Shown here: positions 1 to 56,572 of the stretch, one piece after another
How the letters are laid out: every line of letters starts with the position of its first letter
How positions within the stretch are numbered: position 1 is the first letter of the stretch
DNA from: Veillonella dispar
Lineage (GTDB): Bacteria > Bacillota > Negativicutes > Veillonellales > Veillonellaceae
Length of the DNA stretch: 56,572 bases
NCBI RefSeq assembly: GCF_937975875.1
Contig: NZ_CALJSP010000014.1
Location: forward strand, 1 to 56,572
Direction of reading: 5' to 3'
Program-made: the position numbers and the translations under genes
Notes under the pieces: model-generated
Told to the model about the DNA's origin: nothing
What the model saw: only the letters and a program-made list of their open reading frames with translations
The model's database searches: none

Positions 1-282
1 AGGAAAGTGTTTTTTATTATTATATTTATATTGAGATAAAATAATAAAATAGTTATTATATCTATACTCGAATAAATAATAAATTAGTTATTATTTCTAT
101 ATTAGTCTTAATTATATATTTTATACAATTTAATAATACTATATTTATATGTAAACGGCTAGCCTATATGCTTAAAATAAAAGAATTATTTATATATTTC
201 TTAGTTTTAGATGATTTTTAGATATATTGAAAGCTATGTATTTGTAGAAATAGATGATTTATTAATATTGATTAAGGAATAC

Positions 283-318
283 AAAAAAGTGAGTCCTCCA
301 CTGGAGAACTCACTCTTT
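283..318 (-). terminator. Rho-independent terminator of the CorC/HlyC gene
   Basis: Minus strand reads AGTGAGTTCTCCA-G-TGGAGGACTCACT followed by a T-run, about 40 nt after the stop at 359. Confidence 0.8.
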
Positions 319-358
319 ATAAATTTACAATGCTCATAAGTATATGATCTAGTAGGTA

Positions 359-1723
359 TTATTCTTTTTCTTCTGTTTCTTGTACTACAATAGGTTCTTC
401 ATAGGTAACAAGAATTTTATCGATACGGGTATTATCCATATCTACAACTTCAAAGGTATAGCCATTCCATTTTGCTTTGTCCAATTCTTTTGGAATGCGA
501 CCGAAAAGAACATTTAAGAGACCGCCCATTGTTTTGTACAAGTCTTTTTCTTCGCCTGGTAATTCTTCATCGATGTGGAAGAATTCTTTGAATTCATCTA
601 CGTCGAGAAGGCCATCTACAAGCCAGGAACCATCTTCGCGTTCAACGATTTTATTTTCTTCTTCCTTGATTTCTTCTTCACCGGAAGGCATGAGACCTAC
701 GATTTCTTCCATGATGTCATGTAAGGTTACAAGACCGCTGAAACCGCCGTACTCGTCGAGAACGATAGTTTCATGAACGCCTTCTGTACGGAGTACGTTC
801 AACAATTTCATGAGGGTAATGGATTCTGGAATGAGTAACGGTTCTTTCAAGCAAGATTCAATAATATCATGAATGGAACGTTCGCTAGGACGTTGCATGA
901 TTTGTACCAATACGTCAGATACGGTAATGAGACCTTTTAATTCGTCCAAGGAATCAGTACCTACAGGGATGCGATAATGGTTGGCATTTTTGAGGACTTC
1001 CATAATTTCGTCCTCTGTACCGTTAAGGTCGATCCATTTGAGCTGCGTACGAGGTGTCATGATGTCACCAGCGTTCATATCTGCCAAGTGGAAGATATTT
1101 TCTACGAGGATAGGTTCCTCTTCTTCGTAAGCACCCATGGCAACGCCTTCGGTAAGCATTTTGTTGATTTCAGATTCTGTAACAGGCGCCTCTTCTTTCA
1201 CAGTAACGCCTAGTAATTTTAAAAGAAATTCTGTAGAAACACCGAGGAAGCTAACAATAGGTTTCAATGCTACAGATAACCAGTAAATCGGTTTAGATAC
1301 AACAACGGCAATGCTTTCAGGACTATTTAATGCTAAACGTTTTGGTACAAGTTCGCCAATAACGAGGGATAAATAGGTGATGATAGCAACGATGAGGAAG
1401 GAGCTAATGGATGCTGCATAGGGCTCAATACTTGGAATATTAGCTACTAAAATCTCTTCTAATGGACCAGAGAAGGTCGCACCAGAATATAAACCAGTTA
1501 AAATACCAACGAGGGTAATACCAATTTGAATAGTAGAAAACATATTATTTGGATTCTCTGCTAATTCAAAGGCTTTTTTTGCACGCTCATTGCCTGCCTC
1601 TGCCATTTCTTCGAGTTTACGTTTTTTAGCATTGACGATGGCCAATTCCGTCATAGAGAATAAGCCGTTTGCTATGATTAATACGATGATAATTATAAAA
1701 TCTAAGGTCAGATCACTGTCCAT
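359..1723 (-). CDS. Hemolysin-family/CNNM protein (DUF21 + 2 CBS + CorC/HlyC), probable Mg2+/Co2+ transport-associated
   Basis: N-terminal TM segments with FSMTELA and GELVPK; CBS pair (RIPV, VLDEYGG); C-terminal CorC-type domain. Start moved to ATG 1723 because of the AAGGAG RBS at 1735-1740. Confidence 0.88.
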   Translation of the reverse strand: MDSDLTLDFIIIIVLIIANGLFSMTELAIVNAKKRKLEEMAEAGNERAKKAFELAENPNNMFSTIQIGITLVGILTGLYSGATFSGPLEEILVANIPSIEPYAASISSFLIVAIITYLSLVIGELVPKRLALNSPESIAVVVSKPIYWLSVALKPIVSFLGVSTEFLLKLLGVTVKEEAPVTESEINKMLTEGVAMGAYEEEEPILVENIFHLADMNAGDIMTPRTQLKWIDLNGTEDEIMEVLKNANHYRIPVGTDSLDELKGLITVSDVLVQIMQRPSERSIHDIIESCLKEPLLIPESITLMKLLNVLRTEGVHETIVLDEYGGFSGLVTLHDIMEEIVGLMPSGEEEIKEEENKIVEREDGSWLVDGLLDVDEFKEFFHIDEELPGEEKDLYKTMGGLLNVLFGRIPKELDKAKWNGYTFEVVDMDNTRIDKILVTYEEPIVVQETEEKE

Positions 1724-1822
1724 GTAAGTAGACACTCCTTTTTTATGACATATCATTCTGCACATGAGAATATTAAAATATTACTCTTTAGTATACCATA
1801 TTAGCATCAATAAATGTTTGAC

Positions 1823-1856
1823 ACAATAAAAGCACCCAAAAGGGTGCTTTTATTGT
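1823..1856. repeat. 15-bp perfect inverted repeat, terminator-like in both directions
   Basis: ACAATAAAAGCACCC-AAAA-GGGTGCTTTTATTGT. Confidence 0.8.
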
Positions 1857-1906
1857 ATACTATAGGTGTTACTGCCCCAGACTGGTAACAGAAAGGGGGT
1901 GAAAAC

Positions 1907-2002
1907 GTGTTTGACACTTTGATTTCCTTAATAGTATCCATCGTAGCAGGTGTAACCTGTCACTACATCTGCAAGTGGCTAGATAGATACTTTCGTCAGT
2001 AA
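1907..2002 (+). CDS. Type I toxin, Fst/Ldr-like, 31 aa (MFDTLISLIVSIVAGVTCHYICKWLDRYFRQ)
   Basis: GAAAGGGGG RBS and GTG start; one hydrophobic helix with Gly, then KWLD and a charged tail; not in the ORF track. Confidence 0.85.
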   Translation: MFDTLISLIVSIVAGVTCHYICKWLDRYFRQ

Positions 2003-2007
2003 CTAGC

Positions 2008-2042
2008 ACAAAAAAAGGAGGGCCGCCACCCTCCTTTTTTGT
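2008..2042. terminator. Bidirectional terminator shared by toxin mRNA and antitoxin RNA
   Basis: ACAAAAAAAGGAGGG-CCGCCA-CCCTCCTTTTTTGT. Confidence 0.85.
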
Positions 2043-2081
2043 TTGCGTGAAAACGTGTCTCACATTGACTTCCTTTGTCAT
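2008..2081 (-). ncRNA. Antitoxin RNA (par RNAII-like) for the Fst-like toxin
   Basis: Minus-strand promoter TTTACA(2115-2110)-17 bp-TATCAT(2092-2087). It spans a direct-repeat copy GTGAAAACGTGT (2047-2058) of the toxin translation-start region (1899-1910) and ends at the shared terminator. Confidence 0.7.
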
Positions 2082-2206
2082 ATATTATGATACATGATTA
2101 CCTTTAATTTGTAAATATTGCTCTAATAAGGGTATAGTATATATAAATATCAATTTAGTATTAAAAATAGGTCATACAATTGGGAATTCATGATGGGATT
2201 AGATAT

Positions 2207-2806
2207 ATGACAAGTGAACAGGAATGGGAACAGGTTTTACAAATAAAAACAGCAGGCCGCGATGATAGTCGGTCTGATACAGAGCATCATCCTTACGAGC
2301 CGACAGATTATTGCGTCCTAGAGCGGTTAGCGAATAGCGGTCATATTCGCAAGAAACATACCCTCATCGATTATGGCAGTGGTAAGGGCCGTGTTAGCAT
2401 TTTTATGGCTTACCAAACGGGCTGTTACTCTATCGGCATTGAATACGATGAACGACTCTATGAAAGGGCTCTTATCAATGGTGAAAGCCCAGCTGCTCGC
2501 AATCGTGTAAGCTTTGTGCATGGTGATGCGGCTCTTTATGAATTGCCAGACCAAGTAGATCGTTGTTTTTTCTTTAATCCCTTTGCGCTCCATACGATTA
2601 AGCGGGTCTTAGGAAATATCTTTGATTCCCTGTATCATCATCCGCGGGAGATTAAACTATTTTTCTACTACGTCAACGAAGAGGTAGAAAACTTCTTGAA
2701 TAACCATGTGCGATTAGAACAGGAAGAACTCATTGATTGTAGTGATCTCTTTGAAGAAAATGATAATAAGGAACGAATTTTAGTGTATTCCGTTAACTTG
2801 TTTTAG
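2207..2806 (+). CDS. Class I SAM-dependent methyltransferase (DOT1-like motif arrangement)
   Basis: IDYGSGKGR motif I, GIEYD, HGDA and FFFNPF. Start is either ATG 2207 or TTG 2180. Confidence 0.8.
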   Translation: MTSEQEWEQVLQIKTAGRDDSRSDTEHHPYEPTDYCVLERLANSGHIRKKHTLIDYGSGKGRVSIFMAYQTGCYSIGIEYDERLYERALINGESPAARNRVSFVHGDAALYELPDQVDRCFFFNPFALHTIKRVLGNIFDSLYHHPREIKLFFYYVNEEVENFLNNHVRLEQEELIDCSDLFEENDNKERILVYSVNLF

Positions 2807-2860
2807 TATATTCTGTCAGCTTATTTTAATGTATTCATTCTATTTATTTTAGTATGTAAG

Positions 2861-2945
2861 AAACCTCAATGTTGAAGGCTTGTTTTAGTGGTTCTAAATT
2901 TGTACGACTAGGACATTATTCAAATTGAGGTTTTATTCTATTTTT
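2861..2945 (+). terminator. Long imperfect hairpin with T-rich tail
   Basis: AAACCTCAATGTTGAA pairs with TTCAAATTGAGGTTT; inner TGTTTTAGT pairs with ACTAGGACA. Confidence 0.45.
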
Positions 2946-3106
2946 AAGGAACTTTCACCTAGATTATTAAGGAAAAAGCAGATAAATTCTGATATAATAA
3001 TATATTAGAGATTATAAAATCAAATTATTTTTTATGGTTCTATACATTGATTCGTATGCACTAAGTTAGTGGATAGGGCTGAGTGTATTGAAGACTGGAG
3101 GTACCC

Positions 3107-4375
3107 GTGGAAATCATCGATACAGCATTGATTGAACGTATTCGCAAGGCCTTAATTAAACGTTATGATCGAGATCAACAGATCCAACAAATGATAGAAG
3201 AAATCGGTGCCGAAGAGGGACTCAACGAGTCTGAATTAGCTATCGTTTACCAAGCTTATTTAGAGGTTAAGGAACGCGTTTATTACACATCCTCTCTCGT
3301 AGATTTATGGAATCAAATTGAAGAGGTTCAAAAACGGATGTCCATGTTACATACCTATGATTCTCTTGAAGAGGATTTATTTGGCAATGTGTTAGGCGAC
3401 GATCAAGATGATATCATCATTGCTGATAAATCGTATCTTGGTAAGGGTGCTAGTCATAATAACGACGTGTACGCTATGGAACAGGTCCAATTATCGGATA
3501 TTCCTGCGCAGCATGACTCTACAGTGGGCATGAACCATATTAAATTGAACGTATTGCATTCTATGGGCGGTCTTTTTACAGGATCTGGTGAAAGCTCCCA
3601 ACATGAGATATCGGACCTTGATGAAGACATTGTAGAGCATATGGATGTAAATCCACTAGACGGTGTGGAAAGCTTAGAAATTCATCACTTAGATGAAGAA
3701 AATCCGTTTGATACAGAAAATTCTGTGTTGCTTTCAGAATCTAAGAATACAGAAAAATCTCGTAATAGCAAGAATAATACTAATCAAACAGATAGTATTA
3801 CATCTAAAAATGATAAGGTATCTAATAAATCCTCAGATGATATGGATGAGGACGAAGAGTATTTGTCTTCCATTGATCCATATACAGCAGTAAATGCTTT
3901 ATTATTCGGTAAGTCTGGCTTAGATTCAGATAAAGCCAATAAGAAGATGGAAAAGCTTCTTAAAAAGCAATTGAAACGCGTAGATGATGAATGGGCGCGT
4001 ATCAATGGAACTGACGATACATCTAAAAAATCTAAGGATTATAAAAAATTCAAAGAAGATAAGAAATCTAAAGGTGACAAGAAACCCAAAGAGGATAAAA
4101 AGTCCAAAGATGATAAAAAGTCTAAAGAGGATAAAAAGTCTAAAGAGGATAAAAAGGACAAAAAACATAAAAAGTCTAAGAAAGACAAACATTCTAAATC
4201 CGAAGATAAGTTAAAGAAAAAGAAAGACAAGGCTGAAAAGAAGCTTAAGGTCTTAAATGACAAGTTAAAAACCGTCTTTTTAGGCGATACTTTCAGTAAA
4301 AAAGATAAGAATAAAGACAAGAAAAAGGATAAAAAATCCAAAAAGGATAAATCTGAAAAAAAGCAAAAACGATAG
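3107..4375 (+). CDS. Hypothetical protein with acidic middle and very Lys-rich C-terminus; possible -1-frame extension to 4521
   Basis: GGAGGT RBS and GTG start; 422-aa ORF; KKSKEDKK-type repeats. Confidence 0.75.
   Translation: MEIIDTALIERIRKALIKRYDRDQQIQQMIEEIGAEEGLNESELAIVYQAYLEVKERVYYTSSLVDLWNQIEEVQKRMSMLHTYDSLEEDLFGNVLGDDQDDIIIADKSYLGKGASHNNDVYAMEQVQLSDIPAQHDSTVGMNHIKLNVLHSMGGLFTGSGESSQHEISDLDEDIVEHMDVNPLDGVESLEIHHLDEENPFDTENSVLLSESKNTEKSRNSKNNTNQTDSITSKNDKVSNKSSDDMDEDEEYLSSIDPYTAVNALLFGKSGLDSDKANKKMEKLLKKQLKRVDDEWARINGTDDTSKKSKDYKKFKEDKKSKGDKKPKEDKKSKDDKKSKEDKKSKEDKKDKKHKKSKKDKHSKSEDKLKKKKDKAEKKLKVLNDKLKTVFLGDTFSKKDKNKDKKKDKKSKKDKSEKKQKR
4052..4159 (+). repeat. Six 18-bp coding tandem repeats (K-E/D/G-D-K-K-S/P/D)
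   Basis: Units similar to AAAGAGGATAAAAAGTCT. Confidence 0.85.
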
Positions 4376-4574
4376 TTTCTGTATGGAATAGTAAGGCCTC
4401 TGAACAGAGGTCCAAGGAGAGTACTAGTGCTAAAAAATCGGCAAGTGCTGGAACTATCGACCGCGGATGCGGTAAATGCAAGCGATGTAAGGGATCTAAA
4501 TGTAAGAAATATCCAACATAATTATAGTTAGGTAATATAGAGTAGTTACGTTATATGAAGAACAGTAGGGGTTA

Positions 4575-6554
4575 ATGATGAACCGATGGCAACGATTATT
4601 TGAAGGCATAAAGACAGAGATTAAGATGTTTATCTTTTTCTCTGCTTTGTTGACTGCATTTAGAATCGTGTTTCTTGCAGTATTTCAATCACAGCTAGCA
4701 TCTGTGACGATGGAGAATATCCTTACGTCCTTATGGCTAGGCTTTAGATTGAGTCTCAAGACAGTCGGTTCTTTATGTTTACTAGTCTTTTTAGGGGGCA
4801 CATTGGTACATACCTTTGTACCTAAATGGCCGTCCTTACGCATTAAACAGGTTGTGTATTCCATAGCAACTGTACTGTTGACCTTCCTATTTTTAGGCCG
4901 CATTCCGTTCTACAAAATATTCAATTCCTCTTATAATGCGATGCTCATTAATGGTAAAAATGATGATATCAGCGCCATTATCAATACAGCCATCAATGAA
5001 TATAATGCGTTGATGTATATCGTTGGGGCCGTAGTATTGAGCGCAGCCCTTTGTTATTTCCTCGTTAAATTCTTGTCGTGGGGTACAAAGAAATATAGTG
5101 ATTACGCTGATACTCAATTAGTTTGTCCTACTTGGTATCCAAAGACGAAGAAAACGCAGTGGATCACAGGTATTGGATTGACTGTAGCTATCGGTATACT
5201 AGGTCTATTCTTTAGATTTGGTGGTGCTTTTAACTATACGAATTCCATTAACTGGGAAAGTGCGGCACGCCTCAGTTCTAATTTGTTAAACGAGACCATC
5301 CTCGACGATGTGCAGGCTCTTTATCGTGTTAAAAGTATTGCAAAACGCGCGGATGAGTTAGAGGTTATCAACTTAACTCCTCAAGAATTGAGTGAGAAAA
5401 TCAGTGCCATTGGTGGAACATTTAATGGTAAGGATTTTGATGGTTCTTTCACAAGAACTATTACGACAGAGCGTTTAGCGGAGCAACCACAGTCTATCAA
5501 TATCGTTCTCGGTGAATCCTATGGTTTGTGGCCGTTCCTCTCTGAATACAACGAACCTGGTGCGTACCTCGTTGAACAAGGTCGTAAATACGCTGCCAGT
5601 CCTCAAGCGATGAGCACGCAGCTCGCTCTTGCCCAAGGTACAGGCACGATGCCTGCTATCAATGGTTTACTTACAGGTATGCCTGACACAGGTCTATATC
5701 CTAATTACGAAGGTGAAAGTTTTAAACAACCGTATGGCTTAGGCATTGGCTCTGTTATGAAAAAGCTAGGCTATAAAACTGTATTCTGGTACGGCGGATT
5801 TAGTACATGGCAAAACGTGAAGAACTTCACCTTGTCTCAAGGCTTTGACGAATTCCACGATGCGTCTGAAATGCCTAGCGAAGACAGCAATGCCTGGGGT
5901 GTAGGCGATAAAGACTTGTTTAAAGCGATTTCTGCGTATATGGATCAACATAGAGGGGAAAAAATCCTCAATGTCATCATGACCACCTCTAATCATCCGC
6001 CGTATAGCATCAATGTAGCTAAGGAAGGGTATGATGTGAATAAGGTAAAAGGCCATTTACCTGATACAATTGCAGAAACTGACAAGCAATTGAACGAAAT
6101 GGGTCATATTTGGTATGCAGACCATGTGATGGGCGAGTTTATCGCCAGTGAAGAAAAAGCAGATCCATCAGCGCTCTTCGTTATCACTGGGGACCATAGC
6201 GAACGATTTACCTTTGCTCGTGAAGTAGGTCCTAATGTGGCGTCTACGATTCCGATTATCTTCTATGGTCGCGGTATTCATAAAGACTGGCTTGCTCCTA
6301 ATGCGTTTGGCATGAGCATTCAAATTATTCCAACCTTGGCAGAACTAGCGGGTCGACCTGGTCAAACCTATGAAGCGATGGTGCCAAGCTTGTTTACACA
6401 AGAGGAATTTGTCTTTAACCATAGACTATATCTAGATAACAGTGGAAAAGTTATGGAACAAGGCACAAATATGCCTCAAGCCTATGGGGATGTGATTAAG
6501 AACATGCGCGAACTCGCGGCATGGCGTATTAAGCACGGGGATAGTATTCAATAA
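4575..6554 (+). CDS. LTA synthase/sulfatase-like phospho-transferase
   Basis: About 5 N-terminal TM helices; VLGES, GTGT (Thr nucleophile), TTSNHPPY, YAD and TGDH motifs. Confidence 0.85.
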   Translation: MMNRWQRLFEGIKTEIKMFIFFSALLTAFRIVFLAVFQSQLASVTMENILTSLWLGFRLSLKTVGSLCLLVFLGGTLVHTFVPKWPSLRIKQVVYSIATVLLTFLFLGRIPFYKIFNSSYNAMLINGKNDDISAIINTAINEYNALMYIVGAVVLSAALCYFLVKFLSWGTKKYSDYADTQLVCPTWYPKTKKTQWITGIGLTVAIGILGLFFRFGGAFNYTNSINWESAARLSSNLLNETILDDVQALYRVKSIAKRADELEVINLTPQELSEKISAIGGTFNGKDFDGSFTRTITTERLAEQPQSINIVLGESYGLWPFLSEYNEPGAYLVEQGRKYAASPQAMSTQLALAQGTGTMPAINGLLTGMPDTGLYPNYEGESFKQPYGLGIGSVMKKLGYKTVFWYGGFSTWQNVKNFTLSQGFDEFHDASEMPSEDSNAWGVGDKDLFKAISAYMDQHRGEKILNVIMTTSNHPPYSINVAKEGYDVNKVKGHLPDTIAETDKQLNEMGHIWYADHVMGEFIASEEKADPSALFVITGDHSERFTFAREVGPNVASTIPIIFYGRGIHKDWLAPNAFGMSIQIIPTLAELAGRPGQTYEAMVPSLFTQEEFVFNHRLYLDNSGKVMEQGTNMPQAYGDVIKNMRELAAWRIKHGDSIQ

Positions 6555-6565
6555 TTTTTGTATAT

Positions 6566-6608
6566 GATACATATGGTAGATATCATATTTGTATCTACCA
6601 TATGTATC
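6566..6608. repeat. 17-bp perfect intergenic inverted repeat
   Basis: GATACATATGGTAGATA ... TATCTACCATATGTATC. Confidence 0.8.
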
Positions 6609-6650
6609 TACATAGTAAATTAAAGGGATTTGTAAGTTAAAGGATGATCT

Positions 6651-7406
6651 ATGAGCACTGTGACGGCTATTATCTTAGCTCGCAACGAAGAAAAACATAT
6701 TGTAGATTGTATTAAAAGTATTCAATTTGCTGATGAAATATTAGTTATTGATGATGGAAGTACAGATCAAACGGTACCTCTTGCTACTAACTTGGGGGCT
6801 AAAGTTATACCACATCCTCTGAATGGAGATTGGTCACAACAACGGAGATTTGGTATATCTCAAGCAAATTCTGAATGGATTCTATTTATAGATTCGGATG
6901 AGCGTGTATCTCCTCAATTAGCAAAATCAATCCAAGAATCTATTAAAGGAGAGCCAAAGGCTTATTGGCTACGAAGATATAATTTATTCCATCACAATCC
7001 AGCTACTCATGGCGTAGTAAGACCTGATAAGGTTTTGAGATTAATGCCTCGTGAAGGGGCTACAGTGGAGGGGGCAGTCCATGAGACTTTTATTAGTCCT
7101 TATCCACAAGCTACATTAGAAGGTAAATTGTATCATTACACTTATGATAACTGGCATCAGTTCTTTGAAAAGTTCAATAAATACACTACAGCAGCGGCCA
7201 ACAAGTACAAGGAACAAGGGAAATCTTGTAGTTTTTTAGGGGATATTATATTGCGTCCAACATGGGCATTTTTTAAGATATATATTTTGCAAGGCGGCAT
7301 ATTAGATGGAAAAATAGGTTTTCTATTATCTATCTACCATATGATGTATACCATGACGAAATATGTAAAATTATATTATTTAAACAAATCTAATGGGCAA
7401 TTATAA
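6651..7406 (+). CDS. GT2 glycosyltransferase, WaaE/KdtX-like LPS core beta-1,4-glucosyltransferase
   Basis: ARNEE, DDGSTD, IDSDER, VHE, HYTY and LDGKIG motifs. Confidence 0.85.
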   Translation: MSTVTAIILARNEEKHIVDCIKSIQFADEILVIDDGSTDQTVPLATNLGAKVIPHPLNGDWSQQRRFGISQANSEWILFIDSDERVSPQLAKSIQESIKGEPKAYWLRRYNLFHHNPATHGVVRPDKVLRLMPREGATVEGAVHETFISPYPQATLEGKLYHYTYDNWHQFFEKFNKYTTAAANKYKEQGKSCSFLGDIILRPTWAFFKIYILQGGILDGKIGFLLSIYHMMYTMTKYVKLYYLNKSNGQL

Positions 7407-7472
7407 TCAGTAATTTAGTATAGTAGATTACTATGGAGAATTATTGTTCTTGACGTAGATATGGAAGTATAA

Positions 7473-9494
7473 ATGAGTGAACAATTTTTTCTATCCCTAC
7501 AACAAAATATAAAACTAATGCTTTGGGCTCCTATATTGAGCACCATCTTTCGAATCATATTCATGTTTGTGTATAATCCTTATCCCACATGGAAGGGACG
7601 CTGGAAATCTGTATTAGGTTCATTGCGTTACGGCTTCTGGTGGGGCATGGATTTTGATGCTTATGTATTCTTATTACCCTTAGTATTGGTGACGCTCCCT
7701 GCATTATTATTTGATGGGTATCACCAAATAGAAGATACTGTACGGTTAGTGGGATTAACTATTTATTCCTGCATACTTTATGCAGCTTTTGCAGGAAAAA
7801 TGATTTTTTATAAGCATTTCCATGATACGTATAACTATATGGTTCATTATGGAAATCATGCAGAGAAACGTAATTTGATTGATGTATTCTTTAATCAAGA
7901 TCGAGGAATTCTCGTCATTTTAGGCTTGATTCCTATTACGTTTATATCCTGGTACATGGGAGATTTCTTCTTATCCTTGCCATCTATACCTTATCCAACT
8001 ATTGAAGGAACTTGGCCTACTGTAGCTTGGAATATAGGTCTTGTGGCTGCCTCCGTTTTGGGATTTTATTGGTTCCGCTATGGTGGAACCTTATCTCATG
8101 ATGATAAACCAGAATGGGATACGATTCCTACAGTGGTAAAAGAGGATATATTCTTTGCTCGTGCTACAGTGCCAGATCTATGTGCCTTAGAAACGGTGCT
8201 AAAACATCCCCTTCGTGATGAATATACCGCATCTGCTGAGGACATTGATGACGCAATTCACCGTATTGTTCCTAAGGAATATAAAGATTCTTGGCAGGAT
8301 TTGAATACACCGCTTCATGCATTCAAGCGCGTTGCATCAGGTCCTCGTATTGATAAACCACAACATATATTCTTTATTGTTGGTGAAAGTATCCCACAAT
8401 GGTCTCTTGATAAACCTTATAAGGAACTTAATATATGTCCTGGTTTATGGGATTTTAAAGATAATCCACATACGGCACAAGTACCTAATTTCTTGCCTGC
8501 CGGTAATGTATCTCGTCCATCCATTGTGAGTCTGTTATCTGGTGTCTATGATGCGGGTATGGAAATCAATGAACGGGAAGCCTTCTGGCATGAACCATTG
8601 CCGACTTCTTTGGCATCTCAAATGAAGCGATTAGGTTATGATACGATTTACTGGTATGGTGGTAATGCATCGTATGGTAACTTTAATCACTTTGGTAAGG
8701 CTCAAGGATTTGACCGCGTAGAAAGTGCTTCCGTTTTTTGTGGTCCCTATGCACCTAAGACTTGGGTAGGCGTTTATGACCATGTATTTTTAGAACATAT
8801 TGAAGAGAAAATCAAATCTTTAGAACATCCTACATTCCATTTTATTTATACTACATCCAATCATGGTCCTTATAAAATGGAGGATTCCTTATTAGATTAT
8901 GATCCTGAACAGGTGATGCCAAACCTTGGAGATGATTTAAAATCCAACAAGAAACGCAATAAGGAATTGGCTACCTATCGCTATAGTGATAGGGCGATTT
9001 TTAACTTTGTTAATGCTATGAAAGAGGCATTTCCTGATAGTTTATTCGTTGTTACTGGTGACCACTCTAATCTATTTGGCTCTTTGAATAATACATCCTT
9101 AATTCAACGAGACTATACGTTGCGCGATACATTCTGTACGGTAGGACTATTGCAACATCCTGCTTTCACTAAGGACAGTATTACGGCATCCATTGGCACG
9201 CATATGAGCCTCATGCCTACGATCATTGAAGCCATTGCACCAAAGGGTTTTAAATATTATTCCATTGTGCCGTCCTTGTTTGATAAACAGCCCGATACGT
9301 TAGTTACGCCGTACCAGTGGATTACGCCGCATATGATGGGCGATGTTCGCATGGATTATGGTGAAAGCAACACACCGTCTTATAAACCGGTTGAGCCAAT
9401 TCGGCCTATTGATAATCACGGGGATGATGCTCGTGATTGGACATTGTTGACCATGTGGCTCATTAATCATGAAGACAGTATGAATAAGTCGTAG
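7473..9494 (+). CDS. Second LTA synthase/sulfatase-like phospho-transferase
   Basis: TM N-terminus; IVGES, GNVS (Ser at the nucleophile position), TTSNHGPY and TGDH; paralogous to 4575-6554. Confidence 0.85.
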   Translation: MSEQFFLSLQQNIKLMLWAPILSTIFRIIFMFVYNPYPTWKGRWKSVLGSLRYGFWWGMDFDAYVFLLPLVLVTLPALLFDGYHQIEDTVRLVGLTIYSCILYAAFAGKMIFYKHFHDTYNYMVHYGNHAEKRNLIDVFFNQDRGILVILGLIPITFISWYMGDFFLSLPSIPYPTIEGTWPTVAWNIGLVAASVLGFYWFRYGGTLSHDDKPEWDTIPTVVKEDIFFARATVPDLCALETVLKHPLRDEYTASAEDIDDAIHRIVPKEYKDSWQDLNTPLHAFKRVASGPRIDKPQHIFFIVGESIPQWSLDKPYKELNICPGLWDFKDNPHTAQVPNFLPAGNVSRPSIVSLLSGVYDAGMEINEREAFWHEPLPTSLASQMKRLGYDTIYWYGGNASYGNFNHFGKAQGFDRVESASVFCGPYAPKTWVGVYDHVFLEHIEEKIKSLEHPTFHFIYTTSNHGPYKMEDSLLDYDPEQVMPNLGDDLKSNKKRNKELATYRYSDRAIFNFVNAMKEAFPDSLFVVTGDHSNLFGSLNNTSLIQRDYTLRDTFCTVGLLQHPAFTKDSITASIGTHMSLMPTIIEAIAPKGFKYYSIVPSLFDKQPDTLVTPYQWITPHMMGDVRMDYGESNTPSYKPVEPIRPIDNHGDDARDWTLLTMWLINHEDSMNKS

Positions 9495-9511
9495 TATAAT
9501 TAAACAATAAT

Positions 9512-9557
9512 ATCTATTGATGTATATGTAACCAGTATTTCGTATACATCAATAGAT
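9512..9557. repeat. 15-bp intergenic inverted repeat
   Basis: ATCTATTGATGTATA ... TATACATCAATAGAT. Confidence 0.75.
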
Positions 9558-9599
9558 GCTACTAAATGTGTATTGATATGTGTATGATAGGAGGAACCT

Positions 9600-10685
9600 A
9601 TGTCTATAATCAATGTTGTAGGCGCCAAAATTTGGGGTGGTGGCGAACAATATGTATATGATATTTGTAAACAATTACAACAGAGACATAGGACTGCCTA
9701 TATCTTAGTGGACCAATCGAATGAAGATATGCAATCTCGCTATGCTCAAGTGGGCTATGTGATGACGGCCAATCTTTATACCTTGAAGGGTTTTCTATCT
9801 GTTAATGCAGTAGCTAAACAGGTAAAAGCACAAGGGATTGATACGATTGTATGCCACTCTGGTAAATATATCTTATTCTGTATTGCCCTTAAGCAGTTAA
9901 CAGGTGCTAAGTTAGTGTTTATTAAACATAATCTTGTACCTGGTAAAACAGATATGTATCATAGATGGATCAATGCACAAGTGGATGCCTTTGTTTGTGT
10001 ATCTAAACTCGTTTATGACGACCTTATGACGCCTGTTATAAAGGATACTAGCAAATACCATGTTGTATATAATGGTATCGATCCGGACCGATTCCAGTCC
10101 TTTTCAGATGCAGTTCCTATGAAATCCAAGGTTAGAACCTTTGGCTATAGTGCGCGTATTACAGAACGAAAAGGTTTATATCTGATTTTAAGTGCCCTTG
10201 AACAGATTCATCAAAACAATCCAGATGTTCGATTGATTATATCTGGGGCTGGTACAGAGGATCAAATTAAAAAACTAACAGACTATATAGAAGCGCATCA
10301 AATGCATTCTTATGTTGAATTTATAGGCTTTACACGAGATATTGAAGGTTTATATAGATCAATTGATTGTTTACTATTGCCAACAATAACACGGGAGGCC
10401 TTTGGTCTCGTTATCTGTGAGGCGATGTATTGCGGTGTACCAGTCATTACAAGCAGTTCTGGGGCTCAGCGAGAAATCATAGACGATGGAGAATCTGGAT
10501 TTATTGTAGATCCGCTGAACGAACACACATTACAACAGGCTATGGAACATGTGATGAGTGATGATGTAAACTTGCCGAAGATCATCACCAATGCACGACA
10601 TGTTGTAGAGGAACGATTCATGGTTAATCGTGTGGCCCATGAATTAGTTACGATTATAGATAATTTACATTCCACGAATCATTGA
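9600..10685 (+). CDS. GT4 glycosyltransferase
   Basis: GGGEQ, YNGID and EAFGLVICEAM (EX7E) motifs; AGGAGG RBS. Confidence 0.9.
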   Translation: MSIINVVGAKIWGGGEQYVYDICKQLQQRHRTAYILVDQSNEDMQSRYAQVGYVMTANLYTLKGFLSVNAVAKQVKAQGIDTIVCHSGKYILFCIALKQLTGAKLVFIKHNLVPGKTDMYHRWINAQVDAFVCVSKLVYDDLMTPVIKDTSKYHVVYNGIDPDRFQSFSDAVPMKSKVRTFGYSARITERKGLYLILSALEQIHQNNPDVRLIISGAGTEDQIKKLTDYIEAHQMHSYVEFIGFTRDIEGLYRSIDCLLLPTITREAFGLVICEAMYCGVPVITSSSGAQREIIDDGESGFIVDPLNEHTLQQAMEHVMSDDVNLPKIITNARHVVEERFMVNRVAHELVTIIDNLHSTNH

Positions 10686-10721
10686 TATATTTGTAGTTAT
10701 ATGAGTGGATAGGAGTATGAG

Positions 10722-11666
10722 ATGGGATATTTACAAACACAATGGCAGCGAGGCCGTAAGATTTATGGCAAACGTAGTTGGAGGGAAACTAGACGTACTT
10801 TCCTTCATACAATGCGCTCTATCCGCAATAAAGGGGAAATTGAGGCACTAGAGACCTATTTTGCAAACTATACGCCTGATCCAACCTTATTAGACCGTCA
10901 AGTTGGTTTATTTGAGTTAATGACACGATTTTTCTTGTTTAAAAGCTCAACACCACAGGAACGATTAGAGGCTATTGTTAATCATTTTGATTATTTAAAA
11001 GATGTATTTACAGACGAAGCGATTCGTGAAATGTACTCTGTAGATCCAGATAATATTTACGACGATGTTAGTCGTATGAATCGTGGCTTTATCGTATGGG
11101 AATCAGAAGACCTTGATATGGTAGCGCGCTTATATTATGGCCCTGGTCAGCGTAAAGAAGGCTTCTTAACCTTGTTACTAACCTTGGGTAAACAAGGCGT
11201 ATACCATGCTAATTTCCGCTTTGGCAAAGGTTTTAATGGGGAACCTGCTATGTGGATTGGCACAATTCAAGGCTATAAAGATGGTTTAGATAATGCTAAA
11301 ACAGTGACTAAAAAGATGTTTGGATATCGACCAAAAAACTTTATCATGTTCTTATTGCGCCATATTGCAGTCATCTGTAAGGTAGAATCTATTTACGCTG
11401 TTTCTGATGAAGGCTTTTACGCAAATACCCACTTAGTTCGCGGTCACCGTGCTAAGGTAGCTGAGCTAGATCCATTGTGGGAGGAATCTGGCGGTGTTGT
11501 ATGTAGTGATGAACGGTTCTTCAAAATTCCATTAGAGGAATATCGTAAACCCATTGAAGAGATTAAATCACAAAAACGTAGTCAATACAGAAAACGTTAT
11601 GAATTACTCGATCAATATGAACAAGAAATTCAAAATCATGTACGACCATTGTTACGAGTAAAATAA
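10722..11666 (+). CDS. VirK/YbjX (DUF535) family protein
   Basis: KEGFLTL, WIGTIQG, TKKMFGYRPK, WEESGG and IKSQKRSQYRKRY motifs. Confidence 0.85.
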   Translation: MGYLQTQWQRGRKIYGKRSWRETRRTFLHTMRSIRNKGEIEALETYFANYTPDPTLLDRQVGLFELMTRFFLFKSSTPQERLEAIVNHFDYLKDVFTDEAIREMYSVDPDNIYDDVSRMNRGFIVWESEDLDMVARLYYGPGQRKEGFLTLLLTLGKQGVYHANFRFGKGFNGEPAMWIGTIQGYKDGLDNAKTVTKKMFGYRPKNFIMFLLRHIAVICKVESIYAVSDEGFYANTHLVRGHRAKVAELDPLWEESGGVVCSDERFFKIPLEEYRKPIEEIKSQKRSQYRKRYELLDQYEQEIQNHVRPLLRVK

Positions 11667-11773
11667 TATTTATACAGCAAATAGATATTTATAAACTAAA
11701 TAGATATCTATAAAGTATAGATGTTAATATGATAAATAGTAGATTGTAACTATGTAGGGGAAAAGAGGTTAGT

Positions 11774-12985
11774 ATGCAATCTTGGATACTTAAAAATTCT
11801 GAAATGGTACTAACCGTACTTATTTCAGTTATGATATGTACGACACGGTCATCCATGGCATTAGGTAATTTACTATATGGCCTCATTATATTGATGACCT
11901 TAATAACGTGCTGGTATAGGCGACATGAAATCTCCATACCTCAATCGATACGCCAATATGGATGGGCTTATTTAGGCATGTTACTATGCGTATTGCCGTC
12001 CGCATTAATCAGCAATGATATAGCGGTGACTACTAAATATTTCTTTAATATTTGGGTTTGGAAGGTATTAGTCATCGTACCAATTCTGTTATTTATTAAA
12101 AGTTCTCGCAAATTATACGCCATATTATCAGTATTCTTTGTATATATGGGTATCGATGCTGTATCTGCCTTTGCACAGTATCTATTGGGCTATAATTTAG
12201 GTCCAGGAGGTCGTGCAGGTGGTGTTATTCATGGCTCTATGATGGGGCTAGCCATGTTGTTGACATTGGCCTTTCCATTGGCTTTAATTGCTGCTTATGA
12301 TAAAGCATTTCCTTCGTATGTAAGAAAATCTGCTGTATTTTCTTTGCTTGGCATGCTATTAGGCATGTGGGGGAACCAAAGTCGTGGTTCCTGGTTATTT
12401 AATGGCATTAATGGTGCGCTCATTACATTGCGTTATTGCTTTGTAAATATTCGCTATGTATTAGTATTACTTGTAGCTGTTGTAGGTATAGGATATGCAT
12501 TTAGTAGCAATCAAGCCTATGTAGCTCGTTTTGAAAGTACTTTTAATATAAGCACAGATGGTTCAAATTTGGGCCGTATCTATGTATGGGAAGCAGATAA
12601 GCAAATGATTATGGATCATCCTGTAACAGGTGTTGGTCCTGGATTATGGCAAAAAACATATAGAGAACACTATAAATTAAAACAAGAAACTCAAGATCTA
12701 GGCCATTCTCATAATAATCTATTGCAAATAGCTTCTGAATCTGGCATATTAGGCCTCATTGGATTCTTAGGATTTTCATTCTTTATATTCTGTAAATCTT
12801 TAATACATTATGTTAAATCAAGAAACCCTTATGATTTATCAATAATGGTAGGCTTTATTAGCTATTTGTTTTTGTTTGGATCTATAGATTATACATGGGG
12901 AAATTCATCGGGGATCCGCATGTTTTGGATTGTTATGGGCATCATGATTCAATTGAAAATAAATGAGAATCACAAGGCTGTTTAG
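11774..12985 (+). CDS. waaL: O-antigen ligase
   Basis: Multi-TM protein with QSRG, SNLGR..W, HPVTGVGPG and HSHNNLLQ..SESGILG motifs. Confidence 0.8.
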   Translation: MQSWILKNSEMVLTVLISVMICTTRSSMALGNLLYGLIILMTLITCWYRRHEISIPQSIRQYGWAYLGMLLCVLPSALISNDIAVTTKYFFNIWVWKVLVIVPILLFIKSSRKLYAILSVFFVYMGIDAVSAFAQYLLGYNLGPGGRAGGVIHGSMMGLAMLLTLAFPLALIAAYDKAFPSYVRKSAVFSLLGMLLGMWGNQSRGSWLFNGINGALITLRYCFVNIRYVLVLLVAVVGIGYAFSSNQAYVARFESTFNISTDGSNLGRIYVWEADKQMIMDHPVTGVGPGLWQKTYREHYKLKQETQDLGHSHNNLLQIASESGILGLIGFLGFSFFIFCKSLIHYVKSRNPYDLSIMVGFISYLFLFGSIDYTWGNSSGIRMFWIVMGIMIQLKINENHKAV

Positions 12986-13216
12986 GAAATATTTACGCAT
13001 TATTTAATTGGTTTTTATGTCTGATTTAAATAGACTGAGAATCTCCAAAAAACTACATAAAAGATAGCTAAAATCTATGGTTTTTCATAGTTTTAAACTT
13101 TTGAATATGATACAATATAAGTAAATATTGGTACATTGTATTCGTATGTTTTAGAGGTTGTTTTCTTGAAAATTGTATTGAGAAAACAACCTTTTTTTAT
13201 AGTTTGGGGTATTAGT

Positions 13217-14653
13217 ATGAATAGTTATGGATATAATAATCACAACAAGTTGCTTGTTAGTAAATTTATAGTACTTATAGCTGATTATATTTCTATTGTG
13301 CTAGGCACATTAGCAGCTTATCATTTGCGGTTAAATTTGCCATTTTTACCGGTGAGTCCACATTTTAAGGTAGATGAAATCTATGTATATGGCATTATAC
13401 CTCTTGTGTTTCTAGCCATATTACTTCTTAATAATGCATACTCAGTAGTATCTCCTTATTGGGATACGATGAAGAACCTATTCCGCAGTATCACTATTGG
13501 CGTCGTTGTATCTATTGTACTCATGTACACAGGTCATGTAATCAACGATGTATCTCGACTCTTTGTTATCTTTGCCTATTTATTTATGCTACTCTTTATC
13601 TTTAGTAGTCGTTTTATTGTAGGCAAGATTCTCTCAAAGGCAGGATATTTAAATATACCAGTCCTTCTCGTTGGTGCAGGTAAAACAGCAGAGCTCGTAA
13701 AGAAATCCTTAGATCGCATGCCAATTGCTACGTACAAGATTATTGGTTATGTAGATGATAATCCTAAATCCTCTACCATTGCTAAAGAATATCCATGTTT
13801 AGGTGCTTTTTCCGATGTTGAACGAGTTATTAAAGATACAGGTGTACAAACAGTTCTTATTTGTGCACCAGGGTTAGAACCTAAAAAGTTAGTATCTTTG
13901 ATCAATCGATTGCAATTATTGGTAAAACGAGTAGCCTTTGTGCCTGAGTTATTTGGTTTACCAGCAAGTAATATTACGGCTCGGGGCATGATGGAAGAGC
14001 AAGCTGTTGTATTGCGCGTACAAAATAACTTGGCTCGCAAGTCTAACCGCATTATGAAGCGCATATTTGATATTGTAGCTACTGTATGTGGTGGCATCTT
14101 GATTTTGCCAATTTTAGCCATTGTAGCCGTACTGATTTATCTAGATTCTCCAGGGCCTATCGTATTTGGTCATAAGCGCGTTGGCCAAGGTGGTAAAGAG
14201 TTCCCATGCTATAAATTCCGCTCCATGGTGCCGAATGCACAAGAGGCATTAGAGGTATATTTGAAAGAAAATCCTGCAGCCCGTGAGGAATGGGAACGAG
14301 ATTTCAAATTAAAAGATGATCCTCGTGTTACTCGTATTGGTAAATTCCTTCGCAAAACAAGCCTTGATGAATTACCTCAATTGTGGAATGTTCTCGTTGG
14401 CGATATGAGTCTCGTAGGTCCACGTCCTATCGTGCGCGATGAAATCGTGAAATACGGTGAGTATATCAACGACTTTTACCTTGTACCACCAGGGATTACC
14501 GGTGTATGGCAAGTTAGCGGTCGTAGCGATACTACCTATGAAGAGCGTGTATTAATGGACTCTTGGTATGTTCATAACTGGTCCGTGTGGATTGATATTG
14601 TATATCTTTTGAAAACTGTGTTGGCTGTCGTTAAATCGAAAGGGGCCTATTAA
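13217..14653 (+). CDS. wbaP: Undecaprenyl-phosphate galactose phosphotransferase
   Basis: [24 protein letters not shown] and MSLVGPRP motifs; N-terminal TMs. ATG 13217 preferred over TTG 13136. Confidence 0.88.
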
Positions 14654-15750
14654 TGAAATACGATTATTTAGTAGTTGGGGCGGGCCCATTTGGTGCTGTA
14701 TTTGCCCATGAGGCGCACAAGCGTGGTAAATCTGTACTTGTTATCGATCGTCGTAATCATATAGCAGGTAATCTGTATTGTGAAAGCAAAGACGATATTA
14801 ACATTCACGTGTATGGTGCGCATATTTTCCATACCTCCTTAAAGCATGTGTGGGATTATGTGAATCAATTTGCTGAGTTCAATCACTATGTAAATAGTCC
14901 TGTAGCGAACTATAAAGGTGAAATGTACAATTTGCCTTTTAATATGAATACATTCTCCAAAATGTGGAATATTCGAACTCCTAAAGAGGCACAGGACATC
15001 ATTACCAAGCAACGATCTGCTATTACAAGTGAACCTAAGAATCTAGAAGAGCAAGCTATTAGCCTTGTAGGTACAGATATTTACGAAAAGCTCATCAAAG
15101 GGTATACAGAAAAACAATGGGGTCGTAAATGTACAGAATTGCCAGCTTTTATTATTAAACGTTTACCTGTGCGTTATACATACGATAACAATTACTTTAA
15201 TGACCGTTTCCAAGGTATTCCTATGGGCGGTTATACCAAGATGATTGAACGCATGTTAGAGGGTATTGAAGTTCGTTTAGGCGTAGACTTCCTCAAACAT
15301 CGTGATGAATATGAAGCCTTGGCAGATACGATCATCTATACAGGTCCTATTGATGAATACTTTGGTTATTCTGAAGGAGTTTTAGAATATCGTGGCCTTC
15401 ACTTTGAAACAGAACGTCTTGAAGAGGAAAATCATCAAGGTGTTGCCGTTGTGAACTATACAGAAGGCGACATTCCGTATACTCGTATCATCGAGCATAA
15501 ACACTTTGAATTTGGTACACAACCTGTTACATATGTAACTAAAGAATATCCAAAAGACTGGAAAATCGGCGAAGAAGCCTATTATCCAGTGAACGATGTA
15601 AAGAATTTAGACCTTTACGCAAAATATGTTAAAAAGGCTGAAACGATTTCCAATGTTATCTTTGGTGGTCGTTTAGGGGAATATAAATATTACGATATGG
15701 ATAAGGTTATTGCTAGTGCCTTGGCATTAGTAGAAAAAGAGTTAGCCTAA
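14653..15750 (+). CDS. glf: UDP-galactopyranose mutase
   Basis: VVGAGPFG, HVYGAHIFHT, GYTEKQWG and GRLGEYKYYDMD motifs. Confidence 0.97.
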   Translation: MKYDYLVVGAGPFGAVFAHEAHKRGKSVLVIDRRNHIAGNLYCESKDDINIHVYGAHIFHTSLKHVWDYVNQFAEFNHYVNSPVANYKGEMYNLPFNMNTFSKMWNIRTPKEAQDIITKQRSAITSEPKNLEEQAISLVGTDIYEKLIKGYTEKQWGRKCTELPAFIIKRLPVRYTYDNNYFNDRFQGIPMGGYTKMIERMLEGIEVRLGVDFLKHRDEYEALADTIIYTGPIDEYFGYSEGVLEYRGLHFETERLEEENHQGVAVVNYTEGDIPYTRIIEHKHFEFGTQPVTYVTKEYPKDWKIGEEAYYPVNDVKNLDLYAKYVKKAETISNVIFGGRLGEYKYYDMDKVIASALALVEKELA

Positions 15751-15807
15751 TTTTTCATATGGTAAGTAGATAGACTTGAGAGACAACACTCATGTAGGAG
15801 AGTACTA

Positions 15808-16566
15808 GTGAATATTAAGATTTTAGTAGCTACACATAAGCAATATTGGATGCCAGAGGATTCTGTATATATGCCAATCCATGTAGGTAGAGAGGGCAAG
15901 GCTGATATTGGTTATACCGGCGATCATACGGGGGATAATATTTCCTCAAAAAATGCAAATTACTGCGAATTGACAGGCCTCTATTGGGCTTGGAAAAACC
16001 TTGATGCGGACTATATCGGCCTTGTTCATTACAGACGATACTTTACACGCAAAGAGGTGCGTTCCGTAGAGGACAAAAAGAATCAAATTCTTACAGGTCC
16101 AGAATGGGAAAAACTACTTTCAGAGTATCCTGTTGTGGTAGCAGATAAGCGTAAATATTATATTGAATCTAACCGTTCTCACTATAATCATGCCCATCAC
16201 AGCGACGGCCTTGATGCGGCAGAGCAAATCATCGCTGAAAAATATCCAGAATATAGCGCTGCTTTCACAAAGGTTTGTAATCGCACATGGGCGCACATGT
16301 TCAATATGTTTGTTATGCGCCGAGACCTATTTGATCAATATTGCGAGTGGATGTTCTCCATCTTGGAAGAGATTGAACATCGCGTCGATATTTCCAATTA
16401 CGATACATACGAAGCTCGCATTTATGGTTTTGTAAGCGAAATCTTGCTCGACGTATGGATTGAAGCTAATAACATCGACTATAAAGAACAAAATGTATCC
16501 TTTATGGAGCCTCAAAATTGGTTGAAAAAAGGTGGCTTATTCTTAAAAAGAAAATTCTTTAAATAA
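15808..16566 (+). CDS. DUF4422 probable galactofuranosyltransferase
   Basis: ATHK, GDNIS, YCELTGLYWAWKN and HYRRYF motifs; adjacent to glf. Confidence 0.85.
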   Translation: MNIKILVATHKQYWMPEDSVYMPIHVGREGKADIGYTGDHTGDNISSKNANYCELTGLYWAWKNLDADYIGLVHYRRYFTRKEVRSVEDKKNQILTGPEWEKLLSEYPVVVADKRKYYIESNRSHYNHAHHSDGLDAAEQIIAEKYPEYSAAFTKVCNRTWAHMFNMFVMRRDLFDQYCEWMFSILEEIEHRVDISNYDTYEARIYGFVSEILLDVWIEANNIDYKEQNVSFMEPQNWLKKGGLFLKRKFFK

Positions 16567-16598
16567 TAGACCTATTTGTATTATGGAGAAATTTTTTG

Positions 16599-17453
16599 AT
16601 GCGAGAAATTGGTTTTTCGGAAATTAAGCGTGTCGCTTTAGATATTTTAAAAGATGTGGCACATTTTTGTGATACACATGATATTCGATATGTATTAGCC
16701 TATGGAACGATGTTGGGGGCTGTTAGACATAAAGGTTTTATTCCATGGGATGATGATATTGATATTATGATGCCACGGGATGATTATAATCGCTTTATTA
16801 AGACATATAATGAGCATAACTCAAGATATCAGGTATTTTCTATTGAAAATGATGACACTTATACCTATACAATGGCAAAGGTATTCGATCAAGAAACAGT
16901 TATGATTGATAATACATTGTGGCGTAATTTTGATAAAGCAGGTGTATTTATAGATATTTTCCCAATTGATGGGTTACCGGATGAAACACAGGCACAACAA
17001 AAAATATTTAGACATCAACAACTTTTAAACTTGTTATTCCATGGGTCTTCTATGAAGTTTACATTTAGTAATCGCTATGTAGACTCTAAAGGTAGCTTTG
17101 CTAAGCTAAAAGGTTATATTCGTACATTCTTGAAATTTGGTGCCATTAGCTTAATGCATTTTTTACCAACTACAAGTTTAATTAAAAAGATTAACCAAGA
17201 TGCACAACAGTATCCATTTTCAGATGCGAAATATATAAGTGTTCTCGTTGACTGTGCAAGTGGTAATAAACGAGAGGTCTATGAAAAGACCTTGTTTGAT
17301 AATAGAAGTTTATATCCTTTTGAGGATACTGAGTTTTGGGGACTTACAGATAGCGATTTCTATTTAAGTCATTTGTACAATAATTATATGGAAGCACCAC
17401 CTGAAGATCGCCAGGTACCGCATCATAACTATAGAGTATATTGGAAACAATAA
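16599..17453 (+). CDS. LicD-family CDP-alcohol phosphotransferase
   Basis: YGTMLGAVRHKGFIPWDDDIDIMMPR and IDIFPID motifs. Confidence 0.92.
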   Translation: MREIGFSEIKRVALDILKDVAHFCDTHDIRYVLAYGTMLGAVRHKGFIPWDDDIDIMMPRDDYNRFIKTYNEHNSRYQVFSIENDDTYTYTMAKVFDQETVMIDNTLWRNFDKAGVFIDIFPIDGLPDETQAQQKIFRHQQLLNLLFHGSSMKFTFSNRYVDSKGSFAKLKGYIRTFLKFGAISLMHFLPTTSLIKKINQDAQQYPFSDAKYISVLVDCASGNKREVYEKTLFDNRSLYPFEDTEFWGLTDSDFYLSHLYNNYMEAPPEDRQVPHHNYRVYWKQ

Positions 17454-17467
17454 GAGGGGATTATATT

Positions 17468-18544
17468 ATGAAACTATTTACAGTAGGACCAACACAAATG
17501 AGAAAGGAAATTCTTGATGTAAGACATCAACAAGTTCCTTATTTTAGAACAGCAGAATTTTCTGAAGTTATGTTAGACTCAGATAAACTGCTCAAAAAGT
17601 TTATGAATGCACCAGAAAGCTATAAATCCATCTACTTAACAGCTTCTGGTACAGGCGCATTAGAAGCTACTATTATGAATTGTATGAATGAAACTGACCA
17701 TGTACTAGTTATTAATGGTGGTACTTTTGGTCAACGTTTCGTTGATTTATGTGAACTCCATGAGATCCCTCATACTGTGATTAAACTAGACGATGGCGAG
17801 GAGTTGACTGCTAAACACTTTGATGCAGTAGAAGAACAATCATTTACCTTTGTTATTGCTAATATTGATGAAACTTCTACAGCACAGTTATATGATATTA
17901 ATTTATTAAGTAGCTTTGCTAAAAAGAAGCAAGCGTACTTGGTGATTGATGCAATTAGTTCATTCTTAATTGATCATTATGATATGGCTGGTAATAATAT
18001 TGATGTTACTATTTTGAGTTCCCAAAAAGGACTTTGTATTGCACCAGGTATATCTCCTATTGTAATTAGTGACAGATTATATGAGGAACGTGTAAAAAAT
18101 AATCACATTAAGAATCTTTATTTTGATTTCAACCAATATATAAAGAACTTTACAAGAGGTCAAACACCATTTACACCTGCTGTTGGGGTATGCTTAGAAA
18201 TGAATAAAGCATTACATTTAATTGAAGAAGAAGGTTTTGAAAACTATTTATCTCGTATTGATAGTGTGGCAAAAGATTTCAGAAATAGAATTAAAGAACT
18301 ACCAGTATCTCTTCCTACTTTTACTATCAGTAATGCGGTTACACCTATTCGTTTTGAACAACCAATTGCTAAAGATGTATTTACAATTTTGAAGGACAAA
18401 TATGATATTTTTGTAAATCCTACGGGTGGGGTCAATGAAGACTTTGTACTACGCGTTGCTCATATTGGTGATACAACGATTGAGGATAATAAAATGCTCG
18501 TAGAAACAATGAAATCAGTCATTAAAGAGATTACAGGTAAATAA
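17468..18544 (+). CDS. Class V PLP enzyme (serine/alanine-glyoxylate or AEP transaminase-like)
   Basis: FTVGPT, SGTGALE, NGGTFG, DAISS and SSQKGL (PLP Lys). Start at ATG 17468 with a GAGGGG RBS. Confidence 0.85.
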   Translation: MKLFTVGPTQMRKEILDVRHQQVPYFRTAEFSEVMLDSDKLLKKFMNAPESYKSIYLTASGTGALEATIMNCMNETDHVLVINGGTFGQRFVDLCELHEIPHTVIKLDDGEELTAKHFDAVEEQSFTFVIANIDETSTAQLYDINLLSSFAKKKQAYLVIDAISSFLIDHYDMAGNNIDVTILSSQKGLCIAPGISPIVISDRLYEERVKNNHIKNLYFDFNQYIKNFTRGQTPFTPAVGVCLEMNKALHLIEEEGFENYLSRIDSVAKDFRNRIKELPVSLPTFTISNAVTPIRFEQPIAKDVFTILKDKYDIFVNPTGGVNEDFVLRVAHIGDTTIEDNKMLVETMKSVIKEITGK

Positions 18545-18545
18545 T

Positions 18546-19880
18546 ATGGTAAAAGTGATAACATATGGAACATATGATTTGTTTCATGAGGGACATTATA
18601 ATCTATTAAAGAATGCAAAAGCATTAGGTGATTATCTTATTGTTGGGGTTACATCCGACTATTTTGATAAATCTAGAGGCAAATTTAATGTTCGTGATTC
18701 TTTAATGACGCGCATAGATAATGTGCGTGCTACAGGTTTTGCAGATGAAATCGTAGTAGAAGAATATTTTGGCCAAAAAATAGATGATATCAAACGTTTT
18801 AATGTAGATATATTTACTGTTGGATCTGATTGGGAAGGCTATTTTGATTATTTAAATGAGTATTGTAAGGTAGTTTATCTACCAAGAACACAAGGTATTT
18901 CTAGTACTCAAATCAGAAATTCCGAGAATGTTAGATTAGGTATTATTGGTAATGAAGTTATTTTGGACAGATTTTTAGATGAGTCTAAATTTGTTAGTGG
19001 TATTGATATTATAGGTGGGTACACAGAGACAGATGAGACTGATACTATCTATAAATCATATCAGTTTAATGATTTAGAGCAATTTTGTTCATCTGAAAAG
19101 TTACTAGATGAGGTAGATGCGGTATATATTAACATGCCTTTATCTAAACGTGGTGCGTATATTGAAAAAGCACTACAAGCTAGAAAACATGTATTAACAG
19201 AATTTCCATTTAGTAGTGACCTTGATGAAACATTACGCTTGATAGAGTTGGCGAAATCTTCCAACTTAGTATTAATGGAAGGCTTAAAAACAGCGTATAG
19301 CCCTGCTTTTAATAAGTTAATTGCCATGGCTCGTAGTGGAAAAATTGGTAAAATCTTTAATGTAGAGGCTAATTTTACACAAGTTTTAGGTGATGATTTG
19401 GCTAATCAAGTTAGAATAGCGGGTGGTAGTATTTTATCTTTAGCATCCTATCCGTTATTGGCTATCTTTAAACTCTTAGGCTTTAATTATAACCGCGTTG
19501 ATTTTATAAGTCATAAGGTTGATGATGTCGATATTTTATCGAAAATTAATTTCCTTTATGATGATGCGATGGCTTCTGCTACAGTGGCTATCAATGCTAA
19601 AGCTGAGGGTGATTTAGTCATATCTGGTTCTAAAGGATATATCTATGTACCTGCACCTTGGTGGAAAACAGAATTCTTTGAAATGCGCTTTGAAGATGTA
19701 AACTTGAATCAAAAGTACTTCTATAAATTTGAAGGTGAAGGCTTACGATATGGAATTGTTGAGTTCTTGAAATGTATTAGAGAGGATTCTGAAAGCTTCT
19801 TGATGAGCCATCAAGATATAATTGAAGAGGTACGCGTCCTCCATAAGTTTGTATCTGATACCGATGTTACTGTAATTTAG
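18546..19880 (+). CDS. Fusion of TagD-like cytidylyltransferase and Gfo/Idh/MocA oxidoreductase
   Basis: GTYDLFHEGH and RTQGISST in the N-terminal ~125 aa; then RLGIIG, ALQARKHVLTE, LMEG and GGSILSLASYPL. Confidence 0.85.
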   Translation: MVKVITYGTYDLFHEGHYNLLKNAKALGDYLIVGVTSDYFDKSRGKFNVRDSLMTRIDNVRATGFADEIVVEEYFGQKIDDIKRFNVDIFTVGSDWEGYFDYLNEYCKVVYLPRTQGISSTQIRNSENVRLGIIGNEVILDRFLDESKFVSGIDIIGGYTETDETDTIYKSYQFNDLEQFCSSEKLLDEVDAVYINMPLSKRGAYIEKALQARKHVLTEFPFSSDLDETLRLIELAKSSNLVLMEGLKTAYSPAFNKLIAMARSGKIGKIFNVEANFTQVLGDDLANQVRIAGGSILSLASYPLLAIFKLLGFNYNRVDFISHKVDDVDILSKINFLYDDAMASATVAINAKAEGDLVISGSKGYIYVPAPWWKTEFFEMRFEDVNLNQKYFYKFEGEGLRYGIVEFLKCIREDSESFLMSHQDIIEEVRVLHKFVSDTDVTVI

Positions 19881-19891
19881 TATGGGATTTG

Positions 19892-20713
19892 ATGAGTATG
19901 CAACAATTATCTTTACGAGAAGTTCAGCTAGAAGAGTTAAATCTTCTCAAGGATTTTGACCAATTTTGCAAAAAATATAATTTAAAATATAGCTTATGTT
20001 ATGGCACATTAATAGGTGCAGCTCGACATAAAGGGTTTATACCTTGGGATGATGATATTGATGTTTGCATGCCAAGACCTGATTATGAACGGTTATTAAC
20101 CTTAAAAGAGCACTACGATCACGATGGATTAGAGCTAATTGCTAATCCTATCAATCATAGTTTGGATGCAACCTATGCGGCTATAATCAATAAAAATATT
20201 CCTTGTGAAAATATATATTCTAATACATTGCGTAGTAAGTATTTGTGGATAGATATTTTTCCTGTTGATGGGTTTAGTGAAGATATGTCTATCATGAAAG
20301 AAATTTATGATAAATCGATTTTTTATCAAAAAATACTTACATTAGCTAGTGCTAAGCTATTTAAGGGTAAATCTCTCATCCATGCTTTAGGCAAATTAGT
20401 TATTGTGCCATTATGCCGTTTATTTGGTAAACAACGTTGTATCGATATTATGGATCGATTGGCTAAATCCTATGATTATATCACCTCAGAGCATGTTGGT
20501 GTAATTGCATGGGGCGAAGGTGTAAAGGAACGATTACCTAAACAAGATTTTGAAAAGATGACTACCATTGAATTTGAAGATCAATCATTCTCTGTTATGT
20601 CTTGTTGGAGAGAATACCTGGACAATATGTATGATGATTATATGCAGATGCCTCCTGAGGACCAACGCTGTGGACATAATATTGTTGCTTATAAGATAGA
20701 GCGAAAGGATTGA
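19892..20713 (+). CDS. Second LicD-family phosphotransferase
   Basis: YGTLIGAARHKGFIPWDDDIDVCMPR and IDIFPVD motifs; exact start uncertain (19889-19898). Confidence 0.9.
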   Translation: MSMQQLSLREVQLEELNLLKDFDQFCKKYNLKYSLCYGTLIGAARHKGFIPWDDDIDVCMPRPDYERLLTLKEHYDHDGLELIANPINHSLDATYAAIINKNIPCENIYSNTLRSKYLWIDIFPVDGFSEDMSIMKEIYDKSIFYQKILTLASAKLFKGKSLIHALGKLVIVPLCRLFGKQRCIDIMDRLAKSYDYITSEHVGVIAWGEGVKERLPKQDFEKMTTIEFEDQSFSVMSCWREYLDNMYDDYMQMPPEDQRCGHNIVAYKIERKD

Positions 20714-20717
20714 GTAT

Positions 20718-21671
20718 ATGGAGCCATTAATTTCTATTATTGTTCCTATTTATAATGTTGAACAGTATGTTGATAAATGTATTCAATCAATACTTAATCA
20801 AACCTATCAAAATTTAGAAATTATTTTAGTCGATGATGGGGCAACCGATTGTAGCGGTTCTATTGCAGATTCTTATGCGGCGAAGGATAAACGAATTAAG
20901 GTTTTTCACAAAGAAAATGGTGGGCTTTCCGATGCTCGTAATTATGGTTTAGATCATGTTACGGGAGACTATATTTTATTCGTTGATAGTGATGATTTTA
21001 TAGAAAATACAATGTGTGAAAGATTATTTACTGTAGCGAATAGTATCAATGCTGATATGGTTTCCTGTAATTATTATATCTATAGAGGCGATGATGATAT
21101 AAGTATACACACTATGTCTGTTCAAGATGATAAACGAACTTTTACAGGCATGGATATGTTGAGATATTATCTATTAAAAACTGAACCATTCGATCTCAAT
21201 GTAGTATGGAATAAACTTTTTAAATCTGAGTTATTCAATGGGACAGTACTAGTTCGTTTTCCAAAGGGGAGAGTTCAAGAGGATAATTTTACTATTTTCA
21301 GGCTATTTTTAAATGCTAATACTATAGTAACAGTAAATGAACCCCTTTATTATTATGTACAACGCGCTGGTAGTATAATGGCTAATTTCAGTAGACGTTT
21401 TATGACAGATACAGTAGAGTCCCATATATATATGAGTGATTATATTATGAATCACTGTAGTAGTGTAAAGAATGAGCTGCAACTGTATCTTTTAAATTCC
21501 TATGTGGAATTGTCTCGTAGAGTTTGTGCAAATAAATGTAAGAAAGAGTACAATGATTTACTAACTCAATATAAACACTATGTATTAGCTCATACAGTTG
21601 ATACTAGCCATAACCCATTGTGGAAATGCAAACAATATATAAAGAGGGTATTGGTTAAATTGTATTATTAA
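20718..21671 (+). CDS. GT2 glycosyltransferase
   Basis: ISIIVPIYNVE, DDGATD, GGLSDARN, FVDSDD and ED motifs. Confidence 0.9.
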   Translation: MEPLISIIVPIYNVEQYVDKCIQSILNQTYQNLEIILVDDGATDCSGSIADSYAAKDKRIKVFHKENGGLSDARNYGLDHVTGDYILFVDSDDFIENTMCERLFTVANSINADMVSCNYYIYRGDDDISIHTMSVQDDKRTFTGMDMLRYYLLKTEPFDLNVVWNKLFKSELFNGTVLVRFPKGRVQEDNFTIFRLFLNANTIVTVNEPLYYYVQRAGSIMANFSRRFMTDTVESHIYMSDYIMNHCSSVKNELQLYLLNSYVELSRRVCANKCKKEYNDLLTQYKHYVLAHTVDTSHNPLWKCKQYIKRVLVKLYY

Positions 21672-21715
21672 ATATAAATTATATATATTTGTAAGGTTGT
21701 ATATTATATATGATT

Positions 21716-21771
21716 AAAACCCATAGAGATTATCTTGATATTTTTAGATTGATAATACTATGGGGTTTTCT
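21716..21771 (+). terminator. Probable terminator hairpin
   Basis: AAAACCCATAG...ATTATC pairs with GATAAT...CTATGGGGTTTT. Confidence 0.5.
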
Positions 21772-21822
21772 CTAATTATGAAAGCATGATTAGTAAGGTT
21801 TGATAGATATTAATGTTAGAGG

Positions 21823-23073
21823 ATGGGTAATGTGAGGAAGAGTTACTCCGTATTAATAGAGAATATATTTTCTCTGCTGACTCTGCGTGCTTTAGAATAT
21901 GTACTCGCATTTATCTTGGTACCATATTTGATTCGCGTATTAGGACCATTGCATTTCGGGATGATTGCCTTTATGCAAGGTATTATGGAATATTTCCGAA
22001 TTTTTGTTGATTTTGGGTACTCCTTAACGGCACCAAAGGCAATAGCACAAGCTGAAGAACAGAAGATAGGATCTCTATTTGCCAAATATTTTTATGGAAA
22101 AGTATGTATATTAATATTTGTTACCATAGTATTTTTCGCTATTTATAATTTGCAACGTATATTACTAGGAAATATGATTGATATAGTATTATTTCAGGTT
22201 ATGTACTGTGGAATTATAGGCAATGTTTTATTTCCTGTATGGTTTTTCCAGGGCATACAGAAAATGCGGTATATTACCATCTTAAATATGAGTGGTCGTA
22301 TCTGTACAATGCTTGGTATATTTTTACTCGTAAAATCTCCAGATGATTATATACTTGCGGCATTTTTACAAGCTTGTACTCCATTAATTGCAGGTATTTT
22401 TTCAATAGTTTGGTTAAGAAAACACTATACAGGATTATTTAAATTGCCACCTATGGATGAGATTATTAATTCTTATAAAGAAGGCTGGTCTATATTCGTA
22501 TCTTCGTTGGCAGTTAACTTGTATACTGCAACTAATGTAGTAGTATTAGGTATGCTTACGAATAATGTTATCGTTGGTTATTATAGTGCTGCTGATAAAT
22601 TAATTACCTGTGTTCGCAGAGGTATATATGCTGTAAGTGATGCAATATATCCATTTATAAGTAAGATGATGAGAGATGATATTCCCAAGGGATTACAATT
22701 TATTAGAAAGCAATTATTCTTGTATTTGCTTATTGGCCTCGTTGGTTGTACATCTCTATTTTTCTTTTCAGATACTATAGTTACGCTACTGTTTGGAGCG
22801 GATTATGAGTTAACAGTTGATGTATTACGAATCTTGTCATTTGTTCCATTAGCTGTTGCTATTAGTACTGTATTTGGTGAAGAAACGATGTTACCCCTTA
22901 ATATGAATAGTGCTTATAGTCGAACTCTAGTGTTAGCAGCATTCTTTAGTTTGTTATCTATATTCCCATTGTGTTATATGTGGGGTGCAGAAGGCGTAGC
23001 AATGACAATGCTACTAACAGAATTTCTAATTATGATTGTTATGGGAGGCTTATTATGGAAGCGACTCTTGTAA
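21823..23073 (+). CDS. wzx: Polysaccharide flippase
   Basis: PYLIRVLG, DFGY, PVWFFQG and GYYSAADK motifs; about 12 TM helices. Confidence 0.88.
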   Translation: MGNVRKSYSVLIENIFSLLTLRALEYVLAFILVPYLIRVLGPLHFGMIAFMQGIMEYFRIFVDFGYSLTAPKAIAQAEEQKIGSLFAKYFYGKVCILIFVTIVFFAIYNLQRILLGNMIDIVLFQVMYCGIIGNVLFPVWFFQGIQKMRYITILNMSGRICTMLGIFLLVKSPDDYILAAFLQACTPLIAGIFSIVWLRKHYTGLFKLPPMDEIINSYKEGWSIFVSSLAVNLYTATNVVVLGMLTNNVIVGYYSAADKLITCVRRGIYAVSDAIYPFISKMMRDDIPKGLQFIRKQLFLYLLIGLVGCTSLFFFSDTIVTLLFGADYELTVDVLRILSFVPLAVAISTVFGEETMLPLNMNSAYSRTLVLAAFFSLLSIFPLCYMWGAEGVAMTMLLTEFLIMIVMGGLLWKRLL

Positions 23074-23107
23074 GATGTATTAACTAGTTTGTGAGGTTTG
23101 TCTTAAT

Positions 23108-24667
23108 ATGATTAATACAGTATATTATAAAATTCAAGAGCTATTGCTTTGTGCAATGATAATTGCATTACCATTGATGCGGATACCAGATCGGTATACT
23201 TTGTTCTCAATGGGTAATAATCTATCGATGATATTTCTTTTCTTTTCCATTTTGTTATTTATTGTATATAGTATATGGAAAAAGAAGACAGAGGTTCCAT
23301 TTAAACCATATTTTGCTATATCTATCGTTTGGATTGTTTTTTGTACTATTTTAGGGGTATTCTCTTTTCCTTTTTATGATACTGTTATCTATACGTATCT
23401 AATTAATACATCTGTTATCCAAAAACTATATGCTCTATTTCCTTCATTCGTAGGTAATGAATTTATTCTACAAGTAAAGTTGATGGTATCTTTAGTTTGG
23501 TATTTATTTAGAAACTTTATATTCCCACTAATAGGGTTATTCTTAATTATTTTTAATCTATATAAGGATGATTGTAAAAAAGGTCTCGATACAATTGTTA
23601 ATGCTGCAAGAATATTAACAATTCTATGTATAGCTTACTCTGTTATAGAGGTTTCTTGGCTATGGAGTGGTTCAGATTATTTAGCTTCTATACTAGTAAT
23701 GATCAATAATAGCTTATATGACCCTGTAGTACAAAGTGGGTGGTGGCCTCCGGAATTATGGCCAGGTCAACTTAGAAGCCTTGCGTTAGAACCATCCTAT
23801 TTTAGTATGATTGCGGTGTTTTTGGCACCATTATTAGGTATTCATTATGTAAATTCTAAGAATAAACTTGATATTATATTAGCATTTCTCTTAGTTGTCA
23901 TGATTTTCTTAACTAGGGCTCGAACAGGTGTTGTTGTTTATCTATTCGAACTGGTTGCGTTTATTGTATTAAGTCTAATATTTAGATATAAATCTTGGTG
24001 GAAGTTATGTCTATTTACGATTGGTTTAAGTATTTTTAGCTATTCCTTCGCCATTGTTGGTGACTCCGTAGTAAGCCCTATGATTAAAGCTAGTATTTCT
24101 CAAACGACTGCTATTGAAGAAGGACCTAAGTCTGTATCTGTAGAAAAAGCTCTAGATAAGTATATTGATAGCAATGTTAAGTCAGTCAGCAATACTAGTT
24201 CTAGATCTAATTCAGCTAGATTTGGTAATACCGTAGCTATGTTTAACGTTGGACTAGATCATTTAGCATTTGGTGTTGGTAGAGGCTTACACTCAAGTTA
24301 TATGGTTGATAAATTCCCTGATTTTGCTAAAGATAGTGGCGAAGTTAAACGTTGGACAGAAGACGTATTACAAAAAGGCTTTTTAGCATTTGAGTATCCA
24401 GTACTTAATGAGTTTGCAGCTATATTGGCATGGTTTGGGTTGATAGGGGAAATCTTGTTTATTACCCCAATTTTATATATTTTATATAGAACCTATAAGA
24501 TTAAAAAGTATATTAATAACCCTACATTAGTTTACCTATTGGTAGCATTCTTTGGGCAAATTGCATGCTTTATGAGTAATGAATTTATATTGGCTTATCC
24601 AATTCTTGTAGGGATTTTGATTTGTTATATTAAATTTTATGAGCATAATGATATAACCAGAGAATAG
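23108..24667 (+). CDS. Wzy polymerase / O-antigen ligase family membrane protein
   Basis: Multi-TM protein with EPSYF, TRARTG, SNSARF and FGVGRG; follows wzx. Confidence 0.65.
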   Translation: MINTVYYKIQELLLCAMIIALPLMRIPDRYTLFSMGNNLSMIFLFFSILLFIVYSIWKKKTEVPFKPYFAISIVWIVFCTILGVFSFPFYDTVIYTYLINTSVIQKLYALFPSFVGNEFILQVKLMVSLVWYLFRNFIFPLIGLFLIIFNLYKDDCKKGLDTIVNAARILTILCIAYSVIEVSWLWSGSDYLASILVMINNSLYDPVVQSGWWPPELWPGQLRSLALEPSYFSMIAVFLAPLLGIHYVNSKNKLDIILAFLLVVMIFLTRARTGVVVYLFELVAFIVLSLIFRYKSWWKLCLFTIGLSIFSYSFAIVGDSVVSPMIKASISQTTAIEEGPKSVSVEKALDKYIDSNVKSVSNTSSRSNSARFGNTVAMFNVGLDHLAFGVGRGLHSSYMVDKFPDFAKDSGEVKRWTEDVLQKGFLAFEYPVLNEFAAILAWFGLIGEILFITPILYILYRTYKIKKYINNPTLVYLLVAFFGQIACFMSNEFILAYPILVGILICYIKFYEHNDITRE

Positions 24668-24870
24668 GGGGTTATTCTAAATAAAGTATAATGTGTATAT
24701 TGTAACTAATGTTTAAAATATATCGAATATATTTGATATATAGTTTATGGCTTTTCTATCTCATAATTAGTTATAATTTGTATAGCAAAATATTATAGAA
24801 TGAATATATTGGGAGTATTCATTTCTAGGGGACTACATTAGTTAATATATTGGTTTGGGAGATTTTAATT

Positions 24871-25281
24871 ATGAAAAAATATGTACTTTCAGTTGATAAG
24901 AATAGGCCTATAGAGCTTGAAATTACAAATATTTTAGATGATAATAAAGCTATAGTGCGCGGTCGTCTTAATACATATCATTTGGATTATGATGTAGAGA
25001 CAACTTCTGTTTTATTGAATTTTACGTTGGAAGACGATCGAGAGACTATATATAGTATTAGATTACAAGAAGATGACTCTTTATTAAAATGTTTAGATTG
25101 TACTCCTCAGGAGGTATTCTTTAACATTGTTAATTTCTTAGGTGAAGTAATACATAAGGCTAAATCTGTTGGATATACATTAGTTATGAAGTTAGATCAT
25201 CAAACTTCTAGATTACTTGTAAAGGATTTAACAAAAATTGGTGATGAATATCGTACATTTAATGGAGAACTAGTATATTAA
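24871..25281 (+). CDS. Hypothetical protein
   Basis: GGGAG RBS before ATG 24871; followed by a terminator. Confidence 0.7.
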   Translation: MKKYVLSVDKNRPIELEITNILDDNKAIVRGRLNTYHLDYDVETTSVLLNFTLEDDRETIYSIRLQEDDSLLKCLDCTPQEVFFNIVNFLGEVIHKAKSVGYTLVMKLDHQTSRLLVKDLTKIGDEYRTFNGELVY

Positions 25282-25310
25282 GATAATTCTTAATAACTAT
25301 ATAGTGGAAT

Positions 25311-25348
25311 TAAAAGAAGGTATCAACGGCAGTTGATACCTTCTTTTA
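25311..25348. terminator. Rho-independent terminator
   Basis: TAAAAGAAGGTATCAAC-GGCA-GTTGATACCTTCTTTTA. Confidence 0.85.
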
Positions 25349-25589
25349 TGTAGAAATCAAATTGATGGGATACTAAATTTAGATCAACCTATAATATCTT
25401 TATTAGATATACGAAGATAAGAAATAGGGATTGAATGTTCTCTTATATAACAAATCTGTTATGAAACGTATTGTATTGTATATTGAGCAGCCGATAGTAG
25501 TTGGCTCAGAAGTTGCCATTTTAATGCGAATTTCACCGTTTTTTGGTATAATAAACAAGTATTCCAACGATAAAACGGAGGTAATTCTA

Positions 25590-25916
25590 ATGCGTAAATT
25601 TTTATATATGTTAGCAGCTCTACTTGTGTTGATCGGTATTAATACACATGATGTAGAAGCTCGTACCGATGTGTATGCTACTACTTATAATGGTAATAGC
25701 TGGTATGTAGACCAAGACTCTGTAAAGAGAGTAGGGGATGTACTCAATTTTACAGTGTACACTACATCTGGCCTTAGCTATAAGGTATCATCTAGCGATA
25801 GTAACTATTACAATGCAGATGTATTCTACTATAACAACAAACTCGTTTCAGACAATGGCCAATCTGTATGGAAATCTCCAGGTATGATGGCCGCTATGCG
25901 TGTGGCACGTAGATAA
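25590..25916 (+). CDS. Small secreted hypothetical protein (108 aa)
   Basis: GGAGGT RBS; signal peptide MRKFLYMLAALLVLIG..VEA; WYVDQDSV motif. Confidence 0.75.
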   Translation: MRKFLYMLAALLVLIGINTHDVEARTDVYATTYNGNSWYVDQDSVKRVGDVLNFTVYTTSGLSYKVSSSDSNYYNADVFYYNNKLVSDNGQSVWKSPGMMAAMRVARR

Positions 25917-25921
25917 AGAAT

Positions 25922-25949
25922 AAAGGCAGCGATTCGATCGCTGCCTTTT
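25922..25949 (+). terminator. Rho-independent terminator
   Basis: AAAGGCAGCGAT-TCG-ATCGCTGCCTTTT. Confidence 0.85.
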
Positions 25950-26021
25950 GGTCTGTATAAGTGTACTATAGTATCGTTTATCCGTATTTGACGATATATA
26001 AGATTAACCCTATAATATAAA

Positions 26022-26134
26022 TAGATAGCCAAGCGAGTAGATCCGTCGGGCTCATCTCAAGAGAATAAATAATTGATGAAATGGCCTTTCAGTTACCTAA
26101 TTATCTAGGGATAACGAAGGGCTATTTGTCTTTT
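26022..26134 (+). ncRNA. Antitoxin sRNA convergent with the holin-like toxin
   Basis: Promoter TTGACG(25988)-17 bp-TATAAT(26011); terminator stem TGGCCTTTC...GAAGGGCTA overlaps the toxin stop; no ORF. Confidence 0.7.
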
Positions 26135-26223
26135 CCAAGACAAATAAGCGCCACGAGTGCACCAAAAGCAATGACTACAGTCATTACCTCTAGGATTAGC
26201 ATGATTAACTCATAATCACTCAT
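26122..26223 (-). CDS. Type I toxin, BsrE/holin-like, 33 aa (MSDYELIMLILEVMTVVIAFGALVALICLGKDK)
   Basis: AAGGGAGG RBS; promoter TTGATT-17 bp-TATAAT (26311-26283); single TM helix with a charged tail; not in the ORF track. Confidence 0.82.
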   Translation of the reverse strand: MSDYELIMLILEVMTVVIAFGALVALICLGKDK

Positions 26224-26431
26224 AGACAACCCTCCCTTCATAGACGAAGAGAGGCCCAACCTCGCTTAACTATCCTATATCAATTATATGGCGAACATAT
26301 AAGCGAATCAATAAGAATCTATTTATAGAAATATACAAAAATATATATACGTATACGTTAGCAGTAACTATAATTACTGCTTTTTTTTTACTTGTGATAA
26401 TTTTATAGTTATGTGGCAAATTTCCCTCATA

Positions 26432-26460
26432 TTTACAAGAATATAATTATTAAATATAAT
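26432..26460 (+). promoter_or_regulatory. Sigma70-type promoter of autotransporter 1
   Basis: TTTACA-17 bp-TATAAT. Confidence 0.65.
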
Positions 26461-26508
26461 TAAATTATTTAATAATAGTTTATAGTGTGTAAATGAGAGA
26501 GGGTTTTT

Positions 26509-28746
26509 ATGAAACGTGTGTATAAAGCAAACCTATCTTTAGCGATTGCTCTGACAATTGCTAGCTCTGTAGTGCCCTATGCAATGGCGGGGAGTACATT
26601 AGTTACTACACCTAATGGTGCAAATATTACGGTAAACAACGGTGGGAAGTTTAAGGCTGGCGAAATGACAAACTACATATCTACGATTGAAGCAGATACT
26701 GGTAGTACAGTTAGTATTGATAAAGCTGTTGCTAATATTGGCTATAATAACAAGCCTTTCATTAGTAGTAAAGGTGGCAGTACAGTTAGCCTTAAGGAAG
26801 GCGTTTATGATGTTCAAAATGTAAGCACTCCTGTTGCAGTGGCTCAAGGTGGCACCGTTAATATTGGTGTAGACGGCAATAAAGGTAATTTTACTGGTAA
26901 TGACTTGTCTTTGGTAGGTGATGTCATTGTTAAAAGCGACCCAAATCATGCATCTGAGATCAATATTGGTATCATTGGCAAAGAATCTCTTTGGGATGGT
27001 TTAGCCTTTAACTTAGCAGACAAAGATGCAAAGAATCCAAGTCATATTAATGTATTCCTTGGTGACTATGGTTCTTGGGAGCTTTTCTATCAAGGCGGCT
27101 TGCATGATGGAACATTAGATGGTGGTACACAACCTAGCCATGTACATCGACTTGTAGGTTCCAAGAACCGCAACTATGCGAATATGGTAACCCAAAGTGA
27201 GCATAATAAGCTCTATGTAGATAAGCTGGAAGGTCATGTAAACTTTATTTACGACCCTAATGATGAAGGTGGCGATACTGAGGATCCAGATTATAAACCA
27301 CCGACTACAACCTATAATGGTTTGACTCCAGATTCCTTCTGGGGTGGTGATATTCATATTACAAGTGCGGCTCCTGGTGCAGCGGCTCATGTGTATACTA
27401 CTCAACGAGGCCTAGATATGTCCTCTGAGGCTAATGTGAACAAGATTTTAGATAACTTGGCTCACAAGATGTACTATCATAACTATGTTAATGGTGAAAG
27501 AAACCTTCAAGGTACAGTAGCTATTGCATCTGATGGTTCTGAATCTGGTCGTTTTACAGTAATTACATCTGGTCATGCTAAAGAAGGTGATATTACATGG
27601 CAAGCCGATAAGGATGGTCAAGGTAAATACGTATATGGTGAAAATAAACCTGTACCGAAACCTCAACCTAAGCCGGAGGTAAAACCAACTCCTAAACCTG
27701 AGGTTAAGCCGGTACCAACTCCGACTCCTAAACCAGAGGTTAAACCAACGCCAAAACCTGAGGTTAAGCCAGCACCAAAACCAACTCCTAAACCAGAAGT
27801 GAAACCAACTCCAGTGCCAGAGCGTAATTCTCATATTCACGTTATCATGGGTGATTTTGATACACCTCATATGCGCGGTGCCCGTTCTGCTATCATGAGC
27901 AATATTAACGGATGGAGAACATTGACAGATAATATGTATCGTCCACGCGTATTGCAACAAGGCGAACCAACAGGTATTTGGGCTCGCGTTGGAGGCGGTA
28001 AATATAGCTATGATGCAAAAGGTATTGATACAGATACAACATATACACGCATTCAAGGCGGTTACGATGCTAAAACTGGTAGTGGCTGGACTGTAGGTGG
28101 TCAAGTATCCTACCTTCGTGGTAATGATGACTACGTATTCAACGGTTCTGGTAAGGAAAAAGCCTTTGCTGTAGGTGCATATGGTGTGAAAGATCTTGGT
28201 AAAGACCAATACATTCACTTTGAATCCCAAGTAGGTCGCGTTTCTAATGCTTTCACAGCTCGCAATGAAATTGGTGAAAGACTGTCTGGCGAGACTAAAG
28301 CTAATGCATACTCTATCGGTGCACGCTATGGTAAAACTGTGAAGCTTTCAAATGGTACATACATTGAACCACAAGCGCAATTGAGCTACACTCACTTCGG
28401 TGGGGATAGCTTTGATGCGGGTCGTATGCATGTCAACGAATCTGGTGTGAGCAGCACAGCAGGGGGCCTTGGCCTTGAAATCGGTAAAATATTCGGTGCA
28501 GGTAATATCTATACTCGCGTTGGTGTAAACCATGCCTTCTCTGGTACTGTAAATACAGCGTACACAACAGGTAATACTACAAAATATACAAAACAAGACC
28601 TTAAAGGTACTTGGACCGATCTAGCATTCGGTGGTCGTTATGGCTTCAATGCTAATAACAGCATCTTTGCTGACCTTAGCACAGGCTTATCTGGCGACTA
28701 TAAAGCAGGCTGGTCTGTAAATGCTGGGTTTACACATAAATTCTAA
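26509..28746 (+). CDS. Type Va autotransporter
   Basis: Signal peptide, beta-rich passenger, Pro-rich linker; barrel from GIWARVGGG through YIEPQAQL to terminal THKF. Confidence 0.92.
27649..27819 (+). repeat. [12 protein letters not shown] coding repeats in the linker
   Basis: About five PKPEVKP units with variable spacers. Confidence 0.85.
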
Positions 28747-28787
28747 TATACTGGTTACCATATAAATGTATATGGTAATAATAGAAT

Positions 28788-28836
28788 AAAAAGAAGCCCC
28801 ATGTATTGGATATAACTATCTAATACATGGGGCTTC
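28788..28836 (-). terminator. Terminator with U-tract on the minus strand
   Basis: AAAAA-GAAGCCCCATGTATTGGATA...TATCTAATACATGGGGCTTC. Confidence 0.75.
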
Positions 28837-28920
28837 AATAACTGGATAACTGAAAGGCCATTTCATCAATTTTTTGTAACTTTGAGATGAGCCCGACGGA
28901 ACCACTCGCTTGGCTATCTG
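28788..28920 (-). ncRNA. Orphan inverted copy of the antitoxin sRNA
   Basis: 28847-28966 is a near reverse complement of 25976-26095 and includes an intact TTGACG-17 bp-TATAAT promoter; no toxin ORF next to it. Confidence 0.6.
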
Positions 28921-29005
28921 TTTATATTATAGGGTTTATATCATATATCGTCAAATACGGATAAACAAGTGTATATTAAACAATTTTATATGGTTATTAT
29001 TTACT

Positions 29006-29036
29006 AAGAGGCAGCGAATTAAGCGTTGCCTCTTTT
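29006..29036 (+). terminator. Rho-independent terminator
   Basis: AAGAGGCAGCG-AATTAAG-CGTTGCCTCTTTT. Confidence 0.75.
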
Positions 29037-29295
29037 GCTATATTTTTATCTAATACATATCAAAACTTAATTATTTCTAAAATAAATGAGTATAATTCAT
29101 TTACAATTCACAAAAAATGGTGTAATATTTTAAATATATTTTAAAAAGTGTTAGATGTGAGTTCTTAATAAAGTGAGTATATATCTATCTTTTTCTATAA
29201 ATAACGACTGATAAATCAACTTATAGATATATTCGTTTATGAAGAGACTTTCACAAATTTGAGTGTAATTGTATTAATAGTTGAGGTGTAAGAGG

Positions 29296-31593
29296 ATGAG
29301 AGCAAGAAATAAATTTTTATTATCTGCTGTTATGATGACTTTATTGTCATCTACGATGGCTATGCCTAGCACATGGGCTGCAGCAGGTCTTAATTCCGAT
29401 GGACGTATTTTTGCAACTACTGCAGATAGCAAATTTGAAAGTACAGGTAATGCGACTGCAAATGGTGTAGTCGCATCTGATGGTGGTCAAGTTAGAATTG
29501 GCTCTTTGGATACTCCTGATGCATCTCAATTGCCTAAACGCTATCGTCAACCAGCTTTCATTACAGGCATGCTAAATAACAGTTCCATTCAAGTGGATGG
29601 CGGGGTTATGGACGTGACTACTGCACCATGGAAGTCTCCATATCCAGTAGCATTTGCATATAATAGTAAAATTAATCTCGGCATTGATGATGCGGGTACT
29701 GTAAAACACAAAGTGTTTAATATGCAAGGTGATGTGCTGGTATCTGATAAAATGATGCCTCCTCATCAACAACAGCAACCATCTGTTATCAACATCGGTC
29801 TAGGCCGCGCGCACAACAGTCCTAACCAATTTTCTGGTAAGGCTGTGAACACCTTAGAGGATAAGGGTGGCGAAATTAACATGACCTTTGATGGGGGCAT
29901 GTGGAGCCATGATTACATGGGCGGTTTGGAATCTTTCAAGATTGATGGTAAAACGGAACGCAGTAGTATTAATAACCTCACAGGCACTCGTACGCGCGAA
30001 GGTTTCAGCCGTATTGCGCAAGATTCTCGCAGCGACATTCATGTAAATAAATTGGACGGCCATATCAATGTTATTTATGACATGAGTGATAGCACGGGCT
30101 TGAACTTCGCTAAACAAGGCTCCAAGAAAAATGGTCTTGATCCGGCTGATATCGAGGGTGGTAACTTCATCGTGAAATCCGCTGCAGCTGGCTCCGGCGT
30201 GCATGGCTATGTAACAGGCGATCATCTTGATACTTCTTCTGAAAGCAATGTAAACAAGATTTTAGATAACTTGGCCCACAAATTCTATTATGAAAACTAT
30301 GTAAAGGGTGAAAGAAACCTTTCTGGTACTGTATCCATCGCTTCCAAAGGTATCGTGTCTAGCTACAAAAAAGCGTTGACTACAGATCAAAAAGAAGGGG
30401 ATATTACTTGGAAAGACGGTAATGGTCAAGGCTCTTATGTGGTGCCAGAACCAAAACCTACACCAACTCCAGAGCCAAAACCAGTTACACCAGTAACTCC
30501 GGATCCTAAACCAGTTACACCAGTAACTCCAGATCCTAAGCCAGTTACGCCAGTAACTCCAGACCCTAAACCAGTTACGCCAGTAACTCCAGACCCTAAA
30601 CCGGTTACTCCTGTAACGCCAGATCCTAAGCCAGTTACACCAGTAACACCAGATCCTAAACCAGTTACACCAGTAACTCCTAATCCTGTTGTTCGTGGTG
30701 CGTACGATACACCTCATATGCGTGGTATTCGTTCTGCTGTAGTAGGTAATATCAATGCTTGGCGTACATTAGCTGACGATATGTATCGCCCTCGTGTATT
30801 GCAACAAGGCGAACCAACTGGTATTTGGGCTCGCATCGGTGGCGGTAAATATAGCTATTCTGGCAGTGGTATCGATACAGCTACAGATTACACACGCATC
30901 CAAGGCGGTTATGATGCTAAAATTAGCCGTGGCTGGACTGTAGGTGGTCAAGTATCCTACCTTCGCGGTTCTGAAGACTATGTATTTGATGGTTCCGGTA
31001 AGGTTAAATCCTTCTCTGTTGGTGCCTATGGTTTGAAAGACCTTGGTAAGGATCAATACGTACATGTAGAAACGCAAGTAGGTCGTGTATCTAATGACTT
31101 CACAGCGCGTAATGAAATTGGTGACCCTATGTCTGGCGATGCAAAATCCAATGCGTATAGCATCGGTGTTCGCTATGGCAAAACATTGAAATACGCTAAT
31201 GGTTTCTATGTAGAACCACAAGCACAATTGAACTTCACACACTTCGGTGGTCGTAACTTCAATGTAGGCAATGTATCTGTTAACCAATCTGGTGTGAATA
31301 GCACTTCTGGTAAGCTTGGCCTTGAATTGGGTAAACAATTTGGCCATGGTAACCTCTATACACGCTTTGCCGCAGGTCATGCTTTCACAGGCAATGTGAA
31401 AACTGCATTCGCTAGTGGCAGTGTTGTGAAATTAACAGAACAAGACCTCAAAGGTACTTGGACTGAATTGGCATTCGGCGGCCGTTATGGCTTTAATAGT
31501 AATAATAGCGTATTTGCTGACGTTGCTACTGGTTTGTCTGGTGATCTCCAAGCAGACTGGGGCGTAAATGCAGGATTTACGCATAAGTTCTAA
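29296..31593 (+). CDS. Type Va autotransporter, paralogue of 26509-28746
   Basis: GAGGTG RBS and ATG 29296; signal peptide; shared [12 protein letters not shown] segment and a very similar barrel ending in THKF. Confidence 0.92.
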   Translation: MRARNKFLLSAVMMTLLSSTMAMPSTWAAAGLNSDGRIFATTADSKFESTGNATANGVVASDGGQVRIGSLDTPDASQLPKRYRQPAFITGMLNNSSIQVDGGVMDVTTAPWKSPYPVAFAYNSKINLGIDDAGTVKHKVFNMQGDVLVSDKMMPPHQQQQPSVINIGLGRAHNSPNQFSGKAVNTLEDKGGEINMTFDGGMWSHDYMGGLESFKIDGKTERSSINNLTGTRTREGFSRIAQDSRSDIHVNKLDGHINVIYDMSDSTGLNFAKQGSKKNGLDPADIEGGNFIVKSAAAGSGVHGYVTGDHLDTSSESNVNKILDNLAHKFYYENYVKGERNLSGTVSIASKGIVSSYKKALTTDQKEGDITWKDGNGQGSYVVPEPKPTPTPEPKPVTPVTPDPKPVTPVTPDPKPVTPVTPDPKPVTPVTPDPKPVTPVTPDPKPVTPVTPDPKPVTPVTPNPVVRGAYDTPHMRGIRSAVVGNINAWRTLADDMYRPRVLQQGEPTGIWARIGGGKYSYSGSGIDTATDYTRIQGGYDAKISRGWTVGGQVSYLRGSEDYVFDGSGKVKSFSVGAYGLKDLGKDQYVHVETQVGRVSNDFTARNEIGDPMSGDAKSNAYSIGVRYGKTLKYANGFYVEPQAQLNFTHFGGRNFNVGNVSVNQSGVNSTSGKLGLELGKQFGHGNLYTRFAAGHAFTGNVKTAFASGSVVKLTEQDLKGTWTELAFGGRYGFNSNNSVFADVATGLSGDLQADWGVNAGFTHKF
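30481..30687 (+). repeat. 30-bp coding tandem repeat (PVTPVTPDPK), six full units and one partial
   Basis: Units similar to CCAGTTACACCAGTAACTCCAGATCCTAAA. Confidence 0.92.
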
Positions 31594-31629
31594 GTGTAGA
31601 TTTACCATAAATTCTAAGTGTAAATTTAT
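31582..31629 (+). repeat. 24-bp tandem duplication spanning the autotransporter stop codon
   Basis: CATAAGTTCTAAGTGTAGATTTAC followed by CATAAATTCTAAGTGTAAATTTAT. Confidence 0.8.
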
Positions 31630-31663
31630 TAAACAATCTTTTTGTACAATAGCTAACATATAT

Positions 31664-31710
31664 AGCCTCCTAATAATAGAGTCATGACTTTATTATTAGG
31701 AGGCTTTTAT
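31664..31710 (+). terminator. Rho-independent terminator
   Basis: AGCCTCCTAATAATAGAGTC-AT-GACTTTATTATTAGGAGGCTTTT. Confidence 0.85.
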
Positions 31711-31778
31711 TGTATGGAGGATAGAACTAACTATATAGCCACCGATGCATTTTTCTTCTAACCTTAATGAAAAACTAT

Positions 31779-31807
31779 ATAGACGAAATACGATATATTG
31801 TGTATAC
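31779..31807 (+). promoter_or_regulatory. Promoter preceding a ~165-nt leader
   Basis: TAGACG-17 bp-TATACT. Confidence 0.55.
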
Positions 31808-31980
31808 TAATGAAAATAGTAAGCATACTAAAATCATTATTGATTGATGCTTACCGTATTAATAAATTTACCATGCTTAGTATGGGGATCTCTAAGGGGA
31901 TAACAGCTCCAAAAGAGATAATATCTAGTGTATGATAAATGAAGTAGCTCTGGGGAGGGCGCTTTAAGAGAGGAGAACTA

Positions 31981-32532
31981 ATGAAACTAATTAAATTATT
32001 ACCTATTATGGCAATTGCTTCTGTAGGTGTTGCTGGCCAAGTACATGCGGCACAAGATCCTTTGATGATGCCTGAACAACCTACGGCTCCTTTGACTGCA
32101 GAACAACAAGAAATCTCTCTTGCTGTTCCTAGTGAAGAGGTAAAAGCTGTAGTATCTGAATTTGCAGCATTCCAACTTGGTCAACCAAATATTGGCCGTG
32201 TGTCTGGTCAAGAACGTCTTGCTAACAATGCGTTGTACTACATGAACGTTCGTCGTAGCTGGTACATCACAAGCCATCGCTATAAAAAAGACAGCTATGC
32301 TCGCGTAGCATTAGATCGCTTGTACTTAGATTACAAAGAATTCTTCACGAATAACACTACAGTATCTGAAATGAATCAAGCTGAATATGAAAACCAAATT
32401 TTGGCAATTCTTGAAAAGAATACAGCTAACGTGTCTAATGATGAATTGCGTTTCTACATGAACGAAATGGTAATCTACAGCTTAAAAGAAGCTATGCGTG
32501 ACGGTAATAACCGCGTTAAACGTATCCGCTAA
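31981..32532 (+). CDS. Secreted hypothetical protein, paralogue of 49242-50030
   Basis: AGGAG RBS; signal peptide ending VHA; NVSNDELRFYMNE motif. Confidence 0.8.
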   Translation: MKLIKLLPIMAIASVGVAGQVHAAQDPLMMPEQPTAPLTAEQQEISLAVPSEEVKAVVSEFAAFQLGQPNIGRVSGQERLANNALYYMNVRRSWYITSHRYKKDSYARVALDRLYLDYKEFFTNNTTVSEMNQAEYENQILAILEKNTANVSNDELRFYMNEMVIYSLKEAMRDGNNRVKRIR

Positions 32533-32558
32533 TCGGTATATATAACTATATATCTATG

Positions 32559-32596
32559 AAAGAGGTAACGGCATAGGCCGTTGCCTCTTTTGTTTT
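32559..32596 (+). terminator. Rho-independent terminator
   Basis: AAAGAGGTAACGGC-ATAG-GCCGTTGCCTCTTTT; a second hairpin lies at 32601-32639. Confidence 0.85.
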
Positions 32597-32786
32597 CAAA
32601 ACAAATGCCCTCGTAGGAACAAATTCTACGGGGGTTTGTTTATTAATTAATTATATTATCTGATCTATTCTTTATGAATTATTATTTATGTTATTTACAT
32701 ATTTTTTCGATGGCAGTATAATCTACTTGTAGAATTATGAGGAAAGTATGAAGGAGAAGTGTTTTGTAGTGTAACAAGGGAGGCGT

Positions 32787-34172
32787 ATGATTATGAATCA
32801 CGCAAAGAAACTACAATTATTAGCAGTACTCGGAGTTTTGACCATATCTTCTGCTAGCTTGGTACAGGCTGCAGATATTCCTGTTGTTTCTAGTGGTGGT
32901 GCCACTTATAACATTGGTTTACAAGGCTGGTCATCTTTCACTAACTCAGATAATGTACATCTTGGCGGTCAAACTGGGGCGGCTAATAGCGATCCCTATG
33001 CCCATGTAGGGGATCCAAATGCAAAGGGTAATAATATTGCCATCGGTCGTCTTGCCTTGAATGGTTCTCAAGGTGGTGGTAACGTAGCGCTCAGTTCTAA
33101 GACATTTGTAGGCGGTAAAGGTGATTATAACTTCTTAGGTAACTTTGCAGCAGGTTATAATTCAACCATTTCTGATACGATTGCTATAGGCTACTTTACA
33201 GGTTCCTACTCTCAAGGTAATAAAAATGTATGGCTCGGCGCTTCTCAAGCTGCCGCTAGTAAGGGTAACAATACAGTATTAATTGGTTCTAACTCCACTG
33301 TAAATGGTAATTTTAACTATGGCATGGGTCATGGTGTTATCTTTAAAGGCGATAAGAACTCCGCTATTGGCGCATATAACAAAATTGAAGGTAACCAATC
33401 TGGTGCCTTTGGTGTAGGTACGTATAATGTGGATACTGTTAAGGGCGATAATTCCTACAGTGTTGGTAACAAGAACCAAGTGAGTGCTAATAATACATTC
33501 GTAGTGGGTAATAATGTGAAAACATCTCTAGACAATGCAGTTGTATTAGGTAATAATTCTACTGCTGAAAGTAGTGATGTAGTGAGCACTCCTAGTTATA
33601 CCTACAATAATGGTGTTACTGAAAGCTTCGCCGGTACTGCTCCTGTGTCTACTGTATCTGTTGGTGCAGCAGGTCAAGAGCGCACTATCACTCATGTTGC
33701 AGCAGGTCGTATTACAGCGGATTCTACAGATGCGGTTAACGGCTCCCAGTTATATGGTACAAACCAACAAATCGATGTATTGCATCGCGATGTACGCCAC
33801 GTGGAAAAAGAATCCAACCGCGGTGATGCTCGTGCCGCAGCACTAGCTGCATTACATCCACTACAATTTGATCCTGACCACAAGGTCCAAGTTATGGGTG
33901 GCTATGGTCACTACAAGGGCGAAAATGCATTGGCTCTTGGCGTAGGTTACTATCCGAAAGAAAACCTACTCCTTACAGCAGGTACAACTGTAAGTGGTGA
34001 TTTGATGACTAATGTAGGCGTATCCTATAAATTCGGTGAAAATAAAACATTGCCTAAGATTTCCCCTGCATCCTATAACGCATTGGAACAACGGGTAGAT
34101 ACATTAGAAGCACAAAACAAAAAACTACAAGAAACAGTAGATATGCTTGTGCAAAAACTTAATGAAAAATAG
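32787..34172 (+). CDS. Small trimeric autotransporter adhesin (YadA-like)
   Basis: Head repeats, neck (RTITHVAAG..TDAVNGSQL), anchor (AAALAALHPL..GYGHYKG..VGVSYKF), then a coiled-coil tail; promoter TTTACA(32694)-17 bp-TATAAT. Confidence 0.9.
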   Translation: MIMNHAKKLQLLAVLGVLTISSASLVQAADIPVVSSGGATYNIGLQGWSSFTNSDNVHLGGQTGAANSDPYAHVGDPNAKGNNIAIGRLALNGSQGGGNVALSSKTFVGGKGDYNFLGNFAAGYNSTISDTIAIGYFTGSYSQGNKNVWLGASQAAASKGNNTVLIGSNSTVNGNFNYGMGHGVIFKGDKNSAIGAYNKIEGNQSGAFGVGTYNVDTVKGDNSYSVGNKNQVSANNTFVVGNNVKTSLDNAVVLGNNSTAESSDVVSTPSYTYNNGVTESFAGTAPVSTVSVGAAGQERTITHVAAGRITADSTDAVNGSQLYGTNQQIDVLHRDVRHVEKESNRGDARAAALAALHPLQFDPDHKVQVMGGYGHYKGENALALGVGYYPKENLLLTAGTTVSGDLMTNVGVSYKFGENKTLPKISPASYNALEQRVDTLEAQNKKLQETVDMLVQKLNEK

Positions 34173-34242
34173 AATCTAATATCTAATATTTAATATTCAG
34201 TGTAGTAATATAGAATAAGCTTTAATATTGATAAAGGATATG

Positions 34243-34276
34243 AAAGAGGTAATAACATAGTTATTACCTCTTTTTT
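34243..34276 (+). terminator. Rho-independent terminator
   Basis: AAAGAGGTAATAAC-ATA-GTTATTACCTCTTTTTT. Confidence 0.85.
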
Positions 34277-34398
34277 ATATATATATAATAGTAAACTAAT
34301 ACGTTTCTAGTGACTACCTATCTTGACATACATAAACATTATTCGATACACTAGTATATATTTCATTTGTTGTTCATGAATTTTAAATGTAGAGAGTA

Positions 34399-35442
34399 AT
34401 GAAACGTATTGTGTGTATCGCCTTGGGCGCCCTATTGTGTTGTGTGGGTACAGCTGAGGCAGAAAAACAACAATTACATAATGATAAGGGCGTAGTGTCT
34501 GCAAAAACTGATGCTCAAATAGAGCGCATGAAGGCCGCATCAGAGGGCTTTCACATTACGCCTGCTGCTACACCAGACCATGTGATTGGCCAAGGTGGGC
34601 CGCTCATCATGGACCGGCAAGATACTAAGACCGTGCAGTATAGCAATGTGGATGCAGTGAACCGCGCCATTAATGCGGTGGCTATGTCCAATGTATCTAA
34701 TGCTATGTATGGTGCCAAAGGTAAGCCGTGGATGCGACGCACTACGCTGAGCTTTCAGTTCCAAGAAGGGTGGAAGCCGTTGTATTCTGCGGAGACGATT
34801 CAGCCTCTAGGTCATTACGATAATACCTCTCGTGATGTGTGGTTTACGCAGCAGCGCATTTCTCGCGCCTCTGATACGGGTACTACCCTTAATGTAGGCA
34901 TTGGGTACCGTCGTATTTCCAAGGACGACCGTCGTCTCTATGGGGCTCATCTATTCTATGACCATCGCTTCTTAAATCGTCACGATCGACTCAGTGCTGG
35001 TCTTGAATATATGTCTGGTGAAAGCGAGTTTCGTTTTAACTGGTATGGTTCTGCTTCCGATGAGCGTGTTTTGGATGCGAACCTACATACCTTAGAGCGA
35101 GTATCTAATGGTTATACCTTAGAATATGGTAAAACCTTTAAAAATGCGCGTTGGGCTAGAGTCTATGTTGAAGGCTATCACTGGAACCAGGATCGACAAG
35201 CTGATAAGAATGGTTTGCGCATAGGCTCTGAGATGCAACTGACACCGCGTGTATCTGTAGATATGGGATACAATAAACCGGAACATAGCTCTGGCGGTGC
35301 ATATGGTAAAATTACGTTCCGTTTAGCGGGAGCTCCGATGGCTTGGTATGGTGGCAAGCATCGTTTAGAACAATCTGCAACAGTTCGCGATAAAATGCTC
35401 AACCTCGTAAGACGAACTAATACGGTTTTTGTTGAACAATAA
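34399..35442 (+). CDS. Inverse autotransporter (intimin/invasin-type) beta-barrel without passenger
   Basis: TLNVGIGYR, GAHLFYD, RLSAGLEY, RFNWY and NGYTLE motifs; terminal VRRTNTVFVE. Confidence 0.8.
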   Translation: MKRIVCIALGALLCCVGTAEAEKQQLHNDKGVVSAKTDAQIERMKAASEGFHITPAATPDHVIGQGGPLIMDRQDTKTVQYSNVDAVNRAINAVAMSNVSNAMYGAKGKPWMRRTTLSFQFQEGWKPLYSAETIQPLGHYDNTSRDVWFTQQRISRASDTGTTLNVGIGYRRISKDDRRLYGAHLFYDHRFLNRHDRLSAGLEYMSGESEFRFNWYGSASDERVLDANLHTLERVSNGYTLEYGKTFKNARWARVYVEGYHWNQDRQADKNGLRIGSEMQLTPRVSVDMGYNKPEHSSGGAYGKITFRLAGAPMAWYGGKHRLEQSATVRDKMLNLVRRTNTVFVEQ

Positions 35443-35561
35443 TTTTGATAACTGAATAGACAAATTGAATAGTCATGCCATTCCCTGCATTCATTTTATT
35501 TTAATGAAAATTAAATGAAAAATAACCTACTATTGTTCCTATATAAGTGATATACTCTAGG

Positions 35562-35817
35562 TAAGGGAAACGTTAGTGTTCATATCAATTGTTTTTTAAG
35601 ATAATGGCTTTTTATAAAAGCCATTATCTTATTATTGATGCCGTGTGATCGCCCGTTCATCTTAGTTACTCTCCAACTATTTGATAATCTTTGTGTTGTG
35701 TTTACTTCAAAATCTCTCTCTTAATAACAAACCTATATCATACGGCACCGGTAAGGGGTTCGCCTTCCTCTTACCAAAAAAAGGATAGTTAATTCTCATC
35801 GATTAACTATCCTTTTT
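35562..35817 (+). ncRNA. Candidate ~255-nt structured sRNA
   Basis: Extended -10 TGATATACT (35548-35556); stems at 35597-35631, 35639-35649/35737-35747 and 35750-35775; terminator at 35776-35817. Confidence 0.5.
35776..35817. terminator. Bidirectional terminator
   Basis: AAAAAGGATAGTTAAT...ATTAACTATCCTTTTT. Confidence 0.85.
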
Positions 35818-35963
35818 ATATTCTCTTAATAGATATATAAATTACTGTTTACAAAATTCGTATAAGTGCTACAATATTCATATAAGACTCATGAATAAAT
35901 CGTGAATTTTAAAGTAAAGAGAGAATGATAGGTTTTGTAGTTTGTAAATGGAGGTTCTAAATT

Positions 35964-38741
35964 ATGAACAAACGGAAACGTTTATTAACCTTGTTAATTA
36001 ACGGTGTGTTGTTATCCAGTTTATGTATGGTAGCTAATGCTGCAGATAATGTAGCTGGGGCAGGTACTGGCGTAGCTATTGGCACAGGGTCTAGTGCTCA
36101 AAAAGATGGAGTAGTTGCTATTGGTAAAGGTGCACATACCAATTATGCTGGCGGATCTGGCTATGCTAATATTAATGGCGATGTAGTTATCGGTGAAAAT
36201 GCAACAACCCATAGCTACTATGACCAATCTGGCTCAGTAGCTATCGGTAAAAATGCATATGTAGAAAATACAATTGGTCAACAAGATAAATTCTTTGCGT
36301 TTGATCAAACTACTTTTAATCGTTGGGGTTTTGGAAGCCTTCCACAAAAACCAGATAAAGTTGTTACTGGTGTAGCAATAGGGGATAATACGTATGTTCG
36401 TAGTGGTGGTACCATGATTGGATCTCATAACTATCGTGGTAAAATTGGTGATATTACTGTCAACACCGATACTTACACAGAAAAACGTAAAGCTGGATTA
36501 GGTGTATATTCAACAACAATTGGTACAAATAGTTTTACCAATGGTACCGTTGCAACCACTACAGGTGCTTTAAATGTTATTTCCAGTAATTATGATGGCA
36601 CTAATTCTGATACTGCAGGAGTTAAAAATTTTGGGGCTACTATTAATGGCTCTTTAAACTCTATTGAGTCTGCTACAGCTGCTAATAGCTATTCAGGGAT
36701 AGGTAATGCTGTTGTTGGTACCGCTAATAGAACTTACAACTCTAATGGTTCTTTGATTTTTGGTGCAGGTAATGAAATTACTAACTCTATTACTGATATA
36801 GATGCGGATGCAATAACACCAAGTGCTTTTGGAGGACCTTCCTCGGTAACTAAATTATCAGAAACTGTGCGTAATTTAGTAAAAGATAATAAATCTGGTG
36901 GTTCTACCTTAGCTATTGGTGGTGGTAATAAAGCTGATTATACGCAATTAACATCAATGACAGGTGTTAATAATACTATTACAGGGACTGCTGGTAATGT
37001 TGCAAAATTGAATAATGTAACTGGGTACAATAATACAATTACTAATGCGTCTAATAATATTGTAATGGGTAATGATCATGTAATAACTGCTGATAATACA
37101 ATTGCTATAGGTGGACTTTCTTCTAGTGAAACACGCTCTGTTGCCAATACAACAACTATTGGTTATGATGCAAAAGCTTCTGTTGAAGGTGGTGTCGCTC
37201 TTGGTTATAAATCTAATGCGACCGTAGATAAAGGCGCAGCTGGTTATGATATCAGCACCAAAGCAGCATCTACTGATACAAGCTCCACATGGAAAGCCAC
37301 AGCATCTGCTGTATCCGTTGGCGACGTAGCTAATGATGTAACACGTCAAATTATATCTGTTGCAGCTGGTACAAATGATACTGATGCGGTTAACGTAGCA
37401 CAACTTAAAAAGGTAGAAACTAAAATCTCTACTGTTGAGGCAGATGCTAAAAAACATACTACTGTAGTAGCAGGGGATAATACAACTGTCACATCTGGTA
37501 CAAATGCTAATGGTGGTGCGGAATACAAAGTAGCTGTAAATAAAGATTTAGTAGATATGAACTCTGCTAACTTCGGCAAAGCTACTGATAATGTGCGTTC
37601 TCGTATCGATAAAGACCGTGCTAGCTTCTTCAACGGTAGCGAAAATATCGGTATTTCAGCTACTGAAGGTGTCAAAATAGAAAACACAGATAGCTTAGAA
37701 CAAGCAAAATTTGATAAATATGGTATGTATGCTAGTGAAGGGAATACAACTGTTTACTACACTACAAACGGTATTAGTGCAGGCGATCAAAAAATCAACA
37801 ATGTGAAAGCTGGCGTAGCAGATACTGATGCGGTTAACGTATCTCAACTTAAACATTTACAAGATCAAATCGCAGCATCTTCTAGTGTTACAACTGTAAC
37901 AGCTGGTGACCATATTAAGGTAACACCAACTGTAAATGGTAATACTCACGACTATAAAGTATCTCTTGCTGATGATATTGCTGATCAAATTACAAATAAC
38001 ACAACAAATATCAACAAAAATACAAATGATATCAAAAATATCAAAGGTGATTTATCTAAAATCGATAAACGTGTTGATAAATCTGTAGCGGGTGCAGCAG
38101 CGTTGGCAGCATTGCATCCACTTGATTTCGATCCAGATGCTAAATGGGACTTTGCTGCAGGCTATGGTCATTACCGCAGTGGTGATTCAGCAGCTATCGG
38201 TGCTTTCTACCGTCCTAATGAAGACGTACAACTTAGCGTAGGTTCTACTGTTGGCAGTGATGAAACAGTATTCAATGCTGGTTTATCTGTGAAAGTAGGC
38301 GCTCATAGTGGTGTATCTCGCTCTCGTGTAGCAATTGGTAAAGAAGTATTAGCTCTTAAGAAAACAGTAGCTGAACAAAATGCTCAAATTCAAAAATTGA
38401 CTACATTGTTAAATGGTGTTGCTGGTACTAAGATGAAAGCCGATCACACAACATTGTTCCCAGATATCCCTACAAACCATTGGGCATATGAAGCTGTAAG
38501 CGATTTATCTCGCCGTGGTTTAGTAGAAGGCTATCCAGATGGCACATTTGGTGGTGACCGTATGTTAACACGTTATGAATTTGCTCAAATTGTATACCGT
38601 GCCATTCAAGACGGCGTAACAGTTAATGATCGCCTTGTAACAGAATTCAGCCCTGAAATGGCTTTGTTCCGTGTTGACACTGTAGCAAAAAATGCTAAAG
38701 GTGAACCAACAATTGAACGCGTTCGTGTTAATAAAAAATAA
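35964..38741 (+). CDS. Trimeric autotransporter adhesin with C-terminal SLH domain
   Basis: VAIG head repeats, TDAVNVAQL necks, anchor, coiled coil, then FPDIPTNHWAYEAV..GLVEGYPDGTF..LTRYEFA (SLH); GGAGG RBS. Confidence 0.92.
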   Translation: MNKRKRLLTLLINGVLLSSLCMVANAADNVAGAGTGVAIGTGSSAQKDGVVAIGKGAHTNYAGGSGYANINGDVVIGENATTHSYYDQSGSVAIGKNAYVENTIGQQDKFFAFDQTTFNRWGFGSLPQKPDKVVTGVAIGDNTYVRSGGTMIGSHNYRGKIGDITVNTDTYTEKRKAGLGVYSTTIGTNSFTNGTVATTTGALNVISSNYDGTNSDTAGVKNFGATINGSLNSIESATAANSYSGIGNAVVGTANRTYNSNGSLIFGAGNEITNSITDIDADAITPSAFGGPSSVTKLSETVRNLVKDNKSGGSTLAIGGGNKADYTQLTSMTGVNNTITGTAGNVAKLNNVTGYNNTITNASNNIVMGNDHVITADNTIAIGGLSSSETRSVANTTTIGYDAKASVEGGVALGYKSNATVDKGAAGYDISTKAASTDTSSTWKATASAVSVGDVANDVTRQIISVAAGTNDTDAVNVAQLKKVETKISTVEADAKKHTTVVAGDNTTVTSGTNANGGAEYKVAVNKDLVDMNSANFGKATDNVRSRIDKDRASFFNGSENIGISATEGVKIENTDSLEQAKFDKYGMYASEGNTTVYYTTNGISAGDQKINNVKAGVADTDAVNVSQLKHLQDQIAASSSVTTVTAGDHIKVTPTVNGNTHDYKVSLADDIADQITNNTTNINKNTNDIKNIKGDLSKIDKRVDKSVAGAAALAALHPLDFDPDAKWDFAAGYGHYRSGDSAAIGAFYRPNEDVQLSVGSTVGSDETVFNAGLSVKVGAHSGVSRSRVAIGKEVLALKKTVAEQNAQIQKLTTLLNGVAGTKMKADHTTLFPDIPTNHWAYEAVSDLSRRGLVEGYPDGTFGGDRMLTRYEFAQIVYRAIQDGVTVNDRLVTEFSPEMALFRVDTVAKNAKGEPTIERVRVNKK

Positions 38742-38831
38742 GGATACTATTAGTTTATAGTGTTCATACAACTTAATAAGTAGCTACTATGCCATACCTC
38801 AACTCCACCCCGAGGTTGCATAGTAGTGAAC

Positions 38832-38882
38832 ATAAAAAGCGTAACTGATATAGATTAAGTTCTAATCAGTTACGCTTTTTTA
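38832..38882. terminator. Bidirectional terminator between convergent genes
   Basis: AAAAAGCGTAACTGAT...ATCAGTTACGCTTTTTT. Confidence 0.88.
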
Positions 38883-38899
38883 TTTATATCATGGTATAT

Positions 38900-40558
38900 C
38901 TATTGTCTGAAGTATCCCAAAGCAGTGATATGTTGAATTGATTCGTCTAAATATTGTTTGCTAGGCACCGTAAATGTTTCACCATTTCGAGTGCGTGTAA
39001 TCGTTAGTGTTTCATCTAGAATTGCAATTAACTCTGCTCGAGAGATTGGTTTTGCCATTTGCTTCATTACATATAGTAATCCTTCATCTACACTAGCGTC
39101 CTCTTGGTTAAACATATTACCTAACGTCATGTACTGTTTGCCATTACCTTCAATTAGTGTGGAAACATAATTAATAAATCGCTCAGGAATATAGCTCACA
39201 TTTTCTACAAATGGCAAGCATTCATAATTCTCACCATATGCATTGAGGTGGTTGAGGATAGAGAGGTGGAATAGGCGCACATATAGCTTGTTCATATCAA
39301 AGGTTTCGTTTGGATAATGTTCTTCTATATATTTTTGAATATCCTCTATAGTAAATAGTTGTTTTGTATTCATAAAATACTTGATAGTTTGATGTAAAGG
39401 ATCTGTCCAACCATTTGGTGTACCAAGTCTATCCTCTGCAGGCCCGCAATAGTAAATGCTATCAAGAATTTCTTTATCTACTGTTTCATTACGCACGATT
39501 GCATCTGCATTGCATTGTTTAGTTAATAAGGCCATGCGGAATTGTGTATCGTAAACGAAATCGTAGTATTGCTCCTTTGCCTTGTAATCATTATTAGAGA
39601 GGACCTTAATATTATCTACGATGCTGTCATCTAACCAAGTAATAAAGGATTTTTCTAATCGTGCATCACCAATATATACGCAGCCTTGATGCTCTGCACG
39701 CTCAATGAATTGAGCCACATAAACAGGATCATTAAAGGTTTCTAAATATTCATGGGCTACATAATAGTTATTGGATTGCAACACGCGATTGATATTATCG
39801 ATTTTATAACCAGACTGTTTTTGAATTTCATCGTCCATTTTCATGGTTTCTGCAATTAGCTTTAGCACATTCTTTGTGTAAATCGTGCGTTCTTGCAAGC
39901 TATCTTTTTTAGCCTGTGTTTCAGAATAGAGCATAATGTCGCGAATTTGTTCTAATCGTTTCCAACCAGGATATGTATTGTACGATACATAGGCGATACC
40001 GCGGTCTGATAAATTGCGATTACAAATGGATAAGATTTTATCTTTTACAATATCTGGCACCCAAGACCAGATGCCATGGACGATGATGTAATCAAAGGTG
40101 CCGAAATCATCATCGATGTCCATAATATCCTTTTCTAGCAGCGTGATATTAGTGAGGCCGATAGATTTGATTAACTCGTTACCATGCTTAATTTGGACAG
40201 GGGAGAGGTCGATGCCTGTGAAAGTTGCTTCTGGATAGTACAGTGCTTGAGGGATGATATTACCACCACAAGAGGAACCAAGCTCGAGGACACGGGCACC
40301 TTTAATTGGCGCTGGATTGAGACCGTATAGACGTGCTTTGGCAATTAAAGAGTTGATAGCACAATTAGAAAATGCTTTTGATACATAAAGAAAATCATCG
40401 TAAGAGTCCTTCAATGCATCAATCTCTTCTTGATCCGCAGACTTTTGATGCGGTGGAGCACTAATTATTTGTTGTGATTCATTATGATTGTTTCCTTTAT
40501 TGTCTTTATATACTTCATTAGAAGTGTTTTTTGATGGCTCTTTAGTTTGTGTATCCAT
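38900..40558 (-). CDS. SAM methyltransferase with methyltransferase-regulatory domain, similar to rickettsial OmpB lysine methyltransferases (PKMT-like)
   Basis: VLELGSSCGGN, GIDLS, FDYIIVHGIWSWVP, GIAYVSYNTYPGW, HEYLE and EQYYDF..FR..LL motifs; AAAGGA RBS. Confidence 0.8.
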   Translation of the reverse strand: MDTQTKEPSKNTSNEVYKDNKGNNHNESQQIISAPPHQKSADQEEIDALKDSYDDFLYVSKAFSNCAINSLIAKARLYGLNPAPIKGARVLELGSSCGGNIIPQALYYPEATFTGIDLSPVQIKHGNELIKSIGLTNITLLEKDIMDIDDDFGTFDYIIVHGIWSWVPDIVKDKILSICNRNLSDRGIAYVSYNTYPGWKRLEQIRDIMLYSETQAKKDSLQERTIYTKNVLKLIAETMKMDDEIQKQSGYKIDNINRVLQSNNYYVAHEYLETFNDPVYVAQFIERAEHQGCVYIGDARLEKSFITWLDDSIVDNIKVLSNNDYKAKEQYYDFVYDTQFRMALLTKQCNADAIVRNETVDKEILDSIYYCGPAEDRLGTPNGWTDPLHQTIKYFMNTKQLFTIEDIQKYIEEHYPNETFDMNKLYVRLFHLSILNHLNAYGENYECLPFVENVSYIPERFINYVSTLIEGNGKQYMTLGNMFNQEDASVDEGLLYVMKQMAKPISRAELIAILDETLTITRTRNGETFTVPSKQYLDESIQHITALGYFRQ

Positions 40559-40604
40559 AACGAGTCCTTTCTTATTCTTTATGGGTAAATACCAACTTAT
40601 ATAT

Positions 40605-40676
40605 CTATAACTATATTTATAACTGTAACTATATTTATATCTCTATCTATATCTATATCTATATCTATATCTATAT
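40605..40676. repeat. Hexamer simple-sequence repeat, 12 units, last five perfect CTATAT
   Basis: ctataa ctatat ttataa ctgtaa ctatat ttatat ctctat (ctatat)x5. Confidence 0.9.
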
Positions 40677-41154
40677 GAACTATCTGTTTATACAGTTTCT
40701 AAAATGGTTAGTATCATCTCCTATGGGATGACCCAATTATACTGCATTATGATTTAGTATATCATAATTTTTATCAAAATCGGCCGGAAAATTCATAGTT
40801 AATTCATTTATAAACTAATATATGAAAAATTGGTGAAAGTACCTTTAAAAGCTTGTGAAATTATTATATTCATATTTTTCTATGATCCATATTTTATAGA
40901 TAGTATATAAATAGATGACAAAATCGAGAAAAATCAATGAGATTAAATCAATTAATCGTTTATTTATAACTTACATTAATATTGTTATCGAAAAAACTAG
41001 TACTGCATAGAGAAAAATAGATTATATTTTATAAAATACGTATAAAACGCCGAAAAAATGAGTAAAAAAACACTCATATATTAAATTTTGTTTAACAAAA
41101 TAAAGGTTCTAACAACAAACTTTGCTGTTTATGATAAAAACATGAAGAAAACTA

Positions 41155-41183
41155 TTTACAACATTTTCGATATATGATATTCT
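41155..41183 (+). promoter_or_regulatory. Promoter of the large trimeric autotransporter
   Basis: TTTACA-17 bp-(TGA)TATTCT. Confidence 0.6.
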
Positions 41184-41331
41184 GTTCATGACACAAAATG
41201 AAAGAAATATGAAAGATACTCAGAAAGGCGTAAAGGTATGGGAAATTTAGGCTTTTCCTTCTTTTGTATTTATAATGATTTAATTATAAGGATTGTAATT
41301 GTGTCTAGTTAAGAAAGGGGTTCATAGTAAT

Positions 41332-44300
41332 ATGAATAAAATCTTTAAAGTTGTTTGGAGCAAAACTAAAGAGTGCTACGTAGTAGTTTCCGAAGTTGCA
41401 AAAAACAATGGTGGTAAGAAAAAAGCTCTTGCTAGCGTATTAGCTGGTTTAGCTATGGTAGCTGCTACAGCAGGTACACCTGTACAAGCTAGTGTAGGTT
41501 TGGGGGGCAGTGCCATTAACATTACACCTGATGGTACATTGAATGGTAGTAACCAAACATCTAAAAACTCCGTAGTTGTAGGTTACCAAAATAATGCTGC
41601 TGGTGGCCCAGCTGACGAAAGTGGCAAGATCATCTATGGTGCTGCAAATACTGCAAATAGAGAATCCTCTTTAGCACTTGGTAATCAAAATAAGGCTATT
41701 AATAAATCTGCAAGTGCAATCGGTGTTGGCAATACAGCATCTGGTGAAGCATCTGTAGCAATGGGTAACTCCAGTACAGCATCTGGTGACCGTTCTATCG
41801 CGATCGGTTCTGGCGCAAATGCTACTGAAGGCGCTGCTGTGGCAATCGGTCGTCAAGCTGAAGCAACAGCTTCCAGTGCTGTGTCTGTAGGTTACTTAAG
41901 TAAAGCTAAAAAGAATGTTGCTGTAGCACTTGGTGTTAATAATAATGTAGATGGTGAACAATCTACAGCCGTAGGTTCTAGTAATACAATTGCAACTGAT
42001 GCTAACCAAGCAACTGTAATTGGTCGTACAAACAAAATTAATAGAGCAGGTTCCTTTGCTGGTGGTTTTTCCAATGTTACTAACGGTGAACGTAACGTAG
42101 CAGTTGGTAGTGAAAATACTACTACAGGAGAAGATAGTATTGGTATTGGTACTAAAGTAATTGCTGGTACAGGTAAAACAATTGCTATTGGTAGTGTAGC
42201 AAGTGATGCTGGTAAATATTTACAAACAATTGCACGTGGTAACGATACTGTAAATCCTGCAACAGGTCAGGTAAATAATGTATTTGCACTAGCTATTGGT
42301 AACGGTGCTCAAGCAGATGGTAAAGCTAAAAGTGCATCTGGTATGATTGCAATCGGTCAAGAAGTAAAGGCTGATAATAATAATACAATTGCAATTGGTG
42401 TTAAAACTGAAGCAACTGGTAATAATGGTACAGCTGTAGGTAGTTACGCTAAATCTATTGGTACCTCCAGTGCTGCATTCGGTACACAAGCTGTTGCTAA
42501 TGGTTTAGGCGCTACTGCATTCGGTCCTGGTGCAAGTGCTGGTGATGGTTCTACTGAAGCAGATGGTTCTACTGCTGTAGGCCGTAAATCTACTGTAACT
42601 GCTGCAGGCGGTACTGGTATTGGTTGGGCTACAACTGTAAGTGCTAAAGATGCTACTGCAATCGGCCATAGTGCTACTGCATCTATCGCTGGCGGTGTTG
42701 CTCTAGGTTCTGATTCTGTAACAACTACAGATAAAGGTATAAAAGGTTACAACCCAGCGGATAGCCGTACTAATAAATATAGTGATCAAGCTGGTGCAAT
42801 TGGTACATCTACATTAGCTGCAGTTTCCGTAGGTAATGGTACAACTGCAACTCGTCAAATCACTGGTGTTGCAGCAGGTACTGCTGACACTGATGCAGTT
42901 AACGTAGCTCAATTGAAAAACGTTAATTTAAAATATGCTGGTGACACTGGTAATAGCGACGTATTGTTGAAAGACGGTACATTGAATGTTAAAGGTGATG
43001 ACAAATTCATCTCCACATCTGCTGATGCAAATGGTGTAAAAATCACTGCTAAAGTAGGTGAAAATATTACTACTAATGCTGATGGTAAAGCAGTAGCTCC
43101 TACTACAAACGGCATTGCTACTACTGACAATGTAACTCAAGCGATCAACAACTCTGGTTGGAAAGTAACTTCCGCTAACAACGGTGGTACTACAAACGGT
43201 ACAACTTCTGAAAAAGTGAGCCCTGGCGACACTGTTACTTTCAGCGCTGGTAAAAACATTGTATTAGACCAAGCTGGTAAACAATTCACATACTCCTTGA
43301 ACAAGGACGTTGACTTGACTAAAGATGGTTCTTTAACAATTGGTGATACTAAAGTTAACAACGATGGCTTAACAATCACTGGTGGTCCATCTGTTACAAA
43401 AACTGGTATCGATGCTGGTAATAAAAACATTACTAATGTAAAAGCTGGTGTAAACGATACTGATGCAGTTAACGTAAAACAATTAAAAGACGCTAAAACT
43501 AAACTTGTAGATGGTAAAAATACTACTGTTGAAGGTGATGGCTCCACAGCTACTCCTTACAAAGTTAATGTAGAAGGTGACTTGAAAGGTATTACATCCA
43601 TTTCCAATGCTGACGGTGGTCCTAAAATGACAATTGGTGGCAACTCCATCAACATCACTGGTGGCCCACTTAACATGGGTGGTAGCAAAATCACTAATGT
43701 AGCTCCTGGTACAGATGATACTGATGCAGTTAACGTAAAACAATTAAAAGCTGCTAAGACAGAAGTTAAAGCTGGTGCAGGCGTAACTGTAGCTAAATCT
43801 CAAGGTGCTGAAGGTCAAGATATCTACACAGTAAGCTCCACTGGTGCTACTGGTAACACTGATCCTTCTAAAGTTGAAGCTGGTAAAAACACTACTGTAA
43901 CAGGTGATGGTACAGCAGCTACTCCTTACAAAGTAAATGTAGAAGGTGACTTAACAGATATCTCTTCCATTACAAATGGTAACGGTTCTGGTAAAATCTC
44001 CTTCGCTGGTGATCAAGTTGTAAAAGTTGAAGGCGACAACCCTATTTCCTTAGATGGTAAAGGTGGCTATGTAACTGGCTTACAAAATAAAGATTGGGAT
44101 ATTACTAACCCAACGTTTGTTTCTGGTCGTGCAGCAACTGAAGACCAATTGAAAAAAGTAAGCGATGGCTTCAACAACACAGTTAAATTGGCTGGTAACA
44201 CTGGCAACACAGATACTCAAAAATTGAGCCAAGCTGGTGGTTTAAGCTTCGGTGTAGTTGGTGCTAACAACGGTCAATACATCAAAACAACTGCTTCTGG

Positions 44301-47300
44301 TACAGATGTAGTAGCTGATTTGTCCGATGACGCAAAAGCTAAATTAAACCACAAAGTAGAAGTAGCTTCTGGTTCTAGCAATGTAACAGTAACTACAGAT
44401 ACAACTGATCCTAATAAAACAATTTATAAAGTAGCTGTAGCTAATTCTTCTACACCTGGTGGTGCTTCCTCTACTGAAAGTGTAGTTAAAAAAGCTGACG
44501 CAGCTGGCGACACTAACATTGCTGACGTTACAGTAGCTGGTGGTAAAAATACTAATGATCCAGATGCTCAATACGAAGTTAATGTTTCCCGTAATGCAGT
44601 TAAAGATGCAGCACGTGAAGCAGTAACAGTTAACAACGGTGGTACAACTACTGGTGGCAACTACACAGCTGATGCAAATAACCCTATCTCTGTAACACCT
44701 AAAGAAGATGCAGCTAACCATAACACTACATATGAAGTAACATTCGATGGTGAAAAAGCAGCTAAACAAATTCCTTTGACATACAAAGCTAATGGTACTG
44801 GTGACCAAACAGTTAAATTGGACAAAGGTCTAAACTTCACTAACGGTTCCAACACAACAGCTTCCGTAGCTGCTGATGGCGTAGTTAAATACGATTTGAA
44901 CAAAGACGTTGATTTGACTAACGGTGGTTCCTTAACAATTGGTGATACAGTAATGAACAATGGTGGTTTAACTATCACTGGTGGTCCATCTGTTACTAAA
45001 ACTGGTATTGATGCTGGTAGTAAGAAAATTACTAACCTAGCTCCTGCTACTGATGGTACAGACGCTGTTAACTACGATCAATTGAAAGCAGCTCGCACAG
45101 TTGTTACTTCTAAAGATAATTCTGTAACAATCAACAAAACAGAAAATGGCGATCAAGTAACATATGACTTACATGTAAATGCAGCTGCTGGCACAGCATC
45201 TACTTGGAACTTGAAATCTGGTGCAGTTTCTACTACAGAAGGTACACATTCTGGTGACACAGATCAAAACATTGCAGACGGTAAATCCGTTACAATGCAA
45301 GCTGGTAAAAACTTAACTGTTAAACAAACTAACGACGGTAACGGTAATACAGAAGTTGCATACGCTCTTGATAAAGAACTTAAAGATCTTACAAGCGTAA
45401 CTACTGAAAAAGTAACAACTAAAGAAATCGGCTTACAAGATCCAACTGGTAAAACTACAACAATCAAGAACGATGGCGACCGTATTACATACACTAAAGA
45501 CGGTGATACTAAAGTTCATGAAGTAGCTACTCTTGAAGATGAAAAACACATCAAACCAGGTAGCTATGCTGTAGACAATAAAGGCAACGTAACAATGACT
45601 TACGTTGACGGTAAAGGTCAAGATGTACCAAATGATAAAGTAGAGCTTACTGGTATTGCTAAACAAGATCTTTCCAACATCACTGATGCAGGTAAGAAAG
45701 TAATTACTGGTCTTGGTTCTAAAGTTGAAGCTGGTGACAACGTAACTGTTACTGATACAACTGATGCAACTACAGGTCAAAAAACTTACACTGTAAATGC
45801 TAAATTAGCGAAAATTGAAGACGGTAAAAACACTAAGAAATCTGGTACTGGTACAGACGCTGATCCATACAAAATTAACGTTGAAGGTGACTTAGCTGAT
45901 ATCAACTCCATCACAAATGGCGCTGGTTCTGGTAAACTCACATTCGGTCCTAACGAAACAGTAACAGTTGGTGGTACTAACCCTATCACATTGAACGCTA
46001 AAACTGGCAATATCGGTGGTTTGACTAATAAAACATTCGATCCTAACAATATCGTATCTGGTCAAGCAGCTACAGAAGATCAATTGAAATCTGTACATGA
46101 TACATTGAAAGCTTCTGAATTGCATATCGCTCCTACAGCAGTTAAAGCTGGTAGCACTGAAGCTAAAGGCGGTGTAGCTAACGGTACTGAAAACGTATAC
46201 AAATACGATGCAGCTACTAAGAAAGTTACATTAACTTACAATGATGGCAACGGTAAAGCAGTAACTGATACTAAAGCAGTTATCGACTTCTCCGACTTGA
46301 ACATCCCAGCTCCTGCAGCAGCTTACAGCTTCAAAACTAATGCAGCTGGTAACGTTGACGGTACTTCTACAGAAACAGAAGTAGCAAGTGGTAAAACTGT
46401 AAACTTCGGTGCAGGTAAAAACTTGACTGTAAAACAAGAAATCGGTACAGATGGTAGCCACACTTACACTTATGCATTGAACAAAGACTTAACTAACTTG
46501 GATAAAGTAGTTGTTAATGGTAAAGATGGTAAAGACGGTGAAGATGGTGTATCCATTACTGGTCCTACTGGTGCAGCAGGTACAGATGGTAACAACGGTA
46601 AAGTTGGTATCACTGGTAAAGATGGTAAAGATGCAGTATCTATCTCCGGTAAAGATGGCGTAGGTCACATTGGCTTGACTGGCCCTGCTGGTAAAGATGG
46701 TAAAAATGTAACTGCTGATATTACTGTTAAAGAAGGTAAAGCTGGTGTAGACGGTAAAGACGGTGTTGATGGTATCACTCGTATCTTCTACAACGATAAA
46801 GATGGCAACGAACATCAAGTAGCAACTCACGATGATGGCATGAAGTTTGCTGGTGACGACGGTCAAACTGATCCAACTAAAGTTATTAAGAAACATCTTA
46901 ACAACGTAGTAGATATCGTTGGTGGTGCTGATAAAGACAAATTGACTGATAACAACATCGGTGTAAATAACGACAATGGCAAATTGAAAGTTCAATTGTC
47001 TAAAGACCTTGATCTTACTAAAGATGGTTCCGTAAAAATTGGCGATACTAAGATTGATAATGACGGTATGACTATCACTGGTGGTCCATCTGTTAAGAAA
47101 GACGGCATCAATGCTGGCGATAAGAAAATCACAGGCGTTAAAGCTGGTGAAGACGATACAGATGCTGTAAACGTTAAACAATTGAAAGATAACGCTACAA
47201 CTGTTAAATCTTCCGATAACTCTATATCTGTAACAGACACTAACACTGATCCTGCTAAAGGTCATGCTTATGACATCAAGATCAATAACCAAGGTGTTGT

Positions 47301-49077
47301 AAACAACGCTCAAATTCCAGTAGTATACACTAAAGAAGATGGTACTAAAGTTTACAAACAACCAAATGGTACTTTCACAACAAATGTTGATGGTACTGGC
47401 GACGTAGTTCCAGCAAACGAAGTTATAGCATCCATGAATAATGCTGCTAACTCTTCTACTGATCCTACTAAGTTACAAAACGTTGGCTCCTCTATTGCTG
47501 ATAAAACTGGCGATACTTACTTAGATAAGATTAACAATGCTGCTGCTGATCCTCATGCTAAGACTGGTGCTGTAAACGTATCCGACCTTAAAGAAACTGC
47601 TGATGCAATCGGCAACAAAGGTTTGAACTTCGGTACACAATCTACTGGTGCTAATAGTGAAATCCATAAAAACTTGGGTGAAAAACTTGAAATCGTAGGT
47701 GAAGGCACTAAAGCTGATGACAACTACAGCGCATCCAACATCAAAACTATGACTAAAGATGGTAAAGTTGTAATCGGTCTTGATAAAGATCTTAACGGCT
47801 TGAACTCCATTGGCGTTCCTGGTAAAGATGGCGTAGCTGGTAAAGATGGTGTATCCATCTCCGGTAAAGATGGTGCTAACGGTATCGACGGCAAAGTTTC
47901 CATCGGTAAAGATGGTAAAGATGCTGTATCCATCGCTGGTAAAGACGGTGTAGGTCACATTGGCTTGACTGGTCCTCAAGGTCCTGCTGGTGCAGATGGT
48001 ACTGGTGTAGATATCTCTACAGATCACGGTTCCAAAACTCTTGTTAAACCAGAAGCTAACAATGGCGATAAATCTGAACGTATCGTATACGTACCAAAAG
48101 ATAAAGATGGCAACCCATTGAAAGATACTGATGGTAACCCAATCAAACGTGAAGTAGCAACTATGGATGATGGTTTGAGATTCACAGGTAACAACACTGG
48201 CACTGAAAACAAACATGCGTTGAATACGCTTGTTAAAGTTCAAGGTGAAGGTGTGACTGCGGCTCAATCCACTGCATTCCAATCCGCTGCTGGTAACATC
48301 AACGTAGTAGCTGATGGTAACGATACTTTAACTGTTAAATTGAACAAAGACCTTAAAGGTATCAACTCCATCAAGAATAGCGACAATGGTCCTGCATTGA
48401 ACTTCAACGCTGGTGACCTTTCCGTAACTGGTGGTAACCTCAACATGGGTGGTAACAAAATTACTAACCTTGGTAAAGGTACTAACGATACAGATGCGGT
48501 TAACTTGAAACAATTGAAAGATTCCCGTACAATCGTTAAATCCACTGATGGTACTGTAGGTGTTCAAGAATCTGAAACTACAGATGGTGCAAAAGTATAC
48601 GACTTGACTACTGGTGCAAGCCCTCGTTTCGATGAATTGACAGACGAAATCGGCCGTACTGGTGCACAAGGTGCAGCTCTTGCAGCATTGAAACCTATCC
48701 AATACGATCCATTAGAACCAACTCAAATCATGGCTGGTTATGGTAACTACCGTGGTAACTCCGCTATTGCAATGGGCGTTGCTCACTACAAAAATGAGTC
48801 CACAATGATGCATGCAGGCTTAGCTTGGGCAGGTGGTTCCCGTCACATGATGGCAAATGCTGGTGTAACTTGGAAAGTTGGCAACCGTGATAGCGAAGCT
48901 GCTGTAGCAGATCGTTACCGCAAAGGCCCTATCAGCTCTGCTTATGCAATGCAACAAGAAATGGCTTCCGTTAAAGCACAAAACGCTGGATTAAAAACAG
49001 AAGTATCTGATTTGAAAGCTGAAAACGAACAAATGAAAGCTCAAATTGCTGCTATGATGGCAAAACTTGGTATGTAA
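41332..49077 (+). CDS. Large trimeric autotransporter adhesin with ESPR extended signal peptide (~2581 aa)
   Basis: MNKIFKVVWSK..YVVVSE ESPR after an AAAGGGG RBS; YadA heads, many TDAVNV.QL necks, GKDG repeats, anchor and terminal coiled coil. Confidence 0.93.
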   Translation: MNKIFKVVWSKTKECYVVVSEVAKNNGGKKKALASVLAGLAMVAATAGTPVQASVGLGGSAINITPDGTLNGSNQTSKNSVVVGYQNNAAGGPADESGKIIYGAANTANRESSLALGNQNKAINKSASAIGVGNTASGEASVAMGNSSTASGDRSIAIGSGANATEGAAVAIGRQAEATASSAVSVGYLSKAKKNVAVALGVNNNVDGEQSTAVGSSNTIATDANQATVIGRTNKINRAGSFAGGFSNVTNGERNVAVGSENTTTGEDSIGIGTKVIAGTGKTIAIGSVASDAGKYLQTIARGNDTVNPATGQVNNVFALAIGNGAQADGKAKSASGMIAIGQEVKADNNNTIAIGVKTEATGNNGTAVGSYAKSIGTSSAAFGTQAVANGLGATAFGPGASAGDGSTEADGSTAVGRKSTVTAAGGTGIGWATTVSAKDATAIGHSATASIAGGVALGSDSVTTTDKGIKGYNPADSRTNKYSDQAGAIGTSTLAAVSVGNGTTATRQITGVAAGTADTDAVNVAQLKNVNLKYAGDTGNSDVLLKDGTLNVKGDDKFISTSADANGVKITAKVGENITTNADGKAVAPTTNGIATTDNVTQAINNSGWKVTSANNGGTTNGTTSEKVSPGDTVTFSAGKNIVLDQAGKQFTYSLNKDVDLTKDGSLTIGDTKVNNDGLTITGGPSVTKTGIDAGNKNITNVKAGVNDTDAVNVKQLKDAKTKLVDGKNTTVEGDGSTATPYKVNVEGDLKGITSISNADGGPKMTIGGNSINITGGPLNMGGSKITNVAPGTDDTDAVNVKQLKAAKTEVKAGAGVTVAKSQGAEGQDIYTVSSTGATGNTDPSKVEAGKNTTVTGDGTAATPYKVNVEGDLTDISSITNGNGSGKISFAGDQVVKVEGDNPISLDGKGGYVTGLQNKDWDITNPTFVSGRAATEDQLKKVSDGFNNTVKLAGNTGNTDTQKLSQAGGLSFGVVGANNGQYIKTTASGTDVVADLSDDAKAKLNHKVEVASGSSNVTVTTDTTDPNKTIYKVAVANSSTPGGASSTESVVKKADAAGDTNIADVTVAGGKNTNDPDAQYEVNVSRNAVKDAAREAVTVNNGGTTTGGNYTADANNPISVTPKEDAANHNTTYEVTFDGEKAAKQIPLTYKANGTGDQTVKLDKGLNFTNGSNTTASVAADGVVKYDLNKDVDLTNGGSLTIGDTVMNNGGLTITGGPSVTKTGIDAGSKKITNLAPATDGTDAVNYDQLKAARTVVTSKDNSVTINKTENGDQVTYDLHVNAAAGTASTWNLKSGAVSTTEGTHSGDTDQNIADGKSVTMQAGKNLTVKQTNDGNGNTEVAYALDKELKDLTSVTTEKVTTKEIGLQDPTGKTTTIKNDGDRITYTKDGDTKVHEVATLEDEKHIKPGSYAVDNKGNVTMTYVDGKGQDVPNDKVELTGIAKQDLSNITDAGKKVITGLGSKVEAGDNVTVTDTTDATTGQKTYTVNAKLAKIEDGKNTKKSGTGTDADPYKINVEGDLADINSITNGAGSGKLTFGPNETVTVGGTNPITLNAKTGNIGGLTNKTFDPNNIVSGQAATEDQLKSVHDTLKASELHIAPTAVKAGSTEAKGGVANGTENVYKYDAATKKVTLTYNDGNGKAVTDTKAVIDFSDLNIPAPAAAYSFKTNAAGNVDGTSTETEVASGKTVNFGAGKNLTVKQEIGTDGSHTYTYALNKDLTNLDKVVVNGKDGKDGEDGVSITGPTGAAGTDGNNGKVGITGKDGKDAVSISGKDGVGHIGLTGPAGKDGKNVTADITVKEGKAGVDGKDGVDGITRIFYNDKDGNEHQVATHDDGMKFAGDDGQTDPTKVIKKHLNNVVDIVGGADKDKLTDNNIGVNNDNGKLKVQLSKDLDLTKDGSVKIGDTKIDNDGMTITGGPSVKKDGINAGDKKITGVKAGEDDTDAVNVKQLKDNATTVKSSDNSISVTDTNTDPAKGHAYDIKINNQGVVNNAQIPVVYTKEDGTKVYKQPNGTFTTNVDGTGDVVPANEVIASMNNAANSSTDPTKLQNVGSSIADKTGDTYLDKINNAAADPHAKTGAVNVSDLKETADAIGNKGLNFGTQSTGANSEIHKNLGEKLEIVGEGTKADDNYSASNIKTMTKDGKVVIGLDKDLNGLNSIGVPGKDGVAGKDGVSISGKDGANGIDGKVSIGKDGKDAVSIAGKDGVGHIGLTGPQGPAGADGTGVDISTDHGSKTLVKPEANNGDKSERIVYVPKDKDGNPLKDTDGNPIKREVATMDDGLRFTGNNTGTENKHALNTLVKVQGEGVTAAQSTAFQSAAGNINVVADGNDTLTVKLNKDLKGINSIKNSDNGPALNFNAGDLSVTGGNLNMGGNKITNLGKGTNDTDAVNLKQLKDSRTIVKSTDGTVGVQESETTDGAKVYDLTTGASPRFDELTDEIGRTGAQGAALAALKPIQYDPLEPTQIMAGYGNYRGNSAIAMGVAHYKNESTMMHAGLAWAGGSRHMMANAGVTWKVGNRDSEAAVADRYRKGPISSAYAMQQEMASVKAQNAGLKTEVSDLKAENEQMKAQIAAMMAKLGM

Positions 49078-49103
49078 TCATTTGTGAGTGTAAGAACTGA
49101 ATG

Positions 49104-49156
49104 AACAAAGGAAGGTATGCGCTACCTAGCGTAGCGCTTACCTCTCCCTATTGTTT
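49104..49156 (+). terminator. Intergenic hairpin (weak terminator or mRNA stabiliser)
   Basis: AGGTA-T-GCGCTAC-CTAGC-GTAGCGC-T-TACCT with only a short T-tract. Confidence 0.5.
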
Positions 49157-49241
49157 ATGAAAATAATGCTTTTAAATATGAACGTGAAACGCGTGAGAGA
49201 TACTTTCACCATAATCTAACGATAGAAAAGAGGAATATAGA

Positions 49242-50030
49242 ATGAAAAAATCTACATTACTTGCTTGTGCAGCGGCTCTTGTTATTTCTACAGGCGTTGT
49301 AGGTGCACAATCCGCTCCAACATATGACGATAACCTAATTTTACGTAACCCAGTATCTGCTCCAGCATTGGGCAATGTAGTATTGGTTCCAGTGGCTAGT
49401 CCACAAACAGTGTCTGCTGTTCATGACTATGTAAAAGCTTGGCAAAATGCGGAGATCAACATCGCAAAAGCTAAAGTGAAATACGAAAACCATGAGCGTA
49501 TGACTAAAGCTGAGAAAAAATGGTTACATTCCTATGACAAACACAACTATGCTGACTACTTCCGTACACATTCCATCGGTCGTGTACATGGTCAAGAAGT
49601 GTTCTTGAACTGGAATGGTGAAAACCGTAATAAAAACGAATACGAATACTTTGAAATGCCTAAATACAATAAAGAAGATGGCTTCACTAACAGCTATGGT
49701 TACAATGTATTGCGTGGCATGACAGATCGTATTAACGAAATCATCCAAAAACAAAAAGAAGTTGGCGGTCCTATGACTGACGATGAAGCACAAGCATTAG
49801 AAGATGCTATTTTGGATGTAATGGCTAAAGACCAAGAAAACGTTTCTAACGAAGAACTTCGTCACTACATGAACGAAACAATCTGGTTCGCAGCTAAACA
49901 AACTGTAAAAAATAAAGCTAGTGAAGAACCTACTGTTCAAGATGAACACACTGTAGATCTTCGTGAAGCGATCAATCGTCCAGCTAACCAAGAAACTAAA
50001 AAAGTAGACTTGCGCGCTGCGATTCAATAA
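49242..50030 (+). CDS. Secreted hypothetical protein, paralogue of 31981-32532
   Basis: GAGGA RBS; signal peptide; NVSNEELRHYMNE motif; repeated VDLR.AI at the C-terminus. Confidence 0.8.
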   Translation: MKKSTLLACAAALVISTGVVGAQSAPTYDDNLILRNPVSAPALGNVVLVPVASPQTVSAVHDYVKAWQNAEINIAKAKVKYENHERMTKAEKKWLHSYDKHNYADYFRTHSIGRVHGQEVFLNWNGENRNKNEYEYFEMPKYNKEDGFTNSYGYNVLRGMTDRINEIIQKQKEVGGPMTDDEAQALEDAILDVMAKDQENVSNEELRHYMNETIWFAAKQTVKNKASEEPTVQDEHTVDLREAINRPANQETKKVDLRAAIQ

Positions 50031-50221
50031 TAAGGTTTGTAAACTTAACAATAAATCATTAACACACTGAGAGCTCGGCATAAACGATATACAATGAATT
50101 AGGAAGATGATGTGTGACGCACAGTGTATATAATGAACAATTACATATGGCCCTCATACGGCGATTGTTTGAGGGCCTTGATGTACCCTGGCCCCCGACT
50201 AGGGCACACAATCCTTATGCA

Positions 50222-50257
50222 AAACGACGCCATCCGAAAGGATGGCGTTGTTTTTTT
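50222..50257 (+). terminator. Rho-independent terminator
   Basis: AACGACGCCATCC-GAAA-GGATGGCGTTGTTTTTTT. Confidence 0.9.
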
Positions 50258-50284
50258 GTGTTTATGGATTGTTTTCTATACGTA

Positions 50285-50323
50285 TATGACTCTATAATAT
50301 GACTCTATAATATGACTCTATAA
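50285..50323. repeat. Three perfect 13-bp tandem repeats
   Basis: TATGACTCTATAA x3. Confidence 0.92.
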
Positions 50324-50673
50324 TTGTGCAAATATAAACAATTATAAAATAATAGACTGATTATATTAACTACCTTTTTCTACACGTTTATGAAGAAACG
50401 CTTTTTTGCTGTATTTAAACTTCATCTAATTTAGAATGTTTATATATCTAAGATGAAGATGATCTTGTATAAGATATTCAAATATAATGTAAATATAAAC
50501 TAGATTGATCCGTTTTATAGTCTTATATATATAATGTATTATATTATATATAAAACCATTATAAAGAAAAGCCTTGTTTTATGCGGATGTGGAGATATTT
50601 TCTCATATCTAGAAAATTCGGTTTATTTTGTTTAGAAATATAAAATTTATTTTAATTATTTTGGGAATTTCTA

Positions 50674-50702
50674 TTTACAATTAGTTTATAAATTGTTATC
50701 AT
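50674..50702 (+). promoter_or_regulatory. Promoter of the last trimeric autotransporter
   Basis: TTTACA-17 bp-(TGT)TATCAT. Confidence 0.6.
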
Positions 50703-50820
50703 ATTAATATCTTAATGAATAGTATGTGAACGTGTGTCATAAACCATTCATGAAACAAAAAATGTATGAATAAGGCATTTAGTGTTTTCTTTATAAGAGA
50801 GAAAGGGGTTCATAGTTTCT

Positions 50821-53800
50821 ATGAATAAGGTTTTTAAAGTCGTTTATAGCAAATCTAAAGGCTGCTACGTAGTAGTACCTGAAACTGCTAAAAATAATAA
50901 CGGCAAGAAAAAAGTATTAGCTAGCGTATTGGCTGGCTTGGCACTTGTTGGTGGTGCAGTTGCTGGTAACCCAGCTCACGCAATAGTTAGCTCCGATGGC
51001 AGTATTAATACAGAAGGTAGCCGAATTGATATTCATGCTAATGCTAAACCTGCTAACAGTGTTGGCGTTAATTCTATCGTTGTAGGTTACCAAAATAGAA
51101 CTGATAATGAAGATGGTACTACGGCTCTTGGTGCAAATAACCAAGCTTATGGTAATTCTGGTTTAGCTGTTGGTAATCAAAACGAATCTAGCGGCGGTGC
51201 TTCCACTGCTATTGGTGCTGGCAACAGAGCAGCTGGTGCGGCAACGGTAGCTATTGGTAACGTAAGTAATGCTAATGCACAAAGTGCCATTGCAATCGGT
51301 TCCTATAACAACGTTGACTACACAAAAGGTACTTGGCAAACAGCACCTAAAAATGCAGGTGCATACTCTACAGTAGTTGGTAACTATTCTAGTGCAACTG
51401 GTAGAGAATCTGCTGCTATGGGTGTATATTCCAATTCTGCTGGTCCTGGATCTTTTGCCGCTGGTTACAAAGAAAATGCATTGGGTCAAAACTCCGTTGC
51501 GATTGGTTCTGAAAATACATCCCATGTAGCAGACACAATTACATTAGGTCAATCTAATAATGCTAAAACAATGGGTGGTATCTCCATCGGTAAAAATAAC
51601 TTAACTGACTCCACAAATGGTGGTGCAAATGATCCTGAAACTCGTAATGAAAACTCCCAAATCGCTATTGGCCGAGACAATACTGCAACTCACTTAGATA
51701 CAATTGCTATCGGTCGAGATACACATGCTACTGGATCTGGTGCAACAGCATTAGGTGCTCGTGCTGATGCATCTGGTAATAACTCCATTGCTATCGGTCA
51801 AAGTGGTAAAACTTCTGATCGTGTTATAGCATCTGGTGTAAATGCTATTGCTATTGGTATGCAATCTCAAGCATCTGGTGAATCTGCTATTGCTGAAGGC
51901 CCAGCTTCTCGTGCAGGCGGTAAATATGGTGTTGCATTAGGTCGTAAATCTAAAGCAAATGCTGAAGCTACAATAGCTTTAGGTAATGAAACTGAAGCTA
52001 ACATTGCTAACGGTGTAGCTCTTGGTTCCTCTTCTGTTACAACAACAGATAAAGGCGTTCTTGGCTACAATCCATCTGATTTACATACTCGTAAATATAC
52101 TAACTTACAAGGTAATGTACAAACAGCTACTACAGCTGCTGTATCCATCGGTAATGGTAAAACATTGACTCGTCAATTGACAGGTCTTGCTGCTGGTACT
52201 GCAGACACTGATGCTGTTAACGTAGCTCAATTGAAAAACGTTGGTGTTGCTGTAACTGGTAACACTGGTTCTAGTGACTTCTTGACTGACGGCGGTAAAT
52301 TGAACGTTCGTGGTGAAGGTCGTGTATCTGTAGCTGCTAGCGATGATGGTGGTAAGGATTCCAAATTAACTTTGAAATTCGATGACACTAACTTGGTAAA
52401 AGCTGGTAGAAATGTAACTGTTGATACATCTGTGAAAGACGGTAAAACTACTTACACAATCAACGCTGCTGATACTGCTGCTAAATATGACTTCTTAACA
52501 AATGCTAAAGCTAACGGTGGTAAATTAGATGGTACTGCTACAGCAACTAAAGTTGAAAGCGGTCAAACTGTTAACTATGCAGCTGGTAAGAACTTAACAG
52601 TTAAACAAGACATTAACCAATCCATTGGTGAACAAACATATACATACTCTTTGAATAGCGATCTTGGTGGCATTACTTCCATTACTAACAATGGTGGCCC
52701 TACAATGCACTTTGGTGGTGACAACATCAGCATCACTGGTGGTAACCTAGATCTTGGTGGTAACAATATTACTAACCTTAAATCTGGTGGCGATGTAATT
52801 AATAATGCTGCTAATATTGGCGATGTTGTTCGTATTTCTAAAGCGAATGACTTGCACGTGGCTCCTACAGCAGGCACAAACAATAACGTAGCTGAATATA
52901 CTGTAGACGCTAACAAAAAAGTTACATTAACATACCAAGATGGTAATGGTAAAACTGTAAATGGCCCTAAAGCAGTTATCGACTTGAGCGGTTTGAAAAC
53001 TGGCGATATGAGCTCCTTCAACGTTAAATCTTCTGCTACAGAAGGTAAGGTTGCACAAGGTTCCGCTGGCGTTCAAGAAATCAAAGACGGTAAAACTGTT
53101 GAAATGCAAGCCGGCAAAAACATGACCATCAAACAAACCAACAAAGATGGTAATGCACAAGTTGAATTTGCATTAAATAAAAATGTTGATTTGACTCCAG
53201 ATGGTTCTTTAAAAATCGGTGATACAAACATTACAGATAATGGTTTGACTATCAATGGTGGCCCTTCCATTACAAAAACTGGTATCAACGCTGGCGATTT
53301 GAATATTACAAATGTAAAAGCTGGTGTAAACGATAATGATGCTGTTAATGTTAGCCAATTGAAGCAAGTTCGTGCTGACGAACGTCATATCAAACCAGGT
53401 GAATACGCAGTAGATAATAACGGCAAAGTAACTATGACTTACCTTGATGGTAACAACAAAGACGTTCCTAACGAAACTGCTGTTATCACAGGTATTGCTA
53501 AACAAGATCTTTCCAACATCAACAATGGTGGTAAGACTGTAATTAAAAACCTTGCTAAAGAAGCTATCGACATGGAAAACGGTAAGAACACAACTGCTTC
53601 TCACCGTGACGTAAATGGCGTTAAAACTTTCAAAGTAGACGTTGAAGGTGATTTAACTGACATTACATCCATCACAAACAAAGATGGCGACGGCAAAGTT
53701 GTATTCGGTGGTAACCAAACTGTAAACGTAGCAGGCGATCACAACATTAACTTGAATGCTAAAGTTGGTGATATCACTGGTTTAACTAACGTAACTTTGG

Positions 53801-56572
53801 ATGCTCCTGACTTCGCTAAAAAAGGTCGTGCTGCTACTGAAGAACAATTGAAAATTGTAAATAACGGTTTCAATAACACAGTTGGTTTGACTGGTAACAC
53901 AGGCGCTACTGATCTTCAAAAATTGAACAAACAAGGCGGCTTGAGCTTCGGCGTTGTAGGTGCTAACAATGGTGAGTACATTAAAACAACTGCTTCTGGT
54001 TCCAATGTAGTAGCTGACTTGTCCGACAACGCTAAAAATAAATTGAACAGCACTGTTGTAGTAGAAGGTAAAAATGCTGCGAAAGTAACAAGCAATGTAA
54101 TTCAAAATGCAGATGGCAGCACAAAAACTGTATATACTGTAGATGTTAACAACGTAAAACCTACTGCAGCTTCTACTGAAAAAGTACAAGCTAAAGCAGA
54201 TGTAGCTGGTTCTAGCGACAAAAACATCGCTAAAGTTGCACCTAAAGCTGGTGAAAACTTCGGTGATGCAGGCGCAACTTACGAAGTAAACGTATCCCGT
54301 AACGACGTAAAAGACGCAGCTCGTGAAGCAGTAACTGTAAATACTACAAACACAACTAACAACCCTATCACTGTTACACCTGTACAAGATGAAGCAAATC
54401 ATAACACTACATACCAAGTAACATTCGATGGCAACAAAGCTGCTAAACAAATTCCTTTGACTTACAAAGCGAATGGCACAAACGAACAAAAAGTTACATT
54501 GGATAAAGGTTTGAACTTCACAAATGGTAAAAACACAACAGCTTCTGTAGATGCTGAAGGCGTTGTTAAATACGATGTGAATAAAGATTTAGTTAATATC
54601 AATTCCATTTCCAATACTACAAATGGTCCAAAAATGGAATTTGGTCCTAACTCCATTAACATCACAAATGGCCCTATCAACATGGGTGACCAAAACATCA
54701 CTAACCTTAAATCTGGTGGCGATGTAAATAACAATGCAGCTAACATTGGCGATGTAAAACGTATTTCTAAAGCTAACGACTTGCACATTGCTCCAACATC
54801 CTCTGATCGTCAAGGTGAAACTACTACATCTTACGCTTACGATGCAGCAAGCAAATCCGTAACATTGAAATATAATGATGGTAACGGTGCTAACCAAGCT
54901 GGTACAGTTGCGAAAATCGACTTGTCCGGTTTGGCTGATCAAATCAAAGACGGTTACTCCTTCTCCACTGACGCTAAAGGCAATGTAGTTGGTAACCACG
55001 CTGTTACAGCTGTTGGCAATGGTAAAACTGTTTCCTATGCTGCAGGCGATAACTTGACTGTAAAACAAAATATCGATGCTGCAACTGGCGAACATACTTA
55101 CACATATGCATTGTCCAACAACATCGACTTGACTCCAAATGGTTCCTTAAAAATTGGCGACACTATTCTTAATAATGGTGGCTTAACAATTACAGGTGGC
55201 CCATCCGTAACTAAAACTGGTATCAACGCTGGTAACTTGAACATTACTAATGTGAAAGCTGGTGTAAACGATACTGATGCAGTTAACGTTAAACAGTTGA
55301 AAGATTCCCGTACAGTAGTAACTTCCAACGATAACTCCGTAACAGTTAATAAAACTGAAAACGGCAACCAAGTTACTTATGACTTGCATGTAGCTCCAGG
55401 TGCTGCACAATCCGTATGGAATGTGAAATCCACTGGTAATACAACTGCTGACTCCGCAACAACTGCAAAAACTATTACTGATGGTAAAACAGTTGAAATG
55501 GCAGCAGGTAAAAACTTGACTGTAAAACAATCTAACACTGAAGATGGCGCTAAAGTTGAATTCGGTTTAGCTGGTGACTTGACTAACATCAAGACTATTA
55601 AAAACGAAGGCCCTGCTACTTTCACAATCGGCGGCAACGAATTCAAATTCGATGGCGGTAATGTGAATATGGGCGACAACAACATCACTAACCTTAAATC
55701 TGGTGGTGATGTGATCAATAACGCAGCTAACATTGGCGATGTTAAACGTATCTCCAAAGCTAACGACATTCATATCAAAGACAAAACATATACAGTGAAC
55801 GCTGATAAAACAGTTACATTGGAATATGTTGATGGCAATGATAATGCAGTGAACAAAACAGCTAAGATCGACTTGAGCAACTTGCCTACAGGCGACAAAG
55901 CTGCTGTTGAAAGTGTAGTTAAAAAATCTGCTGCAGCAGGCGACACTAACATCGCTGACATTACTGTGGCTGACGGCAAACAAACTGGTGATGCAAACGC
56001 TAAATACGAAGTAAATGTTTCCCGTAATGCTGTAAAAGATGCAGCTCGTGAAGCAGTGACTGTTAACAATGCAAACAATAGCAATAACCCAATCACTGTT
56101 ACACCTGTACAAGACGAAGCAAATCACAACACAACTTACCAAGTAACATTCGATGGCGATAAAGCTGCTAAACAAATTCCTTTGACATACAAAGCGAACG
56201 GCTCTAACGACCAAAAAGTTACATTGGATAAAGGTTTGAACTTCACAAATGGTTCCAACACAACAGCTTCCGTAGCTGCTGATGGCGTAGTTAAATACGA
56301 TCTTAACAACAACGTAAACTTGACTCCATCTGGTTCCTTAACTATTGGTGATACTGTTGTTAACAACGGTGGTTTGACTATCTCTGGTGGTCCATCTGTT
56401 CTTAAAACTGGTATCAACGCTGGTAACTTGAACATTACTAATGTGAAAGCAGGCGTAAACGATACTGATGCAGTTAACGTAAAACAATTGAAAGATGCTC
56501 GTACAGTAGTAACTTCTAACGATAACTCCGTAACAGTTAATAAAACTGAAAACGGCAACCAAGTTACTTATG
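50821..56572 (+). CDS. Large ESPR trimeric autotransporter adhesin, 3'-partial (runs off the window, >1900 aa)
   Basis: ATG 50821 after an AAAGGGG RBS gives MNKVFKVVYSKSKGCYVVVPETAK; head, neck and stalk modules are shared with 41332-49077; absent from the ORF track, consistent with no in-window stop. Confidence 0.9.
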   Translation, partial: MNKVFKVVYSKSKGCYVVVPETAKNNNGKKKVLASVLAGLALVGGAVAGNPAHAIVSSDGSINTEGSRIDIHANAKPANSVGVNSIVVGYQNRTDNEDGTTALGANNQAYGNSGLAVGNQNESSGGASTAIGAGNRAAGAATVAIGNVSNANAQSAIAIGSYNNVDYTKGTWQTAPKNAGAYSTVVGNYSSATGRESAAMGVYSNSAGPGSFAAGYKENALGQNSVAIGSENTSHVADTITLGQSNNAKTMGGISIGKNNLTDSTNGGANDPETRNENSQIAIGRDNTATHLDTIAIGRDTHATGSGATALGARADASGNNSIAIGQSGKTSDRVIASGVNAIAIGMQSQASGESAIAEGPASRAGGKYGVALGRKSKANAEATIALGNETEANIANGVALGSSSVTTTDKGVLGYNPSDLHTRKYTNLQGNVQTATTAAVSIGNGKTLTRQLTGLAAGTADTDAVNVAQLKNVGVAVTGNTGSSDFLTDGGKLNVRGEGRVSVAASDDGGKDSKLTLKFDDTNLVKAGRNVTVDTSVKDGKTTYTINAADTAAKYDFLTNAKANGGKLDGTATATKVESGQTVNYAAGKNLTVKQDINQSIGEQTYTYSLNSDLGGITSITNNGGPTMHFGGDNISITGGNLDLGGNNITNLKSGGDVINNAANIGDVVRISKANDLHVAPTAGTNNNVAEYTVDANKKVTLTYQDGNGKTVNGPKAVIDLSGLKTGDMSSFNVKSSATEGKVAQGSAGVQEIKDGKTVEMQAGKNMTIKQTNKDGNAQVEFALNKNVDLTPDGSLKIGDTNITDNGLTINGGPSITKTGINAGDLNITNVKAGVNDNDAVNVSQLKQVRADERHIKPGEYAVDNNGKVTMTYLDGNNKDVPNETAVITGIAKQDLSNINNGGKTVIKNLAKEAIDMENGKNTTASHRDVNGVKTFKVDVEGDLTDITSITNKDGDGKVVFGGNQTVNVAGDHNINLNAKVGDITGLTNVTLDAPDFAKKGRAATEEQLKIVNNGFNNTVGLTGNTGATDLQKLNKQGGLSFGVVGANNGEYIKTTASGSNVVADLSDNAKNKLNSTVVVEGKNAAKVTSNVIQNADGSTKTVYTVDVNNVKPTAASTEKVQAKADVAGSSDKNIAKVAPKAGENFGDAGATYEVNVSRNDVKDAAREAVTVNTTNTTNNPITVTPVQDEANHNTTYQVTFDGNKAAKQIPLTYKANGTNEQKVTLDKGLNFTNGKNTTASVDAEGVVKYDVNKDLVNINSISNTTNGPKMEFGPNSINITNGPINMGDQNITNLKSGGDVNNNAANIGDVKRISKANDLHIAPTSSDRQGETTTSYAYDAASKSVTLKYNDGNGANQAGTVAKIDLSGLADQIKDGYSFSTDAKGNVVGNHAVTAVGNGKTVSYAAGDNLTVKQNIDAATGEHTYTYALSNNIDLTPNGSLKIGDTILNNGGLTITGGPSVTKTGINAGNLNITNVKAGVNDTDAVNVKQLKDSRTVVTSNDNSVTVNKTENGNQVTYDLHVAPGAAQSVWNVKSTGNTTADSATTAKTITDGKTVEMAAGKNLTVKQSNTEDGAKVEFGLAGDLTNIKTIKNEGPATFTIGGNEFKFDGGNVNMGDNNITNLKSGGDVINNAANIGDVKRISKANDIHIKDKTYTVNADKTVTLEYVDGNDNAVNKTAKIDLSNLPTGDKAAVESVVKKSAAAGDTNIADITVADGKQTGDANAKYEVNVSRNAVKDAAREAVTVNNANNSNNPITVTPVQDEANHNTTYQVTFDGDKAAKQIPLTYKANGSNDQKVTLDKGLNFTNGSNTTASVAADGVVKYDLNNNVNLTPSGSLTIGDTVVNNGGLTISGGPSVLKTGINAGNLNITNVKAGVNDTDAVNVKQLKDARTVVTSNDNSVTVNKTENGNQVTY

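Follow-up and report, generated by a model that had tools for sequence, protein, structure and literature searches.

Veillonella is a bacterium of the mouth and gut, and the DNA analysed here, a stretch of 56,572 nt from Veillonella dispar (the window), holds a long run of adhesin genes in which a methyltransferase gene is embedded. What would such an enzyme methylate, and why should its gene lie there? The original prediction answered that the enzyme resembles PKMT1 and PKMT2 of Rickettsia and methylates lysines of the adhesins encoded beside it. The open reading frame on which this rests is real, occupying 38900..40558 on the minus strand and encoding 552 aa from an ATG start.

The assignment to PKMT1/2 was borne out, with sequence, profile and fold all in agreement. 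A phmmer search of PDB sequences gave three matches, PKMT1 (E 2e-62), PKMT2 (E 5e-51) and a generic methyltransferase (9e-06). The single-sequence alignment stops near residue 353 and leaves the C-terminal 200 residues unaligned; a profile built from 110 relatives spans PKMT1 residues 35-554 (E 4e-179) and also covers PKMT2 end to end. The predicted model (pLDDT 92.7, residues 1-34 being hydrophilic and of low confidence) matched PKMT1/2 with TM 0.71-0.73 in Foldseek and with Z 32.5-34.4 over 470-475 residues by structural alignment, and since the alignment runs over model residues 57-552, a similarity limited to the Rossmann core is ruled out. Rv2067c ranked next (Z 26.9) and all others reached Z 17.8 or less; each of the top five structures is a protein lysine methyltransferase, and for four of these the match extends across all domains. 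Two Pfam domains were above cut-off, PF13847 at 86-195 and PF10119 at 263-347, the combination of class I SAM-binding core and PF10119 expected in family proteins of about 500-560 aa, and relatives are annotated with PF26433, which bears on the C-terminal domain. In the motif series put forward originally, the second and third motifs match at residues 91 and 152, whereas the first is one position off, YDDFLYVS having three residues between D and Y. The protein retains every invariant residue of the family. The 552-aa protein belongs to the OM-PKMT family, of which we found 2777 representatives at E 1e-30 or better (1690 member sequences in its nearest 90% cluster), and presumably has protein lysine methyltransferase activity.

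The likeness to Rickettsia PKMT1/PKMT2 (PDB 5dnk, 5do0, 5doo, 5dpl) extends to length, the full four-part fold, PF10119 and the AdoMet-binding and Km-affecting residues, although identity over the structural alignment is only 24-26%, and the hosts differ, Rickettsia being an intracellular pathogen and Veillonella a diderm Firmicute. In RpPKMT1, D102 and H146 bind AdoMet, while L103 and I130 affect Km and OmpB binding and are both absent from KmtA, the family member of Acinetobacter sp. Tol 5 (PMC11784438). With a one-residue numbering offset that was worked out in this analysis, D117, L118, I145 and H161 of the Veillonella enzyme align with D102, L103, I130 and H146 of RpPKMT1. Both L103/I130 equivalents (L118, I145), the feature of OM PKMT R, are thus present, and the lack of both that marks OM PKMT A is not seen. 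Our best reading places the enzyme in this Rickettsia-type subgroup. Table S5 of the KmtA paper lists the genus Veillonella in Cluster R without naming the paralog; two other Negativicutes genera stand in Cluster A there, and Table S6 is without Veillonella (PMC11784438). An eight-residue hydrophobic substrate pocket (PMC11784438) and dimer formation are further traits described for the family. On our tree, whose rows do not include PKMT1/2 and KmtA, three distant Negativicutes copies (26-28%) branch apart.

No hydrophobic N-terminal stretch was found: of the 12-residue segments that start within residues 1-40, the most hydrophobic scores -0.5. The rickettsial enzymes are described as cytoplasmic (PMC8232902). 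Rv2067c of Mycobacterium tuberculosis (PDB 8hkr), whose match covers 352 residues (Z 26.9), is likewise a protein lysine methyltransferase; its listing presents it as a secreted enzyme that acts on host histone H3K79. A secreted, host-directed methylase of that kind is unlikely here, given 12% identity and a partial match from which about the last 110 residues of the match range are missing in Rv2067c.

The run begins at 26509 and continues to the end of the window, a length of 30,064 nt. It holds, besides the methyltransferase gene, two type Va, four type Vc and one inverse-autotransporter barrel gene and two family-less ORFs, all adhesin genes being on the plus strand. It opens with two type Va autotransporters, one of 745 aa with PKPEVK linker repeats (26509..28746) and one of 770 aa with PDPK linker repeats (29281..31593), and continues with a small family-less protein of 183 aa (31981..32532, plus strand), a short trimeric autotransporter of 461 aa (32787..34172) and an inverse-autotransporter beta-barrel-only protein of 347 aa (34399..35442). 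As originally described, two YadA-anchor trimeric autotransporters flank the methyltransferase: one of 925 aa with a C-terminal SLH domain and 57 Lys (35964..38741), and one of 2592 aa as called, with an ESPR and 229 Lys (8.8%) (41299..49077). The ESPR of the latter begins at residue 12, so that the ATG at 41332 is its likely start. A family-less protein of 262 aa (49242..50030, plus strand) then lies between two large adhesins, the second of which, a trimeric autotransporter with ESPR and YadA head and stalk (50821..56572; 144 Lys in 1917 aa), is cut by the contig end. The methyltransferase was said to be the only enzyme of the run, and it is indeed the only ORF with an enzyme family; as an absolute claim this goes too far, since the 183- and 262-aa ORFs had no Pfam match even at E 1, and we call it the only recognisable enzyme. 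Those two proteins, both with signal-peptide-like starts, are related to one another (32% over 114 aa, E 4e-09), each follows an autotransporter gene, and they are possible export helpers.

With its run of Va, Vc and partial Ve genes and its SLH tail recognised by Pfam, the locus qualifies as a Veillonella adhesin cluster. The order resembles that of the published cluster, which has a Va autotransporter followed by short trimeric, partial inverse, SLH-tailed trimeric and large trimeric adhesins, carries SLH or coiled-coil tails at the C-termini and lies immediately upstream of rRNA genes (PMC7549365); the named V. parvula records carry the methyltransferase gene in a nudix/deoB context instead. 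Directly before the adhesin cluster lies a surface-glycan cluster (4575-24667) with sulfatase-fold proteins, glycosyltransferases, UDP-galactopyranose mutase, two LicD proteins, an aminotransferase, a cytidylyltransferase fusion, Wzx and two Wzy_C proteins, and in its second half G+C falls to about 31%. A second, small class I methyltransferase of 208 aa (2180-2806) is unrelated to the 552-aa enzyme.

The strand of the methyltransferase gene, opposite to that of every adhesin gene in the run, had gone unmentioned in the original prediction. It indicates that the gene is its own transcription unit and rules out an operon shared with the adhesin genes. An RBS-like AAAGGA (40565..40570, minus strand) stands 6 nt 5' of the ATG. 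Between the convergent SLH adhesin and methyltransferase genes, a long hairpin with an A-run before it and a T-run after it (38834..38881; -25.9 kcal/mol, z -8.5, 0 of 200 shuffles equally stable) is, judged by its sequence, likely a two-way terminator common to both. The divergent methyltransferase and 2592-aa adhesin genes share an A+T-rich intergenic region (40559..41331) in which promoter-like sites were not above chance (11 sigma-70-like sites against 15.9 expected). This region contains an imperfect (TATATC) x12.8 array (40600..40676), 42-118 nt upstream of the methyltransferase start, whose perfect core is one of only five perfect runs of at least 24 nt (unit 3-9) in the whole genome. 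The array is 18 nt shorter in the closest relative, G009, and differs among the three closest copies; none was seen when looked for upstream of more distant methyltransferase copies. It is possibly a length-variable promoter element. One RNA run, in which 7% of sampled words were present, gave a single 209-nt contig within the gene, which is compatible with expression or silence.

The neighbouring adhesins were proposed as substrates partly for their lysines. The repeats named for them are present, GKDG 11 times in the 2592-aa protein and PKPEVK five and PDPK six times in the two Va proteins. "Lys-rich" is a fitting description of the two large trimeric adhesins (8.8% and 7.5% Lys) but not of the other five adhesin-type ORFs (4.9-6.8%); across the 1492 ORFs of the genome the median is 5.9% and the 90th percentile 8.6%. 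Six of the adhesin-type neighbours have passengers, and just two of these six are clearly enriched. Nor are the repeats evidence of substrate choice, because no consensus motif was found for KmtA and none is reported for the rickettsial enzymes (PMC11784438). We have accordingly set aside lysine repeats as a targeting signal.

A functional precedent is KmtA, which methylates the trimeric autotransporter AtaA in Acinetobacter sp. Tol 5, and whose deletion abolishes nearly all AtaA methylation (131 methylated sites in the wild type) and raises display and adhesion (PMC11784438). The Veillonella enzyme is of the same family and has the same proposed substrate class, and the lysine load is similar (234/3630 for AtaA, PMC11784438; 229/2592 for the Veillonella adhesin). 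It differs in having both the L103 and I130 equivalents that KmtA, by its published description, lacks. In contrast to the rickettsial case, the candidate substrates in Veillonella are mostly trimeric (Vc) adhesins. Gene position differs as well: the Veillonella gene lies among its own candidate substrates, whereas the account of pkmt1 and pkmt2 says no more of their location than that two distinct chromosomal regions contain them (PMC8232902), and the results and discussion of the KmtA paper report genome co-occurrence (27/142) rather than gene neighbourhood (PMC11784438). Accession numbers 761 apart suggest that kmtA and ataA are not neighbours.

Taken with the cluster location, these likenesses point to SAM-dependent lysine methylation of the cluster adhesins in the cytoplasm, before export, as the best reading of the gene, to which we give a probability of roughly 0.65. 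On the model of PKMT1/2 and KmtA, the enzyme would bind the autotransporter chains while they are still cytoplasmic, ahead of Sec export or in its course, and would methylate many lysines without a sequence motif. Its likeliest substrates, to go by linkage and Lys content, would be the large ESPR-bearing trimeric adhesins, the 2592-aa protein being the prime candidate. ESPR signal peptides are thought to slow Sec passage (10.64898/2026.01.22.700529), and such slowing could leave time for methylation. By analogy with AtaA, the displayed fibres would carry the modification to the surface and thereby change the amount displayed and adhesion or aggregation. The altered antigenicity and protease resistance that the original prediction also named found no support in this analysis. 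The gene would be transcribed on its own and persist in the cluster as a variable cassette, a second, core paralog being present elsewhere in nearly all Veillonella.

How far the linkage extends was examined in relatives, the named ones of which, at 56-75% identity to the protein, assign the contig to Veillonella. The family matched in 81 of 82 genomes of the genus, with one or two genes in each of five genomes checked in full, and in 48 of 301 sampled Negativicutes genomes (completeness at least 85%), including 34/34 of this genus, 10/10 of a sister genus and three distant copies. A close copy (47% or more) occurs in 68 genomes, and its flanks were examined in 61 (seven were left out), over about 9 kb per side where fetched and 1.5 kb for the rest. 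It lies in or at the adhesin cluster in 34 genomes (a count that takes in the source genome, G080 with a broken copy and G069 with a divergent one), in a nudix/deoB housekeeping locus in 25, elsewhere in one, and on too short a contig in one. The adhesin-cluster and nudix/deoB copies form sister clades, with G069 outside both. In the window's clade the gene is in the adhesin cluster in all 33 genomes with informative flanks, these being kin and not independent events. Its position varies by genome: between the SLH and large adhesins, between the Va gene and inverse barrel, beside the short trimeric gene, or between two large adhesins, and in G077 it occurs twice. The nudix/deoB-type copies usually follow pnp-dut and had no adhesin in the fetched flanks in any of the 25 genomes; in five single-contig genomes of this type, each with 7-12 YadA anchors, no anchor comes closer than about 290 kb to either copy. 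In L052, L067, L135, L136 and L138 variable genes (a helicase in L052) lie just upstream of the nudix/deoB-type copy, which suggests an insertion hotspot after dut. The core paralog (30-33% identity) is near pyruvate:ferredoxin oxidoreductase (PFOR) in 19 of 20 loci, and beside an adhesin in none of the 20; in loci L071-L090, exemplified by L083:8673-10289, it follows that gene in nearly all fetched cases. In the source genome one family copy was found, and since both genes that flank the core paralog site end 133 and 224 nt from contig ends, the core paralog probably lies in the gap between contigs C84 and C172; its loss was set aside in favour of this assembly gap. Linkage to adhesins, whose absence from relatives would have weighed against the prediction, is therefore found in one Veillonella clade and in several separate lineages, but not in 25 of the 61 examined genomes or in any core paralog, so that it is lineage-specific rather than obligatory.

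These distributions bear on a second explanation, by which the protein is a lysine methyltransferase with its main targets elsewhere, whether adhesins not encoded in the cluster or different outer-membrane proteins, or else duplicates what the core paralog does; the gene would have entered a recombination-prone island in a single old insertion, and its variability would be hitchhiking. The unlinked sister clade and core paralog fit this, as does the finding that rickettsial enzymes act on several outer-membrane proteins (PMC11784438, PMC8232902). Other passenger genes insert beside the methyltransferase, and clusters of other Veillonella contain a DarT/Macro pair (L045:6924-8558), an AAA-ATPase pair (L050:6748-8915), a SecB-like gene (L049:8491-8901) and an acyltransferase-3 gene (L048:16636-17733). 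The site may simply collect passengers, since unrelated genes insert there. A single insertion accounts poorly, however, for the fact that the gene stayed in the cluster through several rearrangements and one duplication. Roughly 20 of the 1492 genome ORFs are autotransporter-type, which puts chance adjacency at about 3% per gene, and on a 69-row tree the label of adjacency to a trimeric autotransporter needs eight changes, at least six of them forced by strong branches. The rows were hand-chosen, and the eight changes accordingly show repeated gain or loss and not enrichment. On balance we consider targets elsewhere rather unlikely.

Variability of the cluster copy was assessed in 28 genome pairs carrying it and 15 carrying the nudix/deoB copy. 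Between G006 and G009 the cluster copy is 66% identical (N half 78, C half 52), the core paralog 98% and PFOR 99%; between G073 and G070 the values are 60%, 93% and 99%. The far lower identity of the cluster copy than of the core paralog in the same genomes indicates deep types that are independent of genome relatedness. Among the nudix/deoB copies identity is 91-99%, which equals or exceeds that of the core paralog or falls short of it by two points at most. At 66-68% overall identity, the C half stands at 58-59% in the core paralog and 47-53% in the cluster copy; because this half is also the more variable one in the core paralog, its excess variability in the cluster copy is modest. Across 12 loci, similarity of the cluster copy covaries with that of residues 1-1100 of the divergently transcribed large adhesin (Mantel rho 0.55, p 0.0002) and of the SLH adhesin (Mantel rho 0.41, p 0.007). 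Such covariation with adjacent adhesins is expected from physical co-transfer alone, as the explanation by targets elsewhere would have it, and co-transfer accounts for it as well as co-adaptation does; substrate co-evolution was therefore set aside.

A further explanation is that the copy is silent or decaying, without present function. Broken copies do occur in G080, G015 and G034, while the family was not found in most sampled Negativicutes. Against decay stand the intact ORF with its RBS-like site and terminator-like hairpin, the retention of every invariant residue in a protein with so populous a 90% cluster, and an N-terminal half that remains 71-85% identical between divergent types, and we regard it as most improbable.

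Outside the window's clade, copies lie beside a trimeric autotransporter in separate lineages (L062, L146, L122/L125/L130, L127 and L185). The gene is directly downstream of one in the Veillonella record L146 and in L127, one of the three distant Negativicutes copies; in the sister genus such direct adjacency was seen for three of seven second copies and for none of the 10 first copies. The trimeric autotransporter neighbours in the Negativicutes lineages contain 5.6-13.1% Lys. Beyond these genera, the copies that branch nearest on the tree come from Haemophilus and Leptotrichiaceae, a placement that hints at exchange among oral bacteria; no adhesin-type neighbour was seen at two Haemophilus and two Leptotrichiaceae loci. 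A surface-protein neighbour was found at 14 of 51 non-Veillonella loci, namely flagellin within 230 nt at six, adjoining SapC at four, an Ig-like giant within 2 kb at three and a trimeric autotransporter within 1 kb at one, in a screen that used few neighbours as queries and may miss other kinds, with many short flanks and several loci that are kin. For most of the environmental giant-protein neighbours Lys is scarce (1.0-2.6%). At four betaproteobacterial loci (L178, L207, L208, L210) a SapC-family gene directly precedes the PKMT gene, and in L178 both are preceded by a gene for a 2936-aa protein with no Pfam match. Gene neighbourhood is in all these cases a lead on substrate, not proof.

The flagellin-linked loci (L154, L157, L164, L166, L170, L182) are from Achromobacter, Pusillimonas and unclassified Proteobacteria, and in L164 the gene lies between a sigma-70-family gene and flagellin. 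These members are a candidate flagellin methylase from a family other than FliB; in the literature searched, where FliB papers exist, none on flagellin lysine methylation in Achromobacter was found. Two loci combine the family with GT41 glycosyltransferases: L182:6190-9618 encodes a 1142-aa PKMT domain-GT41 fusion just after flagellin, and in L188 a GT41-TPR gene (11672-14509) directly follows the PKMT gene. They are possible joint methylation and glycosylation modules.

The fused and adjacent GT41 genes, and the presence of the surface-glycan cluster at about 4.5-24.7 kb of the window, raise the question of a non-lysine acceptor, whether an adhesin glycan or a surface polysaccharide made by the glycosyltransferase/LicD/Wzx/Wzy genes upstream. 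The structural evidence argues otherwise, the five best matches all acting on protein lysines and both residues reported to affect OmpB binding being kept. In relatives the gene tracks adhesin genes, and none of the fetched cluster loci matches the Wzx/Wzy of the window. The five full-length flagellins beside family members, too, offer lysines, with 15-31 each and 8-18 in the variable middle. A non-lysine acceptor is in our judgement very unlikely.

If lysine methylation of neighbouring surface proteins is taken as the starting point, the family may be read more broadly. In this joint and tentative claim, OM-PKMTs would be swappable, substrate-tuned cassettes for methylation of surface fibres that have repeatedly settled beside their targets, namely trimeric autotransporters in Negativicutes, flagellin in Alcaligenaceae and other Proteobacteria, and giant Ig-like or S-layer-type proteins elsewhere. 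The several deep allele types of the Veillonella cluster copy, differing most in the C-terminal half, would be exchanged between near-identical genomes and would decide which adhesins are methylated, and the length-variable repeat upstream may tune expression in this lineage. We think this possible, though on the whole doubtful.

The biology proposed here is not new in kind, given the KmtA/AtaA precedent, and the original claim to novelty was overstated: methylation of a trimeric autotransporter by this family has been published, with Veillonella already in Table S5 of that report, which counts multi-site lysine methylation at the outer membrane as shown in only two bacterial systems (PMC11784438). 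In the literature searched, with most subscription journals outside coverage, that paper alone was relevant to lysine methylation in connection with Veillonella or trimeric autotransporters, and the linkage of the Veillonella methyltransferase to the adhesin cluster was not found. The main text of PMC7549365 contains no word beginning with "methyl", and eight of its ten supplements contain neither "methyltransferase" nor "methylase"; "methyl" occurs 0 times in the main texts of PMC5491611 and PMC11633186. The same holds for the main text of a 2026 preprint in which the gene neighbours of trimeric autotransporters were surveyed across about 1,380 genomes, although its supplements may list the gene (10.64898/2026.01.22.700529). 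What is added here is the embedding in an adhesin cluster, the cassette-like variability and a direct test in a tractable genus.

In summary, Veillonella adhesins drive biofilm formation and co-aggregation with oral streptococci, and working genetics exist in the genus (PMC7549365, PMC11633186, PMC5491611), so that a cheap and direct test is possible. If an enzyme encoded within the cluster modifies these adhesins, it could account for differences in adhesion between strains. Only three family members have a reported substrate in the literature surveyed, and gene neighbourhoods offer a route to substrate prediction for the others. If the doubtful cassette reading is true, oral co-aggregation would be adjustable after translation by such a system, and in the flagellin-linked branch one would have flagellin methylases that share no descent with FliB.
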